Shown: positions 1-64,000 of the stretch, one piece after another | Position numbering within the stretch: position 1 is the stretch's first letter | How the letters are laid out: each line of letters starts with the position of its first letter | Assembly (NCBI GenBank): GCA_963735035.1 | Contig: CAVTJJ010000004.1 | Location: 288,001 to 352,000 of the forward strand | DNA: 64,000 nt | Origin: an uncultured candidate division Zixibacteria bacterium | GTDB lineage: Bacteria > Zixibacteria > MSB-5A5 > GN15 > FEB-12 | Reading direction: 5' to 3' | Notes under the pieces: generated by a model | Told to the model about the DNA's origin: nothing | Seen by the model: only the letters and a program-made list of their open reading frames with translations | Database searches by the model: none | Translations under genes and position numbers: made by a program

Positions 1-1
1 A

Positions 2-442
2 GTAAATGCCCGCCAGCGTCAAATCGTGGTGGATCGCTCCCGTATCGCTCTCGGCAAAGTGGCCGGTAAGACCGTAACGCTGCTCGGGCTGGCGTTCAAG
101 CCGGACACAGATGACACCCGCGAGGCGCCGGCGTTACATATTGCCGCTGCGCTCATGAAAGAGGGGGCGCGAGTGAATGCATACGATCCGGTAGCCATGG
201 ATGAAACCCGGAAGGCTCTACCGAACGTCAATTACTACAACGACCCGTATACTGCCTGTGAAAAGAGCGATTTGGTGATAATTGTCACCGAATGGAACGA
301 GTTCCGTGATCTCGATCTCGAGCGGGTCAGACAGCTAGTTCGCACCCCGATTCTGTACGACACGCGTAATATCTACGAACCGAAGAGAGCCCGGGGGCTC
401 GGGTTCGAATATCTGTGTACGGGAAGAGCGGCGGTGAAGTAG
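2..442 (+). CDS. ugd: UDP-glucose/GDP-mannose dehydrogenase family, C-terminal part (5'-truncated by window edge)
   Basis: GLAFKPDTDDTREAP, YDPVA, VTEWNEF and DTRNIY motifs of the UDP-binding domain; frame open from position 2. Confidence 0.9.
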   Translation, partial: VNARQRQIVVDRSRIALGKVAGKTVTLLGLAFKPDTDDTREAPALHIAAALMKEGARVNAYDPVAMDETRKALPNVNYYNDPYTACEKSDLVIIVTEWNEFRDLDLERVRQLVRTPILYDTRNIYEPKRARGLGFEYLCTGRAAVK

Positions 443-638
443 GCCTCAGGCTTCTCTCATTATCAAATCAGTCGCACTTAACGTCATTGCGAGCGGAGAT
501 GGCTCGCCGTCAGGCGAGTCATCGTAGCGCGGCAATCTCAAGCAAGCTGCCGCCCAGCAATTCGAGATCGCCACGGCAGCCAAGGGCGGCCTCGCGATGA
601 CGGTTGGGGGAAGAGCGGCGGTGAAGTAAGCCTCAGGC
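421..638 (+). repeat. 31-bp direct repeat pair (421-451 and 608-638, one mismatch) flanking a palindromic element
   Basis: gggaagagcggcggtgaagtaGgcctcaggc versus gggaagagcggcggtgaagtaAgcctcaggc. Confidence 0.9.
483..601 (+). repeat. RPE-like palindromic element, copy 1
   Basis: GTCATTGCGAG...GCGGCAATCTC...GAGATCGCCAC...CTCGCGATGAC; seven related copies in the window. Confidence 0.9.
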
Positions 639-2624
639 CTTGACCTGAGCATCTTCATGCCAGACGGAAAATTCACTGCGGTCGATCGGCTTGGGTAGAT
701 CGAAATTCTGCAGGAATCGGTGCGCCAGGAGCTGGGTCGAGAGTATCCCGACAAAAGCCATATTGTCTTTGAACGACAGATGCTCGTCGGCACCTTTCTG
801 ACATTTCTTATAGAGCAGTGCCACGGACTTCGGGTTGAAAAGCCCCGTGCGTTTGATCGCATCTTCCGAGAGCATTTCCGCCACATAGGTCGGGGAGTCG
901 GGCTGAACGAAGCAGTTTGAGTCCGGCGCCATGTACGGTTGCTTTACCCGTTTGACTATTTCCGGTGGAAGCTCCGGTTTCATGGCTTTCTTCAGGATGT
1001 ACTTCTCAATCAATCCAAAAATCTTGTAGCCGGGCGGAACGGTGGCCGCAAATTCGGCGACGCGGTGATCAAGAAACGGGAACCGGCCTTCGACCGAGTT
1101 GGCCGCACATACCCGATCTCCCTGCGAAGACAACAAGTAGCATGACAGGAGCGACCGACTCTCCAGAAATTGCGCCCGCGCCAGCGGATGCCAACGGCTA
1201 AACCCGGACGGCAGGTCGCGTCCGAACGCCCCGACGGAATCGTAATCGCCAATGGCAGTACGAATTTCGGGGGTGAAGAATTCTTTCAGGCGAGTCGTCG
1301 TGTTTATCCTCGGAATATGTGAGAAATAGAACTCAGAGATCTTGTCGAGACCTGACTTATAGAACTGCTCCAGATAATGTTTCGCCCGTGCCCCAGAAAC
1401 CGGCAGCGTCGGATATAGTTCCCTCAGCACCGACGGCCGCCATTTTGATTCGGGATTTCTGGCCCAGAAAGCGCGGATGAGCGTCTCTTTGAATATATCA
1501 TAGCCGCCGAGCATTTCGTCGGAGCCTTCGCCGGTCAGCACCACTTTGAAATTGTTCTGTCGTACCAGGCCGGACAGGAGCAGGAGCGGGGTGGGTGCAG
1601 TCCGAACCAGCGGACGTTCGGTGTGCCAGATCACGCGCGGGAATTCTTCGGCGATGGAGCGGTACGTGCAATTGATCGTGTGATGGCTTGTCCCGAGATG
1701 TTTCGCCATCTGCATCTGATACTTCGATTCATCGTATGCCTTGTCCTCGAACGTTACCGAGAACGTCTCCAGCCGTGATTGAGTGAAGTGTCTTATCAAC
1801 GCCGTTGTCACGGACGAATCCAACCCGCCGGAAAGATACGCTCCCACCGGAACATCGGCCCGCAACTGGAGCCGGACTGAGTCAATCAACAGGGCGCGCA
1901 GTTCTTCGGCGTACGACTCGACCGGTCGCTCACGATCGAATTGCTCCGGGAAAGTCATCGTCCAGTAGCGGCCGTTCTTGACATCGCCATCCTTTACTTC
2001 GAGCCAGGTGCCGGCTTCGAGCTCGTTGATCCCTTCGAACATTGTCCGCGGTGGGGCAGAGGTCCACCAGGTGAAAGTTTCGTCGAGACCCTTTAGATCA
2101 AGTCTTCTCGGTATTCGAGGATCGCAGAGGATCGCTTTGATCTCGGATGCGAAATAGAAACGTCCGTCGTGGACGGCATAGAAGCAGGGTCTGATACCGA
2201 GCCGGTCACGCGAAACGAACAAAGTCCGGTTGCGTCGGTCATAGAGTGCGAATGCAAACTGGCCGTTGAAATGATCCACACAATTGCGGCCGTACTGCTC
2301 ATAGGCGTGGACGATAACTTCGGTGTCGGAATTGGTGCGAAACTTGTGCCCCTGTATCTCCAACTCCTGACGCAACTCGATGTAGTTGAAAATCTCGCCG
2401 TTGAAGGTGATCCACAGGTTGCCGTCTTCGTTGCACAACGGCTGTGACCCTCCGGCCAGATCGATAATCGACAGCCGCGCCTGTCCCAGGCCACAGCGGT
2501 CGTCGAAATACGCCCCGAACTCGTCCGGGCCGCGATAGCGGATAGCGTTCACCATGCGCCCGATCAACTCACGATCCGGGGGCGCCGGCTCTTTCATCTG
2601 GAAGTATCCCGCTATTCCGCACAT
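633..2624 (-). CDS. asnB: Asparagine synthase (glutamine-hydrolysing)-family amidotransferase
   Basis: N-terminal MCGIAG, RGPD, RLSIID, FNGEIFN, LSGGLDSS, GEGSDE, RFPFLD motifs. Confidence 0.93.
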   Translation of the reverse strand: MCGIAGYFQMKEPAPPDRELIGRMVNAIRYRGPDEFGAYFDDRCGLGQARLSIIDLAGGSQPLCNEDGNLWITFNGEIFNYIELRQELEIQGHKFRTNSDTEVIVHAYEQYGRNCVDHFNGQFAFALYDRRNRTLFVSRDRLGIRPCFYAVHDGRFYFASEIKAILCDPRIPRRLDLKGLDETFTWWTSAPPRTMFEGINELEAGTWLEVKDGDVKNGRYWTMTFPEQFDRERPVESYAEELRALLIDSVRLQLRADVPVGAYLSGGLDSSVTTALIRHFTQSRLETFSVTFEDKAYDESKYQMQMAKHLGTSHHTINCTYRSIAEEFPRVIWHTERPLVRTAPTPLLLLSGLVRQNNFKVVLTGEGSDEMLGGYDIFKETLIRAFWARNPESKWRPSVLRELYPTLPVSGARAKHYLEQFYKSGLDKISEFYFSHIPRINTTTRLKEFFTPEIRTAIGDYDSVGAFGRDLPSGFSRWHPLARAQFLESRSLLSCYLLSSQGDRVCAANSVEGRFPFLDHRVAEFAATVPPGYKIFGLIEKYILKKAMKPELPPEIVKRVKQPYMAPDSNCFVQPDSPTYVAEMLSEDAIKRTGLFNPKSVALLYKKCQKGADEHLSFKDNMAFVGILSTQLLAHRFLQNFDLPKPIDRSEFSVWHEDAQVKA

Positions 2625-2652
2625 ATGAGTCTTTTTCCGCGATGTCCTATCT

Positions 2653-4239
2653 TTAGTGTGCCGGTCCCGAAAATTTCGTATTCTTGCCCAGCATCTGCTC
2701 TTTTACCAGCAACTTGTTCACTTTGCCCGATTGATATTTTGGCAGACTTTCTACAAAAGTCACGGACCGGGGCACTTTGAACTGGGCCAGACCTTTCTGA
2801 CACCAGCCCTGTATCTGTTTGTCGTCGGCGTGACAGCCCGGTCGCAACACGACCACGGCGTGAATCGCCTCGCCGAGGATATCATCCGGCACTCCGAACA
2901 CGGCCGCCTCGGCAATCGCCTCGTGGGCCACAATTCGTTCTTCGATTTCTTTAGCGCTCACCCTGTGTCCGGCCGCTTTGATGATCTCCCGCTTGCGACC
3001 AACTATGAAGATGAACCCTTCGGCATCCTGATACGCCAGGTCGCCGGTAATCAACCAGCCGTCGCGTAACACTTCGGCGGTTGCCTCGGGCTGATTCCAG
3101 TAGCCCAACATGACATTTGGCCCGCCGACCGCAATTTCGCCGGTCTCGCCCTGAGGAAGATCCTTGCCGTTTTCATCGGTGATCTTCACGGTTACGCCCG
3201 GTACTGCTATGCCTATTGAACCGAGCTTGTCGCTCAGACGTTCCGGCGGCAGATAAGTAACGCGCGGGGCGGCTTCGGTCTGGCCGTACATGATCCAGAT
3301 TTCCTGATTTGGGCAGGCTTCACAAAGGCGGCGGGTCACTTCGGGCGCCATCGCGCCGCCGGCCTGGGTGATATATCTCAAATCGGCCAGCTTGCGTTTG
3401 GCGATGGATGACTTGCTGAGCGCCATCATGAAGGTCGAAGGCACTCCGGAGAAGCCAGTCGCCTTCGATTCTTCCAGAGTATCGAGCACCAGTTCCGGGT
3501 ACATGAAGCGGTTGTCGATCACGACATGACCTCCGCAGGCGACATGGGTCAGCAGGAGCGAGTTGCCGTAGATATAATAGAATGGCAATATGACCAGCAC
3601 TGAATCGTCCTGAGTCAGACGAAGATACTCAACTGTCGCCAGCGTGTTTGAGATCAGATTGCGATGCGACAACATGACACCCTTCGGTTCGCCGGTCGAA
3701 CCCGAAGTATAGAATATGGCCGCCAATTCGTGCGGAGCCTGGTCAGCATTCGGAAGCGTTGCTGCGGCCCGGCTCAGGCTCGGAATCGGTGCGGCGGAGT
3801 CGATGATTTCGCCAATTGACTCTACGGGAACGGATCGAGCGGTCCCCAGTTGCTTGTCGGAGATGATCAATTCTAGTTCGAGGTTGTCGCCGATGATGGC
3901 GTCAAGTTGACGGCGATACTTCCCCTGCACCAGGAGCACCTGCGCACCGCAGTCGGACAAGATGTAATTCAGATTCTCAGGTGCGAGCGAGGTATCCAAC
4001 GGCACGATCACCAGGTCGGCCATGTACGCGGCGAAATAGCAGATGAGGTATTCAATAGTGTTCTCGAACAGAATGGCGGCGCGTGTCTCGGGCGGTAGTT
4101 GCAGCTGTTTGAGCCGTTCGGCCAGAGCCGCCGATGAACGATACAGCTCACCGTAAGTGATACTGCGCCCAAGATGAATCGCCGCCGTCTTCCCTTCGGA
4201 AGCGGCGGCGGTCTTTATCAGAAGATCAGAAACTTTCAT
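2653..4239 (-). CDS. AMP-forming acyl-CoA/acyl-ACP ligase (class I adenylate-forming enzyme)
   Basis: YTSGSTGEPKG, MYGQTE, TGDLA, PKYQSGKV motifs; next to an ACP gene. Confidence 0.9.
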   Translation of the reverse strand: MKVSDLLIKTAAASEGKTAAIHLGRSITYGELYRSSAALAERLKQLQLPPETRAAILFENTIEYLICYFAAYMADLVIVPLDTSLAPENLNYILSDCGAQVLLVQGKYRRQLDAIIGDNLELELIISDKQLGTARSVPVESIGEIIDSAAPIPSLSRAAATLPNADQAPHELAAIFYTSGSTGEPKGVMLSHRNLISNTLATVEYLRLTQDDSVLVILPFYYIYGNSLLLTHVACGGHVVIDNRFMYPELVLDTLEESKATGFSGVPSTFMMALSKSSIAKRKLADLRYITQAGGAMAPEVTRRLCEACPNQEIWIMYGQTEAAPRVTYLPPERLSDKLGSIGIAVPGVTVKITDENGKDLPQGETGEIAVGGPNVMLGYWNQPEATAEVLRDGWLITGDLAYQDAEGFIFIVGRKREIIKAAGHRVSAKEIEERIVAHEAIAEAAVFGVPDDILGEAIHAVVVLRPGCHADDKQIQGWCQKGLAQFKVPRSVTFVESLPKYQSGKVNKLLVKEQMLGKNTKFSGPAH

Positions 4240-4272
4240 TTTGTCCCAACGGCGACGGGAGCCGGAGAGAGA

Positions 4273-4536
4273 TCAGCCGGCTTTTCTCTGTACGAACGCC
4301 GCCAGATTGTCGACCGAATCGAGGTTGGCCGGGATCATTTCCTCGTCTTCGACCGTAATGCCGTAAGTCTGTTCCAGATGTGAGACGAGCTCCAGGACTC
4401 CGGTCGAATCTATGATTCCCTTTTCCATGAAAGAATCGCCGTTCTCGAACCCTTCCGAGTCGTCGCCGAACAGGAAAGTTTCCAGTATGAAAGTCCTGAG
4501 TTCCTCGCGGATCGAATTGAGTTTTGCTACTGTCAT
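4273..4536 (-). CDS. Acyl carrier protein
   Basis: 87 aa, acidic, GIIDSTGVLELV phosphopantetheine-Ser motif. Confidence 0.9.
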   Translation of the reverse strand: MTVAKLNSIREELRTFILETFLFGDDSEGFENGDSFMEKGIIDSTGVLELVSHLEQTYGITVEDEEMIPANLDSVDNLAAFVQRKAG

Positions 4537-4568
4537 GATCTTGTCCGTGTCTTTTCCTGGGTTAGGTT

Positions 4569-5543
4569 CTACCGTATCGGGGTCATCTCGAGCGGCGTCG
4601 CCCGGAGATATTCGGTGGCGACAATCTTCCGCTTGATGTTGGCGTAACCCCGCTCCACCTGTTGCTCATTGAGCCCCAGCACCGCGGCCGCCTCGGCGGG
4701 AGAAACGTTGTTCTCCATAGCGTACCAGAGCATGTCCATGGTATAGAAATCGAGGCCGAAGAAGAACTCTTCCTGCGTAACCTCGAAACTGTACGTATCC
4801 GTAGTCGGCGTCCGCTTGATGATTTCCTGCGGCACGCCTATGGCTTCGGCAATTTGATACACCTGGATCTTGAACAAATTGGCGATCGGTTTCATGTCCG
4901 CGCCACCGTCGCCGTACTTCACGAAGAACCCCTGCATATGTTCGTCTTTGTTGCCGGTACCGATTACCGCCCAGTTCCGTTTCTCGCCATGATAATAGAG
5001 CGTCGTCATCCGCAGCCGCTGCTTCAGATTCGACGACGCCACCACCTGGAGGTACGATTCGAGCGGCATCCGTTTCGTCAAGACTTCACCCTTGAGGTTC
5101 TCGACCGTCAGGTTGAAAAAGTTGAAAGTGTCTTTTTCGAGGATATTGGTGGGGGTGACGATCTTGTTCTTCCAGCCATCGGTGTATTCGGGGAAGACCA
5201 TGCGGATAGCCTCGTCGCGACGACGATAGCAACCCAGACCGGTTAACCCGCCGCTGATGTCTTCCTTGAGGGTTTCGAAACCGAATTTCTTGGCCAGTAC
5301 GCGAGCCAGTCGCTCGCTTTCGGATGACGAGTCCGTTTCCGGCATCATGATTCCGACCACCCGTTTGGGCCCTAGCGCCCGGGCGCACAGGGCGGCGCAG
5401 ACCGAGGAATCAATCCCGCCGGAAATGCCTATTACGGCACCTGATTTTTTGAGGACCCGACCGACCTGGTGCCGGATTTCGGATTCCATCTGTTCCGCCG
5501 TCTTGGCAGCGTCGATTTTGAGACTGTCCTTAGTAAACTTCAA
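4569..5543 (-). CDS. nadE: NH3-dependent NAD+ synthetase-like protein (ACP/AsnB-associated type)
   Basis: ISGGIDSS PP-loop, NLKQRLRM, GFFVKYGDG, PTTDT; TTG start. Confidence 0.8.
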   Translation of the reverse strand: MKFTKDSLKIDAAKTAEQMESEIRHQVGRVLKKSGAVIGISGGIDSSVCAALCARALGPKRVVGIMMPETDSSSESERLARVLAKKFGFETLKEDISGGLTGLGCYRRRDEAIRMVFPEYTDGWKNKIVTPTNILEKDTFNFFNLTVENLKGEVLTKRMPLESYLQVVASSNLKQRLRMTTLYYHGEKRNWAVIGTGNKDEHMQGFFVKYGDGGADMKPIANLFKIQVYQIAEAIGVPQEIIKRTPTTDTYSFEVTQEEFFFGLDFYTMDMLWYAMENNVSPAEAAAVLGLNEQQVERGYANIKRKIVATEYLRATPLEMTPIR

Positions 5544-5954
5544 CAGGCACTACCCTTCCGAGGCTTTGGTTTCGGCTCACGATCTTCTAACGGCCTGCAA
5601 AATAGGCGGTTGGATAACAAACACAACCCTAAATCGATTGGTTCCCTTCCGCCCGGGGCCGGTCGGCGCACATTCGTGGGCCGACTTAGAATATATCGAC
5701 AACTCCGGCAGGGCCTTGAACCGGCGTTACTTAGCTGCGGGATCGCCCGGCCGCGATCTCAGACCAATCTGGCCGTCAGAGCTCCCGTAGCCCGCGAAAA
5801 AGGAATTGGTTCGGGCCAAGAACCCTCCGTATATTTTCTCAGTGGTTCGCATTTACGGAACACGCCGGGAGTCGGCCAGGGCCCGGCAAATAGAGGAAAC
5901 CTTTGTCCCTGCCGATGTTACAAGGGATGGTTCCCACTTCCTGAGGAATAGAAA

Positions 5955-7478
5955 ATGGCTACAATCAAGTCGGTCGGACTAATAGATCTTCGCGATATCT
6001 TCGGCATGCTCTGGCGCCGGAAGTGGCTGGTGGTGCTGCCCCTTCCGCTGGTGGCCGCGCTGGCTTTTGCCGGTTCGTACCTGCTTACCCCCGAGTATGA
6101 ATCGTCGAGTATTATTGCGATCGACCCCCAGGTGCAGTTGATCGGCGATCTACAGCGGATGCTCAGCGAACCGTCGAGTTACACCCTGATGCAAAGCCGC
6201 GACCGTGGCAGCCTGCTTCGCAGTATCTACAACGAAATCACGTCGAGCCATTACGCCGAACTGGTCGGTGAGCGGATGACGTTGGTGGCGTCGCACAAGA
6301 TCGAAGAAAAGGCCCGCGAATATGTCAACATGCAGGCCAACCTGACCATCGAAAAGGCTCGCCTGATGGTGCTTCAGGATATCCTTCAGGAATCGGTGGC
6401 ACTGGATTGGGCGGCCGGCGATCAGATCAAAATCACCGTCAATTCGACTGATGCTGTCGAAGCGCGGGACATGGCCAACAATCTCGGCGACATTTTCATA
6501 GCGGAAAAGATGCGCGAAGACCTGAACGATATCCGCTCCTCTCAGGATTTTTCCGATGTCCAGCTTCAGAAATATGAACGCCAGGTGCAGGATAAGACTT
6601 CCGATGTCACCCGCGTCGAGCAGCGGCTGGCGCGTCTGCGCACCAACGACGGCACAACTTCGGAAACCAACCGCTCTGGTCTGGAAGACGAGATAAGTCA
6701 GACCGAATCTGAAGTCGACGATCTCCGCAGTCAGGAGCGCACCACGCTGGCCCGTCTCAAAGGGGTTTCCGGGCTGAATCTCAAAGACATTGAATTGTCC
6801 AGCACGGACGCCAAGAAAGAGGCCGAATCGGAATTGGAGACCCGCCAGAAAGATATCGGCGAGTTGCTCAGCAAGTACACCTGGAACAACCCCCAGGTGA
6901 TCAATTACAAACTGCGGCAGAACCACCTCCTCGACGTGGTCGAGAGCGAAAACAAGATTCTGGCGAACAGCCAGTTTGCGCAATACGATCAGCCCATCCG
7001 CAACGATCTGGCCACGTTGGTCAACGTACGCATGCGCCTGAATTACTTGTACGCCAAGAAACCGTACCTGGAGTCGGCGCTCGGCGATCTCACTCCGGCT
7101 ACTGATCTAATTCCGGAACTAGAAGCTCAACTTTCTCAATTCCAGCGTGAGTTGCAGGTGGCAATAGATATTCGCGACCGGTTCCGTCGCCAGCAGGAGA
7201 GCTCGAACATTTCCCAGGCGTTGCTCGAGGATCGTTCGTCGAGCAAGTATCGCAAAGTCGAACCGGCCAAGATGCCGCTCGTGCCGGTCAGCCCGAATCG
7301 GATGAAGATACTCGCGATGGGTATCGTGCTCGGCTTGGCGATCGGCGGCGCCGCGGTTCTAACGGCTGAGCTGATGGACAGCTCGTTCAAGAAGGTCGAG
7401 GATGTTGAAGAGATTCTCGGCATCCGTGTAATCGGTATTTCTCCCAAGCTCGATTTCGAAAAGAAGATGACGGGGTAG
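5955..7478 (+). CDS. Polysaccharide chain-length determinant (Wzz/GumC/Wzc N-terminal type)
   Basis: N-terminal LWRRKW plus TM helix, long coiled coil, C-terminal EPAKMP..PVSPN plus TM helix. Confidence 0.88.
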   Translation: MATIKSVGLIDLRDIFGMLWRRKWLVVLPLPLVAALAFAGSYLLTPEYESSSIIAIDPQVQLIGDLQRMLSEPSSYTLMQSRDRGSLLRSIYNEITSSHYAELVGERMTLVASHKIEEKAREYVNMQANLTIEKARLMVLQDILQESVALDWAAGDQIKITVNSTDAVEARDMANNLGDIFIAEKMREDLNDIRSSQDFSDVQLQKYERQVQDKTSDVTRVEQRLARLRTNDGTTSETNRSGLEDEISQTESEVDDLRSQERTTLARLKGVSGLNLKDIELSSTDAKKEAESELETRQKDIGELLSKYTWNNPQVINYKLRQNHLLDVVESENKILANSQFAQYDQPIRNDLATLVNVRMRLNYLYAKKPYLESALGDLTPATDLIPELEAQLSQFQRELQVAIDIRDRFRRQQESSNISQALLEDRSSSKYRKVEPAKMPLVPVSPNRMKILAMGIVLGLAIGGAAVLTAELMDSSFKKVEDVEEILGIRVIGISPKLDFEKKMTG

Positions 7479-7509
7479 TAGCGACTGTGCTATCGCGAAT
7501 TGTCGTGTG

Positions 7510-7710
7510 CCCGGCAGATGTCCACATCTGCCGGGTTTCTTGTGGCCGTTGGCGTACGCAACACGTGCGTAAGTTGCGTCAGGTCTTACCAGGCATGTAG
7601 GTCGGGTTTGCGGAGTCATGAGCGTAGCGAACGACGACAAACCCGACATTTACCCATGCAAAGCGATGTCGGGTTGCTCCCTCAAGTAATCCATGGGCGC
7701 AACCCGACCC
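7510..7710. repeat. Cluster of REP-like hairpins
   Basis: ccggcagatg-tc-cacatctgccgg (also near 38729), gtcgggtttg...caaacccgac, gtcgggttgc...gcaacccgac. Confidence 0.7.
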
Positions 7711-7852
7711 ACTATCCTGCCAACTTAACCGTTTGCGCCAGACACCCCCACGCACTATACTCCCCCGGTTGTAGCGCCGGATACAGCTAACCTGTTGACT
7801 ATTCAGCTCCGGCGCTCGTGATTCGATAGGACTGACTCGGCAAGGGACCTGC

Positions 7853-9889
7853 TTGTACCATCGCGTATTGATCTTAGTGGCCGACGGCGCCCGTGACGAC
7901 CTCACCCGGCAACTGCTCGACAACGGTTTCCTGCCGAATATCAAGAAGCATATTGTCGACCGGGGCTGCTATCGCACCGCGCTGACCGTGTATCCGTCCA
8001 CCACCGGCCCGGCCCACATACCGTTCGTGTGCGGCATTCACCCCGGCACGGCCAATATCCCCGGCTATCGCTGGCTAGATCGATACCTGCACGACCAGAA
8101 ACGACGCTCGATCTATCGCCATCGCTCGCTAAACAGCCCGCGCGGCCTGATGGTTGGGCGAGATATGGACCATGACAAATCAATCTCGCTCTACGAATAC
8201 TACGACAACCCCAGTTCTGTGCTGGAACTGATCGATTACTGTCCCAATAAGCATCTATACAAGATCATTGCCCGGCGGCTTCTTAGGATCGTGCAGGCGC
8301 ACAAGAGCGACGATTGGTCGAAGGTCGACAACATGGTGGAATCGGTTGTCATCAAGCGGATTCGCGCCGACAGCCATTGTATTATAGGAAGTTTCTTTGG
8401 CATCGACGAATACTCACACCTCTACGACCCATTTCACGAAAAGACGGTCGCCGCCTATCGCAATATCGACCGAGCCATAGGCGAGATCGCCGAGGTGCTC
8501 ATAGATGAAGACGTTTACGACGAGACCGTTATTGCAATCGTGTCCGACCACGGCCTTAGCAGCACGACCGTGCACATTCCGCTGGTCGATATCGTTAAGC
8601 AGCACGGTTTCGATCCGCACTATTATCCTAAGCTGTATCGTCGGGGTCGCGATTCCGCCGTCTGCGAAAGCGGCAACGCCATGGCGCAGGTCTATTTCAA
8701 GCGCGGTGCAAAATGGGGCGGGCATTGGAATTGGGAAGAACTCCAACAGGATGGCCGTTGTCGCTCGCTGATTGACGACGTCGTAAGACGCGAGGGGGTG
8801 ACGTTTGTAGCGGCGCGCGACGGACAGGATGGAATCGTGTTCGCAGGGCCGGAAGGTCATCTGAAGGCGCGTCGTTCCGGCGATGTATATGATGTCACTC
8901 TTGACGGTGTCGATCCGCTCGGGGGTCATCCGGTGGGGCGTTTCACTAAGGACGAGCTTCTTCGATCAACCTACGATTTCACTTATCCCGATGCAGTCAA
9001 TCAACTGTTCATGCTTTTCTCCAGCCGGCGTTCCGGTGACATCGCAGTCAACGCCGAGCCGGGGTTCGATCTCAGGCTGCAATATGAAGATCCTGAGCAT
9101 CATGGCTCGCACGGTTCGTTGCACAAAGAGCACATGCACGTGCCGTTGATGATTTCGATTCCGCTGGTGAGCCGTCATGTCTCCAACTGCGACCTCGTGC
9201 CGACTTTGCTTTCGCTCATGGGCAAGGTGCCGCTACGACCGACCGACGGCCGAATTCTGAAGACCGAGGCTGAGCATCAAGTGCCAAAGGTCGAAGAGTC
9301 AGAGACAGCAAAGAAGAAGGGCAATCTACTACCGATTCTCCTCACGATCGGCATCATTGTACTCGGCCTTGTGCTGAGCATGATCTTTCAGAATGATGTC
9401 CAGCGCGCCGGTGAGTATCTGTTGACGACTTATGGCCAGGGTTGGGTTGACGGTATACTCCTGCTGCTTACTGCCGTCAGTAGCACACCGCTCGTCTTCC
9501 CGATCTGGCCGTATGTCATGATCGGTGTAGCTCTCGGGTATGGGATTTTCCATCTGGCGCTGGTGATGGCGCTGGGGTCGGCTACCGGTTCATTGGTAGA
9601 GTTCTACATGGGGAGATATTTTGGCGAGTCGGCCTGGTTCAAGAAACGGTTTCCTAACGTCCACAAACATCCGTGGACGCACGGCAAGTCGAAGAAATAT
9701 GTCACCTGGATGCTGTTCATCGGGACCGCCTCGCCGATTCCGTGCAATGTCTTCTACATCGCCTGCGGCGTCAAACGGTACTCGGCTATTTTGTTCTGGG
9801 TGACGATGGTAGCCGCGCGGCTGGTTCGGTATATCTATCTCGGTATCGGCTTCAGGTACTTCCCTGAGCTGCTGAAGAAGTTCATTTGA
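7853..9889 (+). CDS. Alkaline-phosphatase-superfamily (nucleotide pyrophosphatase/phosphodiesterase) domain fused to a C-terminal DedA/VTT-like membrane domain
   Basis: LVADGAR, PSTTGPAH, DEYSH, SDHG, GSHGSL metal/nucleophile motifs; hydrophobic C-terminus with GSATGSLVEFYMGR and SPIP; TTG start. Confidence 0.78.
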   Translation: MYHRVLILVADGARDDLTRQLLDNGFLPNIKKHIVDRGCYRTALTVYPSTTGPAHIPFVCGIHPGTANIPGYRWLDRYLHDQKRRSIYRHRSLNSPRGLMVGRDMDHDKSISLYEYYDNPSSVLELIDYCPNKHLYKIIARRLLRIVQAHKSDDWSKVDNMVESVVIKRIRADSHCIIGSFFGIDEYSHLYDPFHEKTVAAYRNIDRAIGEIAEVLIDEDVYDETVIAIVSDHGLSSTTVHIPLVDIVKQHGFDPHYYPKLYRRGRDSAVCESGNAMAQVYFKRGAKWGGHWNWEELQQDGRCRSLIDDVVRREGVTFVAARDGQDGIVFAGPEGHLKARRSGDVYDVTLDGVDPLGGHPVGRFTKDELLRSTYDFTYPDAVNQLFMLFSSRRSGDIAVNAEPGFDLRLQYEDPEHHGSHGSLHKEHMHVPLMISIPLVSRHVSNCDLVPTLLSLMGKVPLRPTDGRILKTEAEHQVPKVEESETAKKKGNLLPILLTIGIIVLGLVLSMIFQNDVQRAGEYLLTTYGQGWVDGILLLLTAVSSTPLVFPIWPYVMIGVALGYGIFHLALVMALGSATGSLVEFYMGRYFGESAWFKKRFPNVHKHPWTHGKSKKYVTWMLFIGTASPIPCNVFYIACGVKRYSAILFWVTMVAARLVRYIYLGIGFRYFPELLKKFI

Positions 9890-9948
9890 TGTCGACTCTA
9901 CCTAACTGGCTGTAATACAATCGCATAAGTGATATTTCAGGATAACCC

Positions 9949-10013
9949 TTGACTATTCCGGGAACTTTCCGATATTATTAACTGTATAGTTAGTTAAACT
10001 GAATGGTTAGTTA
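9949..10013 (+). promoter_or_regulatory. Sigma70 promoter with tandem TetR-type operators
   Basis: TTGACT-N18-TATTAT; palindrome TAACT-GTAT-AGTTA at 9979-9992; 17-bp tandem repeat at 9980-9996 and 9997-10013. Confidence 0.7.
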
Positions 10014-10666
10014 TGAAGAGCGACATGACCAAGACCCAAACCAAAGCTGGCACCCGCCCGGCTGACGAATCCTCTACACGGCAGAAGATTTTCGACGCTG
10101 CCCTCAATGAGTTCACCGTCTACGGCAAAGAAGGGGCGCGGATCGACCGGATCGCCAAATCGGCCGGAGTAAACAAGGCGATGATCTACTACCACTTCAG
10201 ATCGAAAGAGGAACTTCATAAAGAGGTGGTGGTTTCTCATTACCAGCGAGTGCGCGAGCGAATTGTTGCGGAGATCAGAAATGACATTTCAGTCGAGGAA
10301 GCTCTCAGGACTCTGGCGCGAATTCACGCCGAGACCGCGCTGCAAAATCCGCAGATGGTGCCGCTCCTGCTTCGTGAGTTGGCCGACCCGAAGGAGGAGA
10401 TCATCGAGGCCATCGCCGAAGTCTTGTCGGGGTCGGGCATTCCAAATCTGATGAGGTCACTAATGCAGCGAGAAGCGGAAACCGGTCAATTCCGCAAAGT
10501 CGATCCCCGTCAGGCGATGGTGGCATTTATCAGCATGAGTCTCGGCTACTATCTCCTATCGCCGATTGTCGATCGCATCATGGTTCACGATGATCGCACC
10601 CGGTTCCTAAATGAACGTCCGGCGGCGATCGTAGACATATTCCTAAACGGTCTTAGGACGAGATGA
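10013..10666 (+). CDS. TetR/AcrR family regulator
   Basis: IFDAALNEF...ARIDRIAKSAGVNKAMIYYHFRSKEEL HTH. Confidence 0.95.
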   Translation: MKSDMTKTQTKAGTRPADESSTRQKIFDAALNEFTVYGKEGARIDRIAKSAGVNKAMIYYHFRSKEELHKEVVVSHYQRVRERIVAEIRNDISVEEALRTLARIHAETALQNPQMVPLLLRELADPKEEIIEAIAEVLSGSGIPNLMRSLMQREAETGQFRKVDPRQAMVAFISMSLGYYLLSPIVDRIMVHDDRTRFLNERPAAIVDIFLNGLRTR

Positions 10667-11967
10667 CTATGAAACAGGTAGTTCTGATTCTACTGATGTT
10701 GACGGCCGCAGGGGTGTCATCGCGTGACCTCTCCCTGGAGCAGGCACTTCAATTGGCACTAGAACATTCTCAGACGCTTAAGGCGGCCGACGAAGATCGT
10801 CTCTCAGCCGAGAGCATGGTGTCTGCGGCCCGGGCCGAGAGATTCCCGACCCTGTCCCTGGACGCGACTGCACGGTATGTCGATCAAGTGCCGGCCCTAT
10901 CCATTGATATCCCGCGAATCGTGCACATAGAACGGGAGATCGGCAGCCATGAGGCGTATCAGGCGGACTGGCGGCTGAGGATCCCGCTTTACACCGGTGG
11001 GCGAATAAGTTCCGCTGTGGCTATGGCCCGGTCGAGTCGTGACTACCAGATCGCCATGAATGATCTCCAGCGCGACCGCGTGTTGCTTCAGGCGCGAGTC
11101 GACTACTTCAATCTTTCACGCGCTATGGAATTGCGCCGTGCCTCCGAAGCGTCTTTGAAGCGCACAGAAGTAATTCAGTCAACCGTCCACTCCCTTTTCG
11201 AAGCGGGTGCGGCGGATTCGATTGATTTACTTGACGCGCGCCTGGCCCGCACGAAGTCGGATTTCGCGCTGCGCCAGGCTGAGATAAATGTAGAAAGCAA
11301 CCGCATCTACCTGCTCAGCTTCCTGGGCCTCTCGGCAACCGAGCAAGTCACATTGACTGATTCACTTCCCGATCCAGCGGCTGACCTAAATCACATCGCG
11401 CCGACCGGCGCACGTCCGGAGTTGACCGCCGCTGCGGCCGGGATCAAGATCGGCGAAGCCAAAGTTGGTACCGAACGCTCAGCGTATTTCCCCTCGCTAT
11501 CGGCTTATGGCGGCTATTCTTATGGCAAGCCGAATCTCGACCAGTTCAACAATACATGGAATCATTACTTCACAGTCGGCGCACAACTCCAATGGTCACT
11601 CAACCTTGGTGGTAAGACCGCTTCGAGGAAGAATGCCACCGTGCATGACCTCGACGCTGCCAAGCGCCACTATGACGACATCGCTGAATCGATTACACGC
11701 GAAACCGATCTGGCGTTCGAGCAACTCCGGCTGGCCCACACCAAGTATTTCAGTGCCCTCGATGAATGGCGGATCGCCGGGGCTGATTTCGAACTGGCTC
11801 GCCAGCAGCATCAGAACGGCGCGCTGACTTCAAATCGCCTGCTCGAAATCGAGGCGTCGCTTTCGCAGGCGGAAGCTTCGCTGGCCGCCGCCAAACTCGA
11901 TTTCTATGTCGCACAGAGCGCCTACTACTTTGCGGTCTCCGATGCCAATCTTGGAAAGGGATTATAG
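10663..11967 (+). CDS. TolC family outer-membrane efflux protein
   Basis: Signal peptide, LSLEQALQLALEHS, duplicated FP(T/S)LS and RPEL motifs; operon context. Confidence 0.9.
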   Translation: MTMKQVVLILLMLTAAGVSSRDLSLEQALQLALEHSQTLKAADEDRLSAESMVSAARAERFPTLSLDATARYVDQVPALSIDIPRIVHIEREIGSHEAYQADWRLRIPLYTGGRISSAVAMARSSRDYQIAMNDLQRDRVLLQARVDYFNLSRAMELRRASEASLKRTEVIQSTVHSLFEAGAADSIDLLDARLARTKSDFALRQAEINVESNRIYLLSFLGLSATEQVTLTDSLPDPAADLNHIAPTGARPELTAAAAGIKIGEAKVGTERSAYFPSLSAYGGYSYGKPNLDQFNNTWNHYFTVGAQLQWSLNLGGKTASRKNATVHDLDAAKRHYDDIAESITRETDLAFEQLRLAHTKYFSALDEWRIAGADFELARQQHQNGALTSNRLLEIEASLSQAEASLAAAKLDFYVAQSAYYFAVSDANLGKGL

Positions 11968-11968
11968 T

Positions 11969-12850
11969 ATGAAACGGCTGATGGCTATTCTGATACCCGG
12001 ACTGTTGACACTGGCCGGCTGTAACAAAGACGACGGTCTCCCCGGCGGGTCGGGGCTTATCGAAACCGAAGAGTCGATTGTCTCGGCGGAGACTTCCGGT
12101 CGGGTCGTGCAACATCGGTTCGACGAAGGCACCGAGCTGCAAATTGGCGATACGCTCGTTGTGATCGACCCGAGTAATCTTGAACTCGAATTGGCTTCGG
12201 CGCGTGCCGGGCTTGATGTCCTCCAGGCACAGTTGTCTTCCGCCCGCGTGCAAGTGCGACAGGCTACCGCCGCCGAAGATTTCGCGCGAACCGAATTCGA
12301 GCGGGTCGACAGACTCGTGAAATCCGGCACGGCCACCGACCGTCAGCACGACCAGGCCTCGTTCGAGCTAAAGAACGGTTCGTTGGCGCGTGAGACTGCC
12401 GAAGCGCAGGTCAAGACGTTCCAGGCGAATGTCACCAAGACCGAAAGCGATATCGCCCGCCTCGAACGTCGTTTGAAAGACTGCTATGCACTCGCCCCGG
12501 TGAGTGGAGTTGTGACCGAGAAGTTTGTCGAACCCGGTGAACTGTTATCTCCGGGGAAATCGATTGCTCGTATTTCCCGACTGGACACGGTCACAGTCAA
12601 AGTCTATCTCACAGCCGACCGGTTCGCCGGTGTCAAATTGGGCGATCCGGCCAAAGTGAGTACCGAAACCGGTGGCTGCAATTATCCCGGAACAGTGATT
12701 TGGACTTCGGACGAAGCCGAGTTCACACCCAAGAATGTCGAGACCGAAGAAGCGCGCGCCGATCTTGTCTACGCAGTCAAAGTCTCGATTCCGAATCCGG
12801 ACCGCACGCTAAAAGTGGGAATGCCGGTGTACGTCACGCTGGAGAAGTAA
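11969..12850 (+). CDS. HlyD/YbhG-type periplasmic adaptor lipoprotein
   Basis: LAGC lipobox, APVSGVV, EAEFTPKNVET, LKVGMP; start reassigned to ATG 11969. Confidence 0.9.
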   Translation: MKRLMAILIPGLLTLAGCNKDDGLPGGSGLIETEESIVSAETSGRVVQHRFDEGTELQIGDTLVVIDPSNLELELASARAGLDVLQAQLSSARVQVRQATAAEDFARTEFERVDRLVKSGTATDRQHDQASFELKNGSLARETAEAQVKTFQANVTKTESDIARLERRLKDCYALAPVSGVVTEKFVEPGELLSPGKSIARISRLDTVTVKVYLTADRFAGVKLGDPAKVSTETGGCNYPGTVIWTSDEAEFTPKNVETEEARADLVYAVKVSIPNPDRTLKVGMPVYVTLEK

Positions 12851-13764
12851 TGTCATTCCTGGTCGCCGACAGCCTGGTCAAGAAGTACGGCGCGCTCACG
12901 GCGCTCGATCAGTTCTCGCTGAGTGTTGATGCGGGGACGATCTTCGCACTGGTCGGTCCCGACGGAGCCGGGAAGACGACCATGATCCGTATTCTCTGTC
13001 GCCTGCTCGATCCCGATTCAGGAAGCGTCACGATCGATGGTCGTAACATTGCCCGTGACTATGAATTGGTGAAACCGATTCTCGGTTACATGCCGCAGCA
13101 GTTTTCGCTTTATCCGGATTTGTCGATTGAGGAAAACCTGACTTTCTACGCCGGACTATATGGCATCACTGGCAAACGGTATCGCGACAAACGCGACAGT
13201 TTGTATGAATTTTCCAACCTGGGACCGTTCGCGTCGCGTCGTGCGGGCGCTTTGTCAGGTGGGATGAAACAGAAGCTGGCGCTCTCGTGCGCGCTGATTC
13301 ATGACCCGCGCCTGTTGATTCTCGACGAACCCACCACCGGAGTAGATCCGTTGTCACGCCGTCAGTTCTGGGAAACACTGCTTCAATTGAAATCCGAGGG
13401 TGTGACGATACTGGTTTCGACCCCGTACATGGACGAGGTCGCGCGGTGTGACCGGGCCGCGTTCATTCTGCATGGCCGCAAACTGGCCGAGGACAGCCCG
13501 ATGGGCCTGGCGGAGTCGTTTGCGGGTCGAATATACTACGTGGCGTCCAAACCGACTGTCGCGTTACTGGAGCAGATCAACCGGATTGACGGCATTTCGG
13601 CGGCCCGATTCGGCGCCGGACTGCATCTCTATCTCGGACAAAACGACTCGATTGACCGGCATCTTCAAGAACTGGGCGGACTCGGAATTCAGCCGAATCT
13701 GATTACACCGATCAAGGCCGATCTCGAAGACCGTTTCATTCAGCTAATGGAGAGTGGCGCATGA
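12850..13764 (+). CDS. ABC transporter ATP-binding protein (YbhF-like)
   Basis: GPDGAGKTT, LSGGMKQK, LILDEPT; ATG overlaps upstream TAA. Confidence 0.93.
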   Translation: MSFLVADSLVKKYGALTALDQFSLSVDAGTIFALVGPDGAGKTTMIRILCRLLDPDSGSVTIDGRNIARDYELVKPILGYMPQQFSLYPDLSIEENLTFYAGLYGITGKRYRDKRDSLYEFSNLGPFASRRAGALSGGMKQKLALSCALIHDPRLLILDEPTTGVDPLSRRQFWETLLQLKSEGVTILVSTPYMDEVARCDRAAFILHGRKLAEDSPMGLAESFAGRIYYVASKPTVALLEQINRIDGISAARFGAGLHLYLGQNDSIDRHLQELGGLGIQPNLITPIKADLEDRFIQLMESGA

Positions 13765-14522
13765 TTTACCCCGCCCAGGATACGCGCCACGCCGTGGAGA
13801 TACAGAATCTGAGCCGTCAGTTCGGCCAGTTTACGGCGGTCGACAAGATAACGCTCCAGGTCGAATACGGGGAGATATTCGGCTTTCTCGGAGCTAACGG
13901 TGCCGGCAAGACAACGGCTATCCGCATGCTGTGCGGCCTGCTCATGCCGAGCTCCGGCACGGGTCGAGTGGCAGAGTACGATATCTACCGTCAGCCGGAA
14001 CTGATCAAGCGAAGCATCGGCTATATGTCGCAGAAGTTCTCGCTGTACCGCGATCTGACAGGTCGCGAGAATCTCGCGTTCTACGGTGCGGCATACGGGC
14101 TGGGCAACAGTGAACTGAAGGCCCGCGTTGCCGAGCTGACCGAACGACTGGAGCTCGGTGAGTTTATCGACGAGTTGTCCGGCAAGCTCCCGGTCGGTTG
14201 GCGCCAGCGTTTGGCATTGGCCGCGGCGATTCTACACAAACCGCGCATCCTGTTTCTGGATGAGCCTACCGCTGGGGTCGATCCGGTCTTTAGGCGCCGT
14301 TTTTGGGGGCTGCTGTACGAGCTAGCTGATTCCGGGGTGTCGATCTTTGTCACGACCCACTACATGGACGAAGCCGAGTACTGCGGTCGTATCTCTATCA
14401 TGCACCGTGGGAAGATCATCGAGCAGGGGAGTCCTTTCGACCTAAAACAGAAACATGACACACACTCGCTAGAGGACCTCTTCATCGACCTGATTCGCGG
14501 TCAGGAGGTCGAGCGTGCATAG
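13761..14522 (+). CDS. ABC transporter ATP-binding protein (YbhF-like)
   Basis: GANGAGKTT, LFLDEPT, TTHYMDEAE. Confidence 0.93.
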   Translation: MIYPAQDTRHAVEIQNLSRQFGQFTAVDKITLQVEYGEIFGFLGANGAGKTTAIRMLCGLLMPSSGTGRVAEYDIYRQPELIKRSIGYMSQKFSLYRDLTGRENLAFYGAAYGLGNSELKARVAELTERLELGEFIDELSGKLPVGWRQRLALAAAILHKPRILFLDEPTAGVDPVFRRRFWGLLYELADSGVSIFVTTHYMDEAEYCGRISIMHRGKIIEQGSPFDLKQKHDTHSLEDLFIDLIRGQEVERA

Positions 14523-15621
14523 AATCAAGTTCATCGCGCAAAAAGAGCTGTATCACATCATGCGCGATTATCGCTCGCTCATAATCGTAATCGCCATGCC
14601 GATCATGATGATCTTCCTCTACGGCTATGCGATCAACATGGATATCGAGCACGTCACTCTGGCCGTAGTGGATTTTGACCACACGCTTGAGTCGCGGCAG
14701 TTTGCTCGTCAATTCTACGACTCACCGTATTTCAACGCCCCTAAAGAGGCGGTCGATCTGGCCGACCCCGAGCAGGTGCTTCGTTCAGGCCACGCCTCGG
14801 CGGTGCTCTATATACCGGTCGGATTCAGTGAAGCGCTGATGAGAGGTAAGAAATTCTACGTTGGCATGTCAGTCGACGGGACCGATGCGTCGCTCGCGTC
14901 GGCGGTACAGGCGTATTCCAATGGGGTGCTCTTCCAGTTCCTGAAAGATCGTCTCCCGCCAAAATACGAACTTCCGGGGGTGTCAATCTCCCAGCAGGTG
15001 CTCTATAATCCTGACCTGAAGTCATCGCATTTTCTGGTTCCCGGCCTGGTGGCGATGATTCTAATGATGATCTCGGCGCTGATGACTTCGATGACCATCG
15101 CCCGCGAAAAAGAGTCTGGCACGATGGAACAGCTCTTGACCACCCCGGTGAAGCCGAGCGAAGTGTTGATCGGCAAGCTGCTGCCGTATGTAGTGATCGC
15201 GTTTCTCGATGGTGTCCTGGTGCTCTTGTTTGCGCGGCTGGTGTTCGGGGTGCCGTTTGTCGGTTCACACACGCTGCTTCTGTTCTTCGGCTTGATCTAT
15301 GTAAGCACGGCGCTCTCACTGGGCATTCTGGTTTCGTCGCTTGTTAAGACGCTTCAGGAAGCCACCATGCTGGCGCAGATGCTGACGCTACTCCCGTCGG
15401 TGATGCTCTCCGGCCTCATCTTCGCGATCAAGAACATGCCGGTAGTTCTCCAGGCAATCAGCCACGTCGTGCCGGCCAGATACTTCGTAGTGATCATCCG
15501 GGGCATCATGCTCAAAGGCGCCGGGTTCGCCGTGCTGATGCCGCAGGCGGGAGCGCTCATCTTGCTCATGAGCGTGCTGATGTTCGTGGCGGCCAAGAAA
15601 TTCAAGACGCGGGTGGGATAA
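14515..15621 (+). CDS. ABC-2 permease (YbhS-like)
   Basis: YNPDLKS, REKESGTMEQLLTTP, multiple TM helices. Confidence 0.92.
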   Translation: MHRIKFIAQKELYHIMRDYRSLIIVIAMPIMMIFLYGYAINMDIEHVTLAVVDFDHTLESRQFARQFYDSPYFNAPKEAVDLADPEQVLRSGHASAVLYIPVGFSEALMRGKKFYVGMSVDGTDASLASAVQAYSNGVLFQFLKDRLPPKYELPGVSISQQVLYNPDLKSSHFLVPGLVAMILMMISALMTSMTIAREKESGTMEQLLTTPVKPSEVLIGKLLPYVVIAFLDGVLVLLFARLVFGVPFVGSHTLLLFFGLIYVSTALSLGILVSSLVKTLQEATMLAQMLTLLPSVMLSGLIFAIKNMPVVLQAISHVVPARYFVVIIRGIMLKGAGFAVLMPQAGALILLMSVLMFVAAKKFKTRVG

Positions 15622-15622
15622 T

Positions 15623-16735
15623 ATGTGGCGCGCTTATTTGGGACTCATCCGCAAGGAATTTATCCAAATCCGCCGGGATCGGAACATGGTTCGGATTATC
15701 TTCCTGATGCCGGTTCTGCAACTACTCTTGCTGGGTTACGCGGTCAATACCGATGTCAAGAAGATCAGCACGGACATTTACGATTTCGATCGCAGCCGCG
15801 AGTCGCGCGAGTTCGTGAGAGCTTTCGATGCGGGCGACTATTTTATTCCGTCTGACCGACTCGCAGTCGGCGATAACGCTCCCCTGTGGGAGCTTCAGGA
15901 CCGGTTCCGTAGAAACGAGACGCAACTGGCGATAGTAATTCCTGAGGATTTCTCGGAGAAGATCGCACAGAGAAAGAATGTCAGCATTGGGATACTCGCC
16001 GACGGTTCCGACGCCAACGCCGCCCGGGCCGGTCTTGGCTACACCGGGTTGATAGTCCGGCAGTACAGCCAGCGGGTGGCCGGGCTGGAATTGCCGTTGG
16101 AAATACGGCCGAACTTTCTCTATAACCCGGAATTGGAATCAGTGTACTACATGGTGCCGGGGATTGTATCGACGCTCCTGACCATGGTTACAATGATGCT
16201 CACCGCTATGGGCATTGTCCGCGAGCGGGAAATGGGCACGCTGGAACAGATCTCGGTCACTCCGATTCCGGGATATGTTCTTCTGCTTGGAAAGATAACT
16301 ACGTTTGGGCTGCTGGGGTTGCTGGAGATGGCCATTGCGTTGGCGATTGGCATTCTCTGGTTCGGAATTCCATTCGCTGGTTCGCCGCTCTTGCTGGTGG
16401 CACTTGCGGCGTTGTATCTGTTGACAACTCTTGGCCTCGGGACGTTCTTTTCCACGATTTCATCCACCCAGCAACAGGCGATGTTTGTCGCCTGGTTCTT
16501 CAGCGTATTCGCTATCCTGACTTCGGGTTTCTTCTCGCCGATCTCCAATATGCCGGTTTGGATGCAACGCGTGACTCTGATTAACCCGATGCGGTTCTTC
16601 ATGGAAATAGTTCGCAGTATCATGATGAAAGGTTCCGGTGCGGCCGATTTACTGCCGGAAATCGGGGCTATTGCCCTGTACGGGGTGGTGATCTTCACCC
16701 TGGCGGCCCTCCGGTTCAGGAAGCGGACGGCGTAA
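15623..16735 (+). CDS. ABC-2 permease (YbhR-like)
   Basis: KEFIQIRRD, YNPELES, REREMGTLEQ, multiple TM helices. Confidence 0.92.
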   Translation: MWRAYLGLIRKEFIQIRRDRNMVRIIFLMPVLQLLLLGYAVNTDVKKISTDIYDFDRSRESREFVRAFDAGDYFIPSDRLAVGDNAPLWELQDRFRRNETQLAIVIPEDFSEKIAQRKNVSIGILADGSDANAARAGLGYTGLIVRQYSQRVAGLELPLEIRPNFLYNPELESVYYMVPGIVSTLLTMVTMMLTAMGIVREREMGTLEQISVTPIPGYVLLLGKITTFGLLGLLEMAIALAIGILWFGIPFAGSPLLLVALAALYLLTTLGLGTFFSTISSTQQQAMFVAWFFSVFAILTSGFFSPISNMPVWMQRVTLINPMRFFMEIVRSIMMKGSGAADLLPEIGAIALYGVVIFTLAALRFRKRTA

Positions 16736-16812
16736 TCGGAGAGTGAAAGGAACTTATTTCGTTTTTCGGCATTACAATAGGTCGGTTAAAACTGTGAACA
16801 AGGACGACGACA

Positions 16813-17295
16813 ATGTCGGTACAAACGAAACTCGAAATCGGCGCCAAGGCGCCGGCATTTGCACTTCCCGATCAGTCCGAGAAGGAAGTTTCTCTCAAGG
16901 ATTTCAAAGGGCAATGGGTGGTGCTGTATTTCTATCCCAAAGATGATACTCCTGGCTGCACGGTTGAAGCGTGTGATTTTACTTCCGGGCTGAAAGCGTT
17001 CGAGAAGTTGAATGCGGTGGTTCTTGGAGTCAGCCCCGATTCCCCGGCGAGTCACCGGAAATTCATCACACACCATGATCTTGAAATCAGACTTCTCGCA
17101 GACGAAGAGCGTACCGTGATGAAAGATTACGGTGCCTGGGGTCTCAAGAATATGTACGGCAAAGAAGTCGAGGGAGTGATTCGCTCGACCTTTATCATAG
17201 ATCCGAAAGGGAAGATCGGCCACGCCTGGTACGGTGTGAAGGCCGACGGCCACGCCGAAAAGGTAAGAGAGAAGCTGGCTGAGTTGGCCGCGTAA
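16813..17295 (+). CDS. bcp: Bacterioferritin comigratory protein (peroxiredoxin Q)
   Basis: VLYFYPKDDTPGCTVEAC motif. Confidence 0.95.
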   Translation: MSVQTKLEIGAKAPAFALPDQSEKEVSLKDFKGQWVVLYFYPKDDTPGCTVEACDFTSGLKAFEKLNAVVLGVSPDSPASHRKFITHHDLEIRLLADEERTVMKDYGAWGLKNMYGKEVEGVIRSTFIIDPKGKIGHAWYGVKADGHAEKVREKLAELAA

Positions 17296-17313
17296 TGTCG
17301 CTACAAGGCCTTG

Positions 17314-17495
17314 GGGCCTGTTGAAAAAGCCCGTCCAATCGTCATTGCGAGCGGAGGTGGCCCGCCGCCAGGCGGGACAGCGTAGCGCGGCAATCTCAAG
17401 CTCGTTTTGACAGCGTTATTTGAGATCGCCACGTCTCGCCTGCGAAGCGCAGTCGAGACTCGCGATGACGGGGAAGGGACTTTTTCGACACTCCC
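17314..17495 (+). mobile_element. MITE-like element: RPE-like core inside terminal inverted repeats
   Basis: gggcctgttgaaaaag ... ctttttcgacactccc around the 17341-17469 palindromic core. Confidence 0.75.
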
Positions 17496-17571
17496 GTTGT
17501 ACCTGGTGCCCGGCCGATGCCCACATCGGCCGACTGACTGAGCCAACGTATACAATCGAGGATCCACCGCC

Positions 17572-18477
17572 ATGAGAATCCTGGTCTCCGGTTCGCACGG
17601 ACTTATCGGACGCGCGGTTGTCACCGCCCTGACACAAGCCGGGCATGATACAATCGCCCTTACCCGCGCGAAAGAACCTGCTTCGATAAGTAGCCCTGTG
17701 TGGGAGCCAATCCGTAACAAATCCTGGGAGAGCGACATCGGTACGATCGACGCCGTTGTGCATCTGGCCGGTGAAAATCTGGGGGCGCGACGGTGGACGC
17801 CTGATGTGAAGCGCCGACTTCGCGACAGTCGCACAGTAGGTACCGAACAGTTGTGCCGTCAGTTGGCGAGCTTGAAGTCACCGCCCAAAGTGCTCGTATC
17901 GGCATCGGCAGTGGGATATTACGGTGACCGTGGCGACATGGTGCTCACTGAAAGTGCGATGTGCGGCGAAGGCTTCTTGAGCGAATTGTGCCGTGAATGG
18001 GAGGCGGCCTGCAAACCGGCGGCGAAAGCGGGTATCAGGACTGTTTATCTCCGGTTTGGGATGGTGCTTTCGCGAAGCGGCGGGGCGCTGGCAAAATTGC
18101 TGCCCATGTTCAAAATTGGTCTCGGTGGTCGGCTCGGTTCGGGTCGGCAATGGATGAGTTGGATCGCGATCGATGACTTAGTGGCAGCGGTGTTATTCAG
18201 TGTCACTGACTCACGACTGCAGGGCCCGGTCAATATTGTTTCGCCTAACCCTGTGACCAATCGAGAGTTCACGAGCACGATGGGGAAGATTCTGCGGCGG
18301 CCCACGATATTCTCGGCGCCGGCGTGGGCCCTTCGTATCGGCCTGGGGGAGATGGCGGACGAAATGCTTTTGGCGTCGACCCGCGTGGAACCGAAGAAGC
18401 TACTTGAGAATGGTTACCAGTTCAGATACCCCGATTTGGAATCGGCCCTTCGGCACGTGATTATGAACGACAATTAA
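17572..18477 (+). CDS. TIGR01777/YfcH family NAD-dependent epimerase-like protein
   Basis: SGSHGLIG, HLAGE, SASAVGYYG, LGGRLGSGRQWMSWI. Confidence 0.92.
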   Translation: MRILVSGSHGLIGRAVVTALTQAGHDTIALTRAKEPASISSPVWEPIRNKSWESDIGTIDAVVHLAGENLGARRWTPDVKRRLRDSRTVGTEQLCRQLASLKSPPKVLVSASAVGYYGDRGDMVLTESAMCGEGFLSELCREWEAACKPAAKAGIRTVYLRFGMVLSRSGGALAKLLPMFKIGLGGRLGSGRQWMSWIAIDDLVAAVLFSVTDSRLQGPVNIVSPNPVTNREFTSTMGKILRRPTIFSAPAWALRIGLGEMADEMLLASTRVEPKKLLENGYQFRYPDLESALRHVIMNDN

Positions 18478-18608
18478 CTTGATTCCGATGGGAATCGGTG
18501 CGTATAAGTAGGATATATGGATTGCGATGATGGTAGGAGTCGGTATAGGTATGCCGCCCGCCTGCCGATCTAATATGGATAGTATATGCTTTGTTCACGG
18601 AGGATAAT

Positions 18609-18809
18609 ATGAGAGAGATGATCGGTGAAGCCGCCGGCAAAGTCTGGCGGACATTAAGTCAGCACAAGGAAATCAGCCTTTCGCAGATTCCGAAACTGGT
18701 CGGCGAGAAGGACACAGTGGTCTATCAGGCGGTCGGATGGCTGGCCTGCGAAAACAAGATTCAGTATCGCAACGACCGCAACCGGACGCTGGTCTCGTTG
18801 CGTTCGTAG
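18609..18809 (+). CDS. Small winged-helix protein (DUF2582-like)
   Basis: IGEAAGKVWRTL...AVGWLACENKI; GGAGG RBS at 18599. Confidence 0.85.
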   Translation: MREMIGEAAGKVWRTLSQHKEISLSQIPKLVGEKDTVVYQAVGWLACENKIQYRNDRNRTLVSLRS

Positions 18810-18996
18810 ACGCGCGGTCAGTGTGACGTCGGGCATCTCTGCCCGACGGTAACTTCTTCGATTCAATCAAATCAGGCCCCTCGACCCGGCAGGTCGGGGT
18901 GTGTGCGGCTGGCATATCTGTCATGTTGTAGAATATCTGTCGACATAGGCTCCCGCCCCTAGACGACCGCCCCTCTGAAGCTTCCACTGTTCTGGC

Positions 18997-19329
18997 TTAG
19001 TCCTTAAACAGATCGTCGAAATTCTTCCGGCGCGATTCCTTGTTGTCTGTCCGCTGCCTGATGCCGCCCGCGCCCTTGACCACCTCGCGCACCTGGAAGA
19101 AATCACAGAAATTGGCTTTGTTCTTGTTCAGCACCGGATGATCGACATTCTCGCGACACTGGTGCCGTCGCGTGGGATCAAAATGCCGACAGCCGCGGCA
19201 GGTGCGAAGATCAGCGAGGCAGTTCTGGCACTGATCGTGCCGCGTGACACTGCCCTTGGAGCCGGACGGTCGCCCGCAACTCCAGCAGAGCAGACCTTCT
19301 TCTTTCAGTTCGCCGCCGTGTAAAGCCAT
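18997..19329 (-). CDS. Cys-rich, probably zinc-binding hypothetical protein
   Basis: CWSC, CQNC, CRGC, C, NFCDFF; C-terminal FDDLFK. Confidence 0.7.
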   Translation of the reverse strand: MALHGGELKEEGLLCWSCGRPSGSKGSVTRHDQCQNCLADLRTCRGCRHFDPTRRHQCRENVDHPVLNKNKANFCDFFQVREVVKGAGGIRQRTDNKESRRKNFDDLFKD

Positions 19330-19427
19330 ACATAATTATACGCTGAATCACGGTGTTCGTCAAGCTTGATGGGATGGTATCTTTGCGACAGAAGCGATCG
19401 TAACGCCTTGAGGAATCCCACCCGTTG

Positions 19428-19609
19428 GGGAGTGTTGAAAAAGTCTCTTCCCCGTCATCGCGAGTCTCGACCGCGCTTCGCGGGCGAGATGTGGCGATCT
19501 CAAATGACACTGACACAACGAGCTTGAGATTGCCACGCTAAGCTGACCCGCCTCACGGCGTGCCATCTCCGCTCGCAATGACGATTAGACAGCCTTTTTC
19601 AAGACTCCC
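19428..19609 (-). mobile_element. MITE-like element (reverse copy)
   Basis: gggagtgttgaaaaag ... ctttttcaagactccc around a reverse RPE-like core. Confidence 0.8.
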
Positions 19610-19694
19610 GCTGGGTGGGGTACCGAAGAATTGGCGCAGACTAGGATTCTGCCCTACGAATCTGAGATAGTAGACACTTCTCACCAATTATCAC

Positions 19695-19723
19695 TTGACA
19701 CGACGCCCGCGTATAGTTATGCT
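19695..19723 (+). promoter_or_regulatory. Near-consensus sigma70 promoter
   Basis: TTGACA(19695)-N17-TATGCT(19718). Confidence 0.75.
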
Positions 19724-19729
19724 TACGGT

Positions 19730-20030
19730 GCAGTTCACGCTGCACCGCCATACGATCACACATTCGACCTTGCACCTTGGGACTTTCAACTACACGCTCA
19801 CTAATCACGTGGGTCAGTTGTGTGGACCCTCACACCACCTGGACGGACTGGAACGCGTCAGGGGTCCGATTGCAGGCCCCGGTCGGACGGCCGGGAAACT
19901 TGACGTGTTAGAGTTCGGCTGGGGGAAATTCCTCACATTTGTTCGCCACGCTGCGACAGACACGGACGGTAGTATTACGTCCGTTGTGAGGGGGGCGCCT
20001 GCCCCGGTCTTTGCGCCGGGGCAGGTGTTC
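19730..20030 (+). ncRNA. Candidate structured non-coding RNA (~300 nt), family unknown
   Basis: Promoter upstream, several nested helices, closing GC hairpin at 19998-20025, no credible ORF. Confidence 0.5.
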
Positions 20031-20064
20031 TGTTGATGTGCAGGTGAATTGTGCGGAAGATCAT

Positions 20065-20370
20065 GCTTTCGTAGGGCAGAACCCGAGTCCGCCAAAGGCG
20101 GGCGAGCGGTTCTGCTACACTTCGACCCTTCGACATGCTCAGGGCTCAGTGTGACTTTGAAATGGCAGAATCACCCCACCGAGGCGGCGGGGGATTCTGC
20201 CCTACGTTAACTTAACAACATAAACCCGGCAGACGAGGACCCCCGATCAAGTCTAGGGCAGGCATCTGCCGGGCACAGTTATTGTCGATGCGGGCGTCAG
20301 GTCACACGCCCCGCTGAAGCGGGTCGCAGGACCCCCGATTAAGTCGGGGGCAAGCTCTGACGCAACCTGG
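20065..20370. repeat. Cluster of REP-like palindromes
   Basis: gtagggcagaacccgag..ggcgagcggttctgc (also near 62684), ccttcgaca..ctcaggg, gcgtcaggtcacac..ctgacgcaac (also near 61869). Confidence 0.7.
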
Positions 20371-20390
20371 CGGCACTGGGGCAACTCATC

Positions 20391-21638
20391 CTACGCGCCG
20401 TACTTGTCGATGATCTCCTGCTTCGACTTGCCAAGGATGTCGTACTTCTTGCCGACCTTACGGAAAGCGTCGAGCGCTTTGTCGAGATGATGAATCTCGT
20501 GACCGGCGGAGATCTGCGTGCGGATACGCGCCTGGCCTTGCGGCACCACCGGGAAGAAGAAGCCGATCGCGTAGATGCCCTCGGCGAACAAATCGCGCGA
20601 GATATCCTGTGAGAGCTTGGCGTTGAACAACATCACCGGCACGATCGGGGTATCGCCCTCTTTCAGAACGAAGCCGGCCTCCTCGAGACCTTTCCGCCAA
20701 TAGGCGGTGTTCTTCTCGAGTTTGTCGCGTCGCTCGGTACTCTTGGACAGAATATCCAGCACCCGGATAACACCGGAAACCACTACCGGCGCAATAGTAT
20801 TCGAAAACAGGTATGGCCGCGCTCTCTGGCGGCACATCTCGACCAGTTCGCGGCGTCCTGACACGCAGCCGCCCGACGCTCCACCAAGCGCCTTGCCGAA
20901 AGTAGTCGTGATGACATCGATCTTGCCCACCACGCCGTATTTCTCGTGCGTGCCGCGGCCGGTCTTGCCGATGAATCCACTGGAGTGGGAATCGTCTACA
21001 AACAGCATGGCGTCGTACTTATCACACAGTTCCACCATCTTGTCCAACTGCGCCGTGTCGCCGTCCATCGAGAACACGCCGTCAGTGATAACCATGCGGA
21101 CTCTGCGTCCGGCGTGAAGCTGCAATTTCTCTTCGAGATGCTCCATGTTGGCATGTTTGAACGTATCCTGCTCGGCGCTGCACAACCGCATGCCGTCGAT
21201 AATCGACGCATGCACGAGCCGGTCGGCGATCATCATGTCGTCTTTGGTGAGAACGGCCTCGAAGATACCGGCGTTGGCGTCCATGCATGACGGGAACAGA
21301 ATTGTGTCTTCGGTGCCGAGGAAAGCGGTTACTTTGCGTTCCAACTCACGATGTATATCCTGCGTGCCGCAGATAAAGCGTACCGATGACATGCCGTAGC
21401 CACGGCTGTCGAGGCCTTCGTGCGCTGCTTTGAGTACCTCGGGATGGCTGGACATGCCGAGATAGTTGTTGGCGCACATGTTGATTACTTTCTTCGGCGC
21501 GGCGCCGGTCGGAAATTCGACTTCGATATCCGCCGCCTGCGACGAATGTATGTACCGTTCCTGTTTGAACAGGCCGGCGTCCTGAATCCCCTTAAGTTGA
21601 TCTTGATAAATTGTGCGAACCTTATCGCTGTAGCCCAT
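20391..21638 (-). CDS. kbl: 2-amino-3-ketobutyrate CoA ligase (glycine C-acetyltransferase)
   Basis: CANNYLG, MSSVRFICGTQ, DGVFSMDG, TFGKALGG PLP lysine, RQRARPYLFSN, ARIRTQ. Confidence 0.92.
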   Translation of the reverse strand: MGYSDKVRTIYQDQLKGIQDAGLFKQERYIHSSQAADIEVEFPTGAAPKKVINMCANNYLGMSSHPEVLKAAHEGLDSRGYGMSSVRFICGTQDIHRELERKVTAFLGTEDTILFPSCMDANAGIFEAVLTKDDMMIADRLVHASIIDGMRLCSAEQDTFKHANMEHLEEKLQLHAGRRVRMVITDGVFSMDGDTAQLDKMVELCDKYDAMLFVDDSHSSGFIGKTGRGTHEKYGVVGKIDVITTTFGKALGGASGGCVSGRRELVEMCRQRARPYLFSNTIAPVVVSGVIRVLDILSKSTERRDKLEKNTAYWRKGLEEAGFVLKEGDTPIVPVMLFNAKLSQDISRDLFAEGIYAIGFFFPVVPQGQARIRTQISAGHEIHHLDKALDAFRKVGKKYDILGKSKQEIIDKYGA

Positions 21639-21710
21639 ATTCGACTCCTAGGTTAGCTGCCACATCGCGAACCGGCCGAATCTTACCCGGCCGGTTAATC
21701 ACACCCGACG

Positions 21711-21956
21711 CTACTTGAGGAATTGCCGGACCAGCGCCACGATTTTGTTGACCGAATCAAATGCTTCGGGGGTGGCCTTCTCATCCGGAATGCTGATCTT
21801 GTACTTGTTCTCGAGGAACCGCTTCAGCGAAACCATGGAAAAAGAATCGACGATACCACCCGAGATCAGGGCCGTGTCGCAATCGATTTCTTCTTCTTCA
21901 TCCTCGAGATATTCGTTCTTTACATATTTCAGAACGGCTTGTTGCATTTCATCCAT
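21711..21956 (-). CDS. Acyl carrier protein
   Basis: 81 aa, acidic, GIVDSFSMV Ser motif. Confidence 0.9.
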   Translation of the reverse strand: MDEMQQAVLKYVKNEYLEDEEEEIDCDTALISGGIVDSFSMVSLKRFLENKYKISIPDEKATPEAFDSVNKIVALVRQFLK

Positions 21957-21982
21957 CGATACACCTGCTTCTATATTTGACG

Positions 21983-23686
21983 TTAATCATTTTCCAGTGT
22001 GGAAGTGTCGCCGATTTCCTCGCCCCATTCCTTGGCTCGCAACACTCGGCGCATGATCTTGCCGGAGCGGGTCTTGGGGAGCGACGGTACGTATTCAATC
22101 TCCTGCGGCATAGCCAGCGGGGAGAGTCTCTTGCGAATGAAGTTCATGATATCCAGTTCAAGATCGACACTCGCCTCAAAACCGGGCTTAAGTGTCACGA
22201 ACGCCTTCACCACTTCCATGTTGACTTCGTCCGGCTTGGCCACGACTGCCGATTCCGCCACTGACGGGTGTTCCAGCAGCGCCGATTCGACTTCGAACGG
22301 GCTGACCAGATGTCCGGCGGTGTTGATGATATCGTCATCGCGACCTGCGAACCAGAAGTAACCATCGGCGTCGATACTCGACCGGTCACCCGGCATGTAC
22401 CAGCCGTTCTTGAATTTAGCTTTGTAGGTAGCCTCGTTATTGCGATAGCCGCGCATCATCGCCGGCCATCCAGGTTGAAAGGCAATAAGGCCGATCCGCC
22501 CGGGATCAGTAATAGGTTCGTAGGTCTTGAGATCGAGCACGGTTGCCCCGATGCCGGGGAAGGCGCGCCCCATCGAACCCGGTTTCACTTTCATGCCGGG
22601 GAAATTCGTGATCATCATCGAGCCGGTCTCGGTCTGCCAATACGTATCATGGAACGGTAGGCCGAAGACACGCAGGGACCAATGCACCGCCTCGGCGTTG
22701 AGCGGCTCGCCCACACTGCATAGGTGGCGAAGTGATTTCATGTCGAACTTCTTGACGATCTCGTCACCGGCCTTCATCAAAGACCGGATTGCGGTCGGAG
22801 CCGAATACCAGACCGTCACACGATGCTTCTCAATGAATCGGTACCAGTTCTCCGCCGAGAATCCTACATCCTGCACGCATTGAGTGACGCCCATGGTGAA
22901 GGGTGCGATAATGCCGTACGATGTGCCCGTGACCCAGCCCGGATCGGCGGTGCACCAGTAGACGTCGTCGTCCTTCAGGTCAAGCACCCACTTCGCGGTC
23001 AGGAACTGTGATATGAGCGAGTAGTGTACGTGCTGTACGCCTTTCGGCTTACCGGTAGTGCCGGAGGTGTAGTGAATCACCGAGGGCGACTCGGCTTTGG
23101 TCGGATAGGCCGGGAAATTCTCAACCGGTTTGGCATCGGCGAGTGAGAAAGCAATCTCGCGATCTTTCAACTCTCTCTTGCCGTCGTGATCGACAATGAT
23201 GATGTGCTTGAGGAACGGCATTTGATCGAGAATGCGGCGCACTTTGCCGACATGCTTGCGCTGAGTCAATATGGCAGTTGCCTGAGCGTCTTCAAGGCGC
23301 ACGAAGAGCGAATCTTCACCGAAAGCCGAGAACAGCGGCTGTGCGACGGCGCCCATCTTCAGAATGCCGACAAAGCCCAGATACAGTTCCGGAATGCGGT
23401 CCATAAAAAGACAGACACGATCGCCCGGCTGGATGCCCAGATCGCGCAGATAGGCGGCGATAGTGTTGGTAGTGAGGCGAACATCGTTGTAAGTGTACCG
23501 CTTCTCTTCGGCGCCGGTACCTTCCCAGATAAGCGCCGGTTTGTCGGCTTTGCCCATCTGACAGACACGATCAGAGCAGTACCAGCCGATGTTGATGACA
23601 TCGCCCGCTTTGTAACCGAGTTCCTTTTCAGCGATATCCCAACTGAAATTGCGAGCCCGGTCTTCGTAGTTGCCAAAATTATTCAT
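21983..23686 (-). CDS. acsA: Acetate--CoA ligase-like enzyme (short AcsA type)
   Basis: YTSGTTGKPKG, WCTADPGWVTG, VGEPLN, DTYWQTETG, PKTRSGKIMRR. Confidence 0.88.
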   Translation of the reverse strand: MNNFGNYEDRARNFSWDIAEKELGYKAGDVINIGWYCSDRVCQMGKADKPALIWEGTGAEEKRYTYNDVRLTTNTIAAYLRDLGIQPGDRVCLFMDRIPELYLGFVGILKMGAVAQPLFSAFGEDSLFVRLEDAQATAILTQRKHVGKVRRILDQMPFLKHIIIVDHDGKRELKDREIAFSLADAKPVENFPAYPTKAESPSVIHYTSGTTGKPKGVQHVHYSLISQFLTAKWVLDLKDDDVYWCTADPGWVTGTSYGIIAPFTMGVTQCVQDVGFSAENWYRFIEKHRVTVWYSAPTAIRSLMKAGDEIVKKFDMKSLRHLCSVGEPLNAEAVHWSLRVFGLPFHDTYWQTETGSMMITNFPGMKVKPGSMGRAFPGIGATVLDLKTYEPITDPGRIGLIAFQPGWPAMMRGYRNNEATYKAKFKNGWYMPGDRSSIDADGYFWFAGRDDDIINTAGHLVSPFEVESALLEHPSVAESAVVAKPDEVNMEVVKAFVTLKPGFEASVDLELDIMNFIRKRLSPLAMPQEIEYVPSLPKTRSGKIMRRVLRAKEWGEEIGDTSTLEND

Positions 23687-23689
23687 CAG

Positions 23690-24070
23690 TTACTCTATTC
23701 CTTCAGGTTGCAGGGCAACCACGGCACAAGCGTATTGATCGGTGAATGACGACGAGACCAGATAACGGTCACTATCGACGCCACCTATCAGTTCGCTCAT
23801 TCGACCGCTCAGTCGAAGCCGGGTCGCACCTGAACGATTCATGACTTCTATATCTCTAAATCTGAGCCCTTCATGCAAACCAATTCCAGCCGCTTTTAGA
23901 AGAGCTTCCTTGACGGCCAGGATAGCGGCGAGGCGGGCATATCCTCGGCGCTTTGTCCGATACTCCGCCAGCTCACTATCGGTGAATATTCCCTCAAGGG
24001 TGCCGTCGGCGCGGTCAACCGCGCTTCTAATCCGGTCTACCGTGACTATGTCTATACCGAATGCTTGCAT
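23690..24070 (-). CDS. acpS: Holo-ACP synthase (AcpS-type phosphopantetheinyl transferase)
   Basis: GIDIVTVDRI, IFTDSE, AVKEALLKA motifs. Confidence 0.85.
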   Translation of the reverse strand: MQAFGIDIVTVDRIRSAVDRADGTLEGIFTDSELAEYRTKRRGYARLAAILAVKEALLKAAGIGLHEGLRFRDIEVMNRSGATRLRLSGRMSELIGGVDSDRYLVSSSFTDQYACAVVALQPEGIE

Positions 24071-24096
24071 GTCGTGGCGCTCCGTGATAACCGGCC

Positions 24097-25074
24097 TTAG
24101 CCGATCTTGCTCACCGTGGGCCCTACCCGGAGCTTGCGCGACAACACGTCGATCATGTCGCTGGTCATCCTGGCGAGATCGTACTCAGGTTTCCAGCCCC
24201 ACTCCTTGCGGGCGCAGCTATCATCCATTGAGTTCGGCCACGAATCAGCAATCGCCTGTCGCACCGGATCGACGTTGTAGTCGATCGTGAATTCTGGAAT
24301 ATGCTTGCGGATTTCATCGGCGAGAATCTTTGGGGTGAAGCTCATTGCTGTAACGTTGAACGAATTCCGATGTATCAGCTTCGTGCCATCAGCCTCCATC
24401 AGGTCGATCATGGCGCGAATGGCATCAGGCATGTACATCATATCGAGCCAGGTGTCGGGTCTGAGATAGCAGGTGTATTTCTTACTCTTGATAGCCTGAT
24501 AGAAGATGTCCACAGCGTAATCGGTGGTGCCGCCACCCGGTTCGGTTTCATACGAGATCAATCCGGGGAAGCGAACGCCCCGGGTATCGAGTCCGAACCG
24601 TTTGTGGTAATAGTCACACAGTAGTTCGCCGGCCACTTTGGTGACGCCGTAGATTGTGTCGGGCCGCTGTATTGTATCCTGAGGGGTCTTGTCCTGTGGA
24701 GTCGACTTTCCAAACGCGCCTATTGAGCTAGGAAAGAACAGCGAACACTTATGCTGCTGTGCCGCTTCGAGAAAATTGAACAGGCCGTTCATGTTGACCT
24801 GCCAGGCGGTGCCGGGGCGGGACTCGCCGGTGGCGGACAGGATCGCTCCCAGATGATAGATCGTATCGATATCATGAACCTGCATCACACGGGAGATATG
24901 ATGCGGCAGGGTGACGTCCAGAAATTCAAACGGGCCGGCATCGCGCAGCCGTACGTCGGTGGGCATGCGGATGTCGGTCGCGACTACTTTGTCATCACCA
25001 TATTTCTGTCTGAGTGCGGCGGTCAGTTCGGATCCGATCTGACCGAGAGCGCCGGTAACCAGAATCTGCTTCAT
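24097..25074 (-). CDS. tdh: SDR-type L-threonine 3-dehydrogenase
   Basis: TGALGQIG, LSATGE, PSSIGAFG, YGVTK, PGGGTTDYAV, LDMMYMPDA; start reassigned to ATG 25074. Confidence 0.88.
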   Translation of the reverse strand: MKQILVTGALGQIGSELTAALRQKYGDDKVVATDIRMPTDVRLRDAGPFEFLDVTLPHHISRVMQVHDIDTIYHLGAILSATGESRPGTAWQVNMNGLFNFLEAAQQHKCSLFFPSSIGAFGKSTPQDKTPQDTIQRPDTIYGVTKVAGELLCDYYHKRFGLDTRGVRFPGLISYETEPGGGTTDYAVDIFYQAIKSKKYTCYLRPDTWLDMMYMPDAIRAMIDLMEADGTKLIHRNSFNVTAMSFTPKILADEIRKHIPEFTIDYNVDPVRQAIADSWPNSMDDSCARKEWGWKPEYDLARMTSDMIDVLSRKLRVGPTVSKIG

Positions 25075-25256
25075 CTCAAAGGACCTCAATAGCTTACTGT
25101 TGCGGGCGCGAATCTGAAATATTTCGCCGCCCAAGCCGTCCACGTTGCCGGCCAGCTCGCTGGAAAATAAGGAACGGGCAGGAAAAATCAAGCGAATCCG
25201 CGCTATCAGACGCGATTCCGCACCAACATCTGTCTATGGGGAAGATCCGCTTAATA

Positions 25257-25385
25257 GTCATTGCGAGCGGAGATGGCTCGCCGTCAGGCGTGGCATCGTA
25301 GCGCGGCAATCTCAATGTTGTTGCACCAGTATCATTTGAGATCGCCACGTCTCGCCCGCGAAGCGCGGCCGAGACTCGCGATGAC
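25257..25385 (+). repeat. RPE-like palindromic element
   Basis: Same core as 483-601 and 17341-17469. Confidence 0.9.
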
Positions 25386-25407
25386 GGGGAGTGAACTTCT
25401 ACAACAA

Positions 25408-26073
25408 TTAGTCCGGTGGTCGTATGGTAGCGATAGCGGCCAACAACTGTTCTTTGTTGGCGATAGATATCTTGCGTCCTCTGATTGGTAGATCAGGCAG
25501 ATCTCTGGCGTAGCGCCTTAGTTTGACCACTGGCATCGCTGCAAGCTGTTCCCACGTTGGCTGTTCGGAAGAGATCTCTGAAGTGTGGGCAGGAATGCGG
25601 ACGGGTGGAGTGGCGATTCGAATTGGCGCCTCTACTATCGCGGGTTCTTTGTGACTAACGGGAGCCGGTGCTTTTGGTTTGGTAGGCTTTCTGGCAGGCT
25701 TGGTTGGCGATGCGACACGAACCGCGGCGGCCTTCTCGGGAGCCGGCTTCTTGAGAATCGGGGCGGAAGACTCGTCGGGACTGTAGCGGTCGACAAAACG
25801 CGGATAAGGCATGATCGCACTGACTTCGTCGTCGGATTTTGGGATCACGTGCATCGACACCAGTTCGCCGGCGACATAGGCAGCGCGTGCTCCAGCTTCA
25901 ACTGCTCCCTGGACCGCCGACCATTCACCCTCAATCTTGACCGTCATGCGGCCGGACGCTCCCTGCTCCGCCGAGACAATCACTACCTCACCCAAATCCG
26001 ATGCGGCGCGGGTCGCCTTGATGGCGCCTTCAATGCCGCTTGTTTCTACTAGTCCTAACGCTGGTCGTGGCAT
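25408..26073 (-). CDS. Bacterial microcompartment shell (BMC-H) protein with Pro/Ala/Lys linker and C-terminal helical extension
   Basis: ALGLVET.G, VKIEGEWSAVQGAVEAG, ELVSMHVIP; C-terminal MPVVKLRRYAR..ISIANKEQLL; start reassigned to ATG 26073. Confidence 0.85.
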   Translation of the reverse strand: MPRPALGLVETSGIEGAIKATRAASDLGEVVIVSAEQGASGRMTVKIEGEWSAVQGAVEAGARAAYVAGELVSMHVIPKSDDEVSAIMPYPRFVDRYSPDESSAPILKKPAPEKAAAVRVASPTKPARKPTKPKAPAPVSHKEPAIVEAPIRIATPPVRIPAHTSEISSEQPTWEQLAAMPVVKLRRYARDLPDLPIRGRKISIANKEQLLAAIATIRPPD

Positions 26074-26139
26074 GATCCTGAACCTACAAAATGCCGTGCT
26101 CCGATTCAACCAATAAAGTGATCGACAACTTGTGGAACA

Positions 26140-26242
26140 TAAATGAGCGTCGCCCGTGCATCCCCTCGAGCACGGGCGACTGGGCACCAAGAAAAAGAGG
26201 ACCTACCGAGCGCCTTGTCAGCGCCAGGAGTAAGAATGACGC
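26140..26242 (-). ncRNA. Candidate sigma54-dependent sRNA (~100 nt), or structured leader of the BMC gene
   Basis: Starts at the predicted +1 of the sigma54 promoter; CU-rich stretches; 11-bp GC hairpin 26149-26159/26170-26180. Confidence 0.45.
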
Positions 26243-26252
26243 AACGGTATTT

Positions 26253-26268
26253 AGCAAGGGCTGTGCCA
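26253..26268 (-). promoter_or_regulatory. Sigma54 (-24/-12) promoter
   Basis: TGGCAC-AGCCC-TTGCT on the minus strand, exact consensus spacing. Confidence 0.85.
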
Positions 26269-26299
26269 TCGAGTTGGTCGCATTACGTATGGTATTGTG

Positions 26300-26372
26300 T
26301 TTCAACAAGTTGGGGCGTGTGACGGGTAGTATAGGATGGGTGTGGCCGGTTTTGGTTCGTATGAACATACGA
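26300..26372. promoter_or_regulatory. IHF-like site (26300-26312) and palindromic UAS candidate (26357-26372)
   Basis: TTTCAACAAGTTG (one mismatch to WATCAANNNNTTR); TCGTATG-AA-CATACGA about 115-130 bp upstream of the predicted +1. Confidence 0.55.
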
Positions 26373-26383
26373 CCGACGGACAT

Positions 26384-26424
26384 AAAAAAGGCGGTAAGTG
26401 CTTGACCGGGGGACACTTACCGCC
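26384..26424 (-). terminator. Rho-independent terminator of the peptide/EBP operon
   Basis: 11-bp stem GGCGGTAAGTG/CACTTACCGCC followed by T6 on the minus strand. Confidence 0.85.
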
Positions 26425-26487
26425 ACCAAGGAGTGTTCTTTATAATCGTACGGTGTCACGAGACAATTCTTGAGAATCGTCCTGTGA

Positions 26488-28761
26488 CTAGTTGGGCATG
26501 CCGCCCTCCGCGCTGATCCCGTACCGTTTCAGCTTGGTTCTCACGGTCGCTTCATGGACGCCGAGGATGCGAGCCGCCTCGCTCTTGTTACCGCCGGCCG
26601 CCAGAAGCGCTTCGGTAATCAACTGCCGCTCGAATTGTTCGACACGTTCAAACAGGCCACCGGCATTGTCGGCCGCGTGGTCGGGAGCCAGAATCGACCG
26701 GGCTACTTCGTGCCACTGACCTTCAGCCACCGACTGTGACATTATTGAAAGCCGATTGACGACATTGTCTAGCTCGCGAACGTTGCCGGGCCAATCATGA
26801 CCAACGAACTGCTGCACCAATTCCGGCGCCGGTTTCTGTCCCGGCTTGAGCAGCCCACGATGAATCATGAAGTGCTCCAGCAGCAGAGGGATGTCTTCCT
26901 TGCGCGAGCGCAGTGACGGAAGATGCAGGGTGATCCCGCTCAGTCGGTAGTAGAGGTCCCGACGGAACGTGCCCTGTTCCACCATCGCTTCGAGATCGCG
27001 GTTGGTGGCCGCCACCACGATGATATCAATCTCGACCTGCTTGGTGCTTCCCAGCGGTGTTACGCGCCGTGATTCCAGTACGCCGAGCAGTTTCGCCTGG
27101 AGCGACAACGGCATTTCGCCGATCTCGTCGAACAAGAAAACGCCGCCGTTAGCCGATTCGAGCAGACCTTTCTTATTGTGGTCCGCTCCGGTGAAGGCGC
27201 CTCTGTGGTAACCGAACAGTTCCGATTCGAGCAGCGTCTCGGGCACCGAGGCGCAGTTGATCGCCACGTACGGTCCACTGGGTCGAACCTGCGAGTGATA
27301 GTACCTCGCCAGGTGATCCTTGCCGACACCCGTCTCGCCCGTAATAAGCACCGGCAAATCGGAGCGATTCAAGAGCGGCAGTTGCTTCTTGATTCGCTCG
27401 ATAATCGGAGACTGAGTGAGATATTCATGCTCGCCGGGGGTCGGAGAGGATTCGTGCGTCTGCTGTGTGACCTTAGCCAGACGGCCGATTTCGTTGGCCA
27501 GCCGGCTGACCTCGTCCTGTTTCGACTTGATCCGACACCGGGAGTAGAATTCTTCGGCCCTGAACAGATAAGTCAGGCGTTGTTGGTCGGAGAACGCTTC
27601 GGAGGCTCCGGCCGCAATCAACGCTTCGGCCTTGGCCCATCGAACACCCGATTCGGCCAGAATGTCGATAGCCTTCTGGAACAACTGACGGGCTTCAACC
27701 GCCTGTCGTTCACTCACCGGACGGGCTTCACCCATAGCCACCTGAGCCATGATCTTCTTGAGCGCGCCGAGTTCGAGTTTCTCGTCGGAGCGTTCCATGA
27801 TAACCGTGGCTCGCGCCGCCATCTTCTGAGCTTGACGATAGTCGCCGGTGCGCACGGCCAGTTCGGCCAGATGACGCATTACCCGGCCGGACAGCGAGGT
27901 GCCTGAACCAAGAAGTTCCGCTTTCTCGAAAGCGCGTCTCAGGGTCAGGGCCGACTGCGCGAAGTCGGCAATGCGATAGTTCAGCTCACCCAGATAAGTC
28001 AGGTAACTGACTTCATCACGCGGCGAGTTGACCACCGTGAGCAAAACGCCGGCCTGGTTGAATTCCGCCTCGGCCTTGTCATACTCTGCCTGCTGCAGGT
28101 AGACGTATCCGAGAGATAGATGGGCGCGAAGCGTATTGAGATCGTCACCCAGTTCACCGGACATCTGGATATTGATCCGGAGATGTTTCTCCGCTTCAAT
28201 GAAATCACCCATGAACATATATATGCGGCCGATGTTGCCCATCATGAAAGCCAGCTTGCGCGGGTTATCGAGCCGTCGGGCGATTTCGACCGCATCCATC
28301 AGCACCGCCAGAGCGTTACGGTAGTCGGTCTGTCGGAGATACAGTCCGGCCAGACGATTCAGTGCCCGGCTCTGACCTTCGGGACAATCATATCTTCTGA
28401 AAATCGATTCCGCGTCGCGGTACGCCTTCTGTGCTTCAACAAGTTCACCCCTGTCTCGCAGGATACCTCCCAGGGTAACGAAGACCTCGGCCAGCATCAA
28501 CGAGTCGCCGGCGCGGGTAACGATAGCCTGGGCAGTCCGTGCCACCTTCAAGGCAGCTGTCAGATTGGTGAGGGAAGCATAAGCCCGAGCCGCCAGATGC
28601 AGGATTTCTCCTACTTCGGCTGCTCCGGCTTCAGTGTCTATCTGGCTCTGTTGAGCCTCATAGCACTGCACGGCGCCGACAAAGTCTTGCCTGGCCAGCA
28701 TCGCCCGCATGTGGGCGGCCGCCGAAACGCAGAACGTCTTGTCTACGTCGTGTTGGCTCAT
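26488..28761 (-). CDS. Sigma54-dependent enhancer-binding protein with N-terminal TPR array and Fis-type HTH
   Basis: About 430 aa of TPR-like helices, GETGVGKD, ESELFG..GAFTGA, FDEIGE, FRRDLYYRL, WPGNVREL, GNKSEAARILG. Confidence 0.95.
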   Translation of the reverse strand: MSQHDVDKTFCVSAAAHMRAMLARQDFVGAVQCYEAQQSQIDTEAGAAEVGEILHLAARAYASLTNLTAALKVARTAQAIVTRAGDSLMLAEVFVTLGGILRDRGELVEAQKAYRDAESIFRRYDCPEGQSRALNRLAGLYLRQTDYRNALAVLMDAVEIARRLDNPRKLAFMMGNIGRIYMFMGDFIEAEKHLRINIQMSGELGDDLNTLRAHLSLGYVYLQQAEYDKAEAEFNQAGVLLTVVNSPRDEVSYLTYLGELNYRIADFAQSALTLRRAFEKAELLGSGTSLSGRVMRHLAELAVRTGDYRQAQKMAARATVIMERSDEKLELGALKKIMAQVAMGEARPVSERQAVEARQLFQKAIDILAESGVRWAKAEALIAAGASEAFSDQQRLTYLFRAEEFYSRCRIKSKQDEVSRLANEIGRLAKVTQQTHESSPTPGEHEYLTQSPIIERIKKQLPLLNRSDLPVLITGETGVGKDHLARYYHSQVRPSGPYVAINCASVPETLLESELFGYHRGAFTGADHNKKGLLESANGGVFLFDEIGEMPLSLQAKLLGVLESRRVTPLGSTKQVEIDIIVVAATNRDLEAMVEQGTFRRDLYYRLSGITLHLPSLRSRKEDIPLLLEHFMIHRGLLKPGQKPAPELVQQFVGHDWPGNVRELDNVVNRLSIMSQSVAEGQWHEVARSILAPDHAADNAGGLFERVEQFERQLITEALLAAGGNKSEAARILGVHEATVRTKLKRYGISAEGGMPN

Positions 28762-29123
28762 TACTTCTCCCTTCTAAGAGGCAGGAAATGCTTCCGGCTC
28801 GAGATAACCGCGGATGAACTCTTGTCCGCCACGTCGGTATTTGACAAAGTCGCCGATTGAGGTGTGCGCGCCGGACTGATCAAAGTGGCGATAAGCACAT
28901 CAATTATTGGGATTCCGGTCAGAACCGTGACTCTGAAAGTCTTGGTGCCGCCGCCGCCGATGACTTCGTCATCGCCCCAGGGATGATCGCCATCCACGAC
29001 CGTACCGCCGCCGGTGCCGGGTTGGTCTAAGCCCTCGCCCCGCATGATGCCTGCATTGAGAGGCATAGCTGAGGCGACTACTAGTACCAGTATCAGGACC
29101 AGTACCGAGTAAACGTGTTTCAT
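28761..29123 (-). CDS. Small secreted protein with DHPWGDDE motif (candidate signalling-peptide precursor)
   Basis: AAGGAG RBS, Sec signal peptide, Gly-flanked DHPWGDDE, TAATG overlap with the EBP start. Confidence 0.75.
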   Translation of the reverse strand: MKHVYSVLVLILVLVVASAMPLNAGIMRGEGLDQPGTGGGTVVDGDHPWGDDEVIGGGGTKTFRVTVLTGIPIIDVLIATLISPARTPQSATLSNTDVADKSSSAVISSRKHFLPLRREK

Positions 29124-29241
29124 GACACACTCCTTGGTATGAGTAGTTAGTGTAACTTTTTCTTCAAGTCGTCCGCCGAATGCAGTCAGTCACTGGTGGC
29201 GGCCGTGAGGGGATGGGTAAAACGTCATTCCGGTCACACTT

Positions 29242-29270
29242 AGGATAGCTTATTGCAAAGCGCTTGTCAA
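29242..29270 (-). promoter_or_regulatory. Sigma70 promoter for the peptide/EBP operon
   Basis: TTGACA-N17-TATCCT on the minus strand. Confidence 0.7.
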
Positions 29271-29425
29271 TCAAAATGTTAAGGCTCGGAAGTTTGTTGT
29301 TAGCGGATGCCGTGCGCCGAAAATAGCAAGTCGCAGGATATCGGTGATCAGCGCTACGATTATATATCCTTAGAACAGATCAAAGTAGAACCCTTTGTAG
29401 ATGTTCAAAGAGTTCATACCGGAAA

Positions 29426-30367
29426 CTAAGAATGAATCAGAACCAATTGTACACAATCCGGTTCATCTTTGGGGTCACAATAGTGAAACTCGACCCTTAC
29501 AAATGCGCCGACAGGCCGGTTGTCCTTGATCTTGGGGCTAAACACCCAACTAGGTAAGACTGCCGTAAGGTTCTTCGCAAAACCGTACTCTCGTGGCTCT
29601 TCCTTGATGACAAGGTACTGGCAAGTATTGACTACCTCGTTTGAGTCGACAAAGAACCGCAACCGGGCGCTCTTACCATCCTTCATGACAAAGTCGAGGA
29701 AGAATCCGGACGAGTCACTCAGAGGCTGTGATACCGCGGCATATGGCCTCATGGCGCCCGTCGAATCGACGTACATAAGTACTTCGACGAATCCTCCCCG
29801 GTTATTCTCCAAGGCCATAAAGGGAATTTTCGGCGGAGTCTTGGCAATGACCTCGATTTCCCGATTCACCACCCTCCTGGGCAAGGCGTCGACATCATCA
29901 GGCAAGAAGTCCGCAGTCTCGGGAGAGAACTCGCCAGACTCGGTATCGATATCGATTTGCGAATAGGACAAGTTCGTATCCACATTGATTCGGGCTTGTA
30001 AGTGAGGAATTACCTTTGACGGTTTCACTTTCGCCAGCATCGGAACATCGGGAATGATCGTGTACCCCCTGAATCCCGCGAAACCCTTATGCTGTTTCTC
30101 ATACGGATTAAGTCCGTTTGACTGACGGGCTGCTGTGAAAGCGCCATCGTCTGGCACAGCTACTTGGACAGTCAGGTCAGGTTGCGCACTCTTAGACACA
30201 ACCTCGTCGCGGAGTTGTAGCGGCCCAAGATACTTGATACCTACTGCAACCACGAGCGCAAGCCCGGTTACTATCCCCAGCGCCATAAGCATGTTCCGCT
30301 GGTATTTCTCCTTCAGTTCGAACCCAATGGCAGAAAACGAATTGTTCTGCAAGTCAAGTGTCTCCAA
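29426..30367 (-). CDS. TonB-like membrane-anchored protein
   Basis: GFELKEKYQRN plus TM helix; PPKIPFMALEN..GFVEVLMYVD..G; WVFSPKIKDNRPV resemble a TonB C-domain with an insertion. Confidence 0.65.
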   Translation of the reverse strand: METLDLQNNSFSAIGFELKEKYQRNMLMALGIVTGLALVVAVGIKYLGPLQLRDEVVSKSAQPDLTVQVAVPDDGAFTAARQSNGLNPYEKQHKGFAGFRGYTIIPDVPMLAKVKPSKVIPHLQARINVDTNLSYSQIDIDTESGEFSPETADFLPDDVDALPRRVVNREIEVIAKTPPKIPFMALENNRGGFVEVLMYVDSTGAMRPYAAVSQPLSDSSGFFLDFVMKDGKSARLRFFVDSNEVVNTCQYLVIKEEPREYGFAKNLTAVLPSWVFSPKIKDNRPVGAFVRVEFHYCDPKDEPDCVQLVLIHS

Positions 30368-30443
30368 TTAGCGGAGTATTCTACAGGGGTCCGTACAAAT
30401 CGCGTACGAACCCCCATTGACTCAACCCACGATCAGCAGGTTG

Positions 30444-30644
30444 CTACCACCATTCGTTGACGGTAATAGTCAAGAACTCTTGCATATCTACTGCTGCACA
30501 CCGTGTTCCCCACCAGGCGCAGTCAAACGCGGTGATGCATGTCCTGTAACGATCACAGGCCACCTGGAACGCACCTGCCGACGCCGGGATCATCGCGAGC
30601 ACGAACGCCAGCACCAGCGTCATCGCAACAATTTTTTTCAGCAC
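30444..30644 (-). CDS. Small secreted peptide with four Cys and WW motifs
   Basis: AAAGGAG RBS, signal peptide ending ASA/AGA, C-x5-C-x5-C-x6-C, hairpin downstream near 30385-30415. Confidence 0.7.
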   Translation of the reverse strand: MLKKIVAMTLVLAFVLAMIPASAGAFQVACDRYRTCITAFDCAWWGTRCAAVDMQEFLTITVNEWW

Positions 30645-30755
30645 TTGGTCATCTCCTTTCTTTGTTAGCGGTGAAGGGTTGTCCTACCGATAGTGTGAGG
30701 CCAACGGTAGGTATTTCTCCATGGTATGTCATAATTACTGTGATGTTAATTCCAC

Positions 30756-31316
30756 CTATCCGATCCTGGGCATGTTCTTGCTGAGGTACGCGTACCAACT
30801 TACAATCTCATCCCGCAAGACTGTCACTTGAAAATCCGTTGGATTGATAACGAACCGAACCAAATGAAAATTGCCAGATTGCTCACAACCACACTCCAGG
30901 CGCGCATCAAGGAAGATAAGCACCAGGGCCGAATCAAGGGGCAGCGCGGAGTCGGATATTTGTAGATCAGGGCGAAGGGCCAGCATTTCGAATCCGGCCG
31001 GAGCATTATTTGACTTCCTGAGCCCGATTGCCATCAAGGAATCACTCACTCGCCTAATACAATTATTGATTTGAAGGGCGAAAACCTCATTGTAGCTGAC
31101 CTGTGAATACTGAGGCATGGCCGGCGATAGCGCTACTGGGTTCACAGTCGTATGCGCCGAAAGATACTCGGCTTCAAACGCCCGATAGTACCTCGGACCC
31201 GCATCTATCAGGCCTATCATGAGCAAGAGGCCCACTGTAACAAAGAGTTTCCCCCCAAACCCTGATCGCCAAAATGACAACAGGTCCCGCAAAAAACGAC
31301 GGGCAATTGAGAACAT
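30756..31316 (-). CDS. Hypothetical membrane-anchored protein
   Basis: GGAGG RBS, one N-terminal TM helix. Confidence 0.6.
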   Translation of the reverse strand: MFSIARRFLRDLLSFWRSGFGGKLFVTVGLLLMIGLIDAGPRYYRAFEAEYLSAHTTVNPVALSPAMPQYSQVSYNEVFALQINNCIRRVSDSLMAIGLRKSNNAPAGFEMLALRPDLQISDSALPLDSALVLIFLDARLECGCEQSGNFHLVRFVINPTDFQVTVLRDEIVSWYAYLSKNMPRIG

Positions 31317-31318
31317 GG

Positions 31319-32191
31319 TTACCTCCCTTTCATTCCAATTTGCTCACTGGCTGCCCGTTCTAGTTCTTCGATCTGCTTTCTGGCGGCCCACTGGGATACC
31401 ACCGTCATCTGGGACTGATCGACTACCTCAAGACAAACGAGCAAACCCGACTCAGTCACATTGAGCACTCTCTTTCGGCCAATGTTGGTTCGCTGAACGC
31501 CCGGAGTGGGCAGACACGGGTAAAATCCTTCGTCGAGAACTATTTGCCTGACAGTCGAACCGAACTGCTCAGCGGTCTGCTCGACCAGACTCCTGGCGCA
31601 CTCCTTGTCACGATTCATCAATTGTATCGTAACGAGATTGGTTGGTAATTCTTTCGGTGACTCCACCTGAAGAAGACTCGAGGTGTCAACGTAGACAAAC
31701 GTCCCGGAATCCAAGTTGATCCGGAACACAGCGGTATCTTCACCGAGAATGACGCGTAAAGGGAATGGCTTAGTGGGAAACCAAATTCGCGCTTCGTGAG
31801 CAACTCTGCTACGAGACCGCAGCCTTAGAATCACTAGTGTGTCCGACTCGCTATGCTCGAAGCCCATCATAGAATAGTGACTCAGTATGTCGAAAGTCCA
31901 CTTTCCGGTGTAACCCATACCTTCATCTTGCGGTTCGCAATCCTGATAGAACAAGAATGCAAAAGGCCTGATATTCCTCGGCGGCTTTCTGGATGGGTTA
32001 GGTTCAGGGCCCACTGGGGGTGGTTCTTGTTTGTCCACATCCCAACCGCCCTGAGCTTGAGTGAACGGCGCCAACATGGATAGTGCCAAGACAGCCATAG
32101 CGGCTGTTCGGATAAGTGTGTTTGTATTCGGCGCGACGCGCCTGCGAATTCCGCCCATATCTGCCCTGCTTTCAAGAGTGTGTACCTCCAC
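31319..32191 (-). CDS. Hypothetical exported protein (true start may be downstream)
   Basis: 290-aa ORF with a signal-like segment ending TQA followed by a Pro-rich stretch. Confidence 0.6.
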   Translation of the reverse strand: MEVHTLESRADMGGIRRRVAPNTNTLIRTAAMAVLALSMLAPFTQAQGGWDVDKQEPPPVGPEPNPSRKPPRNIRPFAFLFYQDCEPQDEGMGYTGKWTFDILSHYSMMGFEHSESDTLVILRLRSRSRVAHEARIWFPTKPFPLRVILGEDTAVFRINLDSGTFVYVDTSSLLQVESPKELPTNLVTIQLMNRDKECARSLVEQTAEQFGSTVRQIVLDEGFYPCLPTPGVQRTNIGRKRVLNVTESGLLVCLEVVDQSQMTVVSQWAARKQIEELERAASEQIGMKGR

Positions 32192-32224
32192 CAGCGTGGC
32201 TGGTGGAGGCGAAACGAGGAGCGA

Positions 32225-32302
32225 CTATTCGTCGCCGCCCCACGGGTGATCGAGCAGGAAGAGGCCGATAACGACCCCAAACTTGAGCATCCAGTAGAGC
32301 AT
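32225..32302 (-). CDS. 25-aa peptide MLYWMLKFGVVIGLFLLDHPWGGDE
   Basis: GGAGG RBS at 32307-32311, hydrophobic N-region, C-terminal motif shared with 28761-29123. Confidence 0.6.
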   Translation of the reverse strand: MLYWMLKFGVVIGLFLLDHPWGGDE

Positions 32303-32581
32303 GAATCCTCCATGCGGTGAAGGGTTGCGGTTGCCCCGTCGCAATTTGTGAGGGATTGCGCGGGTGTGCTTGCAACATAAGAGTATGCACCTCTCGTATG
32401 CAGGCTCCCTCGGCTCCGCACAGTGCGACAATTCCACACAGGAAACGAACCGATGTTCGGTTCTGTCACCCGATCCCTAGCGAGAAGAGCCCACTCCGTC
32501 TATACCAACTTATTAAATCAAACCCCGGCGCCTTTCAAGAGAAACCTACCTCCTGGCGCCATCATTGTTGATTCCGTTCTA

Positions 32582-32611
32582 ACACTATGCGGGGGGGGGG
32601 GATTTTGTCAA
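32582..32611 (-). promoter_or_regulatory. Sigma70 promoter with a C11 homopolymer in the spacer
   Basis: TTGACA-N16-CATAGT or -N18-TAGTGT; G11 tract at 32591-32601 on the plus strand. Confidence 0.5.
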
Positions 32612-32659
32612 GCACTTTTTTGCAAAATCATAATGTTTTGTGGTCAGACTCACAGCATA

Positions 32660-32749
32660 GAGCTTGAGATTGCCGCGCTTCGCTGTCCCGCCTGACGGCG
32701 GGCCATCTCCGCTCGCAATGACGATTAGACAAGCTTCTTCAACATGCCC
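32660..32749 (-). repeat. Half copy of the RPE/MITE element
   Basis: gagattgccgcg...ctcgcaatgacgattagac...cttcttcaacatgccc. Confidence 0.8.
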
Positions 32750-32804
32750 AAGCGGTAGGGCACACAGAGGGCTTCCTTCACTAATCCCCCCGATACCCGC
32801 CGCT

Positions 32805-33431
32805 CTACTGCAAACTCACCGGCAGGCGACTGTATATCTCATCCAGGAATGATTTTTCGAAACGATCAAGCGCCTCAAGACCTTCAGGCGTGTCTTTGGC
32901 GACAAAGCGGATAAACGTCAGATGTCGCGGACTGAGCGTCAGCGACGTCAGCATCTCAAACAGCTTGAGCTGATAATCATTCGACGTCTCGCCCCACGGA
33001 GTAACGTACCAGAAGTCCATCACGTGTCCGGTCTGCTTGTATCTCAAGTGCAGGCGTTTGATGTTCAGCGTGCGGTTGTGAAAAGCGATCGTGTGCGGTT
33101 CCGAACCTTCGACAATCCAACCCGATGCCGGCAGGCAATTCAACGGTGAGTGAGGGCCACCGCGCGGATCGGAGAAACTTCCGAGAAAGAGATTGACCCG
33201 GTTGCCGTCGAGATCGATAAAATTCGTGTTGATGATATGGTCCGGCTTGAGCAGGTCGATCACCCCCGGCGCGACTACTTCCGTCTGTCCGGTCCAGCCG
33301 TCGCGGGACATCGGAAAACCGTCCCACCCGGCAGACTTGAGTGCGGTCGGGGTGCGATACTTGATCACCCATCCGACCAGCGACGCCACTATTAGAATGG
33401 TCGCGATTATGAAGAACGTTTTCCGGGCCAT
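32805..33431 (-). CDS. epsI: EpsI family (exosortase-associated) protein
   Basis: FPMSRDGWTG, PHSPLNCLPASGW, TFIRF; follows exosortase. Confidence 0.85.
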   Translation of the reverse strand: MARKTFFIIATILIVASLVGWVIKYRTPTALKSAGWDGFPMSRDGWTGQTEVVAPGVIDLLKPDHIINTNFIDLDGNRVNLFLGSFSDPRGGPHSPLNCLPASGWIVEGSEPHTIAFHNRTLNIKRLHLRYKQTGHVMDFWYVTPWGETSNDYQLKLFEMLTSLTLSPRHLTFIRFVAKDTPEGLEALDRFEKSFLDEIYSRLPVSLQ

Positions 33432-34342
33432 TTCAGAATCGCTCCCAGGATCATCATCATTATAAGGGCCGAAATAAACACCAGCAGGCCGGATACTTCG
33501 TGCAGGAACGTATCCGCCAGGTCTCTGCTAACAGTATAGGCACCGATGGCCGTCACCAGAATTCGGAACACGTTCGCGGCGATGGCTATCGGGATCATGG
33601 CCAGGGTCAAGAGAATCGCCCGAACTTTTCCGGGCATATAGAGCCAGGAATAGAGCGACCCGAGGGCCAGAAGGGTCACGAGACTTCTAAGTCCGCTGCA
33701 GGCTTCAACTACCTCGAGCGAGTAGCCGGGAAGGTGGATGATATTTCCCTGGCGGATAGCCGGCATTCCAAGTAACTGCAGCAAGGAAGTGGTTGCTTCG
33801 GTGGACAGGAACTGCATCGGCAGAGTCGCCTGGTAGTAGATCACCGCCGGCACCGGCACCATGAACAGCAGGAAGAAGAAGGCGAACCAGATTTTGCGGA
33901 AATTTGTTTTGCCCAGATAGGCCAGTCCGATTCCGGTGATTTGAAGCAGGAGCGACATCCGGGTGATGAAGAACTCCGAGGCGGCCATACCCAGGACCAG
34001 GCCGACACTTCCCACAATGACCATGGCAACACCGAAGCGGCTGCTCTCGGCCGGAAAGACGAGCTCCTTGTGGCGGCGATAGGCGATCCAGATAGCAATA
34101 GGCACGACCAGAAAGCCGTGCGAATAATTGCCGTCCTGAAGCCAGTCCTGGATCAGGTCGTACCAGACATGAAAATTGAGCAGTGACGTGAGCGCGATCA
34201 GGGCGTACGGGTACTTGTGCCGGACTATATGATTTTTTATGGCGCTCCAGTTCTGGGTCATCGGCAATAGTACACCTGTCTTTGGTCTATACGCTCTGGT
34301 TATCGCCATCTTTGGGCCTCGGGGCAAGGTTTTATTTATCAA
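33407..34342 (-). CDS. xrt: Exosortase (EpsH family); start may be at a downstream Met
   Basis: NYSHGFLV, VVEACSGLRS (catalytic Cys), NVFRI (Arg), FLHE (His). Confidence 0.92.
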   Translation of the reverse strand: MINKTLPRGPKMAITRAYRPKTGVLLPMTQNWSAIKNHIVRHKYPYALIALTSLLNFHVWYDLIQDWLQDGNYSHGFLVVPIAIWIAYRRHKELVFPAESSRFGVAMVIVGSVGLVLGMAASEFFITRMSLLLQITGIGLAYLGKTNFRKIWFAFFFLLFMVPVPAVIYYQATLPMQFLSTEATTSLLQLLGMPAIRQGNIIHLPGYSLEVVEACSGLRSLVTLLALGSLYSWLYMPGKVRAILLTLAMIPIAIAANVFRILVTAIGAYTVSRDLADTFLHEVSGLLVFISALIMMMILGAILKWPGKRSS

Positions 34343-34468
34343 ATGTCGTTGAGCCCAAAGGATTTGGTTGAACCTGCCGAGACAAGAACTATATTCGAGC
34401 GCCCGGCGCCGAACCGGACACCTGTCGCACCGGAAGCGGTCCGGTTCGCGTTCGCAGAATGATTATTT

Positions 34469-35944
34469 ATGGCCGAATCGGTAGCAAAAGAAGCGAAAGT
34501 CATTGCCCGGCATACCGCCGTGTATGGGATGGCGAATGTCCTCGACCGGGCGGTGAGCTTTATCATGCTGCCGGTCTATACCCGCTTTTTGACCCCGGGC
34601 GACTACGGCACCCTTGAACTAATAGGAATGACTGTCACGCTTCTGGCGGTTACCCTTGGGCTGGGAATCGAAGCGGCGGTCAGCCGGTTCTATTTCGACC
34701 ATGAAGATGCCGACAAACGCAACCTGGCGGTCAGTACCGGTCTGCTAGGCTATGGCGCCTTCGCACTCATTTTTGTCGCCGTCCTCGTGCCGTTCTCCGG
34801 GATCCTGGCCAATCTGATACTCGACTCCGCATCATTAGGGAACCTCTTTACGGTTGCCCTGATCGGTCTTGGTCTCAGTTTTATCCAGCCTATCAATCTG
34901 GCCTATCTCCGGGTACAACAGAAATCGGGCACGCTTCTGGTAGTTCAGGTCAGTAAGACACTTTTCAGCCTGGGAATTATCATCGTCCTGGTTGTGGTCA
35001 AAGAGATGGGGGTCTATGGTGTCCTGCTTGGCACTCTCATAAGCGACCTGACCGTTACGGCCATCCTGACCGTCTTCACGCTCAAGAAGACGCGGCCGCG
35101 GGTTGACTGGAAACTGCTCAAGGGCATGATAAAATTCGGGCTGCCGCTGGTCCCGTCTAATATAGCCGCTTACATGGTACAGGCTTCGGACCGGTACTTT
35201 GTCAAAGAGTACATGAATATCAGCTTTACCGGTCTGTACTCGATAGGTTACAAGTTTGGCACCCTCGTACACCAGTTTGTAACGTCGCCCTTTATCCAAA
35301 TCTGGACACCACGTCGATTCGAATATTTCCACAAGGAAGGTTCGGAGTACGTCTTTGCCCGCATCTTTACATATTTCTGTGCCGCATCGCTGTTCGTAGG
35401 GCTCTTCATTTCGCTCCTGGCGAAGGAAGTTATTCATATCATGACCACGGAGCCATTCTGGTCGGCATACCAGATCGTGCCGGTGGTGGTGCTGGCGTAC
35501 ATCGTGTTTTCCTTCCACTATCATTTCAATGTGGGCATCCTGATGAAGAAGGCGACCCGGTACATCGCCTATGTCAACGTCGCCAACGGACTCCTGAACA
35601 TCACGTTGAATATCATCATGATTCGTCGCTGGGGGATGTGGGGCGCGGCGATAGCCACCCTGATATGTTTCGTCTTCAAAGCGGTGATGACTTTCTACTT
35701 CTCGAACCGATTCTATCATATCAGAATCGAATGGCGCCGAATGACTATCTTGTTTGCCGCGGCGTTTATTCTCTTTTTCGGTGGTATTATGATAGACACC
35801 GGTTCGATCTGGTTGGATATTGGACTGAAGATTCTGGTGGGTTTGAGTTACCCGCTGGTTTTGTATTTTATGCGGCTGTTCGACGATTCCGAGATCGACC
35901 GGCTCAAACAAATCATCAAGACGCGGCGACTGTCGCTCGATTAG
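34469..35944 (+). CDS. Wzx-type polysaccharide flippase
   Basis: LPVYTRFLTPGDYG, FGLPLVP, SDRYF, GLYSIGYKF; many TM helices. Confidence 0.88.
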   Translation: MAESVAKEAKVIARHTAVYGMANVLDRAVSFIMLPVYTRFLTPGDYGTLELIGMTVTLLAVTLGLGIEAAVSRFYFDHEDADKRNLAVSTGLLGYGAFALIFVAVLVPFSGILANLILDSASLGNLFTVALIGLGLSFIQPINLAYLRVQQKSGTLLVVQVSKTLFSLGIIIVLVVVKEMGVYGVLLGTLISDLTVTAILTVFTLKKTRPRVDWKLLKGMIKFGLPLVPSNIAAYMVQASDRYFVKEYMNISFTGLYSIGYKFGTLVHQFVTSPFIQIWTPRRFEYFHKEGSEYVFARIFTYFCAASLFVGLFISLLAKEVIHIMTTEPFWSAYQIVPVVVLAYIVFSFHYHFNVGILMKKATRYIAYVNVANGLLNITLNIIMIRRWGMWGAAIATLICFVFKAVMTFYFSNRFYHIRIEWRRMTILFAAAFILFFGGIMIDTGSIWLDIGLKILVGLSYPLVLYFMRLFDDSEIDRLKQIIKTRRLSLD

Positions 35945-35979
35945 CTACGGCCCACGCTGCCTGACGAGATGATGTTACG

Positions 35980-37353
35980 ATGAGTATGATGGCTTCGCTT
36001 TCACGCAACGTATTTTTTCCAATGCTCATGGTGTATGAGCGCAGCGCCGTGCGCAAGCATCTGAAGGAACTGGAGAAATCACAGTTCTTTTCGGCCAATC
36101 AGATGCACGAGCTGCAGCTTGAACGTCTCCGGCGGCTGGTTCAGCATGCTTATGCGCATTGTCCGTTCTATCGCAAGAGATTCGATGAGGCGGGATTCAA
36201 TCCCCGGCGGGTGCAATCGCCGGAAGACCTTCAGATTATTCCGGTTCTGACCAAGAAAGAAATCCAGAACCATCTCGATAGTCTCAAAGCGGGCAATCTC
36301 TCAAAGAAGGATCTTCTACCCGACAAGACCGGCGGTTCTACCGGCAGCCCACTGAACTTCTTTGTCAACCAGGATCGCTATTTTTCGCGCAACGCTGCGG
36401 CGCTCCGTCATGACCGCTGGACCGGATGGGATATCGGTGACCGTTCGGCCTATCTCTGGGGTCATCGGGAAGATCTCTCCGCGGTGCAGGGTGTGAAAGC
36501 AGCTTTGCGTAACAGTCTGATTGACCGGCGCATCTTCCTCGATACATCCAGCATAACGGTCGAGAAGCTTGGCAAGTTCACCAAACAACTGCGCTCTTTC
36601 AAACCTAAGATATTCGTCGCCTATGCCAACGCGATGTATCTGTACGCGCGTTATCTATCCGAAACGGGCGTAAAGAAATACTGGCGGCCCTCGGCGATCA
36701 TTACCTCGGCGGAACTTCTCGAATCATACCAGCGCGAGTTAATCGAGCAAGTGTTCGAGTGCAAAGTGTTCGACCGGTATGGTTGCCGCGAGATGGGCAT
36801 AATTGCGTCGGAGTGTGACTGCCACGAAGGCCTTCACGTCTCCGCCGAGTCGGTTCTGGTCGAGACCGTCATTTCCAACCGATCGTCGAAACCCGGACAG
36901 GCCGGGCGGATCGTCATTACCGACCTGCTCAACTACGCTACGCCGTTTATCCGGTATCAGATTCAGGACATCGGCGGCCTCCTCGAACGCAAATGCACCT
37001 GTGGGCGCGGTCTGCCGCTCATGAGTATAGTCGGCGGGCGGGTCACCGACTTTCTGGTCACACCCGACGGGAAGATCATCTCAGGCGCCTCGCTTACTAT
37101 CTACCTGGTAGCAAACACGCCCGGAATTGCGCAGGCGCAGTTCATCCAGGAGAAGAAAGACGAGATCGTCTTTCGCATCGTCCCCGGCAAGGGATATGGC
37201 CCGGAGACGATTCGCCTGCTTGAACAGCAATTGCCCGAGTTCTTCGGCGCGCTGGTGAATTTCAAGTTCGATATTGTCGAATCGATTGCGCCGTCGCCGT
37301 CGGGCAAACATCAGTTCAGCATTTCGAAACTCGACCCCTCGCAATGGTTCTGA
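35980..37353 (+). CDS. Phenylacetate-CoA ligase family / CapK-like protein
   Basis: TGGSTGSP, DRYGCREMG, TDLLNYATPFIRYQIQD, GRVTD, SGKH. Confidence 0.85.
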   Translation: MSMMASLSRNVFFPMLMVYERSAVRKHLKELEKSQFFSANQMHELQLERLRRLVQHAYAHCPFYRKRFDEAGFNPRRVQSPEDLQIIPVLTKKEIQNHLDSLKAGNLSKKDLLPDKTGGSTGSPLNFFVNQDRYFSRNAAALRHDRWTGWDIGDRSAYLWGHREDLSAVQGVKAALRNSLIDRRIFLDTSSITVEKLGKFTKQLRSFKPKIFVAYANAMYLYARYLSETGVKKYWRPSAIITSAELLESYQRELIEQVFECKVFDRYGCREMGIIASECDCHEGLHVSAESVLVETVISNRSSKPGQAGRIVITDLLNYATPFIRYQIQDIGGLLERKCTCGRGLPLMSIVGGRVTDFLVTPDGKIISGASLTIYLVANTPGIAQAQFIQEKKDEIVFRIVPGKGYGPETIRLLEQQLPEFFGALVNFKFDIVESIAPSPSGKHQFSISKLDPSQWF

Positions 37354-37417
37354 GAATCGGTAATGTTCGACAGTCTATTATCTGATCGGCAGGGTTCCAC
37401 CCCTGCCGGGTCGATCT

Positions 37418-38632
37418 TCAGACCTCTTTAACCCTCAGGTCACGACCGCGCAGCGCAAACCAGATCGTGCCGAGTATGCCAAAGAAGAACGCCGTCAGGA
37501 AATTCACGGTCGGGCTGATCATCCAGAGCAGCGAACCGCCGAAAGCCGCCAGCGATACAATCGTGTCTCTTATCAAATAGTACAGACCGAACACTGCCGC
37601 CTCGCGCCCGCGAGGAGCGAGATCCATAATCAGCGCCTTGCGGGTCGGTTCGCCGAATTCCTTAAGTCCCCGCACAAAGAAAGCGAATACGAGCAGCCAG
37701 AAGGTGTGCGAGAAGAGCAGAATCAGCGGAAAGATCGCGAAGAATATGAACGTGATGACAACAAACGGCTTCTTGGCGGTCTTATCGGCCCAATACGCAA
37801 CCGGAATATAGCACAGAACCGCGGTAACCATCTCGACTGTTGTTAGTACGCCGAACTCCACCGCTGTCACGGGAGTAGCAATCGTCTTCATCGCCCAGAC
37901 GACCACGAACGCATACGGTATCTGTTCGCAGAAGCGAATCAGGATATCTGAGACCAGCAGGTTCTTCAAATCGGGGCTCATCAGGCGGTACAGTCGGAGC
38001 GGGTTCTTCTCCGCTTCCGGCCGTGAAGTCGCGCCGTGATGGTCATCCTGAATGAGAATCTGCTGCATGATTGCGGCCAGCGCTGCCATGATCAGCGCCG
38101 CGACAAACGCCAAACGCACACCTAGTACTTCGCCCCAGATGCTGATAAACAGTCCACCGATCACCGGTCCGAGCGCCATCGGTATCCGTCGCACGAGGGA
38201 GTGCATCGATACGCCCATGGTTCGCTTGTTCGACGGCAGCATTTTCGCGACGATGCCCATCGTAGCGGGCAGCGAGATCGCGCTCCACGCGAGAAAGAAG
38301 AAGGCGCCGATCAGGACCGCGTAGATCGACGGGAACACGATCACGATCACGAAACCGACCATGGCCATCAGATTGAAAATCAGCAGCGATCGTTTGGCGC
38401 CGATGCGGTCAGCGAGGTATCCGCCAGGGAACGAGTACAATGCGCCGAGAAGGTTTTGAAGTCCACCGAGTAATCCGATTGTCAGCGCACCGCCGCCGAG
38501 CGCCATCAGGTAGATCGGCAGGAACCGCTCGGCCATCCGCTCGCCCATACCCACGAGTATGACCATGCCGAGCAGGGCGACGATGCTCGGTTTGAGGGCG
38601 ACGAAATCGGCGACTTTTCTAAGTTTGGACAT
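37418..38632 (-). CDS. MFS transporter
   Basis: GGYLADRIGAKR motif A, about 12 TM helices. Confidence 0.9.
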   Translation of the reverse strand: MSKLRKVADFVALKPSIVALLGMVILVGMGERMAERFLPIYLMALGGGALTIGLLGGLQNLLGALYSFPGGYLADRIGAKRSLLIFNLMAMVGFVIVIVFPSIYAVLIGAFFFLAWSAISLPATMGIVAKMLPSNKRTMGVSMHSLVRRIPMALGPVIGGLFISIWGEVLGVRLAFVAALIMAALAAIMQQILIQDDHHGATSRPEAEKNPLRLYRLMSPDLKNLLVSDILIRFCEQIPYAFVVVWAMKTIATPVTAVEFGVLTTVEMVTAVLCYIPVAYWADKTAKKPFVVITFIFFAIFPLILLFSHTFWLLVFAFFVRGLKEFGEPTRKALIMDLAPRGREAAVFGLYYLIRDTIVSLAAFGGSLLWMISPTVNFLTAFFFGILGTIWFALRGRDLRVKEV

Positions 38633-38813
38633 CTTCTTTGGCCCGCCCAGTGGGTGGGTCTATTTTATCTCTGGATGCCCCGCCTGAAGCGGGGCAAGAC
38701 AGAGGGTTGGCCCGCTCGTGAAGAGTGCCCGGCAGATGCCCACATCTGCCGGCTAGTACGGCAATCTTCGGTACCCCACCCAAACGGGGGGCAAGACAGA
38801 GTAGTAATTGTCA

Positions 38814-39245
38814 TCAGCCCTTCGCTACTTGCAGGCGGCACCAGGCGTAGAGGGAGTCATACACCTCGAATTGGTGATGAAGGTTCTCGAGATCGTCGGG
38901 AAAGCGCAGGCTGTAACCGACGGCGATAGCTTCGAGTCCCACAGCCACGGAATCGGTGTCGAATTGGTCGGTATCGGCGGCGTGGACAATTTTCGCCAGA
39001 CGAAGAAGCGCCTTATCAGTCAGTTCGTATTTACGGATGATCGTCTCGAACGAACAGAGGCCGTCGTGATGTCCCAGCTCGACCCCGGGGGCGTCGAAAG
39101 GAATAGCGTCTTCTCGCCGGGCGACCGCATCCACCTGGGATTTAGGCACGAAGAGAAATTCAGCTTCGGAATCTATGAACCGGGTGATGAGCCAGGGGCA
39201 GGCGACGCGGTCAACGTGAACATGAGAGCGGGTGACCCATTTCAT
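38814..39245 (-). CDS. Chromate-resistance protein ChrB C-terminal-type domain
   Basis: WVTR..HVDRVACPWLITRFID, PFDAPGVE, CSFE, IVHAAD, YDSLY. Confidence 0.88.
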   Translation of the reverse strand: MKWVTRSHVHVDRVACPWLITRFIDSEAEFLFVPKSQVDAVARREDAIPFDAPGVELGHHDGLCSFETIIRKYELTDKALLRLAKIVHAADTDQFDTDSVAVGLEAIAVGYSLRFPDDLENLHHQFEVYDSLYAWCRLQVAKG

Positions 39246-39316
39246 GAGTGACTCCTGTGTGTATCGTCGTCAATTCAATCTAACCATGCTTCGACAGGCT
39301 CAGCATGACTTCGCAT

Positions 39317-40189
39317 TTACGCCCAATACAGCACCGCGAGCACCGTCAGTATCCATAGCGAGACCGTTATCAAAATCGGCTTGTCCGTTATCAATACTTG
39401 TGTCGGTGAACCGCCCTGCTCTTCTTTGTGGATCAGATACAGATACCGAAAGACACCGTACACCACGAACGGAATCGTCAGGAACAGATTCTCCGTCCCC
39501 AGCTTTTCCGACACCTCGGGCGAAAATGAATACAGCATGTACATCACCACCACCGAGGCGGTCGTCACGCCAATCAACTGATCGAGCAGATACGCCGAGT
39601 ACCGGCTCAAGATGCGACGGTGCGTGATGGCGTCGGCATCCAAGAAGACCAGTTCATGCCGCCGCTTGCCGAATGAAAGAAACAACGCCAGCAGGAGCGT
39701 GTTGATGAGCATCCACTTCGACGCGGGTACGTTGATCGCCAGCGCACCGGCGTAGGCGCGAAGCACAAAACTCAGGCCGACTGTCATGGCGTCGACGATA
39801 ACAATATTCTTAAGTACCGCTGAATAGAGCAGGTTGAGCGCGACGAATGCGACCGCGGCGACAAAGAATTTCCAGTTCATCCACCAGGCGCCGGCCAGTC
39901 CGACCAGGGCCAGGATCGCTCCAAAAACAATCGCTTGGGCCACACCTAAGCGACCTGAGGCTATTGGTCGGTCCTTCTTGAGCGGGTGGTTCCGGTCTTT
40001 GTCTCGGTCGAAGATGTCGTTGAAGGTGTAGACCGCCGACGAGAGCAGGCAGAACAGCGCGGCCGCCGCCAGGGCGAGTTCGAAATAACCCGGGCGCGTC
40101 GCGTCCCCGGCGAAAACAAGAGCCGCCATGACAACCGAGTTCTTCAGCCATTGTCCGGGGCGGGCAATTTTGATCAGGTCACGCCACAT
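39317..40189 (-). CDS. UbiA-family decaprenyl-phosphate phosphoribosyltransferase-like protein
   Basis: RPGQWLKN, NDIFDRDKDRNHPLKKDRPIASG, GKRRHE. Confidence 0.9.
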   Translation of the reverse strand: MWRDLIKIARPGQWLKNSVVMAALVFAGDATRPGYFELALAAAALFCLLSSAVYTFNDIFDRDKDRNHPLKKDRPIASGRLGVAQAIVFGAILALVGLAGAWWMNWKFFVAAVAFVALNLLYSAVLKNIVIVDAMTVGLSFVLRAYAGALAINVPASKWMLINTLLLALFLSFGKRRHELVFLDADAITHRRILSRYSAYLLDQLIGVTTASVVVMYMLYSFSPEVSEKLGTENLFLTIPFVVYGVFRYLYLIHKEEQGGSPTQVLITDKPILITVSLWILTVLAVLYWA

Positions 40190-40311
40190 AGATCAGACAC
40201 CCTTGGAAGAAGCCAGAGGTTTCGGTACACCCATGATGGGGGAAGATAACGGGATGGGGGGCTGGAAATCAATTCTTAAATGTCTAATCGACAGTGGGTT
40301 GCATTGGAGGA

Positions 40312-40598
40312 TCGGTCAAGACGGCAGGCACGGAGGCCTGCCGATCAAGAATGGGGCCTGCTTATTAAGAAGAAGGATTTCCATCACCTGTGATCGGCAG
40401 GGTTCCAACCCTGCCGGACCGTCCTTCGCGGCAGGCGCAGAGGCCCACTAACTTAATCGGCAGGGTTCCAGCCCTGTCGGAACGTCCTTCGCGGCAGGCA
40501 CGGAGGCCTGCCGATCAAGAATGGGCCTTCCGATCAAGAATGGGGCCTGCCGATCAAGAATGGGGCCTGCCGATCAAGAATGGGCCTTCCGATCAAGA
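40312..40598. repeat. REP-like cluster ending in a five-copy 19-20-bp tandem repeat (40505-40598)
   Basis: GGCCT(G/T)CCGATCAAGAATG(G) five times plus a copy near 40335; gatcggcagggttcca..cctgccgg also near 37384 and 52272. Confidence 0.85.
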
Positions 40599-40652
40599 GG
40601 CTTTCTGACCAAAAAGGTTTCTTTTTGCGCCGGTTTGGCTATTATTGCATCA

Positions 40653-41597
40653 ATGATACGCCGCAGACAACGCAAAGTACAAAAGGGGCACCTCGCCCTG
40701 GTGGTTAACAAGCAGGCCGCCAACTTCAGTGAACGAGCTATCGAAAAGCTTATCTCAGCCATCCGCAGCCAGGGGATGGCCTACACCGTCTATGAACCGG
40801 ACTCCGCCGCGGAACTGCTGAAGTCGGCCGAAGTAGCCGCCGGGCTTCGTCAAGCTACCCCTCAACATCCGCGTCCGTACGAACGAGGTGGACCGGTCAC
40901 CGGTCTGGTGGCGTGTGGCGGCGACGGGACTTTCAATCTCGTGGCACGGGCCGCGCTCAAAGCCGGTCTCCCGATAGGGATTTACCCCCAGGGAAAGATG
41001 AACAATCTGTCACAGGCGTTCTATGGCACCTCGGATCCGTCGTCCGCGATCAAGAATCTCCTTTCGGGGAAGGCTCGTGCGAGTGATGTCGCCCTGGCCG
41101 GTAACATCCCCTTCTTTGGATCGATCGGCCTCGGTTTCGCCCCGCAGCTTTTGCAGGAGCTCAAGGATCGATCTCTGCCGCGTCTGTCGCTCAGTTGGTC
41201 GCAACTGGGTTCCAGGACGGCCGCCGGCGTGGTGGTAGAGCGCACGATTGTCAAAGTAGACGCCTTTCGGTTCGAAATCCGCCCCATCATTCTCAATATC
41301 AATGTAGTGAGTCACAGTCTCGGCCTGCCGCTTACGCCGTCGTCGGTGCCGGATGACGGCCAGGTGGAGATGGTTTTCGACGCCGAGCAACCGCCGGGAA
41401 ACTTTTCCGGGTTCACGCGTCTAATCAAGAAGAGGAAGTACCTCTACGGTGACGCATTCCGTCTGTTTCGCGGACGGGAAATATCGATCGAGCCGGTGGC
41501 CGGACGGATGTTGTATCTCGACGGCGAATTGATCAAGCTGCCGACCGATCTGCTGGAAGTCAGGATTGAAAACGAAAAGCTACAAGTGTTGTGTTAG
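40653..41597 (+). CDS. Diacylglycerol/lipid kinase family protein
   Basis: VACGGDGTF, PQGKMNNL, DDGQVE, YLDGE; start reassigned to ATG 40653. Confidence 0.8.
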   Translation: MIRRRQRKVQKGHLALVVNKQAANFSERAIEKLISAIRSQGMAYTVYEPDSAAELLKSAEVAAGLRQATPQHPRPYERGGPVTGLVACGGDGTFNLVARAALKAGLPIGIYPQGKMNNLSQAFYGTSDPSSAIKNLLSGKARASDVALAGNIPFFGSIGLGFAPQLLQELKDRSLPRLSLSWSQLGSRTAAGVVVERTIVKVDAFRFEIRPIILNINVVSHSLGLPLTPSSVPDDGQVEMVFDAEQPPGNFSGFTRLIKKRKYLYGDAFRLFRGREISIEPVAGRMLYLDGELIKLPTDLLEVRIENEKLQVLC

Positions 41598-42210
41598 CGG
41601 CTACTGGCTGACCGCCGCGCTGCTTCTCACAGCCGCTTCGGCCTTCGCCCAGTCGGCGGCGGACTCTACCCATAAAGATACATTGACTGTCATAGCCAAA
41701 CCGGCTGAACCGGTTCGGGTCGATACCGTTCTGTTCATTCCGAAAGAGAGCGATGCCGCTGCGGCCGAGGTGGCCAACCCGGTCGATCTGGAAAAGCATC
41801 TGACTCAGCCGCCGACCCGGGCGCTGTTCAAGTCGATGTTGTTACCGGGGTGGGGGCAAGTGGGCAACCGACGGTATCTCAAAGCGGCGTTTTTCGCGGG
41901 GATAGAGGGCTGGATGTTCGTGAAGGCCATCGGCTTTAGCCGCGAAACGAGAGACGCGCGTACTCGCTACGATGCGGCCACCAGCTATGCGGACAGGGTG
42001 GTGGCATATCAGACTTATGACAGCAAGCGCAAGAGCCGGAACAAGTATGTCTGGTTCGGCGGATTTACCATCTTCATTTCGATGTTCGACGCCTATGTAG
42101 ACGCCCACCTGTCCGGCTCACCCGCCGACCATCGCAACGATAAGCTCTCGTTCGATGTGGGGCCATCGTCCAGCGGCGGGGCGCAGGCGTTGATCAATTA
42201 CAATTTCTAG
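41566..42210 (+). CDS. DUF5683-like exported/membrane protein
   Basis: Signal peptide, RALFKSMLLPGWGQ, DAYVDAHL. Confidence 0.75.
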   Translation: MKTKSYKCCVSGYWLTAALLLTAASAFAQSAADSTHKDTLTVIAKPAEPVRVDTVLFIPKESDAAAAEVANPVDLEKHLTQPPTRALFKSMLLPGWGQVGNRRYLKAAFFAGIEGWMFVKAIGFSRETRDARTRYDAATSYADRVVAYQTYDSKRKSRNKYVWFGGFTIFISMFDAYVDAHLSGSPADHRNDKLSFDVGPSSSGGAQALINYNF

Positions 42211-43652
42211 CTGTCGAGTACGAAATCCCGGATGTTGAGTCCGTAGTGGGTGGGATCGATCTGGCGCACGACCTTGCGGTTGGCATTCACCGGAAGTGAC
42301 AAATCCAGCCAGAGTGGTTCACCCAACAGACCGCTGCGGTCGCCGACAATCTTGACATAAGGTCGGAGCGGTTCCTTGTCGTTGTTGGTCAGGACCAGCG
42401 CGATTTCATCGGTGCTAAGCAGAATCAGACTGCCGGCCGGGTAGATGCCGATGATTTCATTGAAGAGCTTCAGCAGGAACGGATCGAATTTATTGGTCAT
42501 CTGGAACCGCATCTTCTTGAGCGCCTGATCGGCCGGCATCGCGGCTTTCATGTACACCCGTCCCGAAGCCAACGCGTCGAAACAGTCTACCACAGAAATG
42601 ATTCGCGAAAACAGGTTTGGCTCGCGGCGATTATGGTGAAGCATGGGGTAGCCGGTAAAGTCGCTGTTGATATGGTGTTCGAATGCGGCTCGTGCCGCCC
42701 GTGCGGCATAGACGTCTAATTTTAGCCCGCGAAGAATCGTCTTGCTGCCCAGAAGCGGGTGCCTCTGCATCTGGATCCAGTCGTTTTCGTCAAAAGCATC
42801 CGGCTTGCGGATTAGATCCTGAGGCAGCTTGACCTTGCCGACATCATGGAACAACCCGGCAAAACCCAGTTGTGACAGACGGGCCCGGTCCAATTCCATG
42901 CGTACGCCCATGGTGAGGGCATAGACCGTCACGTTGGTTGAATGAGCGAAAGTGTAATCGTCGAAATCGCGTATAGCCGTCAGCTCGATCATCGAATCCT
43001 GATCTCGACTGATATGGTCGATCAGGCTGTGGACGACCCGTTTGGTGCGAGCGGCATTGATCTCCTGACCATCGCGCATGCTGACCACTATATCCTGGAC
43101 CACCGACATCGCCTTGAAGAACGTGTTCCGGGCCATCGTGCGGAACTCCAAGCGCTTGTCATCGCCGTTTTCCGTTGGATCGTCCGATGACTCCTCCGCC
43201 GAGAGAAGACGAATCTGTGTCAAGCCGTGATCCGCGAGCCGGGCCGCGAGTCCGGTCAAGTCGGTATCCGACGGCCGCACTTCCGCCATGAACTTGAAGA
43301 AGCGGGCGGCTTCCGGCGGTTCTATATCCGCATCGATGCTAATCCCGCCAATACCGAGTTGTCGCCACTCTTCGACGACATCACCCGCGCCGGAGAGTCC
43401 CTGACCGTCGAATTTGATCATGGTCTGGTTGACGAAGAAATGCCCGGAGACATGCTTTATAGTTACTTCCGCCCGTTCACCCGCCACGATCCGGAAAATC
43501 TCCAGTAGACTGTGAAGTTGCTTCTTGAACACGTCGTTGGATTCGTCCACCAGACGCGCAGTCTTGCACAGGACGAAGAAAGCGTTCAGCAGTTTGATTT
43601 CATGCTGGCCCGCGACGGGACGATGAACAATTGGCTCAAACGGGCTATTCAT
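42207..43652 (-). CDS. HD-GYP domain protein (cyclic dinucleotide phosphodiesterase-like)
   Basis: YTFAHSTNV, HDVGK, EHH..GYP, VDCFDAL..RVY; start at ATG 43652 after GGAG. Confidence 0.88.
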   Translation of the reverse strand: MNSPFEPIVHRPVAGQHEIKLLNAFFVLCKTARLVDESNDVFKKQLHSLLEIFRIVAGERAEVTIKHVSGHFFVNQTMIKFDGQGLSGAGDVVEEWRQLGIGGISIDADIEPPEAARFFKFMAEVRPSDTDLTGLAARLADHGLTQIRLLSAEESSDDPTENGDDKRLEFRTMARNTFFKAMSVVQDIVVSMRDGQEINAARTKRVVHSLIDHISRDQDSMIELTAIRDFDDYTFAHSTNVTVYALTMGVRMELDRARLSQLGFAGLFHDVGKVKLPQDLIRKPDAFDENDWIQMQRHPLLGSKTILRGLKLDVYAARAARAAFEHHINSDFTGYPMLHHNRREPNLFSRIISVVDCFDALASGRVYMKAAMPADQALKKMRFQMTNKFDPFLLKLFNEIIGIYPAGSLILLSTDEIALVLTNNDKEPLRPYVKIVGDRSGLLGEPLWLDLSLPVNANRKVVRQIDPTHYGLNIRDFVLDS

Positions 43653-45534
43653 GGTCATCTCCGTAGATGAGTTCGCGTCGTTTTTGAAGCGCCGCGTGAG
43701 CCTGAGCTTTGAGGTCCGCCCGCCAGCTTCCTGAGAACTTGACCAGCACACGTTCGGCCTTTTCGCCGCGATTGTGAGCCAACGCCTCGAACGCGGCCTC
43801 GCGGTAGAACGTGGTGTTGCGGTCACCGAACAGATTGACTTTCTCCGCTAGCTCCACGAGGTAATCGACCGCCTCATCACCGCCCAGTCGAGAGTAGGCG
43901 ATCAGAACGTCGCGCTTATCGATAGGCGCGAGCCGGTCAAAACTATCACTGGCTAACAGCTCTGTGAGTGCATCGAATCCGGGCCGTCCGCGATATTTTT
44001 CGATAAGGCGCACCGCCGACTGTTGAATCTCGATTTCCTGATCATTGGCCAATTCGCGCAACATTTTGAGAGTATGGTCACCCGGACAGTCGGCCAGCGT
44101 CTTCACGAGGAGACGGCGTACCTCCAGATCACGATGACGCGCCACCCTGGACAGATGCTGCATGGCGTCGGCCGATCCGATCGTAGCCAGGATGCTGATG
44201 GACGCCGCCACGACCTCGCTGCGACGGTCGCTGAGTCCCTTGGCGATGATCGGAATTCGCTCCCGGCCGCGAAGCACCAGGTAGTCGCGGACAGCTTCGC
44301 GATGATGCGCATGTTGCAGTTCGCCGATCGACTCGGTGATAGCCATGAGGGCTTCCCAGTCGAAATTTTCCAGATAACGGCGCACTTCGAGGCTACCCAC
44401 TTCGTGATTTTCATTTAGGGTGTGGCAGAAGATCGCGAGGCGTTCGCGGGAACCGGCGGTTGTGCGCGCCTCTTTGAGCCTTTCGGCCCACATCGGACGA
44501 TTAGGTCGCAGTTGGTCCTGCAGCAAGGCGAAATGGCGCAACAGGTCGGAGGCATAAGTAAGTTTGCCGGCTTTCAGAAATTCGGTGACTATGCGCTCGC
44601 TGATGGTGACGGTCTCGAAGAAATCCGACATCTCCGCTTCCTGGTGGAGCATCTCTTTGACCAGGTCGCAGGTTGACTCGTATTCGGTGAACTTGGCGTC
44701 CTGGCAGACCAACTCGGCGACTCGTTTGGTTTCTTCTTCCGAAAGTTTGTACTCGTCGCTGAGGATCAGCTTGGTATCCAGGACACGCGGCCCCGCGACG
44801 GCATCAGCCAGACCCATAGCGTTGGTAGCGGCACTTACCTGAAGGGCCCGGTCAAGTTCTTCCTTCCCGGTCGAGAGCACTCCGGCTTTGGGAGACGGGT
44901 CGGCTGAGTCATCGGCTAAGAAGCCGACCTGTATACGGCTGGAAGTATCGCCGAAATGATTCTCGGAATCATCAAAGATGTCCTCGTAGTCTTGGTCGGA
45001 TTTGCCGACCACGAAGCCCCTGCCGAAACTGCCGCCGTGGTCGCGCACTTCCTGCACCTGTATCTGACCGTCATATTGACGAAGCTGAACGTCTTCGGCC
45101 GTTTCGTAACTGATGTTCTTCAGAGCCGCTTCCCAGAGACCGGCCACGAGGTCGCGCGTGCGGCGGTCCGCTCCCTGGTAATCTTTGAGGACGTCCAGGA
45201 GACGGTAGATGTCGTCGACTTCAAGGCCGTATTTGAACGTTAAGCGGTTGACCCCGGAGTCAAAGAACAGCCCCGCCAGGCTTTCTTCGCGGGATTTGTC
45301 GGTGAAGACCGATTCTTTGCCCAGATGAAGGCTGGTGGCTGTGAGAACAAAATCCAGTTCCCCGTAGCGCGAAACGATGTCAACGAGGCGTTCGGCAAAG
45401 GTCCGTCTGAGCGATTGGGGCAGGGGGTTGTTCTCGGGGTACATCGCGACAATCTTGATGACCTTGAGAAAATCTTTCAAGATGAGTCGAATGTCTTCGA
45501 GTTTTCGGTCCGATGTCGTTTTTTCAGCGCTCAT
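43645..45534 (-). CDS. HEAT-repeat protein
   Basis: N-terminal MYPENNP motif, acidic linker, C-terminal HEAT-like repeats; overlaps the HD-GYP gene. Confidence 0.75.
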   Translation of the reverse strand: MSAEKTTSDRKLEDIRLILKDFLKVIKIVAMYPENNPLPQSLRRTFAERLVDIVSRYGELDFVLTATSLHLGKESVFTDKSREESLAGLFFDSGVNRLTFKYGLEVDDIYRLLDVLKDYQGADRRTRDLVAGLWEAALKNISYETAEDVQLRQYDGQIQVQEVRDHGGSFGRGFVVGKSDQDYEDIFDDSENHFGDTSSRIQVGFLADDSADPSPKAGVLSTGKEELDRALQVSAATNAMGLADAVAGPRVLDTKLILSDEYKLSEEETKRVAELVCQDAKFTEYESTCDLVKEMLHQEAEMSDFFETVTISERIVTEFLKAGKLTYASDLLRHFALLQDQLRPNRPMWAERLKEARTTAGSRERLAIFCHTLNENHEVGSLEVRRYLENFDWEALMAITESIGELQHAHHREAVRDYLVLRGRERIPIIAKGLSDRRSEVVAASISILATIGSADAMQHLSRVARHRDLEVRRLLVKTLADCPGDHTLKMLRELANDQEIEIQQSAVRLIEKYRGRPGFDALTELLASDSFDRLAPIDKRDVLIAYSRLGGDEAVDYLVELAEKVNLFGDRNTTFYREAAFEALAHNRGEKAERVLVKFSGSWRADLKAQAHAALQKRRELIYGDDHE

Positions 45535-45730
45535 ATTACCCCGATTCTCCCATTATCGGCAGTTGAAGTCTCTCCCTTGAAGGAACCGTTCGTCAACTGT
45601 CCTAGCGGGAGTGATATGAGGGGGTGGGCGTTTCAGTGCGAACCGTTTCGTTCAGAACATCGTCCAATCTGACGACAAATAACTGGTAGACAATTGCTAA
45701 ATAGAAACGCGACTGATAAGGGGATCAATC

Positions 45731-47920
45731 ATGTTCCACCGCTTCGTGCCTAAATCCGTGATTCAGGTTCTTGTCCTGGGTCTGATACTAACCGCCGGCT
45801 TCTCGGCCCAAAGTATGGCGACCACCGATGACGAACTGACGGTCGATTACGTTAGCAGTACTCTCTGGAGATCGGTCAACGACGTAGCCGTTTCGACCGG
45901 TTATGCCTATTGCGCCATGGGCTACGGGCTAAAAGTGCTGGATTTGGGCGATCCGGCCAACCCGACCACAGCGGCGGACCTGCATCTGGTGGGTGAGCAG
46001 GCAGTAGGGATCGCGCTTGACGGCAACTATGCCTATGTAGCGGCCGGTTCACAGGGCTTGTATGTGATCGACATCACCGATCCGTTGAATCCGAGCGTCT
46101 CAGGGAATTATGATACCCCGGGGAATGCGGTGGCCGTGGCCGTTTCCGGCACCTATGCGTATATCGCCGACTCCGATTCCGGCCTTCAGGTGGTCGATAT
46201 CACCGATCCGTCCGCACCATCCGGTGTGGGAAGTCACGATTCCACGTTCGTATGTGATATGGTGGAAGTGTCCGGAAGTTACGCTTACGTGGGAGTCTCG
46301 CAGAACGGGAAAGTGCTCGTCTACGACGTATCCGATCCGTCCGCTCCGACAGTTGTGTCGGATTACACAGCTTTGAACGTCATTTCCGGTATGGCCGTGG
46401 CGAACAATACGCTGTTCGTTCTTGTTGCTTCCAACGGAACTCTCGATGTGGTCGATGTCACCGACCCGAATAATCCGACCTGGCTCAACGAGCACCTCTT
46501 GCTCTGGACCAGCGGTCATGATCTCGCGGTGGTTGGCGATTACGCCTATGTCACTTTCGACTATGAAGTGCTCACCGTGAACGTCAGTGCGCCTCTTTCC
46601 CTGAGCGAGGAGAACTACTTCACTTTGACCAACGGCGGCGGCCCGGTCGCAGTCGACGGCAACTATGGCTACTTCGGCGGGGTGGCCGACGGTCTCGAAG
46701 TAATCGACTTTACCGACATCGCTAACCCGGTTAGCGTGGGTGGGTACAACCAGACCGGTCGGGTCTTCAACGTGAATGTCAGTGGAAACTATGCCTACGT
46801 GGCCGATTTCCAGTCCGGGTTGCAGGTTGTAGACATTACAGATCCCAGCTCTCCGGAGGTCGTGGCGACTTTGGATACGTCCGGCTACGTGCGCCGAGTG
46901 ACGGTTGACGGCGATTACGCTTATCTGGCGATGTCTACTGATGGTGTTAGAGTAGTCGACATCTCCGACCCGCTCTCGCCGACGGTTGTGGCTGAGTACA
47001 ATACGACCGGATACGCTATTTCAGTGACCATCGACAGCATCTTTGCCTACATCGGTGATTCCAACGGCGGACTCACAATTCTCGACGTTACTGATCCCAC
47101 GACACCGACCTTTGTTGGCCAATACGATTCGACCGCCGGCATCTTTGGCGAAGTCGCGGTTGTCGGCAACTACGCTTACGTGACCGGTTACACCGTCGGC
47201 CTGTTCATCATCGATATCTCTGACCCGTCGACGCCGACTAAAGCGGCCTGCTACGACACTCCCGGCAACACCTACTCATTGGAAGTCTCGGGCAACTATC
47301 TGTACCTGGCCGACGGTACTTACGGGCTGAAGATACTTGACATCACGGATCCGGTCGCCCCGGTGCTGGTCGGTTCGTACGCAACCGACACTGAACTTTA
47401 TGATGTCAGGCTCTCCGGCGGCTATGCGTATCTGGCAGTTGACGATGGCGGACTTGTGGTGCTCAATCTGGCTGATCCGGTGTATCCGGTTCTCGCCGGA
47501 AGTATGGACACCTACGGCTACGCCTGCGAACTGTATGTTGTCGATACGCTCGTTTATATAGCCGACAATGAAGGCCTCGTGATCGCCGATGTATCGGCGT
47601 CACCGCAGGGAGTGGGCGACCCCGGCGCGACCGTGATTCCGGCTTCATACGAGCTTGCTCAAAACTACCCCAACCCGTTTAATCCGTCGACTACGATCAT
47701 ATTCGGCGTGCCTTCCCGGGCGGTCATCAGTCTGGAGGTCTTCAACGTGTTGGGTCAGAAAGTGCGGACACTGGTCCATCAAGCCCGGTCAGCCGGAACG
47801 TACCAAATCGACTGGAACGGTCTTGACGAAAACGGCAAGGCCGTGGCGACCGGAGTCTACTTCTACCGGATGCAGGCTAACGACCAGGTGGCCGTCAAGA
47901 AGATGATGTTGATGAAGTAA
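45731..47920 (+). CDS. Secreted LVIVD-repeat beta-propeller protein with FlgD/T9SS-type C-terminal domain
   Basis: Signal peptide, over ten YAY..GL.VVD.TDP repeats, QNYPNPFNPST..FNVLGQKV..WNG..GVYFYRM..KKMMLMK. Confidence 0.9.
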   Translation: MFHRFVPKSVIQVLVLGLILTAGFSAQSMATTDDELTVDYVSSTLWRSVNDVAVSTGYAYCAMGYGLKVLDLGDPANPTTAADLHLVGEQAVGIALDGNYAYVAAGSQGLYVIDITDPLNPSVSGNYDTPGNAVAVAVSGTYAYIADSDSGLQVVDITDPSAPSGVGSHDSTFVCDMVEVSGSYAYVGVSQNGKVLVYDVSDPSAPTVVSDYTALNVISGMAVANNTLFVLVASNGTLDVVDVTDPNNPTWLNEHLLLWTSGHDLAVVGDYAYVTFDYEVLTVNVSAPLSLSEENYFTLTNGGGPVAVDGNYGYFGGVADGLEVIDFTDIANPVSVGGYNQTGRVFNVNVSGNYAYVADFQSGLQVVDITDPSSPEVVATLDTSGYVRRVTVDGDYAYLAMSTDGVRVVDISDPLSPTVVAEYNTTGYAISVTIDSIFAYIGDSNGGLTILDVTDPTTPTFVGQYDSTAGIFGEVAVVGNYAYVTGYTVGLFIIDISDPSTPTKAACYDTPGNTYSLEVSGNYLYLADGTYGLKILDITDPVAPVLVGSYATDTELYDVRLSGGYAYLAVDDGGLVVLNLADPVYPVLAGSMDTYGYACELYVVDTLVYIADNEGLVIADVSASPQGVGDPGATVIPASYELAQNYPNPFNPSTTIIFGVPSRAVISLEVFNVLGQKVRTLVHQARSAGTYQIDWNGLDENGKAVATGVYFYRMQANDQVAVKKMMLMK

Positions 47921-47943
47921 ACTCAGTAGCTGAGTCAAATACG

Positions 47944-47981
47944 ACGGGACGGGCTTTGTAAGCCTGTCCCGTTTCTTGTTT
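47944..47981 (+). terminator. Rho-independent terminator
   Basis: acgggacgggc/gcctgtcccgt stem followed by T-rich tail. Confidence 0.7.
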
Positions 47982-48003
47982 ATGCGACTTGACGAAGCAA
48001 AGA

Positions 48004-48032
48004 TTGACAGGGGACGGTAGAGCCGTTATTCT
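48004..48032 (+). promoter_or_regulatory. Sigma70 promoter
   Basis: TTGACA-N17-TATTCT. Confidence 0.6.
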
Positions 48033-48138
48033 CACAACGTGGTACTGACCAAAGACAAGAAATTCACAGGGGACTGTTTCCGGTCCCTGGCGATAGCGAC
48101 AGAATCTGGCAGGCGACAAGTCGCTGCGGAACGGAATC

Positions 48139-49980
48139 GTGGCCGAGCCTAGTCGGGAAACTCTCCCCAAAGCCCTTACTCCACTGCTCGTCTGGGCGGT
48201 GGTGTTTTGCGATATAGGAACTTCGGTTTACTACTCGCCGGGTATTCTCTACGGTCAGATAGGGAGCCTGACCCCGTTGATGGTTATGGCGGTCACCGTG
48301 GGCTTCCTTCTGTTGGCCATCAAGTACGTCGAAATATGCTGGCGCAATCCCGAAGGTGGCGGCGTTGTCACCGTGGCCTCACGGGCATTCTCTCCGCGCT
48401 GGGGCCTGTTCGGCGGTCTCTTGATCACGGTCGACTATTTCCTGACTTCGGCGGTCTCGGCCATATCCGGGATGCACTATCTCGGCTCTCTGTTCCCGTC
48501 TTTTCAATCCTATGCCGTCTTGATCGCGGTGGTGGCGCTGATCTTTCTCGCCGTAATCAATGTCATCGGTATTCGCGAGAGCGCCGGACTGTCGCTGACC
48601 ATGGGCGTCGCCGCGTTTGCAGTGGCCATTGTCGTGGTAGCGATTACGATCTACATGATGTCTAACGCCGACTGGACCTCGGTTGGCAACCACCTGACCG
48701 TCCCCGAAGACGTCCGCTTTCCGACTCTTCTGGTGGGCTTCGGGGGCGCCTGGCTGGCTTTCTCAGGGCTGGAGAGTATTTCCCAGTTGAGCCCCGCCAT
48801 GCGGCTGCCGGTGGATAAGACGGCACGTCGCGGCATGTGGCTGGTGATCATCAGCGTGGTGGCGACATCACCACTGCTGACTCTTTTGTCCGTATCGATT
48901 GTGCCTGAATCCATCAAGGCCACGCGCGCCGAGCGATTTATTTCGGAACTGGCCGATGTCTACGGCGGCCTGCCGATGAAAGCAGCAGTTGTGGTAACGG
49001 CCTCGGTGCTGCTTCTCTTTGCAGCCAACACTGCCATTATCGGGGGATACCATGTATTCCTGGCCCTCTCCAAACAGGGTTTTCTTCCGCAAGTACTCAC
49101 ACGCCGCAACAAACGGTTCAAGACCCCACACATGGCCATTCTTTTGGCTACGGTGGTGCCGGTCGGTGTGCTGATATTCACGAAGGGCAATATCACTCTG
49201 TTGGGCGAGATGTACGCCTTTGGACTACTCGGAGCGTTCACGCTCAGTTCGCTCGGACTCGATGTTATCCGCTGGCGGGATCATCAACGTGGCTGGATGT
49301 TCATCGTGGGTCTGTTTACGACTCTCCTGGTCATGGTGGCGTGGGGCGTTGTGCTAGTCACCAAGCATCAGGCGACAATTTTCGGCGGCACGATCGTAGT
49401 GATAGGTATGCTTGTAGCGGTGCCCTTCAAGCAGGGGCTTTTCACTGCCTGGCTCTACCGGGTTCCCCTTGTTGACCGGTTGGCTACCCGCAAGATCGCC
49501 ATCGCGGAGCGTGACGTTGAAGAGGCCACCGAGTTGATCTCGCTGAGCGCTGCGGAAAATATCGCTCCGCTTTATCCCTCACACACGCTGGTCGCCGTGC
49601 TCGGTCAGAACCCATATCTCATAGGCGAGGCGATCACCCGCGAGAAAGGGTTGGGCGGGAAGTTCGTTTACGCGATTCATGTCGAGGAACGACCCGGCCT
49701 GTTTGTCGATGCCGCTGCGAAACCGTCGCAGGAAGCGGTCGATTCGCTTCTTTTCGCCTACGCCGAGGCGCAGAAACACAACTTCACGCTGATCCCCGTC
49801 TGGACCATCTCGTATGCGGCCTCCGAAGGCATCGCCCGCGCGGCCACGGTGCTGGCGGTCGATACGGTCGCACTGGGGGTAGGGCGCCGCAGTTCAATCT
49901 ACCATCTCTTGCGCGGTCATGTAATTAACAACCTGATCAAGCGTTTGCCGGAAAAGTGCCACCTCTGGCTGGTTAACTAG
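48139..49980 (+). CDS. APC-family permease with C-terminal USP-like cytoplasmic domain
   Basis: DIGTSVYY, PEGGG, AFSGLESIS, LGEMYAFG; USP-like tail. Confidence 0.85.
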   Translation: MAEPSRETLPKALTPLLVWAVVFCDIGTSVYYSPGILYGQIGSLTPLMVMAVTVGFLLLAIKYVEICWRNPEGGGVVTVASRAFSPRWGLFGGLLITVDYFLTSAVSAISGMHYLGSLFPSFQSYAVLIAVVALIFLAVINVIGIRESAGLSLTMGVAAFAVAIVVVAITIYMMSNADWTSVGNHLTVPEDVRFPTLLVGFGGAWLAFSGLESISQLSPAMRLPVDKTARRGMWLVIISVVATSPLLTLLSVSIVPESIKATRAERFISELADVYGGLPMKAAVVVTASVLLLFAANTAIIGGYHVFLALSKQGFLPQVLTRRNKRFKTPHMAILLATVVPVGVLIFTKGNITLLGEMYAFGLLGAFTLSSLGLDVIRWRDHQRGWMFIVGLFTTLLVMVAWGVVLVTKHQATIFGGTIVVIGMLVAVPFKQGLFTAWLYRVPLVDRLATRKIAIAERDVEEATELISLSAAENIAPLYPSHTLVAVLGQNPYLIGEAITREKGLGGKFVYAIHVEERPGLFVDAAAKPSQEAVDSLLFAYAEAQKHNFTLIPVWTISYAASEGIARAATVLAVDTVALGVGRRSSIYHLLRGHVINNLIKRLPEKCHLWLVN

Positions 49981-50116
49981 TTTCGGGACCCGCCGTCACA
50001 CACCAAAGTTTTTGGGTGACTGGCATCTGATAATCCTGTTGAATTTGGGAGGTTGGGCGGGTTGGCAGGTCGAAACCCGTGTGGTTTCGACATTATGCCT
50101 TTTCACCCCACTCAAC

Positions 50117-50297
50117 CGGAGTGTTGAAAATGTATATGTACTCGTCATTGCGAGCGAAGATGGCCCGCCGTCAGGCGGGACATCGTAGCGCGGCAATCTC
50201 AAGATTGTTGCGGCAGTGCTATTTGAGATCGCCACGTCTCGCCCACGAGGCGCGGTCGAGACTCGCGATGACAGCGAAAGCACTTTTGCAACATCCC
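50117..50297 (+). mobile_element. MITE-like element (RPE core with terminal inverted repeats)
   Basis: ggagtgttgaaaa ... cttttgcaacatccc around the 50144-50272 core. Confidence 0.75.
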
Positions 50298-50331
50298 CCG
50301 ACGGGTGGGAATTTGTACGTGTGAGGAAGAT

Positions 50332-50835
50332 ATGAAACGCAAAGTAACCCTTCGAGGCATTCTCATCGTTCTGGTCGTGTTGATTGTGGTCGCGCAGCTC
50401 GTACCGGTCACGCGGGACAATCCGCCGATCCAGTCCGATTTCAACGACAACGCCGCGGTGAAGCAGGTGCTGAAGAAGTCCTGCTATGATTGCCATTCCA
50501 ACGAGTCGGTTTGGCCCTGGTATAGCTATGTCGCGCCGGTGTCGTGGCTGGTGGCGAGCGACGTTCATGAAGCGCGCCAGAAGATCAATTTCTCCAACTG
50601 GGGTCTGATGCCGGCGACGAAACAAAAGCTCGCCCCGCAAAATATGCTGGATGAAATCGACGAAGGCGGCATGCCGCTGCCTATATACCTGATCATGCAT
50701 TCCAACGCCAAGCTGACCGACGCCGATAAGGCGACCATTCGCGCCTGGGTGGAAGGTGGTACGTCAAGCGACACAACCGGCAGTACGACAGGCGACACGA
50801 CCAAACCGGTCGAGCCGGAAGAAGAGAGCGAGTAG
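50332..50835 (+). CDS. Haem-binding (cytochrome c-type) protein
   Basis: SCYDCHS, WPWYSYVAPVSW, MPL..YLIMH; start at ATG 50332. Confidence 0.9.
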   Translation: MKRKVTLRGILIVLVVLIVVAQLVPVTRDNPPIQSDFNDNAAVKQVLKKSCYDCHSNESVWPWYSYVAPVSWLVASDVHEARQKINFSNWGLMPATKQKLAPQNMLDEIDEGGMPLPIYLIMHSNAKLTDADKATIRAWVEGGTSSDTTGSTTGDTTKPVEPEEESE

Positions 50836-50879
50836 TCGGTTTGGGTGGCCCACCCGCTGCTATGTACTGTGTCAAGGGC

Positions 50880-51070
50880 TTTCTGTTCAGGCATAGGACT
50901 CGAACCAGTCTGCTATTCGTGGTCGCTGACTGGCAGCGCCACAGGCAATGTATCCGCTCGTGACCTGGCGAGGCAGCAGACTTGCGGACGTGGTCTCGGT
51001 TGGCCCGAGCCACAGCGGGTGGGTCGCTGTTCTCGCGTTAGCTTGGTACGGTTCCGACTCCTTGGTTATC
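50880..51070 (-). ncRNA. Candidate IS110 bridge/seek RNA
   Basis: Stem-internal loop-stem at 50968-51036 whose loop strands match both flanks of the insertion site. Confidence 0.7.
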
Positions 51071-52129
51071 TTAGGCGGCCGCACACGGCTCATAGGCAAC
51101 GTTATCAAGCAGAACCCGCCTGACTGCCAAGACCAGTCGTCGAGCTACCGCCACTATGGCTCGTTTGCCGCCGGCACGTTGCTTGATCCGGTTATAGACC
51201 AGTTGTAAGTGTGGGTCCTTCCGAACGGCAATCCAGGACGATTCCACTAACAAGCCCCGAAGATAGCTGTTGCCCGTGCCGGTAATCCGACCCATCCGGA
51301 CATGATCACCGCTGGAATACTGCGAAGGTGTCAGTCCCACATAAGCCGCCAATTGCTCAGCCCGTCCAAAACGACCGACCTCATGCAATTCCAACAGCAG
51401 AGCCATCGCCGTAATAACCCCTATGCCGGGAACGCTACTTAACAGCCGAACTCGATCACGATACTGTGGCAGTCGTGACAACTCCCGCAACAGTCGTGTC
51501 TGCAACGCCAGCTGGTTACTTACCAGATCGTACATCTCCAACAACCGCTCGTAGCTCGCCTGAGCCCAGACATCTGCCAAACACACCTGTCTCAGACGCT
51601 CTAATAACGGACCGGTCCACCGACCCGTCCCACTGCACACTGAAATACCATATAAGGCCAACTCCGATTTGATCCGACTCTGAAGACGTACCCGATCTTG
51701 AACCAATTGACGACGACGACGTAAGACCTCTCGGTGACCCCGCTGACTCTCATCCGGAACCCAGACCTTCTTCAACAACCCTAACGACAGCAACCAGGCC
51801 AGCTTCCGGCTATCCCGCTTGTCCGTCTTCACCCGATTACCGTAGGCCATCGGCACCAAGCTCGGCGGCGTTACTACGCACTGACCACCCCACGCTACCA
51901 CACAGTCGTGCAGCCAAAAACCAGAAAAACCCGCCTCGTAAACCACGGACACACACCCAGGATCATACCGATCCAGCAAACACCGCAAAGACGCCCAATC
52001 CCCGTTAATGCTGCCACAGAACAGTTCCACTTCTAACGTCCTCACCGTGACAAACCACTGACGCTTGTGAACATCCACGCCAACAAAAACAGCACTTCCC
52101 ACTTCCGCTCCAACTTCGTACCTTCTCAT
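51071..52129 (-). CDS. IS110-family transposase/recombinase
   Basis: VGVDVHK, YEAG, KTDKRDS (DEDD RuvC-like), VPGIG, YVGLTPSQYSSG, AIVAVARRL. Confidence 0.95.
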   Translation of the reverse strand: MRRYEVGAEVGSAVFVGVDVHKRQWFVTVRTLEVELFCGSINGDWASLRCLLDRYDPGCVSVVYEAGFSGFWLHDCVVAWGGQCVVTPPSLVPMAYGNRVKTDKRDSRKLAWLLSLGLLKKVWVPDESQRGHREVLRRRRQLVQDRVRLQSRIKSELALYGISVCSGTGRWTGPLLERLRQVCLADVWAQASYERLLEMYDLVSNQLALQTRLLRELSRLPQYRDRVRLLSSVPGIGVITAMALLLELHEVGRFGRAEQLAAYVGLTPSQYSSGDHVRMGRITGTGNSYLRGLLVESSWIAVRKDPHLQLVYNRIKQRAGGKRAIVAVARRLVLAVRRVLLDNVAYEPCAAA

Positions 52130-52479
52130 CTGAGCCTCCTGTTCTAAGGATCTATCGTTGTCTTCAGACCACGATACGATACCTTGTCCGAACAGAGGCT
52201 CAAATCACGAACAGTATCATAGTTACTTGCGGGTGGGATTGTGTCGTGCGCCGAGGGTGGATTCAATCTCTGATCGGCAGGGTTCCATCCCTGCCGGTTC
52301 TTGTATCGGCCGGTTCGGTGCCCCAGCGCTTGCGCTGGGCTTGAAGAACTCTTGACGCAATCTGATTGTTGGGCTATTATTCCATCATGCGAATTTGGTG
52401 TGCGGGGCTTTGTCACGAAGACCATAAACTCACCTGCAAGCAGGTGAGCGACTTGGACAAAGAATTGTGCGGTGGCAAT

Positions 52480-53421
52480 ATGAGACATTGTGTGATGAGT
52501 CTTGTCGTGTGTTTCGTGGCGCTATGGGTAGTCTTGGCTTCGAAAGTGCTCAGCAGTGATGAGATCGGTAGTTTGGACATACGTTCCATACCTGGCAATG
52601 ATGATTATGGGTTGGCATCTGCGCACACGACTCCGGATGGCAAGCAGTTTGTATATTATCTTTGCGTTCGTGGCGGTAGCGACACGGTTGAGTATACTCG
52701 TGTGATTGACTCTATAATGTCCTGTGTCCCAATCAAACCGTCCGATTCGCTTGACCTCAGCTATCTCGCCTGCAAGAGTGACAGTGTCATTCTATTGGCC
52801 CTCGATATCCTTAAGCCGCATGTCCGGGATACACTGCTCACGCTGTTCTTTCCCGATTGCTCGATTGGAAAGATCAACACGTACTTCTTTTCCAGAAGAG
52901 AAGCATTGCTTGGGCTGAGCGGTCTTCTTCCTGACTCCACTGGTGAGCCATGGCATGTCATTATTGGCAGGATTACATCGCGGGATAGCATGGACACAAT
53001 CGCTTATGTTTCAGGGGGTAATTCCGTCACACTTTCAAGTGATGGCACCGAGGTGTTTCTCAACCGCTTCACCAAATTCGCTCCCAACACTATACCTACC
53101 ATTTCTACGGCCGTGTACGATCTCGTGGCCGATTCGCTCTTGGATCCGCTGAGCAAAGCAACAAACACTAGTGGCGCTTTTCGGTTAGCGCGTGAACTCC
53201 CGCTATACTACCTGAGAGCTGATCCGGTGTCCGGGACCAACGTATGGAGGTGGGATGCCATCAGGGGAGAAGAGCAGGTATCTCATTTCTTGTTACCCCA
53301 ATGGGTGACACGCTTCAATCTAACTAAGGATTCGGTTCTGTGTGTTGTTGTGGACCAATCCCATAAGACTGCTGGCGAACTAATTGTGTCTATCCCGCTG
53401 GAAGCTTCTGGTATCAAGTAG
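52480..53421 (+). CDS. Hypothetical exported beta-rich protein
   Basis: Signal-like N-terminus; TPDGKQF and SSDGTEV resemble PD40/propeller turns. Confidence 0.55.
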   Translation: MRHCVMSLVVCFVALWVVLASKVLSSDEIGSLDIRSIPGNDDYGLASAHTTPDGKQFVYYLCVRGGSDTVEYTRVIDSIMSCVPIKPSDSLDLSYLACKSDSVILLALDILKPHVRDTLLTLFFPDCSIGKINTYFFSRREALLGLSGLLPDSTGEPWHVIIGRITSRDSMDTIAYVSGGNSVTLSSDGTEVFLNRFTKFAPNTIPTISTAVYDLVADSLLDPLSKATNTSGAFRLARELPLYYLRADPVSGTNVWRWDAIRGEEQVSHFLLPQWVTRFNLTKDSVLCVVVDQSHKTAGELIVSIPLEASGIK

Positions 53422-53637
53422 TTGGTCGGGTGGGGGGCAATCTGTCGGTATCAATACTCATCCATAAACGAAGAAATCGGCAGGCCCGGAGGCCTGCCGA
53501 CTCTTGCATCTACTCTGCGAGCGAACCCACAGCAAGCTGTGGGGTACCCATACATAAAAGCGCCGTCAGGCAGAGACGCCTGACGGCACGGTTACTTACA
53601 TGGGGCAGACCAGGAGGTCTGCCGCCCACATATCTTT

Positions 53638-54978
53638 CTACAACAGCTCGATCTTCTGGCGATTCTTGGTCACGAGCTTTGTGGCGTTGCGTGTGTCAAA
53701 CACAGCCTTCGCGTTATCCACGATGAACTGATAATCATACTTCGTATGATTCGTCAGAATCACCACCAGGTCGGCCGACTTCAACGCTGCCGCCGTCAGC
53801 CCAACCGATTTCGCAATCCCGCCCTTCCAGCGGAAAGTCGGCACGTGTGGATCGTTGTAGATCACCTTCGCGCCGGCATCCTCAAGCAGCTTGATGACAT
53901 CCAGCGACGGCGATTCGCGCACATCCTTGATGTCCTTCTTGTAGGCGATCCCCAGCACGAGAATCTTCATCTTGCTGACGGAACGGGCGAAGCGGTCGTT
54001 CATCATCCGTCCGATACGGGCAACCACATACTCCGGCATGTTAGAGTTGATCTCACCGGCCAATTCGATGAAATGAGCGTAATAGTTCAGTGACTTCAGT
54101 TTCCACGACAGATAGTGCGGATCGATCGGTATGCAATGTCCCCCCAAACCTGGGCCGGGATAGAACGGCATGAAACCGAACGGCTTGGTCGCGGCGGCGT
54201 CGATGATCTCCCACACGTTGAGTTTCAACCGGTCACACATCAATGCCACTTCGTTCACGAGACCGATATTCACCGAGCGGAACGTATTCTCAAGCAACTT
54301 GACCATCTCGGCCGCTTTGGTCGATGACACCGGCTGCACCGAACTCACCGACTGCTCGTAAAACTTCTTGGCCACCAGGATGCAATCATTGGTCACGCCG
54401 CCGACCACGCGGGGCGTATTCTCAGTTTTGAATTTGGGATTGCCCGGATCGACGCGTTCCGGCGAGAAGGCGAGGAAGAAATCTTCGCCCGCTTTCATTT
54501 TGAGACTTTCGAACATCGGCAGAATCAACTCATCGGTTGTGCCGGGATAAGTAGTCGACTCCAGCACCACCAGCGCGCCCTTCTTGACATTCCCAATCAC
54601 CCAGTCCATGGCGGCCAGGATGAAGCTGACGTCCGGGTCTTTCGTCTTGGAAAGAGGCGTCGGCACGCAGATTGAAATCGTGTCCATCTGGCGCAGATGT
54701 TTCGGATCGAAGGTCGCCTTGAAATGTCCCGAGTTGACCGCGTTGGCAACAACTTCATTGGGGATGTCATCGATATCCGACTTGCCCGAATTGAGCAGTT
54801 TGACTTTTGTCTGGGCGATATCGAAACCGGTGACTTTGAAACCGGCCTCGGCCATAACCATGGCGAGCGGCAGTCCGACATATCCCAGACCGATAATGCC
54901 CACGCGGGCGGTACGGTCATCGATCTTCTTTATCAGCGCTTTAGCCGCCGGTGATTTTACGCGGGTGGCAATAGCCAT
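53638..54978 (-). CDS. UDP-N-acetyl-hexosamine 6-dehydrogenase family (WbpA/TviB/WecC-like)
   Basis: GLGYVGLP, CVPTP, LESTTYPGTT, SPERVDPGN, KLLENTFR, GGHCIPIDP. Confidence 0.92.
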   Translation of the reverse strand: MAIATRVKSPAAKALIKKIDDRTARVGIIGLGYVGLPLAMVMAEAGFKVTGFDIAQTKVKLLNSGKSDIDDIPNEVVANAVNSGHFKATFDPKHLRQMDTISICVPTPLSKTKDPDVSFILAAMDWVIGNVKKGALVVLESTTYPGTTDELILPMFESLKMKAGEDFFLAFSPERVDPGNPKFKTENTPRVVGGVTNDCILVAKKFYEQSVSSVQPVSSTKAAEMVKLLENTFRSVNIGLVNEVALMCDRLKLNVWEIIDAAATKPFGFMPFYPGPGLGGHCIPIDPHYLSWKLKSLNYYAHFIELAGEINSNMPEYVVARIGRMMNDRFARSVSKMKILVLGIAYKKDIKDVRESPSLDVIKLLEDAGAKVIYNDPHVPTFRWKGGIAKSVGLTAAALKSADLVVILTNHTKYDYQFIVDNAKAVFDTRNATKLVTKNRQKIELL

Positions 54979-55002
54979 ACAAGACACTCCGTTTTCTTGC
55001 GT

Positions 55003-56945
<1,943 letters not shown>

Positions 56946-57138
56946 CTAGTCCTTCCACCCGGGGGCCTTGTTATCAAGCACTCATCTGTGCGGCCGGCCG
57001 GGATCACATGTAGCTCAGGTCAGGGCGAATATAGGTTCATCGGTATTGTCGGTCAACTCGAAAGGAAATAACAGTTTAGTCTGGGGAATTGACCCCGGAC
57101 AGTTCTAGTATATATTGTACCCTTCTGACTGAAAGGAG

Positions 57139-58131
57139 ATGCCTGTGCGGAACATCGTCCTGGCGCTGTCGGTTCTTCTGACGGCGGTTTCGACCTATTC
57201 GATCGACCTGAAAACCAAAGGAGCCGCTATGCCGGAACCGGATACCTACAACGCCGATTCCCTTTTGGCCGAGGCCGACAGCCTCTTTCAGCAACAAGAA
57301 TACGACAGCGCTCTGGCGCGGTACACCCAGGCCCTGGAAAGCGGCCGCAAGGAGTTCAACCGCCCGGTGGAAACCGAGGCTCTGGCCCAGATTGCCCGGG
57401 TGAACATTGCGACCGGCAAGCTCGACGAAGCACGAAAATGGCTGGCCGAAGCCGTTAAGCGGGCTTCCGACAGCGACCCACTCGGTTGGTCGCGCTATCT
57501 CAGCGTCAAGGGGCGGCTGGAGTGGAGAGACAACGATCTCAAGAAGGCTCGTACCACTTTCGATGACATGTACGTCTATTGCAACACGAACGCCCTCTGG
57601 TCGCGCGCGGTCGACGCCTGCAACATGATCGCGATTGTGGCCGACACTCCCGAAGAGCAGATCGAATGGTCGAAGCTCGGAATCAAAACGGCCGAGGCCG
57701 GTGGCTCCGAACACTGGCTCGGACCGCTCTGGAACAACCTGGGGGCCGTCTATTACGACAATAAACAGTTTGATTTGGCGCTCGATGCTTTTCTCCGGGC
57801 GCACGACTATCACTGGCATTATTCCAACGAGACGGCCAAACTGTTCGCCGATTATCATGTTGGCATGGCCTATCGCGCGGTCGGACAGCTCGACAAGGCT
57901 GCCCAGTGGCTGCGACCGGTACTAGCGTGGGCGGAACGACTGGAAAACCACTCAGCCATCGCCCAGGCATGTGAGGATCTGGGAGAGATTGCGATTTCTA
58001 CGGGAAAGAAGAGCGATGGCCTGGCGCTTCTGAAACGGGCCCGCGATGAATACAAATTGGCCGGATTCGATCAATCGGCTCCGGAAATCTGGACAAATAT
58101 CAACAATCGCCTGAAGGCGCTGGGAGATTGA
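57139..58131 (+). CDS. Exported TPR-repeat protein
   Basis: AAAGGAG RBS, signal peptide, TPR helices (LWNNLGAVYY...). Confidence 0.8.
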   Translation: MPVRNIVLALSVLLTAVSTYSIDLKTKGAAMPEPDTYNADSLLAEADSLFQQQEYDSALARYTQALESGRKEFNRPVETEALAQIARVNIATGKLDEARKWLAEAVKRASDSDPLGWSRYLSVKGRLEWRDNDLKKARTTFDDMYVYCNTNALWSRAVDACNMIAIVADTPEEQIEWSKLGIKTAEAGGSEHWLGPLWNNLGAVYYDNKQFDLALDAFLRAHDYHWHYSNETAKLFADYHVGMAYRAVGQLDKAAQWLRPVLAWAERLENHSAIAQACEDLGEIAISTGKKSDGLALLKRARDEYKLAGFDQSAPEIWTNINNRLKALGD

Positions 58132-58181
58132 TCAGCGATGGTTATCCACGAAGTGCCCAGCGGTATCGATTTGGTGAAATT

Positions 58182-60614
58182 CTAGTTTCCTCTCTGTTTC
58201 CGAATTTTCTTTTCGTATTTCTGTCGCCCCCTATCCTTCTTCTCTTGTCTGGCTAGGTTCTCGCGCAACTTCCGGTTCTCTTCCGCAAGAGAAGATATCA
58301 CTTCTTCTTTCTCATAAAGGCTTTGCTTCAGGAAACTGTGAGCGACGCCTTCGCGGACCCGCTCTCTGTACTGGGCGGCAACCTGAGCTGCGATAGTCAC
58401 GCAAGCACTGACCTCAGTCTGGTCAAGGTCATCCTCAGAGGTAGATCTGATACTGTAGAAACGCTCCTGAATTCCACGCATGCGAGCTTCATTTGTGATC
58501 TCGGCTAGTTTTGGAAAGTCGTGTCTGACGACGCTTCGATTAACAAGAAAGTCGCCAATCAACGCATCGAAATCCAGTGCGCGTTTTAGTGAAGCTGACA
58601 ACGCCGCGGAAAACAGCAGGTTGGGCATCTCGAGAGGGCTTGAGGCGACTTCGTTAGTAAGAAACAAATATGGTAGCATGAACTCGTAAAACTCCGGAGC
58701 TGTGACCAAGAAAGGATAATTACCCGCACCACCCCTTCTCACTCTAGCGAGCCCGAAGTCACAAGTAACGAAGATACTCTCACATTCCAGAGGAGTGCTT
58801 CCATGACAATCCAGTGAAGACAGGCAGTTTGCATCGTGCAGTACTTTTGAATGATACACTGACACCTGCCCCGGGATTTCTAATTGCTTTGAAACGGGGT
58901 TGAATCTCTTCTTGGCCTGCCAAACAAGGTCAAAGACGATACCCAGATCCGCTTGGTTCTTAAATGGTGCCAAGGTCTCATAGATCAGACCTCCATTCAG
59001 CGGAGATTTACTGGGATCCGAGAAGATGTTACTGCCAGGCATATCGCTGTCGGCAGCGACTTTATGCACAGAGACAGCATAGCGAAAATCATTCCGATAT
59101 GCACCTGGATTGGATGAAAACTCTCTCATGATCCAAGACGAGTCGGGCCGACCAATAATCGAGAGACCATGGTCGGACTCGTAGTTCCTCAAGGATGAAT
59201 CAAGCGAGTCATTGTACTCCTCCAAGCTTCTGTCGAATATGCAAATCTCCGCTCCCAAATCGGCAAGCTTGTTTAGGGAGAACCGTAAACTGTCTTGGAA
59301 CTCACTATATCCACACATTACTGCATAGAAAGCATTCGTGTCTAAGAATATCCTCTTCCCACGTATCGCATCTCGCTGTGTCTGCGCAAATTTCTGGTTT
59401 TGGTTTAGGTAGTAAAGCAGTAGCACATTGTGAAAAATCGCAGCAACATACATGTTGTCTCTGCTGTGATCGACAACCTGCCGGAGTGCTCTCAGAAAGA
59501 CTCCCTTCAAATAGTGGAATCTCTCGGGGTCGTTTGCTAATACAGGCTCAAGTCCCGACCGGACGATGTAGTCAAACTGGCTGCTTTCTCCGAGCCTCTC
59601 GAAGAGCGTCTGGCTTGATTGGAAGTAATTTGCCATAAAACGGATTTCCAGAAATACTGAACACAGAAATTCCTCCACGAGCTTACTTACATCTAACTTG
59701 CTCAGGATATCGGATACCTCAAGGCCACTCTCATTGGAGATTGCCTTTGCGACCCGATTGATGGTATCGGTTTTTGAAATGGCCAGGCTCTTTCTGGTTT
59801 GAACGAGAGCTTCCTGGGCTGATGTTGTCAGTTCAAAGTTGCCTTCCTCGTCCATTTGCAGGGTATCTGAAGCCTCGGCCTCTTCGATAATTTTCTTTTC
59901 TGTCCACCCACGGAGGCCACGTTTCTCCAACCACTTAGCGATGGCTGCCACATCCACTTTGCCACCCCTGCGCTCAGAAATGCACTCCATCATGAGAACC
60001 TGCAGAGAACGTGTCCTGACTTCGCTCCCCTTCGGATCAGCGATGAATAGAGCGTGGACCAGCGCGGAGTCCTCAACCAGCCTTGGGTTCGCATAGCTGG
60101 CCTCAAATATCTGCTCTTTTCTCTTATCGCTGATAGCGATAGTTCCGCGCCGGAGGAATTGTACTAATGTGGGGTCTGTTCTTTGAAGTATTCGACTAGT
60201 AACGCCGATCGTTCCTGGACCGAACCCCTTCTCGATCTTGCTTACAACCTCAAACGGCTCGCCGACAAGCTCCAATCTATCCAATATGAACTGTTCACTA
60301 ATTTCCCCAACGTCCATTACAGCTCTGCAGTCCGGCAGAGAAGGTACGAGGCCGCACCATTCTTTCATGAATTCAATTGTTGCTCGGAGGGCGACTGTTG
60401 GTTTCTCCAAGATCACGTGTATGCAATCACCCTGGGCACTGTAGATACTCCCCTTTGGATAGTTGTCTTCACCGTATGGATAACAGCATTTGACCTTTTC
60501 CAGTAGCTTGGCCAGCACTTCCTTCCGCGCACCTGTCGGATCGGAAGGATTGCGATCAAAGAACTTCTTGGATCCACACAGGTCAATCTTCACGATAACT
60601 TTGTGCTGTGCCAT
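58182..60614 (-). CDS. Class III nucleotide-cyclase-like domain fused to a PIN-like nuclease domain
   Basis: N-terminal VKIDLCGS and AQGDC; C-terminal IFLDTN, EEY, HDA, FVTCD; terminal coiled coil. Confidence 0.65.
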   Translation of the reverse strand: MAQHKVIVKIDLCGSKKFFDRNPSDPTGARKEVLAKLLEKVKCCYPYGEDNYPKGSIYSAQGDCIHVILEKPTVALRATIEFMKEWCGLVPSLPDCRAVMDVGEISEQFILDRLELVGEPFEVVSKIEKGFGPGTIGVTSRILQRTDPTLVQFLRRGTIAISDKRKEQIFEASYANPRLVEDSALVHALFIADPKGSEVRTRSLQVLMMECISERRGGKVDVAAIAKWLEKRGLRGWTEKKIIEEAEASDTLQMDEEGNFELTTSAQEALVQTRKSLAISKTDTINRVAKAISNESGLEVSDILSKLDVSKLVEEFLCSVFLEIRFMANYFQSSQTLFERLGESSQFDYIVRSGLEPVLANDPERFHYLKGVFLRALRQVVDHSRDNMYVAAIFHNVLLLYYLNQNQKFAQTQRDAIRGKRIFLDTNAFYAVMCGYSEFQDSLRFSLNKLADLGAEICIFDRSLEEYNDSLDSSLRNYESDHGLSIIGRPDSSWIMREFSSNPGAYRNDFRYAVSVHKVAADSDMPGSNIFSDPSKSPLNGGLIYETLAPFKNQADLGIVFDLVWQAKKRFNPVSKQLEIPGQVSVYHSKVLHDANCLSSLDCHGSTPLECESIFVTCDFGLARVRRGGAGNYPFLVTAPEFYEFMLPYLFLTNEVASSPLEMPNLLFSAALSASLKRALDFDALIGDFLVNRSVVRHDFPKLAEITNEARMRGIQERFYSIRSTSEDDLDQTEVSACVTIAAQVAAQYRERVREGVAHSFLKQSLYEKEEVISSLAEENRKLRENLARQEKKDRGRQKYEKKIRKQRGN

Positions 60615-60835
60615 CGGTCTCCCATCCTCTTTGCTGGACTATTTCTATCGCTGTTATTGCGTTCGTTCGTCAGGACCTCCGGTTCGGTGCATCTGAACTT
60701 ATAGACAAATTCAGCATAGCATGTTATGTCGCAACGGTCAACTGAAAATCTCCCGGTTTTGAGTTGCGGAACTGTCCTCTTGTTCAGTATGGTGCTGCAG
60801 ATAGCGTGAGCTGCCACTTAGAGAGGTAACCCAGA

Positions 60836-61796
60836 ATGAAGTATCGCAAGATCGGCAAGTACGGGATCAAAGTATCTGAAATTTCACTCGGCGCCTGGCT
60901 GACCTACGGCAATACGGTCGACGCCAAACGGACCGCTGAAATCGTCCACGCGGCCCTCGATGCCGGGGTCAATTTCCTCGATATCGCTGACATCTACACC
61001 AAAGGTGAAGCCGAACGAGTGGTCGGTAAGGCGATTGAAGGCCGTACCCGTACCGATCTGGTGATCTCCAGCAAAGTGTTCTGGCCGATGAGCGAAAACA
61101 TCAACGACCGGGGTCTCAGCCGCAAACATATAATGGAGTCGGTCGAGAAATCGCTCAAACGGATCGGCACCGACTATCTCGATTTGTATTTCTGCCACCG
61201 TTTCGACAAAGACACTGAGATTGAGGAAACGGTCCGGGCAATGTCCGACCTCGTATCCCAGGGAAAAATTCTCTACTGGGGAACGTCGGTCTGGGAAGCC
61301 GATCAGATCGAACGGGCGGTGGGTGACGCACGAGCGCTCGGCGGGTATCTTCCGGCCATTGAGCAACCGCGCTACAACATGCTCGACCGTCATATCGAAG
61401 ACGCCATCCTGCCGACCTGCGCTCATCACGGTATCGGAATGGTTGTCTGGTCGCCGCTGGCGCAAGGAATGCTTACCGGCAAGTACAACGACGGCGTCCC
61501 GAAAGGAACGCGAGGGGCCGATACGATGTGGTTGACGGGGCAACTCACCGAAGACAACCTGAACAAAGTAAAACAGTTGAGCGTTCTGGCGCAGGGAATC
61601 CGGCATGAGCCTCATACAGTTGGCGCTGGCCTGGATCCTGCGTCGGCCGGAGATCAGCTCAGCGATTGTCGGCGCCACTAGCGTATCACAACTGCAAGAA
61701 AATCTGACCGGTGGCGACGTCGTGCTGGACGCTGAACTCATAGCCAAGATCGATGCTATCATCGGCCAGATTAAGAGTACCCGGTTCAAGCTCTAG
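60836..61796 (+). pseudogene. Aldo/keto reductase (Kv-beta-like), frameshifted near 61595 (or assembly error)
   Basis: DIADIY, SSKVFW, DLYFCHR, WSPLAQG in one frame; QLALAWILRR..IVGATS..QLQEN in another. Confidence 0.8.
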
Positions 61797-61946
61797 GCCG
61801 TTTCTAAATGTGATTGAGGCCTTGGGCTTGTGACATATTTTGTCTGCGACGGGTCTACACTATCGGAAGTTGCGTCAGGTCTTGCCCCCGACTTTGTCGG
61901 GGGTGTGACCTGACGCGTGACCGATGACGAACGAGTTCGTCACGCC

Positions 61947-62075
61947 GTCATTGCGAGCGAAGATGACCCGCCGTCAGGCGGGACGTCGTAGCGCGGCAAT
62001 CTCATAGTCGTTGGAGCGGCACCAATTGAGTTCGCCACGTCTCGCCCACGAAGCGCGGTCGAGACTCGCGATGAC
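61947..62075 (+). repeat. RPE-like palindromic element
   Basis: Same core as the other six copies. Confidence 0.9.
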
Positions 62076-62159
62076 AAACCCGGGACCTGTCACAACAAAT
62101 GGACATCGACCTTCCACCCAAACTGGTGGAATAGACTGCTATTTGCAAAGGAGATAGAC

Positions 62160-62663
62160 ATGTTTCACACCATCGAAGAATTCACTCTAGGCTGGAATTA
62201 TGAATCACAGGGTACCCAGAAGCTCCTGGATCAACTGACGGACAAATCCCTCGCCCAGGCGGTGGCGAAGGATCATCGCACGATTGGGCGAATCGCCTGG
62301 CATATCACCACGGCCATCCCCGAAATGATGGGGCATACCGGATTGAGACTTCCGGCCGTTGATGCTTCCGCGCCCGTTCCGAAAACCGCGGCCGAGATCG
62401 GGAAGGCGTATGCGGCCGTCTCGAAGCAGTTGCTGGAACAGGTCAAGGCCAACTGGAAGGATGCCACGCTGCTAACCGTCGATGAAATGTATGGCGAGAA
62501 GTGGCCACGCGGCATGACTCTGGATGTGCTTATCAAGCACCAGACACATCATCGTGGCCAGTTGACCGTGCTTATCCGCCAGGCTGGATTGCCGGTACCC
62601 GGCGTTTATGGTCCGTCGAAGGAAGAATGGGTCAAGTACGGTGCCCCGGCCCCGGAGATCTAG
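62160..62663 (+). CDS. DinB family protein
   Basis: IAWHI, HQTHHRGQLTV..RQAG..VPGVYGP; AAGGAG RBS. Confidence 0.92.
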   Translation: MFHTIEEFTLGWNYESQGTQKLLDQLTDKSLAQAVAKDHRTIGRIAWHITTAIPEMMGHTGLRLPAVDASAPVPKTAAEIGKAYAAVSKQLLEQVKANWKDATLLTVDEMYGEKWPRGMTLDVLIKHQTHHRGQLTVLIRQAGLPVPGVYGPSKEEWVKYGAPAPEI

Positions 62664-62681
62664 GCGGCGATCATACGATCA

Positions 62682-62847
62682 ACGTAGGGCAGAACCCGAG
62701 CCTGTCGCGGGCGAGCGGTTCTGCCATCGTCGGCAGGTTCGAAGACGGACCTGCCCTACGGTCTGTTGCCAATCCGCAAGTCATGCTGAGCTTGTCGAAG
62801 CATGACGGGTAATTGAAAGGTCACCCTTCGACAGGTTCAGGGTGACT
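62682..62847. repeat. REP-like palindrome cluster
   Basis: cgtagggcag...ctgccctacg; gtcatgctgagcttgtcgaagcatgac; gtcacccttcgacaggttcagggtgac (related copy near 39285). Confidence 0.75.
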
Positions 62848-62892
62848 AAGTATATTGCTTCTTTAGAGATACACATACCGACCTGGTTGTAT

Positions 62893-64000
62893 CTATCTGT
62901 TCTCCGAATCAGGACCTTCAAAATCAGAGCCAAAGCCCGGGCCCAGCAGTATCGCATTGACCAGCATCTGCCGAGATCCATAGAAATAGGCGCGCTCATT
63001 GGGATCGGTGGCGAACAGGATTACCTGGCCACGCCCCTTAGATTCGCGGGTAGTATACGCTGTGTTGGCCCAGCGCGTGCGAGCCTCGGGCCAGAGCAGA
63101 CCGGACATGCGAAGATCCTTCTCGCCGGCCAGGCGGGCGACCGTCTTGACCGGCGCCTTCGCCAGCAAGGCGTCATCCGTGTACATCATCACTGGTAGAG
63201 ACCGCGCCAGACCGAACGACAACCATTCTTCGATATCGAGCTCGGCCTTCATGATCACGCCGCGTGGGAAGAACTTCCGCTGCCACTCATCGGCTCGCTT
63301 CGCTTCCTCGAGGCTAGGTGCGGGTGCCTTCTCTTTCTTGGTCGTATCGGCCTTCACCTTTTCCGGATACCACAATGCCAGGGTATCGACTTCCGGGCTT
63401 TCGGCCTGACGCTCACGGGCTACACTCAGATCGAATTCCTGAAGCTTATCGAGGACCTGTTGCCGCAGCCGCACCTGGGAGAGGCCACTGGACGAATCCG
63501 CCGCCCAGACGGCGGACTGGCCCATGCAGATTAGGGTGCCGCCGTCCTCGACCCATTCCTTGAGAGTGCGGCGTCCTTCGTCGCCGATCGAGTAGTCGAG
63601 CGGCCCCCAACTGCTGGGCACAATGAGAACGTTGTAAAGGCTCAGATTCTGTTCGGCGAGTCGCGACACGCTTACCAGCGATGCGGGCACACCCAGTTCC
63701 TGATCGAGCATGAACCAGGCAGTACCGAATGAACTGGTGCTGATGCCGTCCCCGCCAATGAGACCGATAGTCGGTTTCTTCAGGAGACGAAACGTCTCGG
63801 CGCCAAGATAAGAGCCCTTTTCGCTGCGTCCGGTGTTGATCCCGAAAATATCGATGCCTATTTCAGCCGCGAGCTTTTCGAGTATTTGTGTCAGATTATC
63901 CGGGTTGCCGCGTTTACGAATCACTATCGATCCGGCCGCATACTCACGACCCTCCACGGTAAACGGTTTCTCGGAGGAATACATAACCAGATCCTGATCG
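62893..64000 (-). CDS. C-terminal part of a large M14 zinc-carboxypeptidase-type protein (5'-truncated by window edge)
   Basis: YAAGSIVI, SFGTAWFMLDQ, LKEWVEDGGTLI, LRMSGLLW, GRGQVILFATDP..RAYF; catalytic domain would lie outside the window. Confidence 0.7.
   Translation of the reverse strand, partial: DQDLVMYSSEKPFTVEGREYAAGSIVIRKRGNPDNLTQILEKLAAEIGIDIFGINTGRSEKGSYLGAETFRLLKKPTIGLIGGDGISTSSFGTAWFMLDQELGVPASLVSVSRLAEQNLSLYNVLIVPSSWGPLDYSIGDEGRRTLKEWVEDGGTLICMGQSAVWAADSSSGLSQVRLRQQVLDKLQEFDLSVARERQAESPEVDTLALWYPEKVKADTTKKEKAPAPSLEEAKRADEWQRKFFPRGVIMKAELDIEEWLSFGLARSLPVMMYTDDALLAKAPVKTVARLAGEKDLRMSGLLWPEARTRWANTAYTTRESKGRGQVILFATDPNERAYFYGSRQMLVNAILLGPGFGSDFEGPDSENR

Follow-up and report, generated by a model that had tools for sequence, protein, structure and literature searches.

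The window, that is, the whole 64,000-nucleotide stretch of DNA analysed here, belongs to a Zixibacteria genome of 3.6 Mb (55% G+C, six contigs, 96.9% complete). To our knowledge, Zixibacteria are known only from metagenomes. A candidate RNA sits in a 1060-bp gap of the window, and the genes on either side of this gap are both encoded on the minus strand (Table 1). The neighbour divergent from the RNA encodes a small protein that we call p110, and the convergent neighbour is an aminotransferase gene, which we take to be kbl.

The gap between p110 and kbl consists mainly of repeats. A repeated element with inverted ends, outside the RNA, stands in this genome between the promoter of the RNA and that of p110, and REP-like units of the GGATTCTGCCCTACG type, present in 80 copies in the genome at no more than two mismatches, occur on both flanks. 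The only single-copy parts of the gap are 19330–19410 and 19630–20068, and the candidate RNA lies within the second of these. This agrees with the sequence-only reading, which had described it as unique sequence unlike the flanking REPs. An assignment to the REPs or REPINs themselves would call for many genome copies, and 19630–20068 has no second copy, whereas its flanks do. We also considered the inverted REPs at 19636–60 and 20068–92 as a frame around the candidate RNA and rejected the idea: they are the adjacent ends of two neighbouring REP units, each end belonging to a separate unit. The sole DNA sequencing run covers just 19453–19602, 20145–20240 and 20398–20447, namely the flanking repeats and the start of kbl.

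Table 1. Features of the candidate RNA and its surroundings (positions are those of the window)
Feature	Position	Strand	Remarks
p110 (divergent neighbour)	18997–19329	-	Cys-rich, 110 aa, conserved; matched to no family
p110 promoter	19363–19335	-	Promoter scan
Repeated element with inverted ends	19415–19612		~20–50 BLAST matches per position elsewhere in the genome
REP-like element GGATTCTGCCCTACG, left flank	19636–19660		Outside the RNA
Promoter: A/T-rich stretch, -35 TTGACA (19695–19700), 17-nt spacer, -10 TATGCT (19718–19723)	19686–19723	+	
Putative 5' end, transcription start at ~19730	19730–19743	+	Inferred position, placed 7 nt after the -10
C-rich run CACCGCCA, RNA nt 14–21, candidate seed	19743–19750	+	
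Variable middle	19751–19961	+	Predicted branched domain (this genome)
Hairpin P4: ACGGACG, 9-nt loop, CGUCCGU, just before the G-run	19962–19984	+	
GUGA, then GGGGGG (19990–19995)	19986–19995	+	G-run columns invariant in five sequences
Terminal hairpin 19997–20008/20015–20026, loop 20009–20014, U-rich tail UUCUGUUG	19997–20035	+	
REP-like and other repeat families, right flank	20068–20370		Outside the RNA
Class I/II aminotransferase, here "kbl" (convergent neighbour)	20391–21638	-	PF00155, E 1.1e-55

Promoter and coding potential of the unit

The sequence-only reading had reported a sigma70-type promoter, TTGACA-N17-TATGCT, pointing into a region with no credible plus-strand gene. The promoter is present at 19695–19723, where it can be read directly in the sequence, and it scores 10/12 in the promoter scan; both neighbouring genes are, as that reading noted, on the minus strand. 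Three promoter-like sites fall in 19000–20600, compared with 0.3 +/- 0.6 in shuffles. Genome-wide, 520 sites score at least 10/12, and 284 of them lie in the non-coding 16.7% of the genome (taken as what is outside crude gene calls), an enrichment of about 6-fold; 180 of these 284 face a gene start no more than 300 nt away. The sigma70-type consensus carries information in this organism. Among the 104 promoter-like sites without a gene behind them, that of the candidate RNA has the strongest downstream terminator-like hairpin. Ten of the other promoter-plus-hairpin units without a gene were checked and five turned out to be tRNA genes, which indicates that this combination of signals picks real RNA genes.

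A 113-codon open frame crosses the unit in the window, starting at the -35 hexamer. Its codon score is 0.039, compared with means of 0.045 for spurious antisense ORFs and 0.19 for real genes. The frame has no match in Pfam, and a six-frame search of 160 genomes of the order found no relative of it. The putative transcript is without any ATG, which is also true of 1.5% of random windows. The longest sense ORFs in the five orthologues described below encode 88, 71, 52, 36 and 48 aa, no ORF is conserved across the five, and the long frames of the window and of the orthologue L105 cross the conserved TTGACAC in different registers, as judged by reading.

Recurrence in other genomes

A comparison with Rfam, proposed as a check by the sequence-only reading, revealed no known family matching the unit in the window or its orthologues. 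With Rfam 15, the whole window gave no match at the gathering score; at a permissive threshold, the only match in the region 19500–20300 was between the terminator hairpin and CC0196, at E=9.1 and with the strand wrong. The four other loci gave no match at the RNA, and the similarity to RsmY (E 0.29–0.52) falls outside it. The same reading had seen no signatures of tmRNA, RNase P or SRP RNA; none of these three matches the window, and each scores above its cut-off at another place in the genome.

A BLAST-type DNA search of 40 relatives and 284 other Zixibacteria produced only chance matches of 18–36 nt (E at least 0.011). Nothing was found in 107 family genomes by a single-sequence covariance model of the core (R1), nor at the loci of two congeners when this model was run with the filters off; the core modelled by R1 is the part that is not conserved between orthologues. 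When the 113-aa ORF was compared with metagenome contigs, two loci were returned: the first was rejected as a false match inside a 1024-aa ORF, and the second is a 20-residue match. Genome contigs and viral contigs contained no match to this ORF.

It turns out that the unit has relatives at syntenic loci. In a search space of 162 loci around p110 and kbl homologues, nhmmer detected a first relative, L105 (= L218, genome G044), at E 4e-4; the match spans the whole unit, which lies directly upstream of p110 and divergent from it. A two-sequence profile detected L111 (= L002 and L219, genome G050) at E 1.7e-7. The third relative, L221 (genome G110), came from a sequence-only model (R2) run over the 107 family genomes, with E 7.6e-4, or 4e-6 within the locus. 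The fourth, L348 (genome G015), was found with a model of the 3' module (R3) at E 1.3e-4, and an independent match to the 5' module (E 0.0097) lies 305 nt upstream of it in the correct orientation. Since L105 and L218 are identical in sequence, as are L111 and L219, the distinct members number five, one in each of five genera that belong to a single Zixibacteria family. The search for homologues suggested by the sequence-only reading has thus yielded four more orthologues, by nhmmer and profile iteration.

The distribution is patchy: the RNA was found in five of 108 family genomes, with searches that are weak for sequence so diverged. When 185,579 species genomes were scanned for exact patterns of the conserved 3' end and of the promoter plus 5' end (107 stretches for the latter), only the two known public members came back. 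Another 78 p110 loci were searched upstream of the gene; even at E 20 nothing matched there, and the modules built from the five sequences likewise found nothing. Several weak matches of R2 and R3 were rejected: L222–L224 and L227–L229 resemble coding DNA by reading and are not preceded by a promoter-like site; L233 and L349–L373 are likewise without the 5' module; and L352 (genome G002) is, by eye, an ordinary gene terminator. In two other families (f14 and f20), 3'-module-like matches of 26–30 bits occur (L376–L380), without a recognisable 5' module and without p110, icd or kbl nearby.

At all five loci, p110 is found on the divergent side within 2 kb of the RNA. It is adjacent to the RNA in the window, L218 and L219, and an isocitrate-dehydrogenase-like gene lies between the two in L374 and L375. 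On the other side, kbl is convergent with the RNA at three of the five loci, and otherwise a HAD hydrolase gene or hprK is downstream. No co-oriented gene follows the RNA at four loci; in L218, a HAD hydrolase gene lies ~250 nt downstream on the same strand as the RNA. The p110 proteins at these loci are only 58–66% identical (tblastn), and p110 is far more widespread than the RNA, being present in 38 of the 41 genomes searched. Comparison of p110 with Pfam and NCBIfam gave nothing significant, its best matches among PDB sequences (E 0.18–0.95; a kinase-like protein, and Zn-ribbon RNA-binding proteins at 0.72 and 0.95) are not significant, the Atlas entries are hypothetical proteins only, and its AlphaFold model (pLDDT 52) is unusable.

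Neither of the two other genomes in this genus has the RNA. In one of these congeners (G002), the slot between p110 and kbl is filled by REPs, an SDR gene and a REP-associated tyrosine-transposase (RAYT) gene. The slot keeps a 29-nt stretch resembling the 5' end of the RNA (22 identical; model E 0.24), with no promoter and no hairpin, and the RNA gene seems to have been destroyed there. Its loss in G002 and its absence from the congeners imply that the RNA is dispensable. The notion that the RNA is itself a remnant of the SDR or RAYT genes was discarded, as it shows no similarity to them.

Shared anatomy and folding

The putative transcripts of the five orthologues are 305, 306, 309, 253 and 261 nt long. 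In all five, TTGACA-N17-TAnnnT follows an A/T-rich stretch, and CTTGACA and TAT..T are invariant columns of the five-sequence alignment. The putative 5' end is conserved as G(C/U)AGUU, with invariant G..GTT columns; in the window, GCAGUU lies inside a small predicted hairpin, GCAGU/GCUGC, which is weak or shifted in the other orthologues. A C-rich run is found at RNA nt 13–28 in every orthologue, with a predicted accessibility of 0.15–0.96, open in two and paired in three. The middle of the RNA is too diverged to align across the five.

The 3' module begins with P4 and GUGA-like bases, continues with the invariant GGGGGG and two further bases, and ends in a 12-bp hairpin. The arms of this terminal hairpin are nearly invariant, and three of the five orthologues retain GGUCUU as its loop. 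All 59 of the 59 cells of the hairpin are paired in the five-sequence alignment, and its 12 pairs comprise three with compensatory changes, four with one-sided compatible changes and five that are invariant; this is reached by 12 of 500 shuffles, and slid controls are 39–56% paired. Covariation, another of the checks suggested at the outset, therefore supports the terminal hairpin, but no other helix. As in intrinsic terminators, the RNA closes within its last 40 nt with a G+C-rich hairpin, which runs into U-rich sequence in four of the five orthologues (by reading, the tail is absent in L105), and hairpin and tail are likely to be an intrinsic terminator and the 3' end of the RNA. However, two features go beyond what a generic terminator requires: sequence conservation across genera in the arms and in part of the loop, and the invariant G6 run in front of them.

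Upstream of the G-run, a hairpin can be drawn at the place of P4 in all five orthologues by reading, with unrelated stem sequences. When this region was folded, the hairpin was the lowest-energy structure in four of the five, a different fold winning in L221, and it was more stable than shuffles in only two. The predicted pairing partner of the G-run differs among the three orthologues examined. From three sequences, RNAalifold proposed that the C-run pairs with the G-run to form a closing helix. This was rejected: the pairing beats shuffles in none of the five orthologues, and in two of the three examined the predicted partner is a different one.

The sequence-only reading had also listed a set of helices for the window, and these were recovered by RNAfold. 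The stretch 19827–34 (CCCTCACA) forms eight Watson–Crick pairs with 19985–92 (TGTGAGGG), and 19930–37 (TCCTCACA) is a true competitor for that 3' strand; 19852–62 forms 11 pairs with 19899–909, two of them G-U, and 19962–68 forms seven with 19978–84. The closing hairpin, 19998–20007 with 20016–25, has 10 pairs and can be extended to 12–16. The pairing of 19757–69 with 19812–24 is present but imperfect (11/13). The predicted middle domain thus joins 19827–34 to 19985–92 and contains a long arm, 19838–19923, that includes 19852–62/19899–909. Of this set, the closing hairpin has covariation support, whereas the internal helices belong to the sequence of this genome and fall within the part that cannot be aligned between orthologues. 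In addition, an alternative fold is conceivable in which the 3' arm of the terminator takes 19874–81 as its partner (repeat D2).

The whole unit (19730–20035) has a folding z of -3.48 on the plus strand, with none of 100 shuffles as good, and of -1.03 on the minus strand. The corresponding values are -4.05 and -0.91 for the core (19826–19993) and -6.4 and -4.66 for the closing hairpin (19993–20035); the 5' third (19730–19826) has no folding signal (-0.5 and +0.36). In the same genome, the folding energy of the core is reached by 14 of 1500 random 168-nt windows and by 10 of 443 GC-matched windows, and a strand difference as large as that of the core by 32 of 1500 random windows. By itself, the predicted folding marks the candidate as unusual and is suggestive, neither extreme nor compelling. 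Across the five orthologues, the sense z values are -3.5, -4.8, -2.2, -2.9 and -3.9 and the antisense values -1.0, -1.8, -1.1, +0.45 and -2.7, the sense strand folding better in every one.

Interpretation of the probable RNA gene

Most likely, the flagged stretch is a real, independently transcribed non-coding RNA gene of ~305 bases that recurs syntenically in four other genera. This recurrence supports what the sequence-only reading had proposed, namely a stand-alone RNA gene of ~300 nt behind a sigma70-type promoter, and the lack of a conserved ORF, the better folding of the sense strand in all five orthologues and the lack of an Rfam match point the same way. A conserved promoter, 5' end, G-run and covarying hairpin beside a free middle and an unkept frame suggest that the RNA gene is very probably under selection. 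As judged from sequence, it founds a new, lineage-restricted family of structured RNAs, of the bacterial small to medium-sized non-coding kind. Full-text literature searches on Zixibacteria and RNA gave no paper on the subject, as judged by titles and the opening parts of the abstracts.

We propose the following mode of action. A strong sigma70-type promoter, with a perfect -35, a 17-nt spacer and an A/T-rich stretch upstream, would drive a transcript of ~305 nt. A structure is predicted for its middle, which evolves fast while its overall length stays constant, and the 12-bp hairpin with its U-rich tail should terminate transcription and protect the 3' end. The RNA may then act in trans as a regulator. 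Conserved ends with a free middle are the pattern of base-pairing sRNAs, so the C-rich 5' segment would be the best candidate seed, pairing with G-rich targets that resemble ribosome-binding sites; the invariant G-run and the hairpin, including its loop, would be the foremost candidate for a module that binds a protein or confers stability. An own promoter and hairpin conserved in all five orthologues would suit a trans-acting sRNA in the generic sense, as would the lack of a conserved reading frame. An Hfq-dependent sRNA is not indicated: PF17209, the model for Hfq, has no match in the genome (96.9% complete). The trans-acting mechanism, judged alone, is tentative, its chances lying somewhat short of even, and the joint statement of a non-coding RNA gene and a trans-acting regulator is moderately probable. 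We count against this explanation the patchy distribution, the loss in congeners, the single covarying helix, a C-run that is open in two of the five orthologues, the lack of a detected Hfq gene and the lack of a U-tail in L105.

RsaE/RoxS of Firmicutes are examples of sRNAs that base-pair in trans through C-rich seeds and carry a terminator hairpin. Like them, the Zixibacteria RNA has a promoter to itself and lacks an ORF; a C-rich segment close to the 5' end and a 3' hairpin are conserved, the middle varies, and the distribution is lineage-restricted. In contrast to RsaE/RoxS, it is 2–3 times longer and its C-run is predicted to be unpaired in some orthologues only; the genome yielded no Hfq gene, and there is no similarity in sequence or in Rfam.

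The possibility that the unit works in cis has a small chance of being right. Its transcription could interfere or compete with the divergent icd/p110 promoter, or its hairpin could gate antisense transcription into the kbl operon. The RNA does keep its place by p110 or icd at all five loci and faces kbl at three, the divergent promoters are, by reading, ~120–140 nt apart in L105 and L111, and the pairing of 19874–81 with the terminator offers an alternative fold. However, the downstream gene varies among kbl, HAD hydrolase and hprK, the alternative pairing falls within the non-conserved middle, and promoter interference needs neither a conserved transcribed 5' end nor a conserved hairpin loop.

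We consider it quite unlikely that the RNA is a sponge that sequesters a protein, whether CsrA or a different RNA-binding protein, for example p110. The RNA shares a similar size range and a stand-alone gene with the CsrB/RsmY/RsmZ sponges, the genome has a CsrA gene, the G-run and hairpin (with the loop kept in three orthologues) are more conserved than a terminator requires, and p110 is linked to the RNA at all five loci. Unlike in these sponges, GGA motifs are not enriched: observed and expected numbers in the five orthologues are 9/5.0, 5/5.2, 7/6.2, 4/3.7 and 3/4.8, that is, at expectation in four and marginally high in one (P 0.05), and Rfam gave no match. As for p110, it is far more widespread than the RNA, and its best PDB matches, those to Zn-ribbon RNA-binding proteins included, are not significant.

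Of similarly low probability is the idea that the RNA is the Zixibacteria counterpart of an abundant housekeeping RNP RNA, either 6S/Ms1-like or the RNA partner of p110. The 3'-module-like matches in two further families would fit it. If it were true, the GUGA-G6-hairpin module would be a protein-binding site, and many further copies would exist in other Zixibacteria, too diverged to detect.

Still less probable is that the stretch has no function of its own and is a decaying relic or neutral spacer, whose promoter- and terminator-like parts are chance or leftovers. The locus is indeed a hot spot for repeats and rearrangement, the RNA has been lost in a congener, and ~1–2% of random genome windows fold as well as the core. 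Against this, at loci where p110 has diverged to 58–66% identity, the -35 and -10 elements and the distance between them have been kept, as have the 5' end, the G-run and the two arms of the hairpin, which show compensatory changes.

The sequence-only reading had left room for a divergent 6S RNA, an idea that finds no support in the predicted shape or in the distribution, and a 6S-type or Ms1-like RNA that binds RNA polymerase is hardly probable here. The RNA is, like 6S RNA, stand-alone, promoter-driven and structured; a search with RF00013 detected no 6S RNA here or in 40 relatives, while RNase P, tmRNA and SRP RNA are all present in this genome, the promoter is strong with an A/T-rich stretch upstream, and the length is near that of Ms1 RNA, which is roughly 300 nt. 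However, RF00013 detected 6S RNA in only five of 14 known genomes in a control, so that its failure to find one is weak evidence. Furthermore, the RNA does not match this model, is ~100 nt longer than 6S RNA, and is predicted to be branched and not rod-like: the minimum-energy and centroid folds of three orthologues, which are predictions only, have separate 5' and 3' hairpins and no long interrupted helix with a central bubble. Its occurrence in five of 108 family genomes and its replacement in a congener also argue against a 6S-type RNA. A small-protein gene, for which the 113-codon frame open across the unit might speak, is very improbable: the frame starts at the -35 hexamer, the putative transcript has no ATG, and the frame is unconserved, has the codon usage of spurious ORFs and yielded neither a family nor relatives in the searches above.

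The case also holds a warning about methods: with BLAST, with a covariance model of one sequence and with ORF-based scans, this RNA passed for an orphan, and only a profile search limited to syntenic loci revealed the family. As a promoter-to-terminator RNA gene with five orthologues, it would give a concrete first handle on riboregulation in Zixibacteria. Its locus provides a clean example from this group of a sigma70-type promoter preceded by A/T-rich sequence, and the RNA sequence is ready to be sought in metatranscriptomes.

The cysteine-rich divergent neighbour

The gene divergent from the sRNA candidate, p110, encodes a protein of 110 amino acids with eight invariant cysteines arranged in CxxC-type pairs. 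It is present in 38 of the 41 Zixibacteria searched and, to judge from record titles, also occurs beyond them in Treponema and Acidobacteriota; searches of Pfam and NCBIfam assigned it to no family. In the window's genome its promoter reads TTGACG-N17-TATAAT and ends 5 nt upstream of the ATG, so that, provided this ATG is the true start, the mRNA predicted from this spacing would be leaderless.

Features around the sRNA candidate and at further loci
Feature	Location	Strand
p110 with its promoter	window 18997-19363	-
Repeat of ~200 bp with 19-nt inverted ends	window 19415-19612	
REP family GGATTCTGCCCTACG	window 19636-19660 and 20068-20206	
REP family/Y1_Tnp, further places	L094:3480-3605 and 4422-4901	
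Third repeat family, AGGACCCCCGAT.AAGTC..GGGCA	window 20236-20263 and 20328-20355	
Common near-identical stretch	L378:1380-1600 and L379:1380-1600	
Other promoter-plus-terminator units without a called gene	G000 C4:559139, C4:869206(-), C4:252438(-), C4:500481	

Repeats and the inferred transcript

Three repeat families surround the candidate. The one with inverted ends, which could be a MITE-like element, is matched at each position by ~20-50 other genomic sites in BLAST, and pieces resembling it were also found in soil metagenome contigs from a DNA sequencing run. The REP family is present in 80 copies; the same slot of a congener holds the gene of a REP-associated tyrosine transposase (Y1_Tnp), to which seven places in the window's genome are related by tblastn. 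The third family has ~40 BLAST matches there.

The inferred transcript (19730-20035) contains no ATG, as do 1.5% of random windows of equal size, and 14 CAC triplets versus 4.6 expected; neither feature is clearly common to the other orthologues of the sRNA.

6S RNA, the promoter pattern and possible further RNAs

The Rfam 6S model gave no match in 41 whole genomes of Zixibacteria (that of the window and 40 relatives), and the window's genome does carry RNase P RNA, tmRNA and SRP RNA. The promoter and 5'-end pattern CTTGACAC-N16-TAnnnT-N5-TGCnGTT was matched at 107 places in the species genomes (loci L237-L343). Clostridia and Oscillospiraceae account for many of these, which may reflect no more than database composition.

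Two genomes of another Zixibacteria family (loci L378 and L379) have in common a ~130-nt stretch, near-identical by eye, that looks non-coding and finishes with AAGGAGGGAU and a hairpin of CCCCGCCCC/GGGGCGGGG. This stretch is either distantly related to the 3' module of the sRNA or a conserved RNA of another kind. Four other promoter-plus-terminator units of the window's genome, which lack a called gene and for which Rfam gave no match at E 0.01, may be small genes or additional sRNAs.

Follow-up and report, generated by a model that had tools for sequence, protein, structure and literature searches.

The cassette described here is encoded on the minus strand of a 64,000-nt stretch of DNA (the whole stretch analysed, hereafter the window), which belongs to a 3.6-Mb genome of 96.9% completeness. 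It comprises a two-gene operon and several downstream elements. A sigma-70-type promoter (TTGACA-17-TATCCT, 29242..29270, 10/12 matches) precedes the extended ribosome-binding region of the first gene (ACCAAGGAGTGT, 29127..29138), which was called as an ORF for a 120-aa exported protein (28761..29123). The second gene (26488..28761), assigned by ORF call and Pfam, encodes a 757-aa bacterial enhancer-binding protein. Base 28761 is common to the TAA stop of the small gene and the ATG of the activator gene (TAATG), and the overlap reported in an earlier, sequence-only reading of this DNA is therefore real. The operon ends in a terminator hairpin (GGCGGTAAGTG...CACTTACCGCC followed by T6, 26384..26424) whose sequence is kept among orthologs and whose fold (z = -3.5) was equalled by none of 200 shuffles. 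The genome encodes BamA, as in a diderm, and rpoN (425.8 bits, above cut-off).

The 120-aa protein starts with a Sec-type signal peptide (MKH, 16 hydrophobic residues and LNA|G; signal peptides were called by inspection, not with a predictor), followed by an acidic/Gly linker, the H47-x-W49-G50 motif, a semi-conserved hydrophobic segment (TGxxxxD) and a basic tail. The Gly-flanked DHPWGDDE that had been proposed for this secreted protein is encoded at 28965-28988 and reads G-DHPWGDDE-V, then GGGG. No Pfam or NCBIfam family matched the protein. In an alignment of 39 small proteins, mean column identity is 23% and invariant positions are restricted to M1, H47, W49 and G50; the motif is thus the invariant part that orthologs keep, as the earlier reading had anticipated. 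A six-frame translation of the genome contains 15 HPWG matches, and the motif is more than a chance occurrence, because four of these are (D/E)HPWG(D/G)D copies whose codons differ synonymously.

In the activator, Pfam recognizes TPR families alone from residue 1 to about 430-435, a region that forms a superhelix of 22 helices, followed by Sigma54_activat (PF00158, residues 449-612, 1.5e-60), AAA_lid_14 and HTH_8 (707-747). No REC, GAF or PAS match was obtained with Pfam on the 757-aa protein, leaving the TPR array as the sole sensor region, as originally suggested. The GAFTGA loop and the Walker motifs can be read in the translation (GAFTGA, GETGVGKD, FLFDEIGE), and this AAA+ domain, the Fis-type HTH, the enhancers, the -24/-12 promoter and the presence of rpoN together identify the protein as an enhancer-binding protein. 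Profile searches with the TPR region retrieved LGN/Pins (3e-18) and kinesin light chain (3e-10) ahead of the Rap proteins of the RRNPP group, which are weak sequence-profile relatives (E 5e-8 to 8e-3, with RapJ at 5e-8). A Foldseek fold search placed LGN at TM 0.7-0.8 (normalised to target), and RRNPP receptors were absent among the top matches listed. LGN/Pins, with its NuMA/Inscuteable peptides, and kinesin light chain are thus the closest solved relatives by profile and fold, and both hold extended peptides in a concave TPR groove. Kinesin light chain ligands consist of a Trp flanked by acidic residues, a composition that recurs in the (D/E)HPW(G/D)(D/E) of the cassette. Binding of tryptophan-acidic cargo motifs by kinesin light chain is described in PMC5450233 and bioRxiv 10.1101/2020.06.17.157255. 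These proteins are, however, adaptors of the eukaryotic cytoskeleton that lack a transcriptional output, and the likeness concerns groove reading rather than the system. A literature search found no published description of such a cassette and no paper on an enhancer-binding protein with a peptide-binding TPR sensor, and we know of none that uses such an array in this way.

The association of the two genes is widely conserved. An upstream exported small protein of the H-x-W or P-W-acidic kind was detected in 81/81 activator loci, covering three paralog/ortholog groups, and the scan of homologous activators that had been suggested thus retrieved such a flanking ORF throughout. In type-A orthologs, 41/41 loci contain an upstream signal-peptide protein of 109-136 aa carrying D-H-[PTN]-W-G, with stop-to-start gaps of -19 to +30 nt. 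The type-B paralog (~980 aa) has a small-protein partner in 20/20 loci, with the motif directly after the signal peptide (x-P-W-[DEN] in 19, GPFDVD in one), and homologs in other orders have a partner in 20/20 loci, with Trp in 17 and HPEQ/RPEQ in three. Judged from these sequences, at least three rounds of duplication or divergence have not separated the two genes, and it is almost certain that the cassette of exported motif protein, TPR activator and small RNA is real. No transporter or protease was found among the conserved neighbours in 20 neighbourhoods.

Other features of the region are specific to the source genome. The called ORF 32225-32437 likely corresponds to a 25-aa mini-ORF (MLYWMLKFGVVIGLFLLDHPWGGDE, 32225..32302, minus strand) with its ATG at 32302 and a strong Shine-Dalgarno sequence, GGAGG, five bases upstream. 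As stated in the sequence-only reading, this ORF ends in DHPWGGDE, but it is confined to two leader copies of the source genome that are nearly identical, is linked to the cassette by its motif only and is not part of the conserved system. Genes for EpsI (32805-33431) and an exosortase (33407-34342) are located 3.7 kb upstream of the cassette on the same strand; neither the exosortase nor the unknown-protein genes between mini-ORF and cassette are conserved neighbours. Given this proximity, and as the PEP-CTERM system includes a sigma-54 response regulator and a TPR protein, the cassette could be viewed as a PrsR/PrsT-like fusion that regulates the adjacent exosortase/PEP-CTERM exopolysaccharide locus, with the HPW proteins as exosortase cargo. 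This is extremely improbable, since the activator reaches 257.6 bits against a TIGR02915 cut-off of 502.6, the aligned small proteins lack a PEP-CTERM-type C-terminus, an exosortase is nearby in one other of 20 neighbourhoods and in a different arrangement, the second cassette of the source genome is not near an exosortase, and near-perfect enhancer sites are absent from the exosortase locus.

Co-folding of the TPR domain with the small protein, a check proposed in the earlier reading for the DHPWGDDE peptide, yielded a median score of 0.76 (runs 0.79, 0.76, 0.76), compared with 0.00-0.01 (best 0.01) for three controls. The mark applied is reached by 116/157 solved complexes and 2/215 mismatched pairs and is a rough guide here, own alignments having been used. 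Likeness to solved TPR-peptide complexes is one way in which a co-fold may pass. The runs share at least 32% of contacts, and the partner (pLDDT 36-38) is otherwise modelled as disordered. Its confident interface comprises residues 45-54 (GDHPWGDDEV) and nothing else, which places the motif in the groove; the TPR side includes the invariant N176 and R179 and the near-invariant N135, R212, A213 and Y219, and TPR contact columns are conserved above average (0.81 vs 0.61). The model also predicts a contact between TPR residue 216 and P48 (expected error 1.6 A), and a comparison of receptor and peptide sequences, likewise suggested at the outset, revealed that these two positions vary together. 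In type A, all 32 H-P-W loci have Ser at residue 216, and all seven H-T/N-W loci have either Ala (five) or His (two); in types B and C, residue 216 is Ala in 3/3 H-T-W loci, and among 33 Pro loci Ser in 32 and Asp in one. Within the type-A tree, residues 216 and 48 change in the same rows, with four changes on the best tree, at least two of which are forced by supported branches; with so few independent events, a sign test on this co-variation cannot reach significance. The co-fold model and the co-variation together make it probable that the motif of the small protein binds the TPR groove directly. The small protein might instead be merely co-transcribed or a cargo, with the TPR array sensing some other protein or acting as a scaffold and the co-fold reflecting a memory effect of TPR-peptide structures. 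TPR arrays have many binding partners, the nearest solved relatives, LGN and kinesin light chain, contain bound peptides whose likeness could carry a co-fold, partner pLDDT is low and independent co-variation events are few. Nevertheless, the interface chosen from 96 residues is exactly the sole invariant stretch, the controls remained at 0.00-0.01, residue 216 tracks residue 48 in 42/42 type-A Thr/Asn-vs-Pro contrasts and in 3/3 Thr loci elsewhere, and the pair occurs together in all 81 loci through at least three duplication/divergence rounds, so that an absence of contact is considered unlikely.

Downstream of the operon terminator, a motif match to the sigma-54 promoter consensus (TGGCAC-N5-TTGCT, 26253..26268, minus strand) confirms a further element of the sequence-only reading and is kept in orthologs. 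The pattern TGGCA[CT]N5TTGC[ATC] has 16 matches in the genome, of which 26268-26253 is the only one within the window, and a sigma-54 promoter with at least 6/7 matches lies 186-473 nt past the activator stop in 15/18 loci. Two enhancer sites with the consensus TTCGTA-N6-TACGAA accompany it. The proximal site (GTCGTA-TGTTCA-TACGAA, 26356..26373, without strand) recurs at -141 +/- 5 in 35/35 loci, and sites with at most one mismatch number just three in the whole genome. The distal site (CTCGTG-N6-TACGAT, 26445..26462, without strand) was read from the sequence as a degenerate copy that lies beyond the 2-mismatch threshold in the source genome, and a second site is found at -232 +/- 6 in 25/35 orthologous loci. 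The type-B paralog has a sigma-54 promoter in 0/20 of its 6-kb loci, so that an adjacent small RNA as output is not shared by all such activators.

The sigma-54 promoter is followed by a predicted small RNA of ~105 nt (26137..26240, minus strand), which was recognized from promoter, structure, covariation and terminator. It consists of a 5' GUCAUU, hairpin 1, a conserved single-stranded C/U-rich stretch (UCCUCUUUUUCUUGGUG), a GC-rich hairpin 2 with a conserved GAGGGG loop and a U-rich tail. Rfam gave 0 matches at E <= 1 over 25300-33000. An RNA model search identified one copy in the source genome and a match in 69/150 sampled genomes, and in 61 of these 69 the RNA is located directly downstream of a type-A activator on the same strand. 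In the alignment, 96.3% of cells are paired and 15/16 pairs show compensatory change, a level reached by 0/500 shuffles, while slid controls are 34-52% paired. The source-genome copy has a weak U-tract (UCAUUUAUGUU) and, folded alone, is unremarkable (z = -1.98; 9/200 shuffles fold equally well). The promoter, the covarying structure, the terminator, a C/U-rich seed that resembles an anti-Shine-Dalgarno sequence and the retention of the RNA whatever gene comes next are the attributes expected, on comparative grounds, of a general trans-acting small RNA, and this RNA is highly likely to be the main output of the activator. In the taxonomic family of the window (family f1), a gene for a BMC-domain protein follows in most loci, with BLAST detecting it in 11/13 neighbourhoods other than the window itself (and ORF reading in one more), and read-through is likely in the source genome because the U-tract of the element is interrupted; the element might thus act as a 5' leader or attenuator of this gene and the operon behind it. 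Such a function appears quite improbable, as the element is equally conserved before unrelated genes (loci L029, L031, L033, L035, L041 and L043), a GC-rich hairpin and U-run end it in most genomes, and both distance and sequence between element and start codon vary. The leader and free-small-RNA readings are not exclusive.

Since the conserved sigma-54 promoter drives a conserved small RNA, the analogy to LuxO-Qrr that had been drawn for this locus is apt. As in LuxO-Qrr, NtrC-NrsZ and CbrB-CrcZ, the gene of an enhancer-binding protein lies beside the sigma-54 promoter of a terminator-ended RNA of ~100 nt, which is apparently the only or main target of the activator. CbrB-CrcZ has this same arrangement of an activator beside a sigma-54-dependent small RNA. 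NrsZ is described as intergenic, just past ntrC and transcribed from an RpoN promoter (PMC4253122), and activation of Qrr by enhancer-binding proteins is reported in PMC10162802. In contrast to these response regulators, which are switched by phosphorylation, the cassette activator has no receiver and carries TPRs instead. The RNA also differs from Qrr and the known sigma-54 small RNA families in that it matches no Rfam family, and Hfq was not found in the 96.9%-complete genome.

Overall, the cassette looks like an undescribed peptide-sensing circuit in an uncultured diderm lineage. The peptide circuit initially put forward is partly supported, namely by the conserved pair, the motif-groove co-fold, the co-variation and the promoter-RNA output, but not with respect to the second ORF as a component. 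From the sigma-70 promoter, the two-gene operon would deliver an exported small protein and then a translationally coupled, cytoplasmic sigma-54 activator. The small protein would be exported, cut to a short peptide and taken back into the cytoplasm, with OPT-family oligopeptide transporters as candidate importers, and its acidic H-x-W-G motif would serve as the ligand that the TPR array of the activator takes up in its concave groove. By an RRNPP-like logic, the TPR domain might read the level of an external or self-produced peptide, and peptide occupancy would switch the AAA+ ring on or off. This ring, bound at the two TTCGTA-N6-TACGAA enhancers, would open one sigma-54 promoter, whose sole nearby product, the ~105-nt small RNA, presumably controls the translation of target mRNAs in a Qrr-like output.

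The position of the motif behind a Sec signal peptide makes export, cleavage and uptake the most likely route, and it is tentatively favoured over sensing of the precursor. In the latter case, the groove would bind the motif of the unexported cytoplasmic precursor and Sec export would remove the ligand, so that the cassette would report export capacity or envelope state; coupling would make both proteins in proportion, and the small RNA would tune how envelope or secreted proteins are translated. Both routes draw equally on the evidence for direct binding, and precursor sensing is topologically the simplest, because no protease or importer is needed. It also fits the tight coupling of the genes (-19 to +30 nt), the type-B motif, whose location right at the signal-peptide cleavage site could set binding and export in competition, the failure to find an Opp binding protein in the 96.9%-complete genome, a remainder of the small protein conserved enough for a periplasmic role of its own, and the anti-Shine-Dalgarno-like seed. 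However, a canonical Sec signal peptide normally implies fast export with little cytoplasmic ligand left, and the very acidic, Gly-rich and disordered motif flanks resemble an extracellular linear signal. In addition, the motif variants of the paralogs, matched to their own receptors, look like a multi-channel specificity code, as would be expected of signals more readily than of one export gauge, and the extra mini-ORFs in the source genome consist of a hydrophobic leader and the motif only. Sensing of the precursor is considered doubtful. Regulators controlled by a small partner protein of changing location are exemplified by the secretion-coupled switches FlgM-sigma28 and PspA-PspF, the latter with a sigma-54 activator that its partner protein restrains, a likeness relevant to this alternative; here, however, the signal peptide of the partner is of the general Sec type, in contrast to a dedicated apparatus, and the partner would dock on the TPR sensor at the N-terminus instead of on the AAA+ domain.

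With secretion and re-import as the preferred route, the most far-reaching reading is that uncultured diderm bacteria use genetically encoded, exported Trp-acidic peptides as cell-cell or secrete-and-sense signals, read by a cytoplasmic TPR-sigma54 sensor through a pair-specific code (Pro48/Ser216 vs Thr48/Ala216) and answered by one small RNA; its probability is estimated at roughly 0.35. The RRNPP(A) systems of Bacillota and their phages and plasmids (Rap-Phr, NprR-NprX, PlcR-PapR, PrgX, Rgg-SHP, AimR-AimP) offer the closest parallel. In both cases, the receptor is cytoplasmic and has a TPR sensor, a small gene next to it encodes a precursor with a signal peptide, specificity residues of receptor and peptide co-vary, and several paralogous pairs occur per genome; the short linear motif of the cassette is likewise predicted to occupy the TPR groove, where it faces conserved Asn and Arg residues. 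The cassette differs in its effector, which is AAA+ sigma-54 with HTH_8 instead of a phosphatase or an XRE-type HTH acting on sigma-70 promoters, and in the best structural relatives of its TPR, LGN/Pins. Its precursor is encoded upstream of the receptor, with translational coupling of the two genes, and the conserved motif is N-proximal, whereas the active peptide of most RRNPP precursors is at the C-terminus. With 100-135 aa, the small proteins exceed the typical length of pheromone precursors, and their second hydrophobic segment and basic tail are unexplained by the peptide model. Moreover, in place of Opp re-import, for which no binding protein (PF00496) was found in the 96.9%-complete genome, four OPT, one PTR2 and one CstA transporter are present. 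RRNPP is described as a system of Bacillota/Firmicutes (PMC10075063, PMC9765709), and the host of the cassette is a diderm outside Bacillota. If true, pheromone signalling of the RRNPP type would have arisen independently outside Bacillota, with a Qrr-like output and 3'UTR-to-RBS buffering. The cassette would carry peptide communication into diderm lineages that are largely uncultured, provide sigma-54 control with a new class of input and supply compact parts (ligand motif, receptor groove, enhancer, promoter and RNA) that appear to be orthogonal; two point mutations would suffice to probe the 48/216 specificity rule.

The buffering is suggested by an anti-RBS element (ACACTCCTTGGT, 26425..26436, minus strand) in the activator 3'UTR, single-stranded and directly 5' of the terminator stem, whose putative target is the extended ribosome-binding region of the small gene. 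Pairing between the two would cap the production of both proteins, and a 3'UTR element directed against the ribosome site of the first gene would constitute a clean, co-varying case of operon-level RNA feedback. A perfect complement of at least 8 nt between RBS and 3'UTR is present in 28/37 loci, the complement beats every control window of the own CDS in 28/37 loci, and compensatory RBS/anti-RBS variants occur in loci L023, L075 and L082.

In the window, the cassette lies on the minus strand and opens with the gene of a 120-aa small protein (28761-29123), whose product begins with a Sec-type signal peptide, as judged by inspection, carries the motif G-DHPWGDDE-V followed by a Gly run and has no family match in Pfam or NCBIfam. 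The gene of the 757-aa activator follows at 26488-28761, and its start shares one base with the stop of the small gene, in keeping with the TAATG-type overlap described in the earlier sequence-only reading. Both Pfam and NCBIfam assign TPR families alone to residues 1 to ~430 of the activator, followed by a sigma-54 interaction domain (1.5e-60), an AAA lid and a Fis-type HTH; neither database detects a receiver, GAF or PAS domain, which agrees with the original description of a sensor composed only of TPRs. A sigma-70-type promoter for this operon was located at 29270-29242 (minus strand) by a consensus scan combined with sequence reading. The activator gene is followed by a hairpin and six U, and this operon terminator is backed by folding (z = -3.5), though it was missed by the consensus terminator scan. 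The scan also failed to flag the terminator of the small RNA; by reading, the loop of the operon terminator exceeds the length allowed by the scan and the T-run of the small RNA is insufficient.

The TPR part of the activator identifies an ortholog of ~750-830 aa in 40 of the 40 nearest genomes, which represent four families of one order, and a paralog of ~980 aa is also widespread among them. A phylum-wide sample yielded TPR matches (E <= 1e-25) in 160 of 201 genomes. The DNA upstream of the activator gene was read for three sets of loci, namely the orthologs (type A), the ~980-aa paralogs (type B) and homologs in other orders of the class. All 41 type-A loci encode a small protein of 109-136 aa with a signal peptide and the motif D-H-[P/T/N]-W-G, and its gene stops between -19 and +30 nt relative to the start of the activator gene. 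Small proteins of 79-152 aa are present in 20 of 20 type-B loci, with x-P-W-[D/E/N] right behind the signal peptide in 19 and GPFDVD in one, and proteins of 92-124 aa accompany the activator in 20 of 20 loci of the other orders, with a Trp in 17 and HPEQ or RPEQ in three. The type-B set includes a second cassette of the window's own genome (contig C4:1141173-1144505), in which a 979-aa TPR-sigma54 activator is preceded by a 97-aa protein whose signal peptide is immediately followed by SGEHPWDSD. Across the three sets, the motif is found behind the signal peptide in 81/81 loci, and only M1, H47, W49 and G50 are invariant columns among 39 type-A small proteins, at a mean column identity of 23%. 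Homologs without an adjacent motif ORF and an unconserved motif, two of the outcomes that the sequence-only reading had named as contrary to its proposal, were therefore not encountered. Six-frame translation of the window's genome contains HPWG 15 times, four of them as (D/E)HPWG(D/G)D, and the codons of the motif copies differ synonymously, which together indicate that the motif is a protein-level feature. A protein homolog search with the 120-aa protein retrieved four relatives, all of which retain the motif. The protein atlas provided no usable match for this protein and, with the TPR sensor as query, generic TPR clusters only; a related-locus search of the TPR domain against genome contigs gave just three weak, generic TPR matches. 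In the type-A alignment, a second semi-conserved element, R-x-P-[Y/W/F], marks the predicted N-terminus of the mature protein and precedes HPW by 10-20 residues; it is absent from the small protein of the window's genome, which is also one of only 3/39 without Gly at position 51.

Direct binding of the motif by the TPR groove of the activator is likely, with a probability of roughly 0.7, as suggested by structure prediction and by co-variation between the two proteins; both approaches had been proposed in the sequence-only reading. For the co-fold, the TPR domain and the mature part of the small protein, residues 25-120, were each supplied with an alignment of 39 sequences. The pair reached a median score of 0.76, whereas the best of three controls scored 0.01, and the runs share at least 32% of contacts at a partner pLDDT of at least 36. 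The mark applied to these scores was calibrated on solved complexes (116/157 passing) and mismatches (2/215) and is only rough for our own alignments, and solved TPR-peptide complexes may have contributed to the pass. Residues 45-54, GDHPWGDDEV, make up the confident interface of the small protein, with the remainder modelled as disordered; on the receptor side, the interface runs along the concave groove and involves the invariant N176 and R179 and the near-invariant N135, R212, A213 and Y219. Conservation of the contact columns amounts to 0.81, versus 0.61 for the TPR domain overall. Among solved structures, LGN/Pins and kinesin light chain are the closest to the TPR domain by both sequence profile and fold, and Rap phosphatases rank lower. 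Groove residue 216 contacts P48 in the model and is Ser in 32/32 type-A loci with H-P-W, and Ala (five) or His (two) in all seven loci with H-T-W or H-N-W. On a tree built without columns 216 and 48, both traits switch in the same rows; the best tree requires four changes, at least two of which are forced by supported branches; a sign test would need more independent pairs than the tree offers. Among 36 pairs of type B and the other orders, 3/3 H-T-W loci have Ala at 216, and the 33 Pro loci have Ser in 32 and Asp in one. This co-variation of 216 with 48, although it comprises few independent events, provides independent support for the modelled contact.

Because the motif is located behind a signal peptide and yet is predicted to occupy the groove of a cytoplasmic activator, the activator would either meet a processed peptide that has been taken back into the cell or recognize the precursor before export. 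It is tentatively favoured that a processed motif peptide would return to the cytoplasm and be read there by the TPR groove of the DNA-bound activator, since paralogous pairs hold distinct, matched variants of motif and groove, as signal channels do, since the motif sits within disordered acidic sequence and since the window's genome has extra mini-ORFs that consist of a hydrophobic leader and the consensus motif only. Counting against re-import, an Opp binding protein was not found in this genome, although it encodes OPT (four), PTR2 (one) and CstA (one) transporters; the conserved neighbours of the cassette include neither a protease nor an importer; and re-import does not account for two further parts of the small protein, a conserved hydrophobic segment and a basic tail. 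Recognition of the precursor by the activator before export would require fewer parts and agrees with the tight translational coupling of the two genes; it is considered somewhat less probable than re-import.

A sigma-54 promoter, TGGCAC-N5-TTGCT, is present behind the operon terminator, as originally reported, at 26268-26253 (minus strand). The genome pattern scan detects 16 sites of this type in the 3.6-Mb genome and this one alone in the window. At a cut-off score of at least 6 of 7, 15 of 18 orthologous loci retain the promoter, 186-473 nt beyond the stop codon of the activator gene, and none of the 18 has such a promoter upstream of the small gene. From comparative analysis, the predicted sigma-54 output of the cassette is a small RNA of ~105 nt (26137-26240, minus strand), for which the covariance model finds one copy in the window's genome. 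Its elements are, in order, GUCAUU, a short hairpin, a single-stranded stretch rich in C and U whose sequence is conserved (UCCUCUUUUCUUUGG), and a GC-rich hairpin that displays a conserved GAGGGG loop and is accompanied by a U-run. The RNA is conserved before the BMC-domain gene of the window's family and before unrelated genes alike. The covariance model matches 69 of 150 sampled genomes, all in the window's order (51/54 in family f1, 10/10 in f3, 3/3 in f2 and 4/15 in f4), and none in other families. By coordinate comparison, 61 of the 69 RNAs lie just 3' of a type-A activator on the same strand; the remaining eight comprise four weak matches elsewhere and four cases with RNA or activator at a contig end or on different contigs, including one genome without an activator match. 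In 41 copies, aligned by fitting to the covariance model, pairing extends to 96.3% of cells, and compensatory change is seen at 15 of 16 pairs; 0/500 shuffles reach this, and slid controls are paired at 34-52%. The RNA matches no Rfam family. On its own, the copy of the window's genome folds unremarkably (z = -1.98), and its interrupted U-tract would permit read-through into the BMC gene. A genome-wide duplex scan for targets of the RNA produced no interpretable ranking. Type-B loci have no sigma-54 promoter within 6 kb (0/20), and in the other orders a sigma-54-like promoter follows the activator in 8/19 loci. Behind this promoter, five loci (L166, L170, L175, L177 and L178) carry a C/U-rich stretch, e.g. 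CCUCCUUCC, and then a GC-rich hairpin of unrelated sequence, which possibly represent analogous small RNAs.

A putative enhancer palindrome, TTCGTA-N6-TACGAA, is found with two mismatches or fewer 141 +/- 5 nt before the small RNA start in 35/35 loci, and a second one at 232 +/- 6 nt in 25/35. The window's genome contains only three palindromes with at most one mismatch, one of them at the cassette, and this scarcity of near-perfect enhancer sites fits an activator with essentially one target. Furthermore, the 3'UTR of the activator contains, directly before the terminator stem, an element (ACACUCCUUGGU, 26436-26425, minus strand) that is the perfect complement of the extended ribosome site of the small gene (ACCAAGGAGUGU, 29138-29127, minus strand). 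A perfect complement of 8-13 nt between both regions exists in 28/37 loci, and in 28/37 the complement exceeds every control window of the locus's own coding sequence; at L023, L075 and L082 both sides have changed with pairing retained. We read this anti-RBS element as a putative translational feedback on the small gene and on the activator gene coupled to it, acting in cis or via a 3'-end fragment. Seed pairing of the small RNA with the ribosome site of the small gene was considered and dropped, as the seed does not follow the change of this site in L023.

Taken as a whole, the cassette resembles an RRNPP pair of TPR receptor and peptide joined to an output of the LuxO-Qrr or NtrC-NrsZ type. 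RRNPP is described as a system of Bacillota (PMC10075063, PMC9765709), and NrsZ is an RpoN-dependent RNA whose gene is located directly after ntrC (PMC4253122). The cassette departs from RRNPP systems in its effector domain and in Opp, and no RRNPP receptor is among the top fold matches listed. The literature searched contained no description of an enhancer-binding protein that has a TPR sensor and is paired with a small secreted protein.

The second ORF ending in DHPWGGDE that was highlighted by the sequence-only reading is a genuine open frame, plausibly in the form of a mini-ORF of 25 aa preceded by a strong Shine-Dalgarno sequence, but it is not part of the conserved system: it is confined to two loci of the same genome, the window and a copy at C4:878-882 kb. 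The mini-ORF was not found upstream of homologs of the neighbouring 290-aa protein in four related genomes (G002, G014, G033 and G036), nor at the third 290-aa paralog of the window's genome (C4:1051749-1052510). It is held, together with a near-consensus sigma-70 promoter, by a ~470-nt leader (32150-32640, minus strand) that is 91.8% identical to C4:878397-878867, with the downstream genes only 52-82% identical per 50-nt window; the leader has no Rfam match, was not found in relatives and may be subject to gene conversion or to strong selection. A mini-ORF of 14 aa, MNFTEVTEHPWGDD, is preceded by GGAG and closely followed by the gene of a 622-aa signal-peptide protein (C3:~126428-126472); this mini-ORF was rejected as a cassette part, as its surroundings provide no link and it possibly arose by chance. 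Four family-less proteins of 313, 66, 186 and 290 aa, the 66-aa one rich in Cys and Trp, are encoded at 29426-32191 (minus strand) and, by inspection, start with a signal peptide or a hydrophobic segment. Genes of an XrtA-like exosortase, which scores 184 bits (cut-off 208), and of a separate EpsI are located at 32805-34342 (minus strand); tblastn detects no other exosortase in the genome, and polysaccharide genes are located behind it on the plus strand. The exosortase, EpsI and the four family-less proteins between them and the cassette are not conserved cassette neighbours; they are part of a cluster of which a paralogous copy exists at C4:878-882 kb, where the diverged family-less genes span C4:878826-882453.

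On the other side of the cassette lies the BMC-domain gene (25408-26073, minus strand), the single such gene that tblastn detects in the genome. In its product, a Pro/Lys-rich linker stands between the BMC domain and a conserved segment of ~50 aa at the C-terminus (MPVVKLRRYAR...GRKISIANKEQLL), which we take to resemble an HeH/Rho_N-type motif. In two relatives (G006 and G011, loci L028 and L030), the gene after the BMC gene resembles an EutN/CcmL vertex protein. Downstream of the BMC gene, 20391-25191 (minus strand) encodes an SDR protein (NAD-dependent epimerase/dehydratase family, of uncertain specificity), holo-ACP synthase, acetate-CoA ligase (745.9 bits), acyl carrier protein and glycine C-acetyltransferase (564.8 bits), both scores lying over the cut-off, and this gene set partly recurs behind the cassette in relatives.

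Follow-up and report, generated by a model that had tools for sequence, protein, structure and literature searches.

The window analysed here, by which we mean the whole 64-kb stretch of DNA, carries on its minus strand a two-gene operon that sits inside an exosortase/exopolysaccharide locus. The first cistron (28761-29123, hereafter the peptide gene), recognized as an open reading frame with relatives, encodes a 120-aa protein whose N-terminus resembles a signal peptide; it also has a Gly-rich region containing DHPWG, a hydrophobic stretch, and a tail of basic character. The protein has no Pfam family at cut-off and no NCBIfam match; its family comprises five members including this one, with the DHPWG and Gly-rich blocks conserved. 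All four relatives begin MKHVYSVLVL, which supports the ATG at 29123 as the start codon. The second cistron (26488-28761) encodes a 757-aa enhancer-binding protein (EBP) with TPR, sigma-54 AAA+, and Fis-type HTH parts. Its ATG overlaps the stop codon of the peptide gene (TAATG), an overlap that had been claimed in the first-pass annotation and is present in the sequence. Of 8,000 candidates scored against it, 283 (the window's own EBP among them) were related at E ≤ 1e-5, and some carry the name Zixibacteria. The five closest EBP homologues share 77-83% identity with it over the TPR part, and one of them is encoded on a contig of a Zixibacteria metagenome-assembled genome. When contigs were scanned for an orthologous locus with the TPR part of the EBP, 70 pattern matches came down to three loci, none of which was an orthologue: these were weak TPR matches from Poribacteria and Acidobacteriaceae with 33-79% identity over 19-102 residues.

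Upstream of the peptide gene lies a sigma-70-like promoter (TTGACA-17-TATCCT, 29242-29270, minus strand), assigned by a consensus match at 10 of 12 positions, from which transcription would start near 29233-29235. Scanning the minus strand from 25000 to 31000 with this consensus, which may not be that of the host phylum, returned only 29270-29242 and 30749-30721. The same scan detected no sigma-70-like minus-strand promoter within the 3' part of the EBP gene, in keeping with transcription of the operon from one promoter, as for CarZ. The predicted 5' UTR (29124-29233, minus strand, ~110 nt) bears four short stretches, denoted patches d, e, f, and g, that are complementary to sequence beyond the end of the EBP gene.

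The predicted 3' UTR of the operon spans 26487-26382, or about 106-108 nt. It consists of an imperfect 34-nt palindrome beginning with the final base of the EBP stop codon (hairpin 1, 26455-26488), an A/U-rich single-stranded linker (26437-26454) that includes patch b' (26450-26441), patch g' (26425-26436), and an intrinsic terminator (26382-26424), all on the minus strand. The terminator has an 11-bp stem (26424-26414 with 26400-26390), a 13-nt loop, and then the U tract UUUUUUAU. Folding the 3' UTR gave -42.8 kcal/mol (z = -5.5), and none of 200 shuffles folded as well. The predicted structure contains two stable hairpins and leaves the 12 nt of g' unpaired, within the sole single-stranded stretch (roughly 30 unpaired nt of the ~106-nt 3' UTR).

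Further downstream on the same strand is a sigma-54 promoter (TGGCACAGCCCTTGCT, 26253-26268), the only perfect consensus match in the window, where 0.04 would be expected; at least one such match occurred in 4 of 100 shuffles. The operon 3' UTR lies 120-230 bp upstream of this promoter, to which the EBP gene is adjacent, so that DNA-level constraint may act on part of the UTR sequence. The first gene downstream of the promoter (25408-26073, minus strand) encodes a BMC-domain protein. Its leader contains a hairpin with an 11-bp stem (26149-26180, minus strand) whose loop carries patch d' (GAGGGGAUG, 26167-26159). The encoded EBP presumably activates this sigma-54-dependent mRNA. Searching the whole window with Rfam gave no match at the gathering score. 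At E ≤ 1, 29050-29450 again had no match, and 26000-26600 had a single weak one, SpR20, at 19 bits against a gathering score of 45, positioned on the sigma-54 promoter. No Hfq or RNase E gene was present among the 61 ORFs of the window scanned against Pfam.

The feature of main interest is a 12-nt complementarity between the two ends of the operon. The first-pass annotation had claimed that the ribosome binding site (RBS) of the peptide gene has a perfect 12-nt complement in the operon's 3' UTR, and we recovered both words. The minus strand has ACCAAGGAGTGT at 29138-29127 and the exact reverse complement of this word, ACACTCCTTGGT, at 26436-26425; neither is found a second time in the window. 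Patch g, ACCAAGGAGUGU (29127-29138, minus strand), holds the Shine-Dalgarno (SD) sequence AAGGAG (29134-29129), 6 nt 5' of the ATG at 29123. Its counterpart g', the anti-SD ACACUCCUUGGU, contains CUCCUU and is located 2.69 kb downstream, ending at 26425 in direct abutment to the terminator stem, which begins at 26424. The perfect 12 bp thus cover the whole SD. Perfect complementarity stops at 12 nt without further extension; in the fold of the full-length mRNA, the helix gains 2 bp (29125-26437 and 29124-26438) past a 1-nt bulge.

The SD motif itself is scarce, with 15 occurrences of AAGGAG over both strands of the window, six of them intergenic. A search for the 12-mer with up to two mismatches returned three matches in the window, namely both arms and 51055-51066. 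The last contains a third, 10-nt copy (51066-51057), which is not an RBS: it lies just after an IS110-family transposase gene and no start codon follows. We also considered whether the AAGGAG at 26428 on the plus strand serves a plus-strand gene and rejected this, there being no start codon at a usable distance. The sole ORF nearby has a GTG start inside the motif and runs antisense to the EBP gene.

Pairing of the two patches is favored in equilibrium folds. The g-g' duplex was predicted at -19.8 kcal/mol, with an opening cost of 2.1 kcal/mol for the 3' site and 7.8 kcal/mol for the 5' site. Cofolding the 5' and 3' UTRs gave a ddG of -14.1, compared with -5.2 ± 2.2 for shuffled 5' UTRs, none of which was as good (0/150). 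When the whole predicted mRNA (2,852 nt) was folded, the g-g' helix was in the minimum free energy structure with pair probabilities of 0.906-0.999 in the ensemble, the terminator remained intact, and g-g' won. These folds are equilibrium models of an mRNA with predicted ends, and they ignore ribosomes and co-transcriptional kinetics. A local SD-sequestering hairpin at the start codon was rejected as a candidate, as it folded no better than shuffles (-10.2 kcal/mol, z -0.3).

Comparison with other RBSs, a check that the first-pass annotation had proposed, placed the operon's own RBS best of 60 for the 3' linker (-21.6), the other 59 averaging -9.9 ± 3.1. Reciprocally, among 1,740 intergenic 28-nt windows, none suited the operon's RBS better than the 3' site. 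By raw duplex energy, a second RBS (of the gene at 39317-40189) was nearly equal, at -20.8.

How often would such a match arise by chance? We counted 63 inverted pairs of 12-mers within 5 kb of each other in the window, about 25 of them independent, compared with 32.1 ± 7.5 across 20 shuffles. The match had a BLAST E of 0.66-0.91 against the window, and its Smith-Waterman score of 24 compares with 18.3 ± 2.1 for shuffles, with a shuffle maximum of 27. Pairs that joined an RBS core to a fully intergenic word no more than 5 kb away occurred in 8% of 300 shuffled windows, or in 3.3% if the partner was required to be downstream. At this frequency many occurrences are expected in a large scan, and the bare 12-mer is thus not significant across one. 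Local alignment of the two regions gave the 12-mer alone, and we rejected an inverted duplication or mobile-element ends as its origin, the further patches described below not being colinear.

The two intergenic regions flanking the operon share more than the 12-mer. Between the upstream region (29124-29425) and the downstream region (26074-26487) there were five exact antisense runs of at least 9 nt (12, 10, 9, 9, and 9 nt). Shuffles led us to expect 0.30-0.36 such runs, with none of 3,000 reaching four and none of 1,500 reaching five. Using 90 other non-repeat intergenic pairs as the reference, 0.50 runs were predicted, corresponding to a Poisson P(≥ 5) of 1.7e-4, or 1.8e-3 for at least four more runs given one. 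Same-sense runs were at chance (one run of at least 9 nt). Inverted orientation thus characterized all shared runs of at least 10 nt and five of the six of at least 9 nt, and both promoters point the same way. Three of the five antisense runs cluster in a 31-nt segment of the 3' UTR (26450-26420), and for the 3' UTR alone, three runs were reached by none of 1,000 shuffles and none of 1,248 natural 302-nt windows. The patch analysis was post hoc, as its scope was extended beyond the 3' UTR to take in the complete intergenic region once the first result was known, and antisense runs were reported at every threshold from 7 to 10. The position of g and g', together with the extra antisense runs between the same two regions, is beyond chance.

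Apart from g, the antisense patches have diverse targets. Patch e in the leader (CCGCCACCA, 29194-29202, minus strand) is complementary to 26428-26420 (UGGUGGCGG), a target that shares 4 nt with g' and also takes in the base of the 5' arm of the terminator. Its 9 nt extend to 15/17 with G-U pairs, and a run of this type of at least 9 nt was seen in 1.9% of 2,000 shuffles and 0.75% of 2,534 natural windows. Patch b (UAUAAUCGUA, 29355-29364, minus strand) is complementary to b' at 26450-26441 and is upstream of the predicted promoter. Patches d (CAUCCCCUC, 29207-29215) and f (AAGAAAAAG, 29156-29164, of low complexity), both in the minus-strand leader, are complementary to 26167-26159 and to patch f' (CUUUUUCUU, 26189-26197, minus strand), respectively. 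These last two targets belong to the leader of the separate sigma-54-driven transcript. The patches are not colinear, and d, f, and g could be nested in a read-through RNA. Cofolding the operon leader with the downstream sigma-54 leader gave no significant interaction (ddG -9.9, z -0.9), 20 of 150 shuffles being as good. The first-pass annotation had passed over the sigma-54 promoter, the patch e contact, and the antisense patches other than the strongest 12-mer.

We propose that the 12-nt anti-SD is a functional RNA element providing post-transcriptional negative feedback on the peptide-EBP operon, in the manner of CarZ/OppZ or icaR and not of hok/aapA, and we put the chances of this explanation at about even. 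Under this proposal, RNA polymerase would complete the 2.85-kb transcript, whereupon the single-stranded ACACUCCUUGGU, lying between hairpin 1 and the terminator hairpin, would pair with ACCAAGGAGUGU at the RBS of the first gene. Pairing could occur in cis within the same molecule, as in icaR, or by way of a ~55-105-nt piece processed from the mRNA with its terminator retained, as in CarZ/OppZ. The 12-bp helix (-19.8 kcal/mol) would block 30S binding, and the resulting loss of peptide translation would lower EBP synthesis through the TAATG stop/start overlap. We infer where the transcript begins and ends, whether it is processed, that the helix blocks translation, that EBP synthesis is coupled to that of the peptide, and whether the element acts in cis or in trans.

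The likeliest alternative to this proposal is coincidence, in which an ordinary terminator and a sigma-54 control region happen to contain an SD match and other antisense runs without function. Inverted pairs of 12-mers are common, the BLAST E is 0.66-0.91, the Smith-Waterman score is within the range of shuffles, the RBS/intergenic class appears in 3.3-8% of shuffled windows, and the third 10-nt copy is no RBS. Coincidence would equally account for patches that are not colinear, two of which pair outside the operon transcript. However, it does not readily explain four further antisense runs of at least 9 nt given the 12-mer (P ~3e-4 to 2e-3) when same-sense runs are at chance, a match placed in the roughly 30 unpaired nt of a 106-nt UTR, or a helix that dominates the full-length mRNA ensemble and whose cofold beats 150 of 150 shuffles. 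On balance, we consider coincidence somewhat unlikely. If it nevertheless holds, a perfect 12-mer in a suggestive place is to be expected in a few percent of 64-kb windows.

Other readings accept that the shared sequence has a function and assign it differently. The leader could be a hub of RNA contacts in which masking of the SD is incidental. Segment 29202-29194 would then invade the terminator stem at its base (26424-26420), favoring read-through into the BMC-domain gene, and a contact between two mRNAs would form where 29215-29207 and 29164-29156 pair with the sigma-54-driven leader; an mRNA-mRNA interaction is reported in Listeria (PMC8722363). Such logic would suit the overlap of patch e with both g' and the 5' arm of the terminator, the location of d' in the loop of an 11-bp hairpin, and the nesting of d, f, and g in a read-through RNA. 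Yet the leader-leader cofold was not significant, patch f is of low complexity, and in the full-length fold the terminator stayed intact while g-g' prevailed; we regard this relation as clearly unlikely. A combined version is slightly less probable still, in which g is masked by the operon 3' end, e competes with the terminator stem and sets the level of read-through, and d and f touch the leader of the sigma-54 target mRNA. Were the leader such a hub, direct RNA-RNA contacts across one locus would tie together how much regulator is made, whether its transcript terminates, and what becomes of its target transcript.

The shared words might instead act as DNA, either as protein-binding sites (e.g., for autoregulation by the EBP) or as inverted repeats for DNA inversion. 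The 3' copy stands ~160-170 bp upstream of the -24 element of the window's one perfect sigma-54 promoter, in a position where activator sites are expected. A Fis-type HTH is part of the EBP, and the region of the 3' copy holds the 34-bp palindrome (26455-26488) and the terminator palindrome. Against this, the 12-mer is not a dyad or self-complementary and has no additional copy with up to two mismatches near the sigma-54 promoter; we rejected it as a repeated operator for want of extra copies. There are five distinct words, each present once per region, unlike a repeated operator, and the shared runs are mostly inverted even though both promoters face the same direction, which is unexpected for position-dependent sites. 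There is no recombinase gene nearby. A DNA-level role thus seems the least probable of the readings considered here.

If the negative-feedback proposal is correct, Zixibacteria, a phylum known from metagenomes only, would gain a first candidate for autoregulation mediated by a 3' UTR. The operon would also be an unusually clean case, with a perfect 12-bp SD mask set directly against the terminator, and would carry the CarZ/icaR principle far outside Proteobacteria and Firmicutes. Literature linking Zixibacteria to sigma-54, exosortase, or small RNAs was absent among the matches listed, and there is weak evidence that the system is undescribed so far. The findings suggest a screen applicable to genomes alone, in which the SD of an operon's first gene is compared with the unpaired part of the same operon's 3' UTR, and an excess of antisense runs is sought between the flanking intergenic regions.

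Comparison with known systems separates two parts of what the first-pass annotation had proposed. By duplex and opening energies, cofold, and ensemble, it is thermodynamically plausible that the 3' UTR masks the SD, but the accompanying analogies to hok and aapA are poor. In the type I toxin mRNAs of hok/Sok and aapA/IsoA, long-range 5'-3' pairing keeps one mRNA translationally silent, and a long-range 5'-3' pairing within one mRNA is likewise predicted here. However, the present mRNA is 2.85 kb long and encodes a regulator, unlike a type I toxin mRNA, which makes the analogy a poor one. In place of a toxin-like small hydrophobic ORF, it begins with a 120-aa ORF having a signal-peptide-like N-terminus and a conserved Gly-rich domain, and the SD is paired directly instead of through a fold-back of the 5' end onto the 3' end that is activated by 3' trimming. 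No antisense RNA gene was evident, nor was there an Rfam family match.

Other systems were compared as well. In Bacillus subtilis, a 5'/3'-UTR interaction in hbs couples mRNA stability with translation (PMC5737220), and the operon resembles it in having a predicted 5'/3' UTR contact within one bacterial mRNA; the title and the start of the abstract of that report, on which this comparison is based, do not mention SD masking. The likeness to icaR of Staphylococcus aureus, whose mRNA has an interaction between its 5' and 3' UTRs (Ruiz de los Mozos et al. 2013, PMC3868564), is greater: as described there, an anti-SD in a 3' UTR of more than 100 nt is complementary to the SD of its own mRNA, and the gene encodes a regulator in an exopolysaccharide context. 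The icaR duplex is reported to block the initiation complex and to be cut by RNase III (PMC3868564). The motif is UCCCCUG in icaR and ACACUCCUUGGU here, and the present mRNA is much longer (2.85 kb, two cistrons).

CarZ and OppZ of Vibrio cholerae are autoregulatory sRNAs derived from 3' UTRs (Hoyos et al. 2020, PMC7398697). As in the operons described in that report, the element here is located between the last stop codon and the Rho-independent terminator and is complementary to the translation initiation region of a gene of its own operon, which for CarZ is the 5' UTR of the first gene. A single upstream promoter, predicted here, possibly coupled translation of the ORFs, and a proposed logic of negative feedback would also be shared with these operons (PMC7398697). 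In contrast to the enzymes or transporters encoded there (PMC7398697), this operon encodes a regulator and a small secreted or membrane protein, and its complementarity is a perfect 12-mer centered on the SD. The likeness, drawn from sequence and folds alone, does not include the RNase E processing, stable short RNA, Hfq binding, and conservation described for CarZ and OppZ (PMC7398697). With these differences, CarZ/OppZ and icaR are, by analogy, close precedents for the predicted pairing between the two ends of the peptide-EBP operon.

The operon is read from the minus strand, with a sigma-70-like promoter recognized by sequence match (TTGACA-17-TATCCT, 29270-29242) followed by a leader of about 110 nt. 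Its first gene (the peptide gene, 29123-28761) encodes 120 aa, and its second (28761-26488) encodes a 757-aa enhancer-binding protein (EBP) that combines TPR repeats with a sigma-54 AAA+ domain and a Fis-type HTH. The two genes overlap in TAATG, where the peptide gene's stop codon meets the EBP start codon. In the 120-aa protein, a signal-peptide-like N-terminus is accompanied by a Gly-rich region carrying a conserved DHPWG block, by a hydrophobic segment, and by a basic tail. Among 234 candidates, its family comprised 5 proteins including the query, and the four relatives in the protein database had 39-44% BLAST identity. All four homologues open with MKHVYSVLVL, which supports the start codon and leaves the first 10 residues of the family invariant. 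Signal peptides seldom show such invariance. The EBP family is larger (> 280 members). One relative of each protein is on a contig of the same length (2,790 nt), which points to conservation of the gene pair. A scan of genome contigs with the TPR part of the EBP as query gave three weak TPR hits, none of them an orthologue. By analogy, a TPR sensor beside a small, putatively exported protein recalls peptide-sensing regulators.

The 3' UTR following the EBP stop codon spans 106 nt and has four parts, all on the minus strand: a 34-nt hairpin (26488-26455) beginning in the stop codon, a linker rich in A and U, the 12-mer ACACUCCUUGGU (g', the anti-SD, 26436-26425) directly 5' of the terminator stem, and a terminator composed of an 11-bp stem (26424-26390) and UUUUUUAU. 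As the first-pass annotation reported, correctly in every detail, g' is the exact complement of ACCAAGGAGUGU (g, 29138-29127, minus strand), which covers the AAGGAG Shine-Dalgarno (SD) sequence 6 nt before the ATG of the peptide gene. The observation is real, with g' lying 2,690 nt further downstream and abutting the terminator. The 3' UTR folds strongly, at -42.8 kcal/mol (z -5.5), a value matched by none of 200 shuffles, and g' occupies the stretch that this fold leaves unpaired, with an opening energy of only 2.1 kcal/mol.

Pairing of g with g' yields a duplex of -19.8 kcal/mol. Cofolding the predicted 5' UTR with the 3' UTR gained -14.1 kcal/mol, compared to -5.2 ± 2.2 for shuffled leaders, none of which (0/150) matched it. 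The SD/anti-SD helix dominated the whole predicted mRNA (2,852 nt, 29233-26382), appearing in its minimum-energy structure and having pair probabilities of 0.906-0.999 in its ensemble. All of these folds assume equilibrium, leave ribosomes and kinetics out of account, and use predicted transcript ends. In the comparison with other ribosome binding sites (RBSs) that the first-pass annotation had called for, the linker paired best with the operon's own RBS out of 60 (-21.6); the other 59 averaged -9.9, although one was nearly equal (-20.8). Reciprocally, among 1,740 intergenic 28-nt windows, the 3' site was the top partner of the peptide gene's RBS.

The intergenic regions upstream (U, 29124-29425) and downstream (D, 26074-26487) of the operon have five exact antisense runs of ≥ 9 nt in common. 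Besides g/g' itself, these are patch b (UAUAAUCGUA, U 29364-29355, D 26450-26441), whose D arm is within the 3' UTR linker; patch e (CCGCCACCA, U 29202-29194, D 26428-26420), whose D arm covers part of g' and the base of the terminator stem; patch d (CAUCCCCUC, U 29215-29207, D 26167-26159), whose D arm lies in a hairpin loop of the downstream leader; and the low complexity patch f (AAGAAAAAG, U 29164-29156, D 26197-26189). Dinucleotide shuffles of U gave 0.30-0.36 such runs, with four reached in 0 of 3,000 and five in 0 of 1,500, although the analysis was post hoc in that the region was widened once the first result was in. Ninety other non-repeat intergenic pairs in the window predict 0.50 runs, a rate at which the Poisson probability is 1.7e-4 for at least five runs and 1.8e-3 for at least four more given one. 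The excess was present at every threshold tried (7 to 10): 11 runs of ≥ 7 nt versus a shuffle mean of 5.3 (p = 0.02), 7 of ≥ 8 nt versus 1.3 (0/1,500 shuffles), 5 of ≥ 9 nt versus 0.30 (0/1,500), and 2 of ≥ 10 nt versus 0.07 (p = 0.005). The 108-nt 3' UTR alone contained three runs versus 0.11 expected, a number reached by 0 of 1,000 shuffles and 0 of 1,248 natural windows. Same-sense runs between U and D showed no excess over chance (one of ≥ 9 nt, two of ≥ 8 nt). The patches lack colinearity, which speaks against their origin in an old inverted duplication.

Region D also contains a perfect sigma-54 -24/-12 promoter (TGGCACAGCCCTTGCT, 26268-26253, minus strand), which the first-pass annotation overlooked. 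It is the only perfect consensus in the 64-kb window, versus 0.04 expected, and at least one arose in 4 of 100 shuffles. Because it sits between the terminator of the EBP operon and a BMC-domain gene, it is likely the target of the adjacent TPR-EBP. The imperfect 34-nt palindrome at 26455-26488 (minus strand), which would form a hairpin of about 14 bp as RNA, could as DNA be a binding site centered about 230 bp upstream of the sigma-54 transcription start. In the sigma-54-driven leader, an 11-bp perfect hairpin (26149-26180, minus strand) followed by a U-rich stretch, GCUCAUUUAUGUU, may act as an attenuator. The hairpin loop, GAGGGGAU, has its complement in a C-rich stretch of the operon's leader. 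The product of the downstream gene (25408-26073, minus strand) joins one BMC (microcompartment shell) domain to a tail of about 130 aa rich in Pro, Ala, and Lys. The gene has no microcompartment enzyme genes near it and sits inside an exosortase/exopolysaccharide locus. This locus, the operon's neighborhood, includes an EpsH/XrtA-like exosortase, EpsI, a chain-length determinant, an asparagine-synthase-type amidotransferase, acyl-CoA ligases, and a 4'-phosphopantetheinyl transferase (ACPS family). A 66-aa ORF (30444-30644, minus strand) without a family match has a signal-peptide-like N-terminus, four cysteines in the remainder, and a strong AAGGAG SD.

A mostly intergenic dispersed repeat family of about 130-200 nt has at least seven copies (482-603, 17321-17495, 19428-19602 inverted, 25252-25406, 32660-32749 inverted, 50105-50310, and 61946-62076) with 75-92% identity between them. 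With its inverted ends (CGTCATTGCGAGCG ... CTCGCGATGACG), it looks like a MITE or REP element; it has no Rfam match. Two inverted copies flank the ORFs at 17572-19329. Several intergenic regions (52269-52300, 37381-37412, 40388-40417, and 40456-40480) have another short repeat in common, about 30 nt long with 92-94% identity. A third copy of ACCAAGGAGT occurs at 51055-51066 (minus strand), 5 nt past the stop codon of an IS110-family transposase gene (51071-52129, minus strand); no start codon follows, so it is not an RBS.

By itself, the 12-mer is not more than chance. The g/g' match has a BLAST E of 0.66-0.91 and a Smith-Waterman score of 24, which shuffles also attain (mean 18.3, maximum 27). 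Inverted 12-mer pairs within 5 kb number 63 in the window versus 32 ± 7.5 in 20 shuffles, a surplus due to the dispersed repeat family. A chance event was counted when one arm lay on an RBS core and the other was fully intergenic at most 5 kb away; 8% of 300 shuffled windows had such an event, and 3.3% did when the partner had to be downstream. Hence, a scan of many windows would meet such cases by chance. We regard coincidence as a somewhat unlikely explanation. It is quite improbable that the patches follow a different RNA logic, in which patch e would compete with the terminator and contacts to the sigma-54-driven leader would be made by d and f; cofolding for the latter contact was not significant (20 of 150 shuffles as good). 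The 3' UTR is also where activator sites for the sigma-54 promoter are expected. As such a site, the 12-mer is not a dyad and has no further copy at ≤ 2 mismatches nearby, and a reading in terms of DNA-level sites is very unlikely. An orientation-specific antisense excess is a prediction of selection on RNA pairing rather than of shared DNA sites.

We give even credence for and against the anti-SD providing the operon with post-transcriptional negative feedback, as the first-pass annotation had proposed. The finished transcript would expose the anti-SD, which would pair with the first gene's RBS, either in cis or via a processed fragment keeping the terminator. Pairing would block initiation and thereby lower EBP synthesis through the overlapping stop and start codons. 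The analysis itself shows the complementarity, the terminator, an accessible 3' site, a helix that dominates thermodynamically, and the antisense excess; the ends of the transcript, its processing, the block on translation, the effect on the EBP, and the choice between cis and trans are inferences. Such a function is unproven but plausible, with more support than the 12-mer match would give it by itself.

The likeness to hok and aapA drawn in the first-pass annotation fails, because both the kind of ORF and the kind of mRNA differ. Rfam returned no family matches. The closest precedents for the operon's 3' anti-SD are CarZ and OppZ of Vibrio cholerae, autoregulatory 3' UTR-derived sRNAs (PMC7398697), and icaR of S. 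aureus, whose own SD is paired by an anti-SD motif of its 3' UTR (PMC3868564). In silico, the operon shows the structural and pairing features of these systems. If true, the feedback element would be a further case of an already known type of regulation.

Follow-up and report, generated by a model that had tools for sequence, protein, structure and literature searches.

Does the 25-codon open reading frame (ORF) at the head of a secreted-protein operon in an uncultured candidate division Zixibacteria bacterium encode a functional peptide, and on what would such a peptide act? The ORF ends in a short motif that recurs in a small secreted protein of the same cluster, whose gene adjoins that of a transcriptional activator. 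The window, that is, the whole stretch of DNA that was analyzed, is 64,000 nt long and corresponds to positions 288001-352000 of contig C4 of the genome under study (G000). Positions given without a contig label are those of the window.

Position and composition of the mini-ORF

The mini-ORF, uORF-A1 (MLYWMLKFGVVIGLFLLDHPWGGDE), occupies positions 32225..32302 of the minus strand and consists of 25 codons and a TAG stop (ATG at 32302-32300, TAG at 32227-32225). A Shine-Dalgarno-like GGAGG (32307..32311, minus strand) is separated from the ATG by a 4-nt spacer, ATTC. The initial annotation had described a GGAGG ribosome-binding site followed by a 25-aa ORF with a C-terminal motif, and this arrangement was confirmed on the minus strand (32311-32225). 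The range that it gave, 32225..32311, comprises ribosome-binding site plus ORF, because the GGAGG (32311-32307) precedes the ATG. The mini-ORF lies 66 nt upstream of gene A and in the same frame, with its stop and 22 codons between the two. Its sequence has a single Lys ahead of a hydrophobic stretch of ~16 residues and ends in DHPWGGDE, the last 8 residues. The residues immediately before the motif are F-L-L and, by our reading, small residues at -1/-3 are absent.

DHPWGGDE is the counterpart of DHPWGDDE in E1, a 120-aa protein encoded further downstream. The motif codons of uORF-A1 (GAT CAC CCG TGG GGC GGC GAC GAA) and of E1 (GAT CAT CCC TGG GGC GAT GAC GAA; the reverse complement of 28965-28988, within the ORF 28761-29123) were the same at 20 of 24 bases, and they differed by two synonymous changes and one Gly/Asp replacement, exactly as first described. 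The accompanying claim that flanking similarity is lacking was also borne out: the longest DNA match between the leader and the E1 gene was 17 nt, and the best protein match was the 8-mer itself. Because flanking similarity is absent, uORF-A1 is not a copy of E1. The alternative that it is a decayed duplicate of the 120-aa gene, which had been raised at the outset, was rejected, there being no similarity beyond the motif.

The motif was more frequent than expected. The six-frame translation of the genome (7,229,890 residues) contained DHPWG five times, compared with 0.66 occurrences expected from composition; the 120 permutations of its letters occurred 0.51 times on average in the same translation, and the runner-up count was 3. 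Three of the five occurrences were uORF-A1, its paralogous copy and E1. Across 108 genomes of the same family, a degenerate DNA pattern for HPWGG[DE] gave 75 matches and its reversed control gave 4. GGAGG at -14 to -4 preceded 563 of 100,111 genomic ATG triplets (0.56%), and a candidate start preceded by GGAGG was present in 194 of the 2,435 ORFs of at least 250 aa (about 8%). By these counts, the motif match of uORF-A1 exceeds chance. An accident is improbable, because an 8-residue match to the consensus of a family with a rare core coincides with a full GGAGG and a terminal stop. A loose six-frame search of the genome for more motif variants yielded no convincing additional member.

Genes of the cluster

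The genes downstream of the mini-ORF form a same-strand cluster. Gene A (31319..32158, minus strand), the first long gene past the mini-ORF, encodes a secreted protein with a signal-peptide-like N-terminus, and homologs were found in 13 of the 108 family genomes. It is followed by gene B (30756-31316, minus strand), by gene C (30444-30644, minus strand), which encodes a 66-aa Cys/Trp-rich secreted peptide, and by gene D (29426-30367, minus strand; homologs in 29 of 108 genomes). The next gene is that of E1 (28761..29123, minus strand), a small secreted protein of the HPWG family in which the motif reads GDHPWGDDE. Its stop is overlapped by the start of EBP1 (26488..28761, minus strand), which lies 3.5 kb downstream of the mini-ORF and encodes a 757-aa activator with a TPR domain (residues 1 to ~437), a sigma-54 AAA+ domain and HTH_8 (domain matches: TPR_12, TPR_MalT, Sigma54_activat, AAA_lid_14 and HTH_8). 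Directly upstream of the cluster are an exosortase gene (33407-34342) and EpsI (32805-33431). As the initial annotation held, the mini-ORF stands at the head of the operon, and motif mini-ORFs recur in other genera (see below).

Between EBP1 and a BMC-domain gene (25408-26190) lies a perfect match to the sigma-54 promoter (TGGCACAGCCCTTGCT; 26253..26268, minus strand). Only one other perfect match was found in the genome, at C6:80973, and the search returned no sigma-54 promoter at the A leader, at Y (a secreted-protein gene treated below) or at E1. The order EBP1, sigma-54-type promoter (0-2 mismatches), BMC-domain gene was seen in all eight other genomes compared, as in the window. E1, A, B, D, X and Y (X being the neighbor of Y) matched no Pfam or NCBIfam family at the curated cut-off.

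Duplication of the promoter and leader

A paralogous copy of window positions 31320-32623 was found at C4:878397-879715. The two copies share a promoter-and-leader block (32115..32623, minus strand; copy at C4:878397-878886) that extends up to the first ~14 codons of gene A. This block is ~92% identical between copies (92% over 493 nt), whereas the coding parts have diverged; the A proteins of the two paralogous operons are 63% identical. From its upstream end, the block consists of a sigma-70-like promoter, ~275 nt of leader ahead of the mini-ORF, the mini-ORF itself, a hairpin and ~14 initial codons of A. The promoter (TTGACA-16-CATAGT; 32584..32611, minus strand), whose spacer includes a run of 11 C, lies at the upstream edge of the shared block. 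The 11-bp hairpin (CCTCCACCAGC-CAC-GCTGGTGGAGG; 32185..32209, minus strand) is located 15 nt past the mini-ORF stop and has no U-tract; it is retained in the paralog, where one pair has become G-U and another, at the loop end, is mismatched.

The second copy of the mini-ORF (C4:~878716-878793) is intact, with start, frame and stop at the same place, and ends in ...DHPWGGDY. The copies differ at 3 of 78 bases, including one synonymous change and the change of the last codon from E to Y, which affects the very end of the motif. Because the copies are near-identical, they do not distinguish selection on the peptide from selection acting on the leader as a whole, or from its gene conversion. The antisense and overlapping frames are likewise open in both copies because the DNA is so similar.

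These results bear on the reading that the mini-ORF is not translated and that the ~500-nt block has been conserved as DNA or RNA (a 5' UTR, a small RNA or a converted cassette), with a motif frame that is incidental. The ORF is indeed conserved no more than the ~92%-identical block requires, the other frames are open too, and the ORF was absent from all searched relatives; nor did its peptide occur as a called gene in a collection of 15 billion proteins. Such a reading would, however, leave as an accident the combination of motif match, GGAGG and stop described above, and analogous mini-ORFs of other genera are conserved at the amino-acid level. In addition, no Rfam 15 family matched positions 31800-32900 in a scan with E up to 5, and the leader showed no covariation. 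We assign this reading a low probability.

The same block invites a second reading, in which uORF-A1 is a cis-acting leader peptide and its translation, like that of the ORFs upstream of Y, controls the downstream gene by pausing or arrest or by termination-reinitiation coupling. In support, the whole leader is far better kept than the coding sequence, and it folds somewhat better than its shuffles (z = -2.4; 1 of 100 shuffles was as good). The details of the fold are less favorable. Consensus folding of the two leader copies showed compensatory changes in none of 135 predicted pairs, and the predicted folds of the two copies differ. When folding was constrained by a stalled ribosome, the pairing of the gene A initiation region was unaltered: with the ribosome on the motif, the unpaired probability of this region went from 0.29 to 0.32 in one copy and from 0.39 to 0.38 in the other, although the model is simple and the result weak.

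The leader DNA was not found in 60 relatives. A 31-nt leader match in another genome (G004) was discarded as a chance match within a DUF72-like gene. Motif ORFs were found upstream of A homologs at none of 11 loci in other genomes, the same genus included, and a third A paralog in the genome under study has no motif ORF upstream. Among metagenome contigs, the degenerate patterns GLFLLDHPWGGD and DHPWGGD[DE]-stop gave no match each. Within the genomes searched, the exact uORF-A1 is, as far as these comparisons indicate, a species-specific, duplicated member of a wider and undescribed class.

HPW secreted proteins and TPR/sigma-54 activators

The wider class includes two types of small secreted protein. 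Members of the E1 family are 105-136 aa long and have a signal peptide, the motif ~20-30 residues later, a hydrophobic segment with TGxxxxD and a variable tail. Across 50 aligned E1 sequences (mean column identity 20%), no column but M1 and the H, P, W and G of the motif was invariant. The family consensus is DHPWGG[DE], which uORF-A1 fits better than the neighboring E1 does, with its GD. Records that matched the degenerate DNA pattern place the motif family in Candidatus Zixiibacteriota. The gene 3' of E1 was a TPR/sigma-54 activator (an EBP1 ortholog) in 25 of the 26 loci with 3 kb of sequence, and in the 26th it was split.

The second type, E2, is a small secreted protein encoded in the genome under study at C4:1141173-1141466, upstream of EBP2, a TPR/sigma-54 activator of 979 aa. 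E2 carries EHPWDSD right after the signal peptide, which provides a counterpart for the leader-plus-motif layout noted for uORF-A1 in the initial annotation. The E2-type motif was defined as EHPWD[SA]D and the E1-type motif as DHPWGG[DE]; a Pfam scan assigned E2 to no family. All 108 family genomes had EBP2 matches, as did 176 of the 201 genomes in a phylum-wide sample. E2 was found upstream of EBP2 in all 30 family loci examined. Sixteen loci were taken from ten other families, and in each of them EBP2 was preceded by a small secreted protein whose motif was exact HPW (13 loci) or a DPW or HTW variant (3 loci).

The TPR domain of EBP1 was modeled with pLDDT above 90 over residues 1-437. The nearest solved folds to this model were LGN/Pins, which are superhelices with a peptide in the groove (E 2e-10, TM 0.68-0.80), and the next matches were Tom71, with Hsp70/Hsp90 tails, and MalT domain III. 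The domain is thus predicted to have a fold of the peptide-groove type. A complex prediction for the TPR region (1-430) and E1 (26-95), made with both partners supplied as alignments, gave 0.00 against a mark of 0.32; it was run without controls and weighs neither way. E1 and E2 carry signal peptides, and the activators have no membrane segment. Since the former are secreted and the latter soluble, direct contact between an E protein and a TPR domain would need recognition before export or else re-import.

Literature searches for HPWGG, DHPWGG, DHPWG and EHPWG yielded no biological use of these strings, only one unrelated match, and found no paper that combines "Zixibacteria" and "sigma-54".

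Motif mini-ORFs in other genomes

Outside the genome under study, 12 of the 73 matches to the HPWGG[DE] pattern were in genes other than E1. Seven were short ORFs that preceded, by 25-60 nt, the gene of Y, a conserved secreted protein of ~640 aa that is oriented divergently to a large secreted protein, X. One was a 75-aa double-motif protein between the A and D homologs of genome G120, and a six-frame scan of all collected A and D loci revealed nothing beyond it. The remaining four were in other contexts, one of them within an unrelated 273-aa protein. The genome under study has an X-Y locus of its own on contig C3, where a 14-codon ORF ends in ...EHPWGDD-stop 12 nt before Y.

Y was found in 54 of 108 genomes. 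At 17 of 30 Y loci, a short upstream ORF contained the core [ED]HPW[GD] or a near variant. Three of these 17 ORFs were fused in frame to Y, and in another the stop overlapped the Y start (ATGA); stops lay 4-45 nt ahead of the next start. At the other 13 loci, no motif ORF was found with the pattern, and the assumed Y start is possibly off in some of them. Motif ORFs do recur in this way, whereas the exact ORF was not found in the relatives searched.

The codons of the motif varied where its residues did not. The 15 Y-leader ORFs with exact HPW used CAC nine times and CAT six times for His, all four Pro codons and three Gly codons. Among Y leaders of the window's genus, conservation was limited to the promoter and to T-E-H-P-W-G-[DE]-D-stop, whose codons differed at third positions. 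The promoter (TGAAAC-N17-CGTAC; similar sites were recognized by eye in other genera) resembles what we take to be an ECF-sigma consensus. These patterns indicate that the motif is conserved at the amino-acid level in very short ORFs of other genera. Conservation at the peptide level had been proposed from the comparison of uORF-A1 with E1; the proposal holds in other genomes, given the invariant HPWG of the 50 E1 sequences and the synonymous Y-leader codons, but it does not follow from the pair within the window.

Motif variants of the mini-ORFs appeared to track those of the secreted proteins of the same genome. Read by eye, Asn replaces His in both uORF-Y and E2 of G020, WGDD is common to uORF-Y and E1 of the genome under study, and EHPWDS is common to uORF-Y and E2 of G080. 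With so few genomes, and read by eye, this is suggestive only.

The Y mini-ORFs also bear on the reading as a cis-acting leader peptide. Its position fits: the ORFs lie in 5' leaders, tight against the next gene in the case of Y and in frame at 66 nt in the case of uORF-A1; conservation is confined to the C-terminal residues, and the Y leaders of the window's genus have the stop immediately after the motif. The motif also contains Trp, Pro, Gly and Asp, residues that are prominent in known arrest peptides. Yet the motif also forms the invariant core of non-leader secreted proteins. In the Y mini-ORFs, moreover, its placement varied, with residue 3 of the ORF at one extreme and a position 13 residues ahead of the stop at the other (distance to the stop 1-13 residues), and in three genomes the in-frame fusions have no stop. 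A recognition motif would account for such variable placement more readily than a termination-coupled arrest site would. Taken with the folding results for the leader, we regard control in cis as the main rival explanation, serious but rather unlikely.

A third reading takes uORF-A1 as the precursor of an exported and processed signal of the pheromone type, ~8 residues long and sensed outside or on re-import, as in SHP, ComS/XIP or Phr. Precursors of short hydrophobic peptides have a hydrophobic stretch and then a C-terminal part, and uORF-A1 has its motif at a free C-terminus after such a stretch; E2 also has the motif after a signal peptide, and the gene of a TPR-type regulator is present in the same cluster. 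The Y mini-ORFs, however, are without any hydrophobic segment, and that of uORF-A1 has only ~16 residues, is preceded by a lone Lys and, by our reading, lacks small residues at -1/-3 relative to the motif. The phylum of the organism falls within the FCB group and is presumably diderm, and we know of no import-type peptide signaling established in diderms of this kind. The proposal of a mature peptide of about 8 aa found no support: by our reading, F-L-L is unlike a signal-peptidase site, and in other mini-ORFs the motif is trailed by up to 13 residues or fused to the downstream protein. We consider an exported signal of this type very unlikely.

A peptide that may act in trans

The features of uORF-A1 agree with those of the class. 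It has the core [D/E/x]-H-P-W-[G/D] followed by acidic residues, and, like the leader ORFs of Y, it is a short ORF with a ribosome-binding site just upstream of a secreted-protein gene. Unlike E1 and E2, it is not directly upstream of a TPR/sigma-54 activator gene and precedes gene A instead. On the sequence comparisons, uORF-A1 is most likely a real, translated small gene of a phylum-wide [D/E]-H-P-W-[G/D] class. It is probably part of an undescribed peptide-based control circuit of inferred mechanism.

The explanation that we favor, at a probability a little below even, is that the translated uORF-A1 peptide acts in trans, as a further ligand or a mimic, within the circuit of HPW proteins and TPR activators. 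The product would be hydrophobic, would remain uncleaved and, with the family-consensus DHPWGGDE at its C-terminus, would serve as an additional ligand, mimic or competitor for whatever recognizes the HPW motif. The recognizer would most plausibly be the TPR domain of EBP1. This domain is the best candidate partner because of the phylum-wide gene pairing, the peptide-binding TPR superhelices, the fold matches of EBP1 and the positional freedom of the motif. Through the mini-ORF peptide, expression of the A operon would be coupled to the E1/EBP1 circuit, whose likely target would be the sigma-54 promoter before the BMC-domain gene. The idea of a signal variant or mimic survives in part: the motif is a peptide-level signature tied to a regulator, and a role as mimic or variant is our best guess, but the picture of a secreted 8-aa pheromone found no support.

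In this mechanism, the motif of E1 and E2 would be recognized in the cytoplasm, ahead of export, which would resolve the puzzle of secreted E proteins and soluble activators. The motif was found at residue 3 of an ORF, near a stop, fused to the N-terminus of Y, after the signal peptide of E2 and in mid-protein in E1, and all these placements would be compatible with cytoplasmic recognition before export. We infer translation, action in trans, the TPR domain as receptor and the regulatory outcome. Several observations speak against action in trans: the exact ORF occurs, among the sequences searched, in this genome only and is missing from the protein collection; its two copies do not reveal selection on the peptide itself, and one has lost the last residue of the motif; the E proteins carry signal peptides while the activators are soluble; and the leader position also suits a cis-acting peptide.

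A broader proposal is that the HPW motif is, in Zixibacteria, an undescribed peptide code read by the TPR domains of sigma-54 activators, presented in secreted, N-terminal-extension and leader mini-peptide forms, with the mini-ORFs, uORF-A1 among them, as intracellular mimics of a secreted signal. We put this forward tentatively and hold it to be possible, if doubtful. If it is true, a secreted-protein regulon driven by an ECF-type sigma factor or by sigma-70 could signal directly to a sigma-54 regulon; a leader peptide that serves in trans as ligand to an enhancer-binding protein would represent a novel type of regulatory connection.

Should action in trans hold, a small secreted HPW protein and a TPR/sigma-54 activator would form a phylum-wide signaling pair in a candidate phylum without genetics. 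The pair would supply a hypothesis for the ligand of the large TPR sensor domains of these sigma-54 activators; to our knowledge, the ligands of enhancer-binding proteins are a long-standing gap. It would also define a class of unannotated mini-genes of 12-25 codons that carry the motif of a signaling protein, which bears on the small ORFs missed by gene calling. Even with control in cis, the motif would be a new arrest or leader-peptide motif.

Comparison with known systems

Regulatory leader and arrest peptides (TnaC, SecM, MifM, ErmCL and SpeFL) share with the motif mini-ORFs a very short ORF with a ribosome-binding site in a 5' leader, a few conserved C-terminal residues (Trp, Asp, Pro) and a stop near the next start; the amino-acid-level conservation is that of the Y-leader ORFs across genera, uORF-A1 being represented by two near-identical copies. 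They differ in that the HPW motif is common to independent secreted proteins, has variable stop spacing and occurs in in-frame fusions; furthermore, the simple fold model showed no stalling-dependent RNA switch, and the hairpin has no U-tract. Full-text literature searches found no arrest motif of this sequence. By analogy, the HPW system resembles leader and arrest peptides in position only.

Haft et al. are said to have described, in 2006, a regulatory set of the PEP-CTERM/exosortase system, PrsK/PrsR/PrsT. There, as here, a sigma-54 activator and a TPR protein lie near exosortase and exopolysaccharide genes (exosortase and EpsI, 32805-34342, in the window). In the window, however, a single protein, EBP1, combines TPR and activator and lacks a receiver domain; it scored 257.6 bits against the PEP_resp_reg model (cut-off 502.6), and the partner is a small HPWG protein, the PEP-CTERM signal not being involved.

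Secretion-coupled regulators such as FlgM/sigma-28, the ExsE cascade and IpgC/MxiE, where control of a transcription factor lies with an exported protein or with its TPR chaperone, offer a further likeness: recognition before export would let an exported protein inform a cytoplasmic TPR regulator. If regulation were coupled to secretion in this way, motif peptides that are not exported would be constitutive mimics. No dedicated secretion apparatus is linked to the genes described here, and the analogy is purely conceptual.

The closest functional parallel may be RRNPP-type signaling, known from Firmicutes or their phages (Rap/Phr, NprR/NprX, PlcR/PapR, Rgg/SHP, ComR/ComS and phage AimR/AimP). 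Both would have the gene of a small secreted pro-peptide next to that of a cytoplasmic TPR-superhelix regulator, and in both only a short motif is conserved. The mini-ORF is also similar in size to SHP and ComS and has the same order of hydrophobic stretch and putative C-terminal active part. The differences lie in the output, which here is sigma-54 AAA+ with HTH_8 and not an N-terminal HTH or a phosphatase; in the lineage, Zixibacteria; and in the motif, which in the E proteins is internal or at the mature N-terminus and which also occurs in leader ORFs that are not secreted. Membership in the SHP, ComS or Phr families, with which the mini-ORF had originally been compared, found no support; the associated regulator is a sigma-54 AAA+ activator in a Zixibacteria genome. 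Judged by analogy, the system of HPW proteins and TPR activators would work most like the RRNPP pairs, yet it is not a member of that group.

Conserved modules around TPR/sigma-54 activators

The small HPWG protein (E1, positions 28761-29123 of the window, minus strand) belongs to a four-part module in which it is combined with a TPR/sigma-54 activator, a sigma-54 promoter and a BMC-domain protein (25408-26190 and 26253-28761). The same four parts were found in all eight other genomes examined (L248-L255). The sigma-54 promoter is a perfect TGGCACAGCCCTTGCT in the window, and the BMC-domain protein of the module carries the conserved C-terminal tail GRQISMANKxQLLEAI. Downstream of the BMC-domain gene, on the minus strand (20391-25191), lie genes for an NAD-dependent epimerase, a phosphopantetheinyl transferase, an acetate-CoA-ligase-like enzyme and a glycine C-acetyltransferase/BioF-family enzyme, which may be part of the sigma-54-driven unit.

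A second pair, located on contig C4 of the window's genome (1141173-1144505; L256), consists of the small secreted protein E2, with EHPWDSD immediately after the signal peptide, and a 979-aa TPR/sigma-54 activator. All 108 family genomes have this activator, as do 176 of the 201 phylum genomes sampled, and a small motif protein was encoded upstream of it in 30/30 and 16/16 loci examined (among L257-L315).

The leader cassette and the A-D cluster

The promoter of the leader cassette that precedes gene A (TTGACA/CATAGT, minus strand) contains a run of 11 C in its spacer, between the -35 and -10 hexamers (32590-32600). The run is interrupted and 2 nt shorter in the paralogous promoter copy. Such a homopolymer in the spacer could make expression phase-variable. 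The DNA directly upstream of the cassette (32660-32768) contains a repeat, about 60-110 nt long, that occurs some 50 times (80-95% identity) on five of the six contigs and has the appearance of a REP- or MITE-like element.

Within the A-D cluster, a 66-aa ORF (30444-30644, minus strand) encodes a signal peptide followed by a Cys/Trp-rich mature part with the C-terminus NEWW; its product showed no family match. The only other genome with the motif in the A-D cluster was the related genome G120, where a 75-aa secreted protein is encoded between the homologues of genes A and D (C182; L099/L016). This protein carries the motif twice, as DHPWGGDE and as DHSWGGDQ, and its C-terminus is hydrophobic.

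The leader ORF of gene Y

Gene Y, which encodes a 622-aa secreted protein (contig C3 of the window's genome, 126470-128338), is preceded at 12 nt by a 14-codon leader ORF (approximately 126425-126469; L133) ending in TEHPWGDD-stop. Upstream of this ORF is the site TGAAAC-N17-CGTAC, and similar sites precede Y in other genera too. The site resembles an ECF-sigma promoter.
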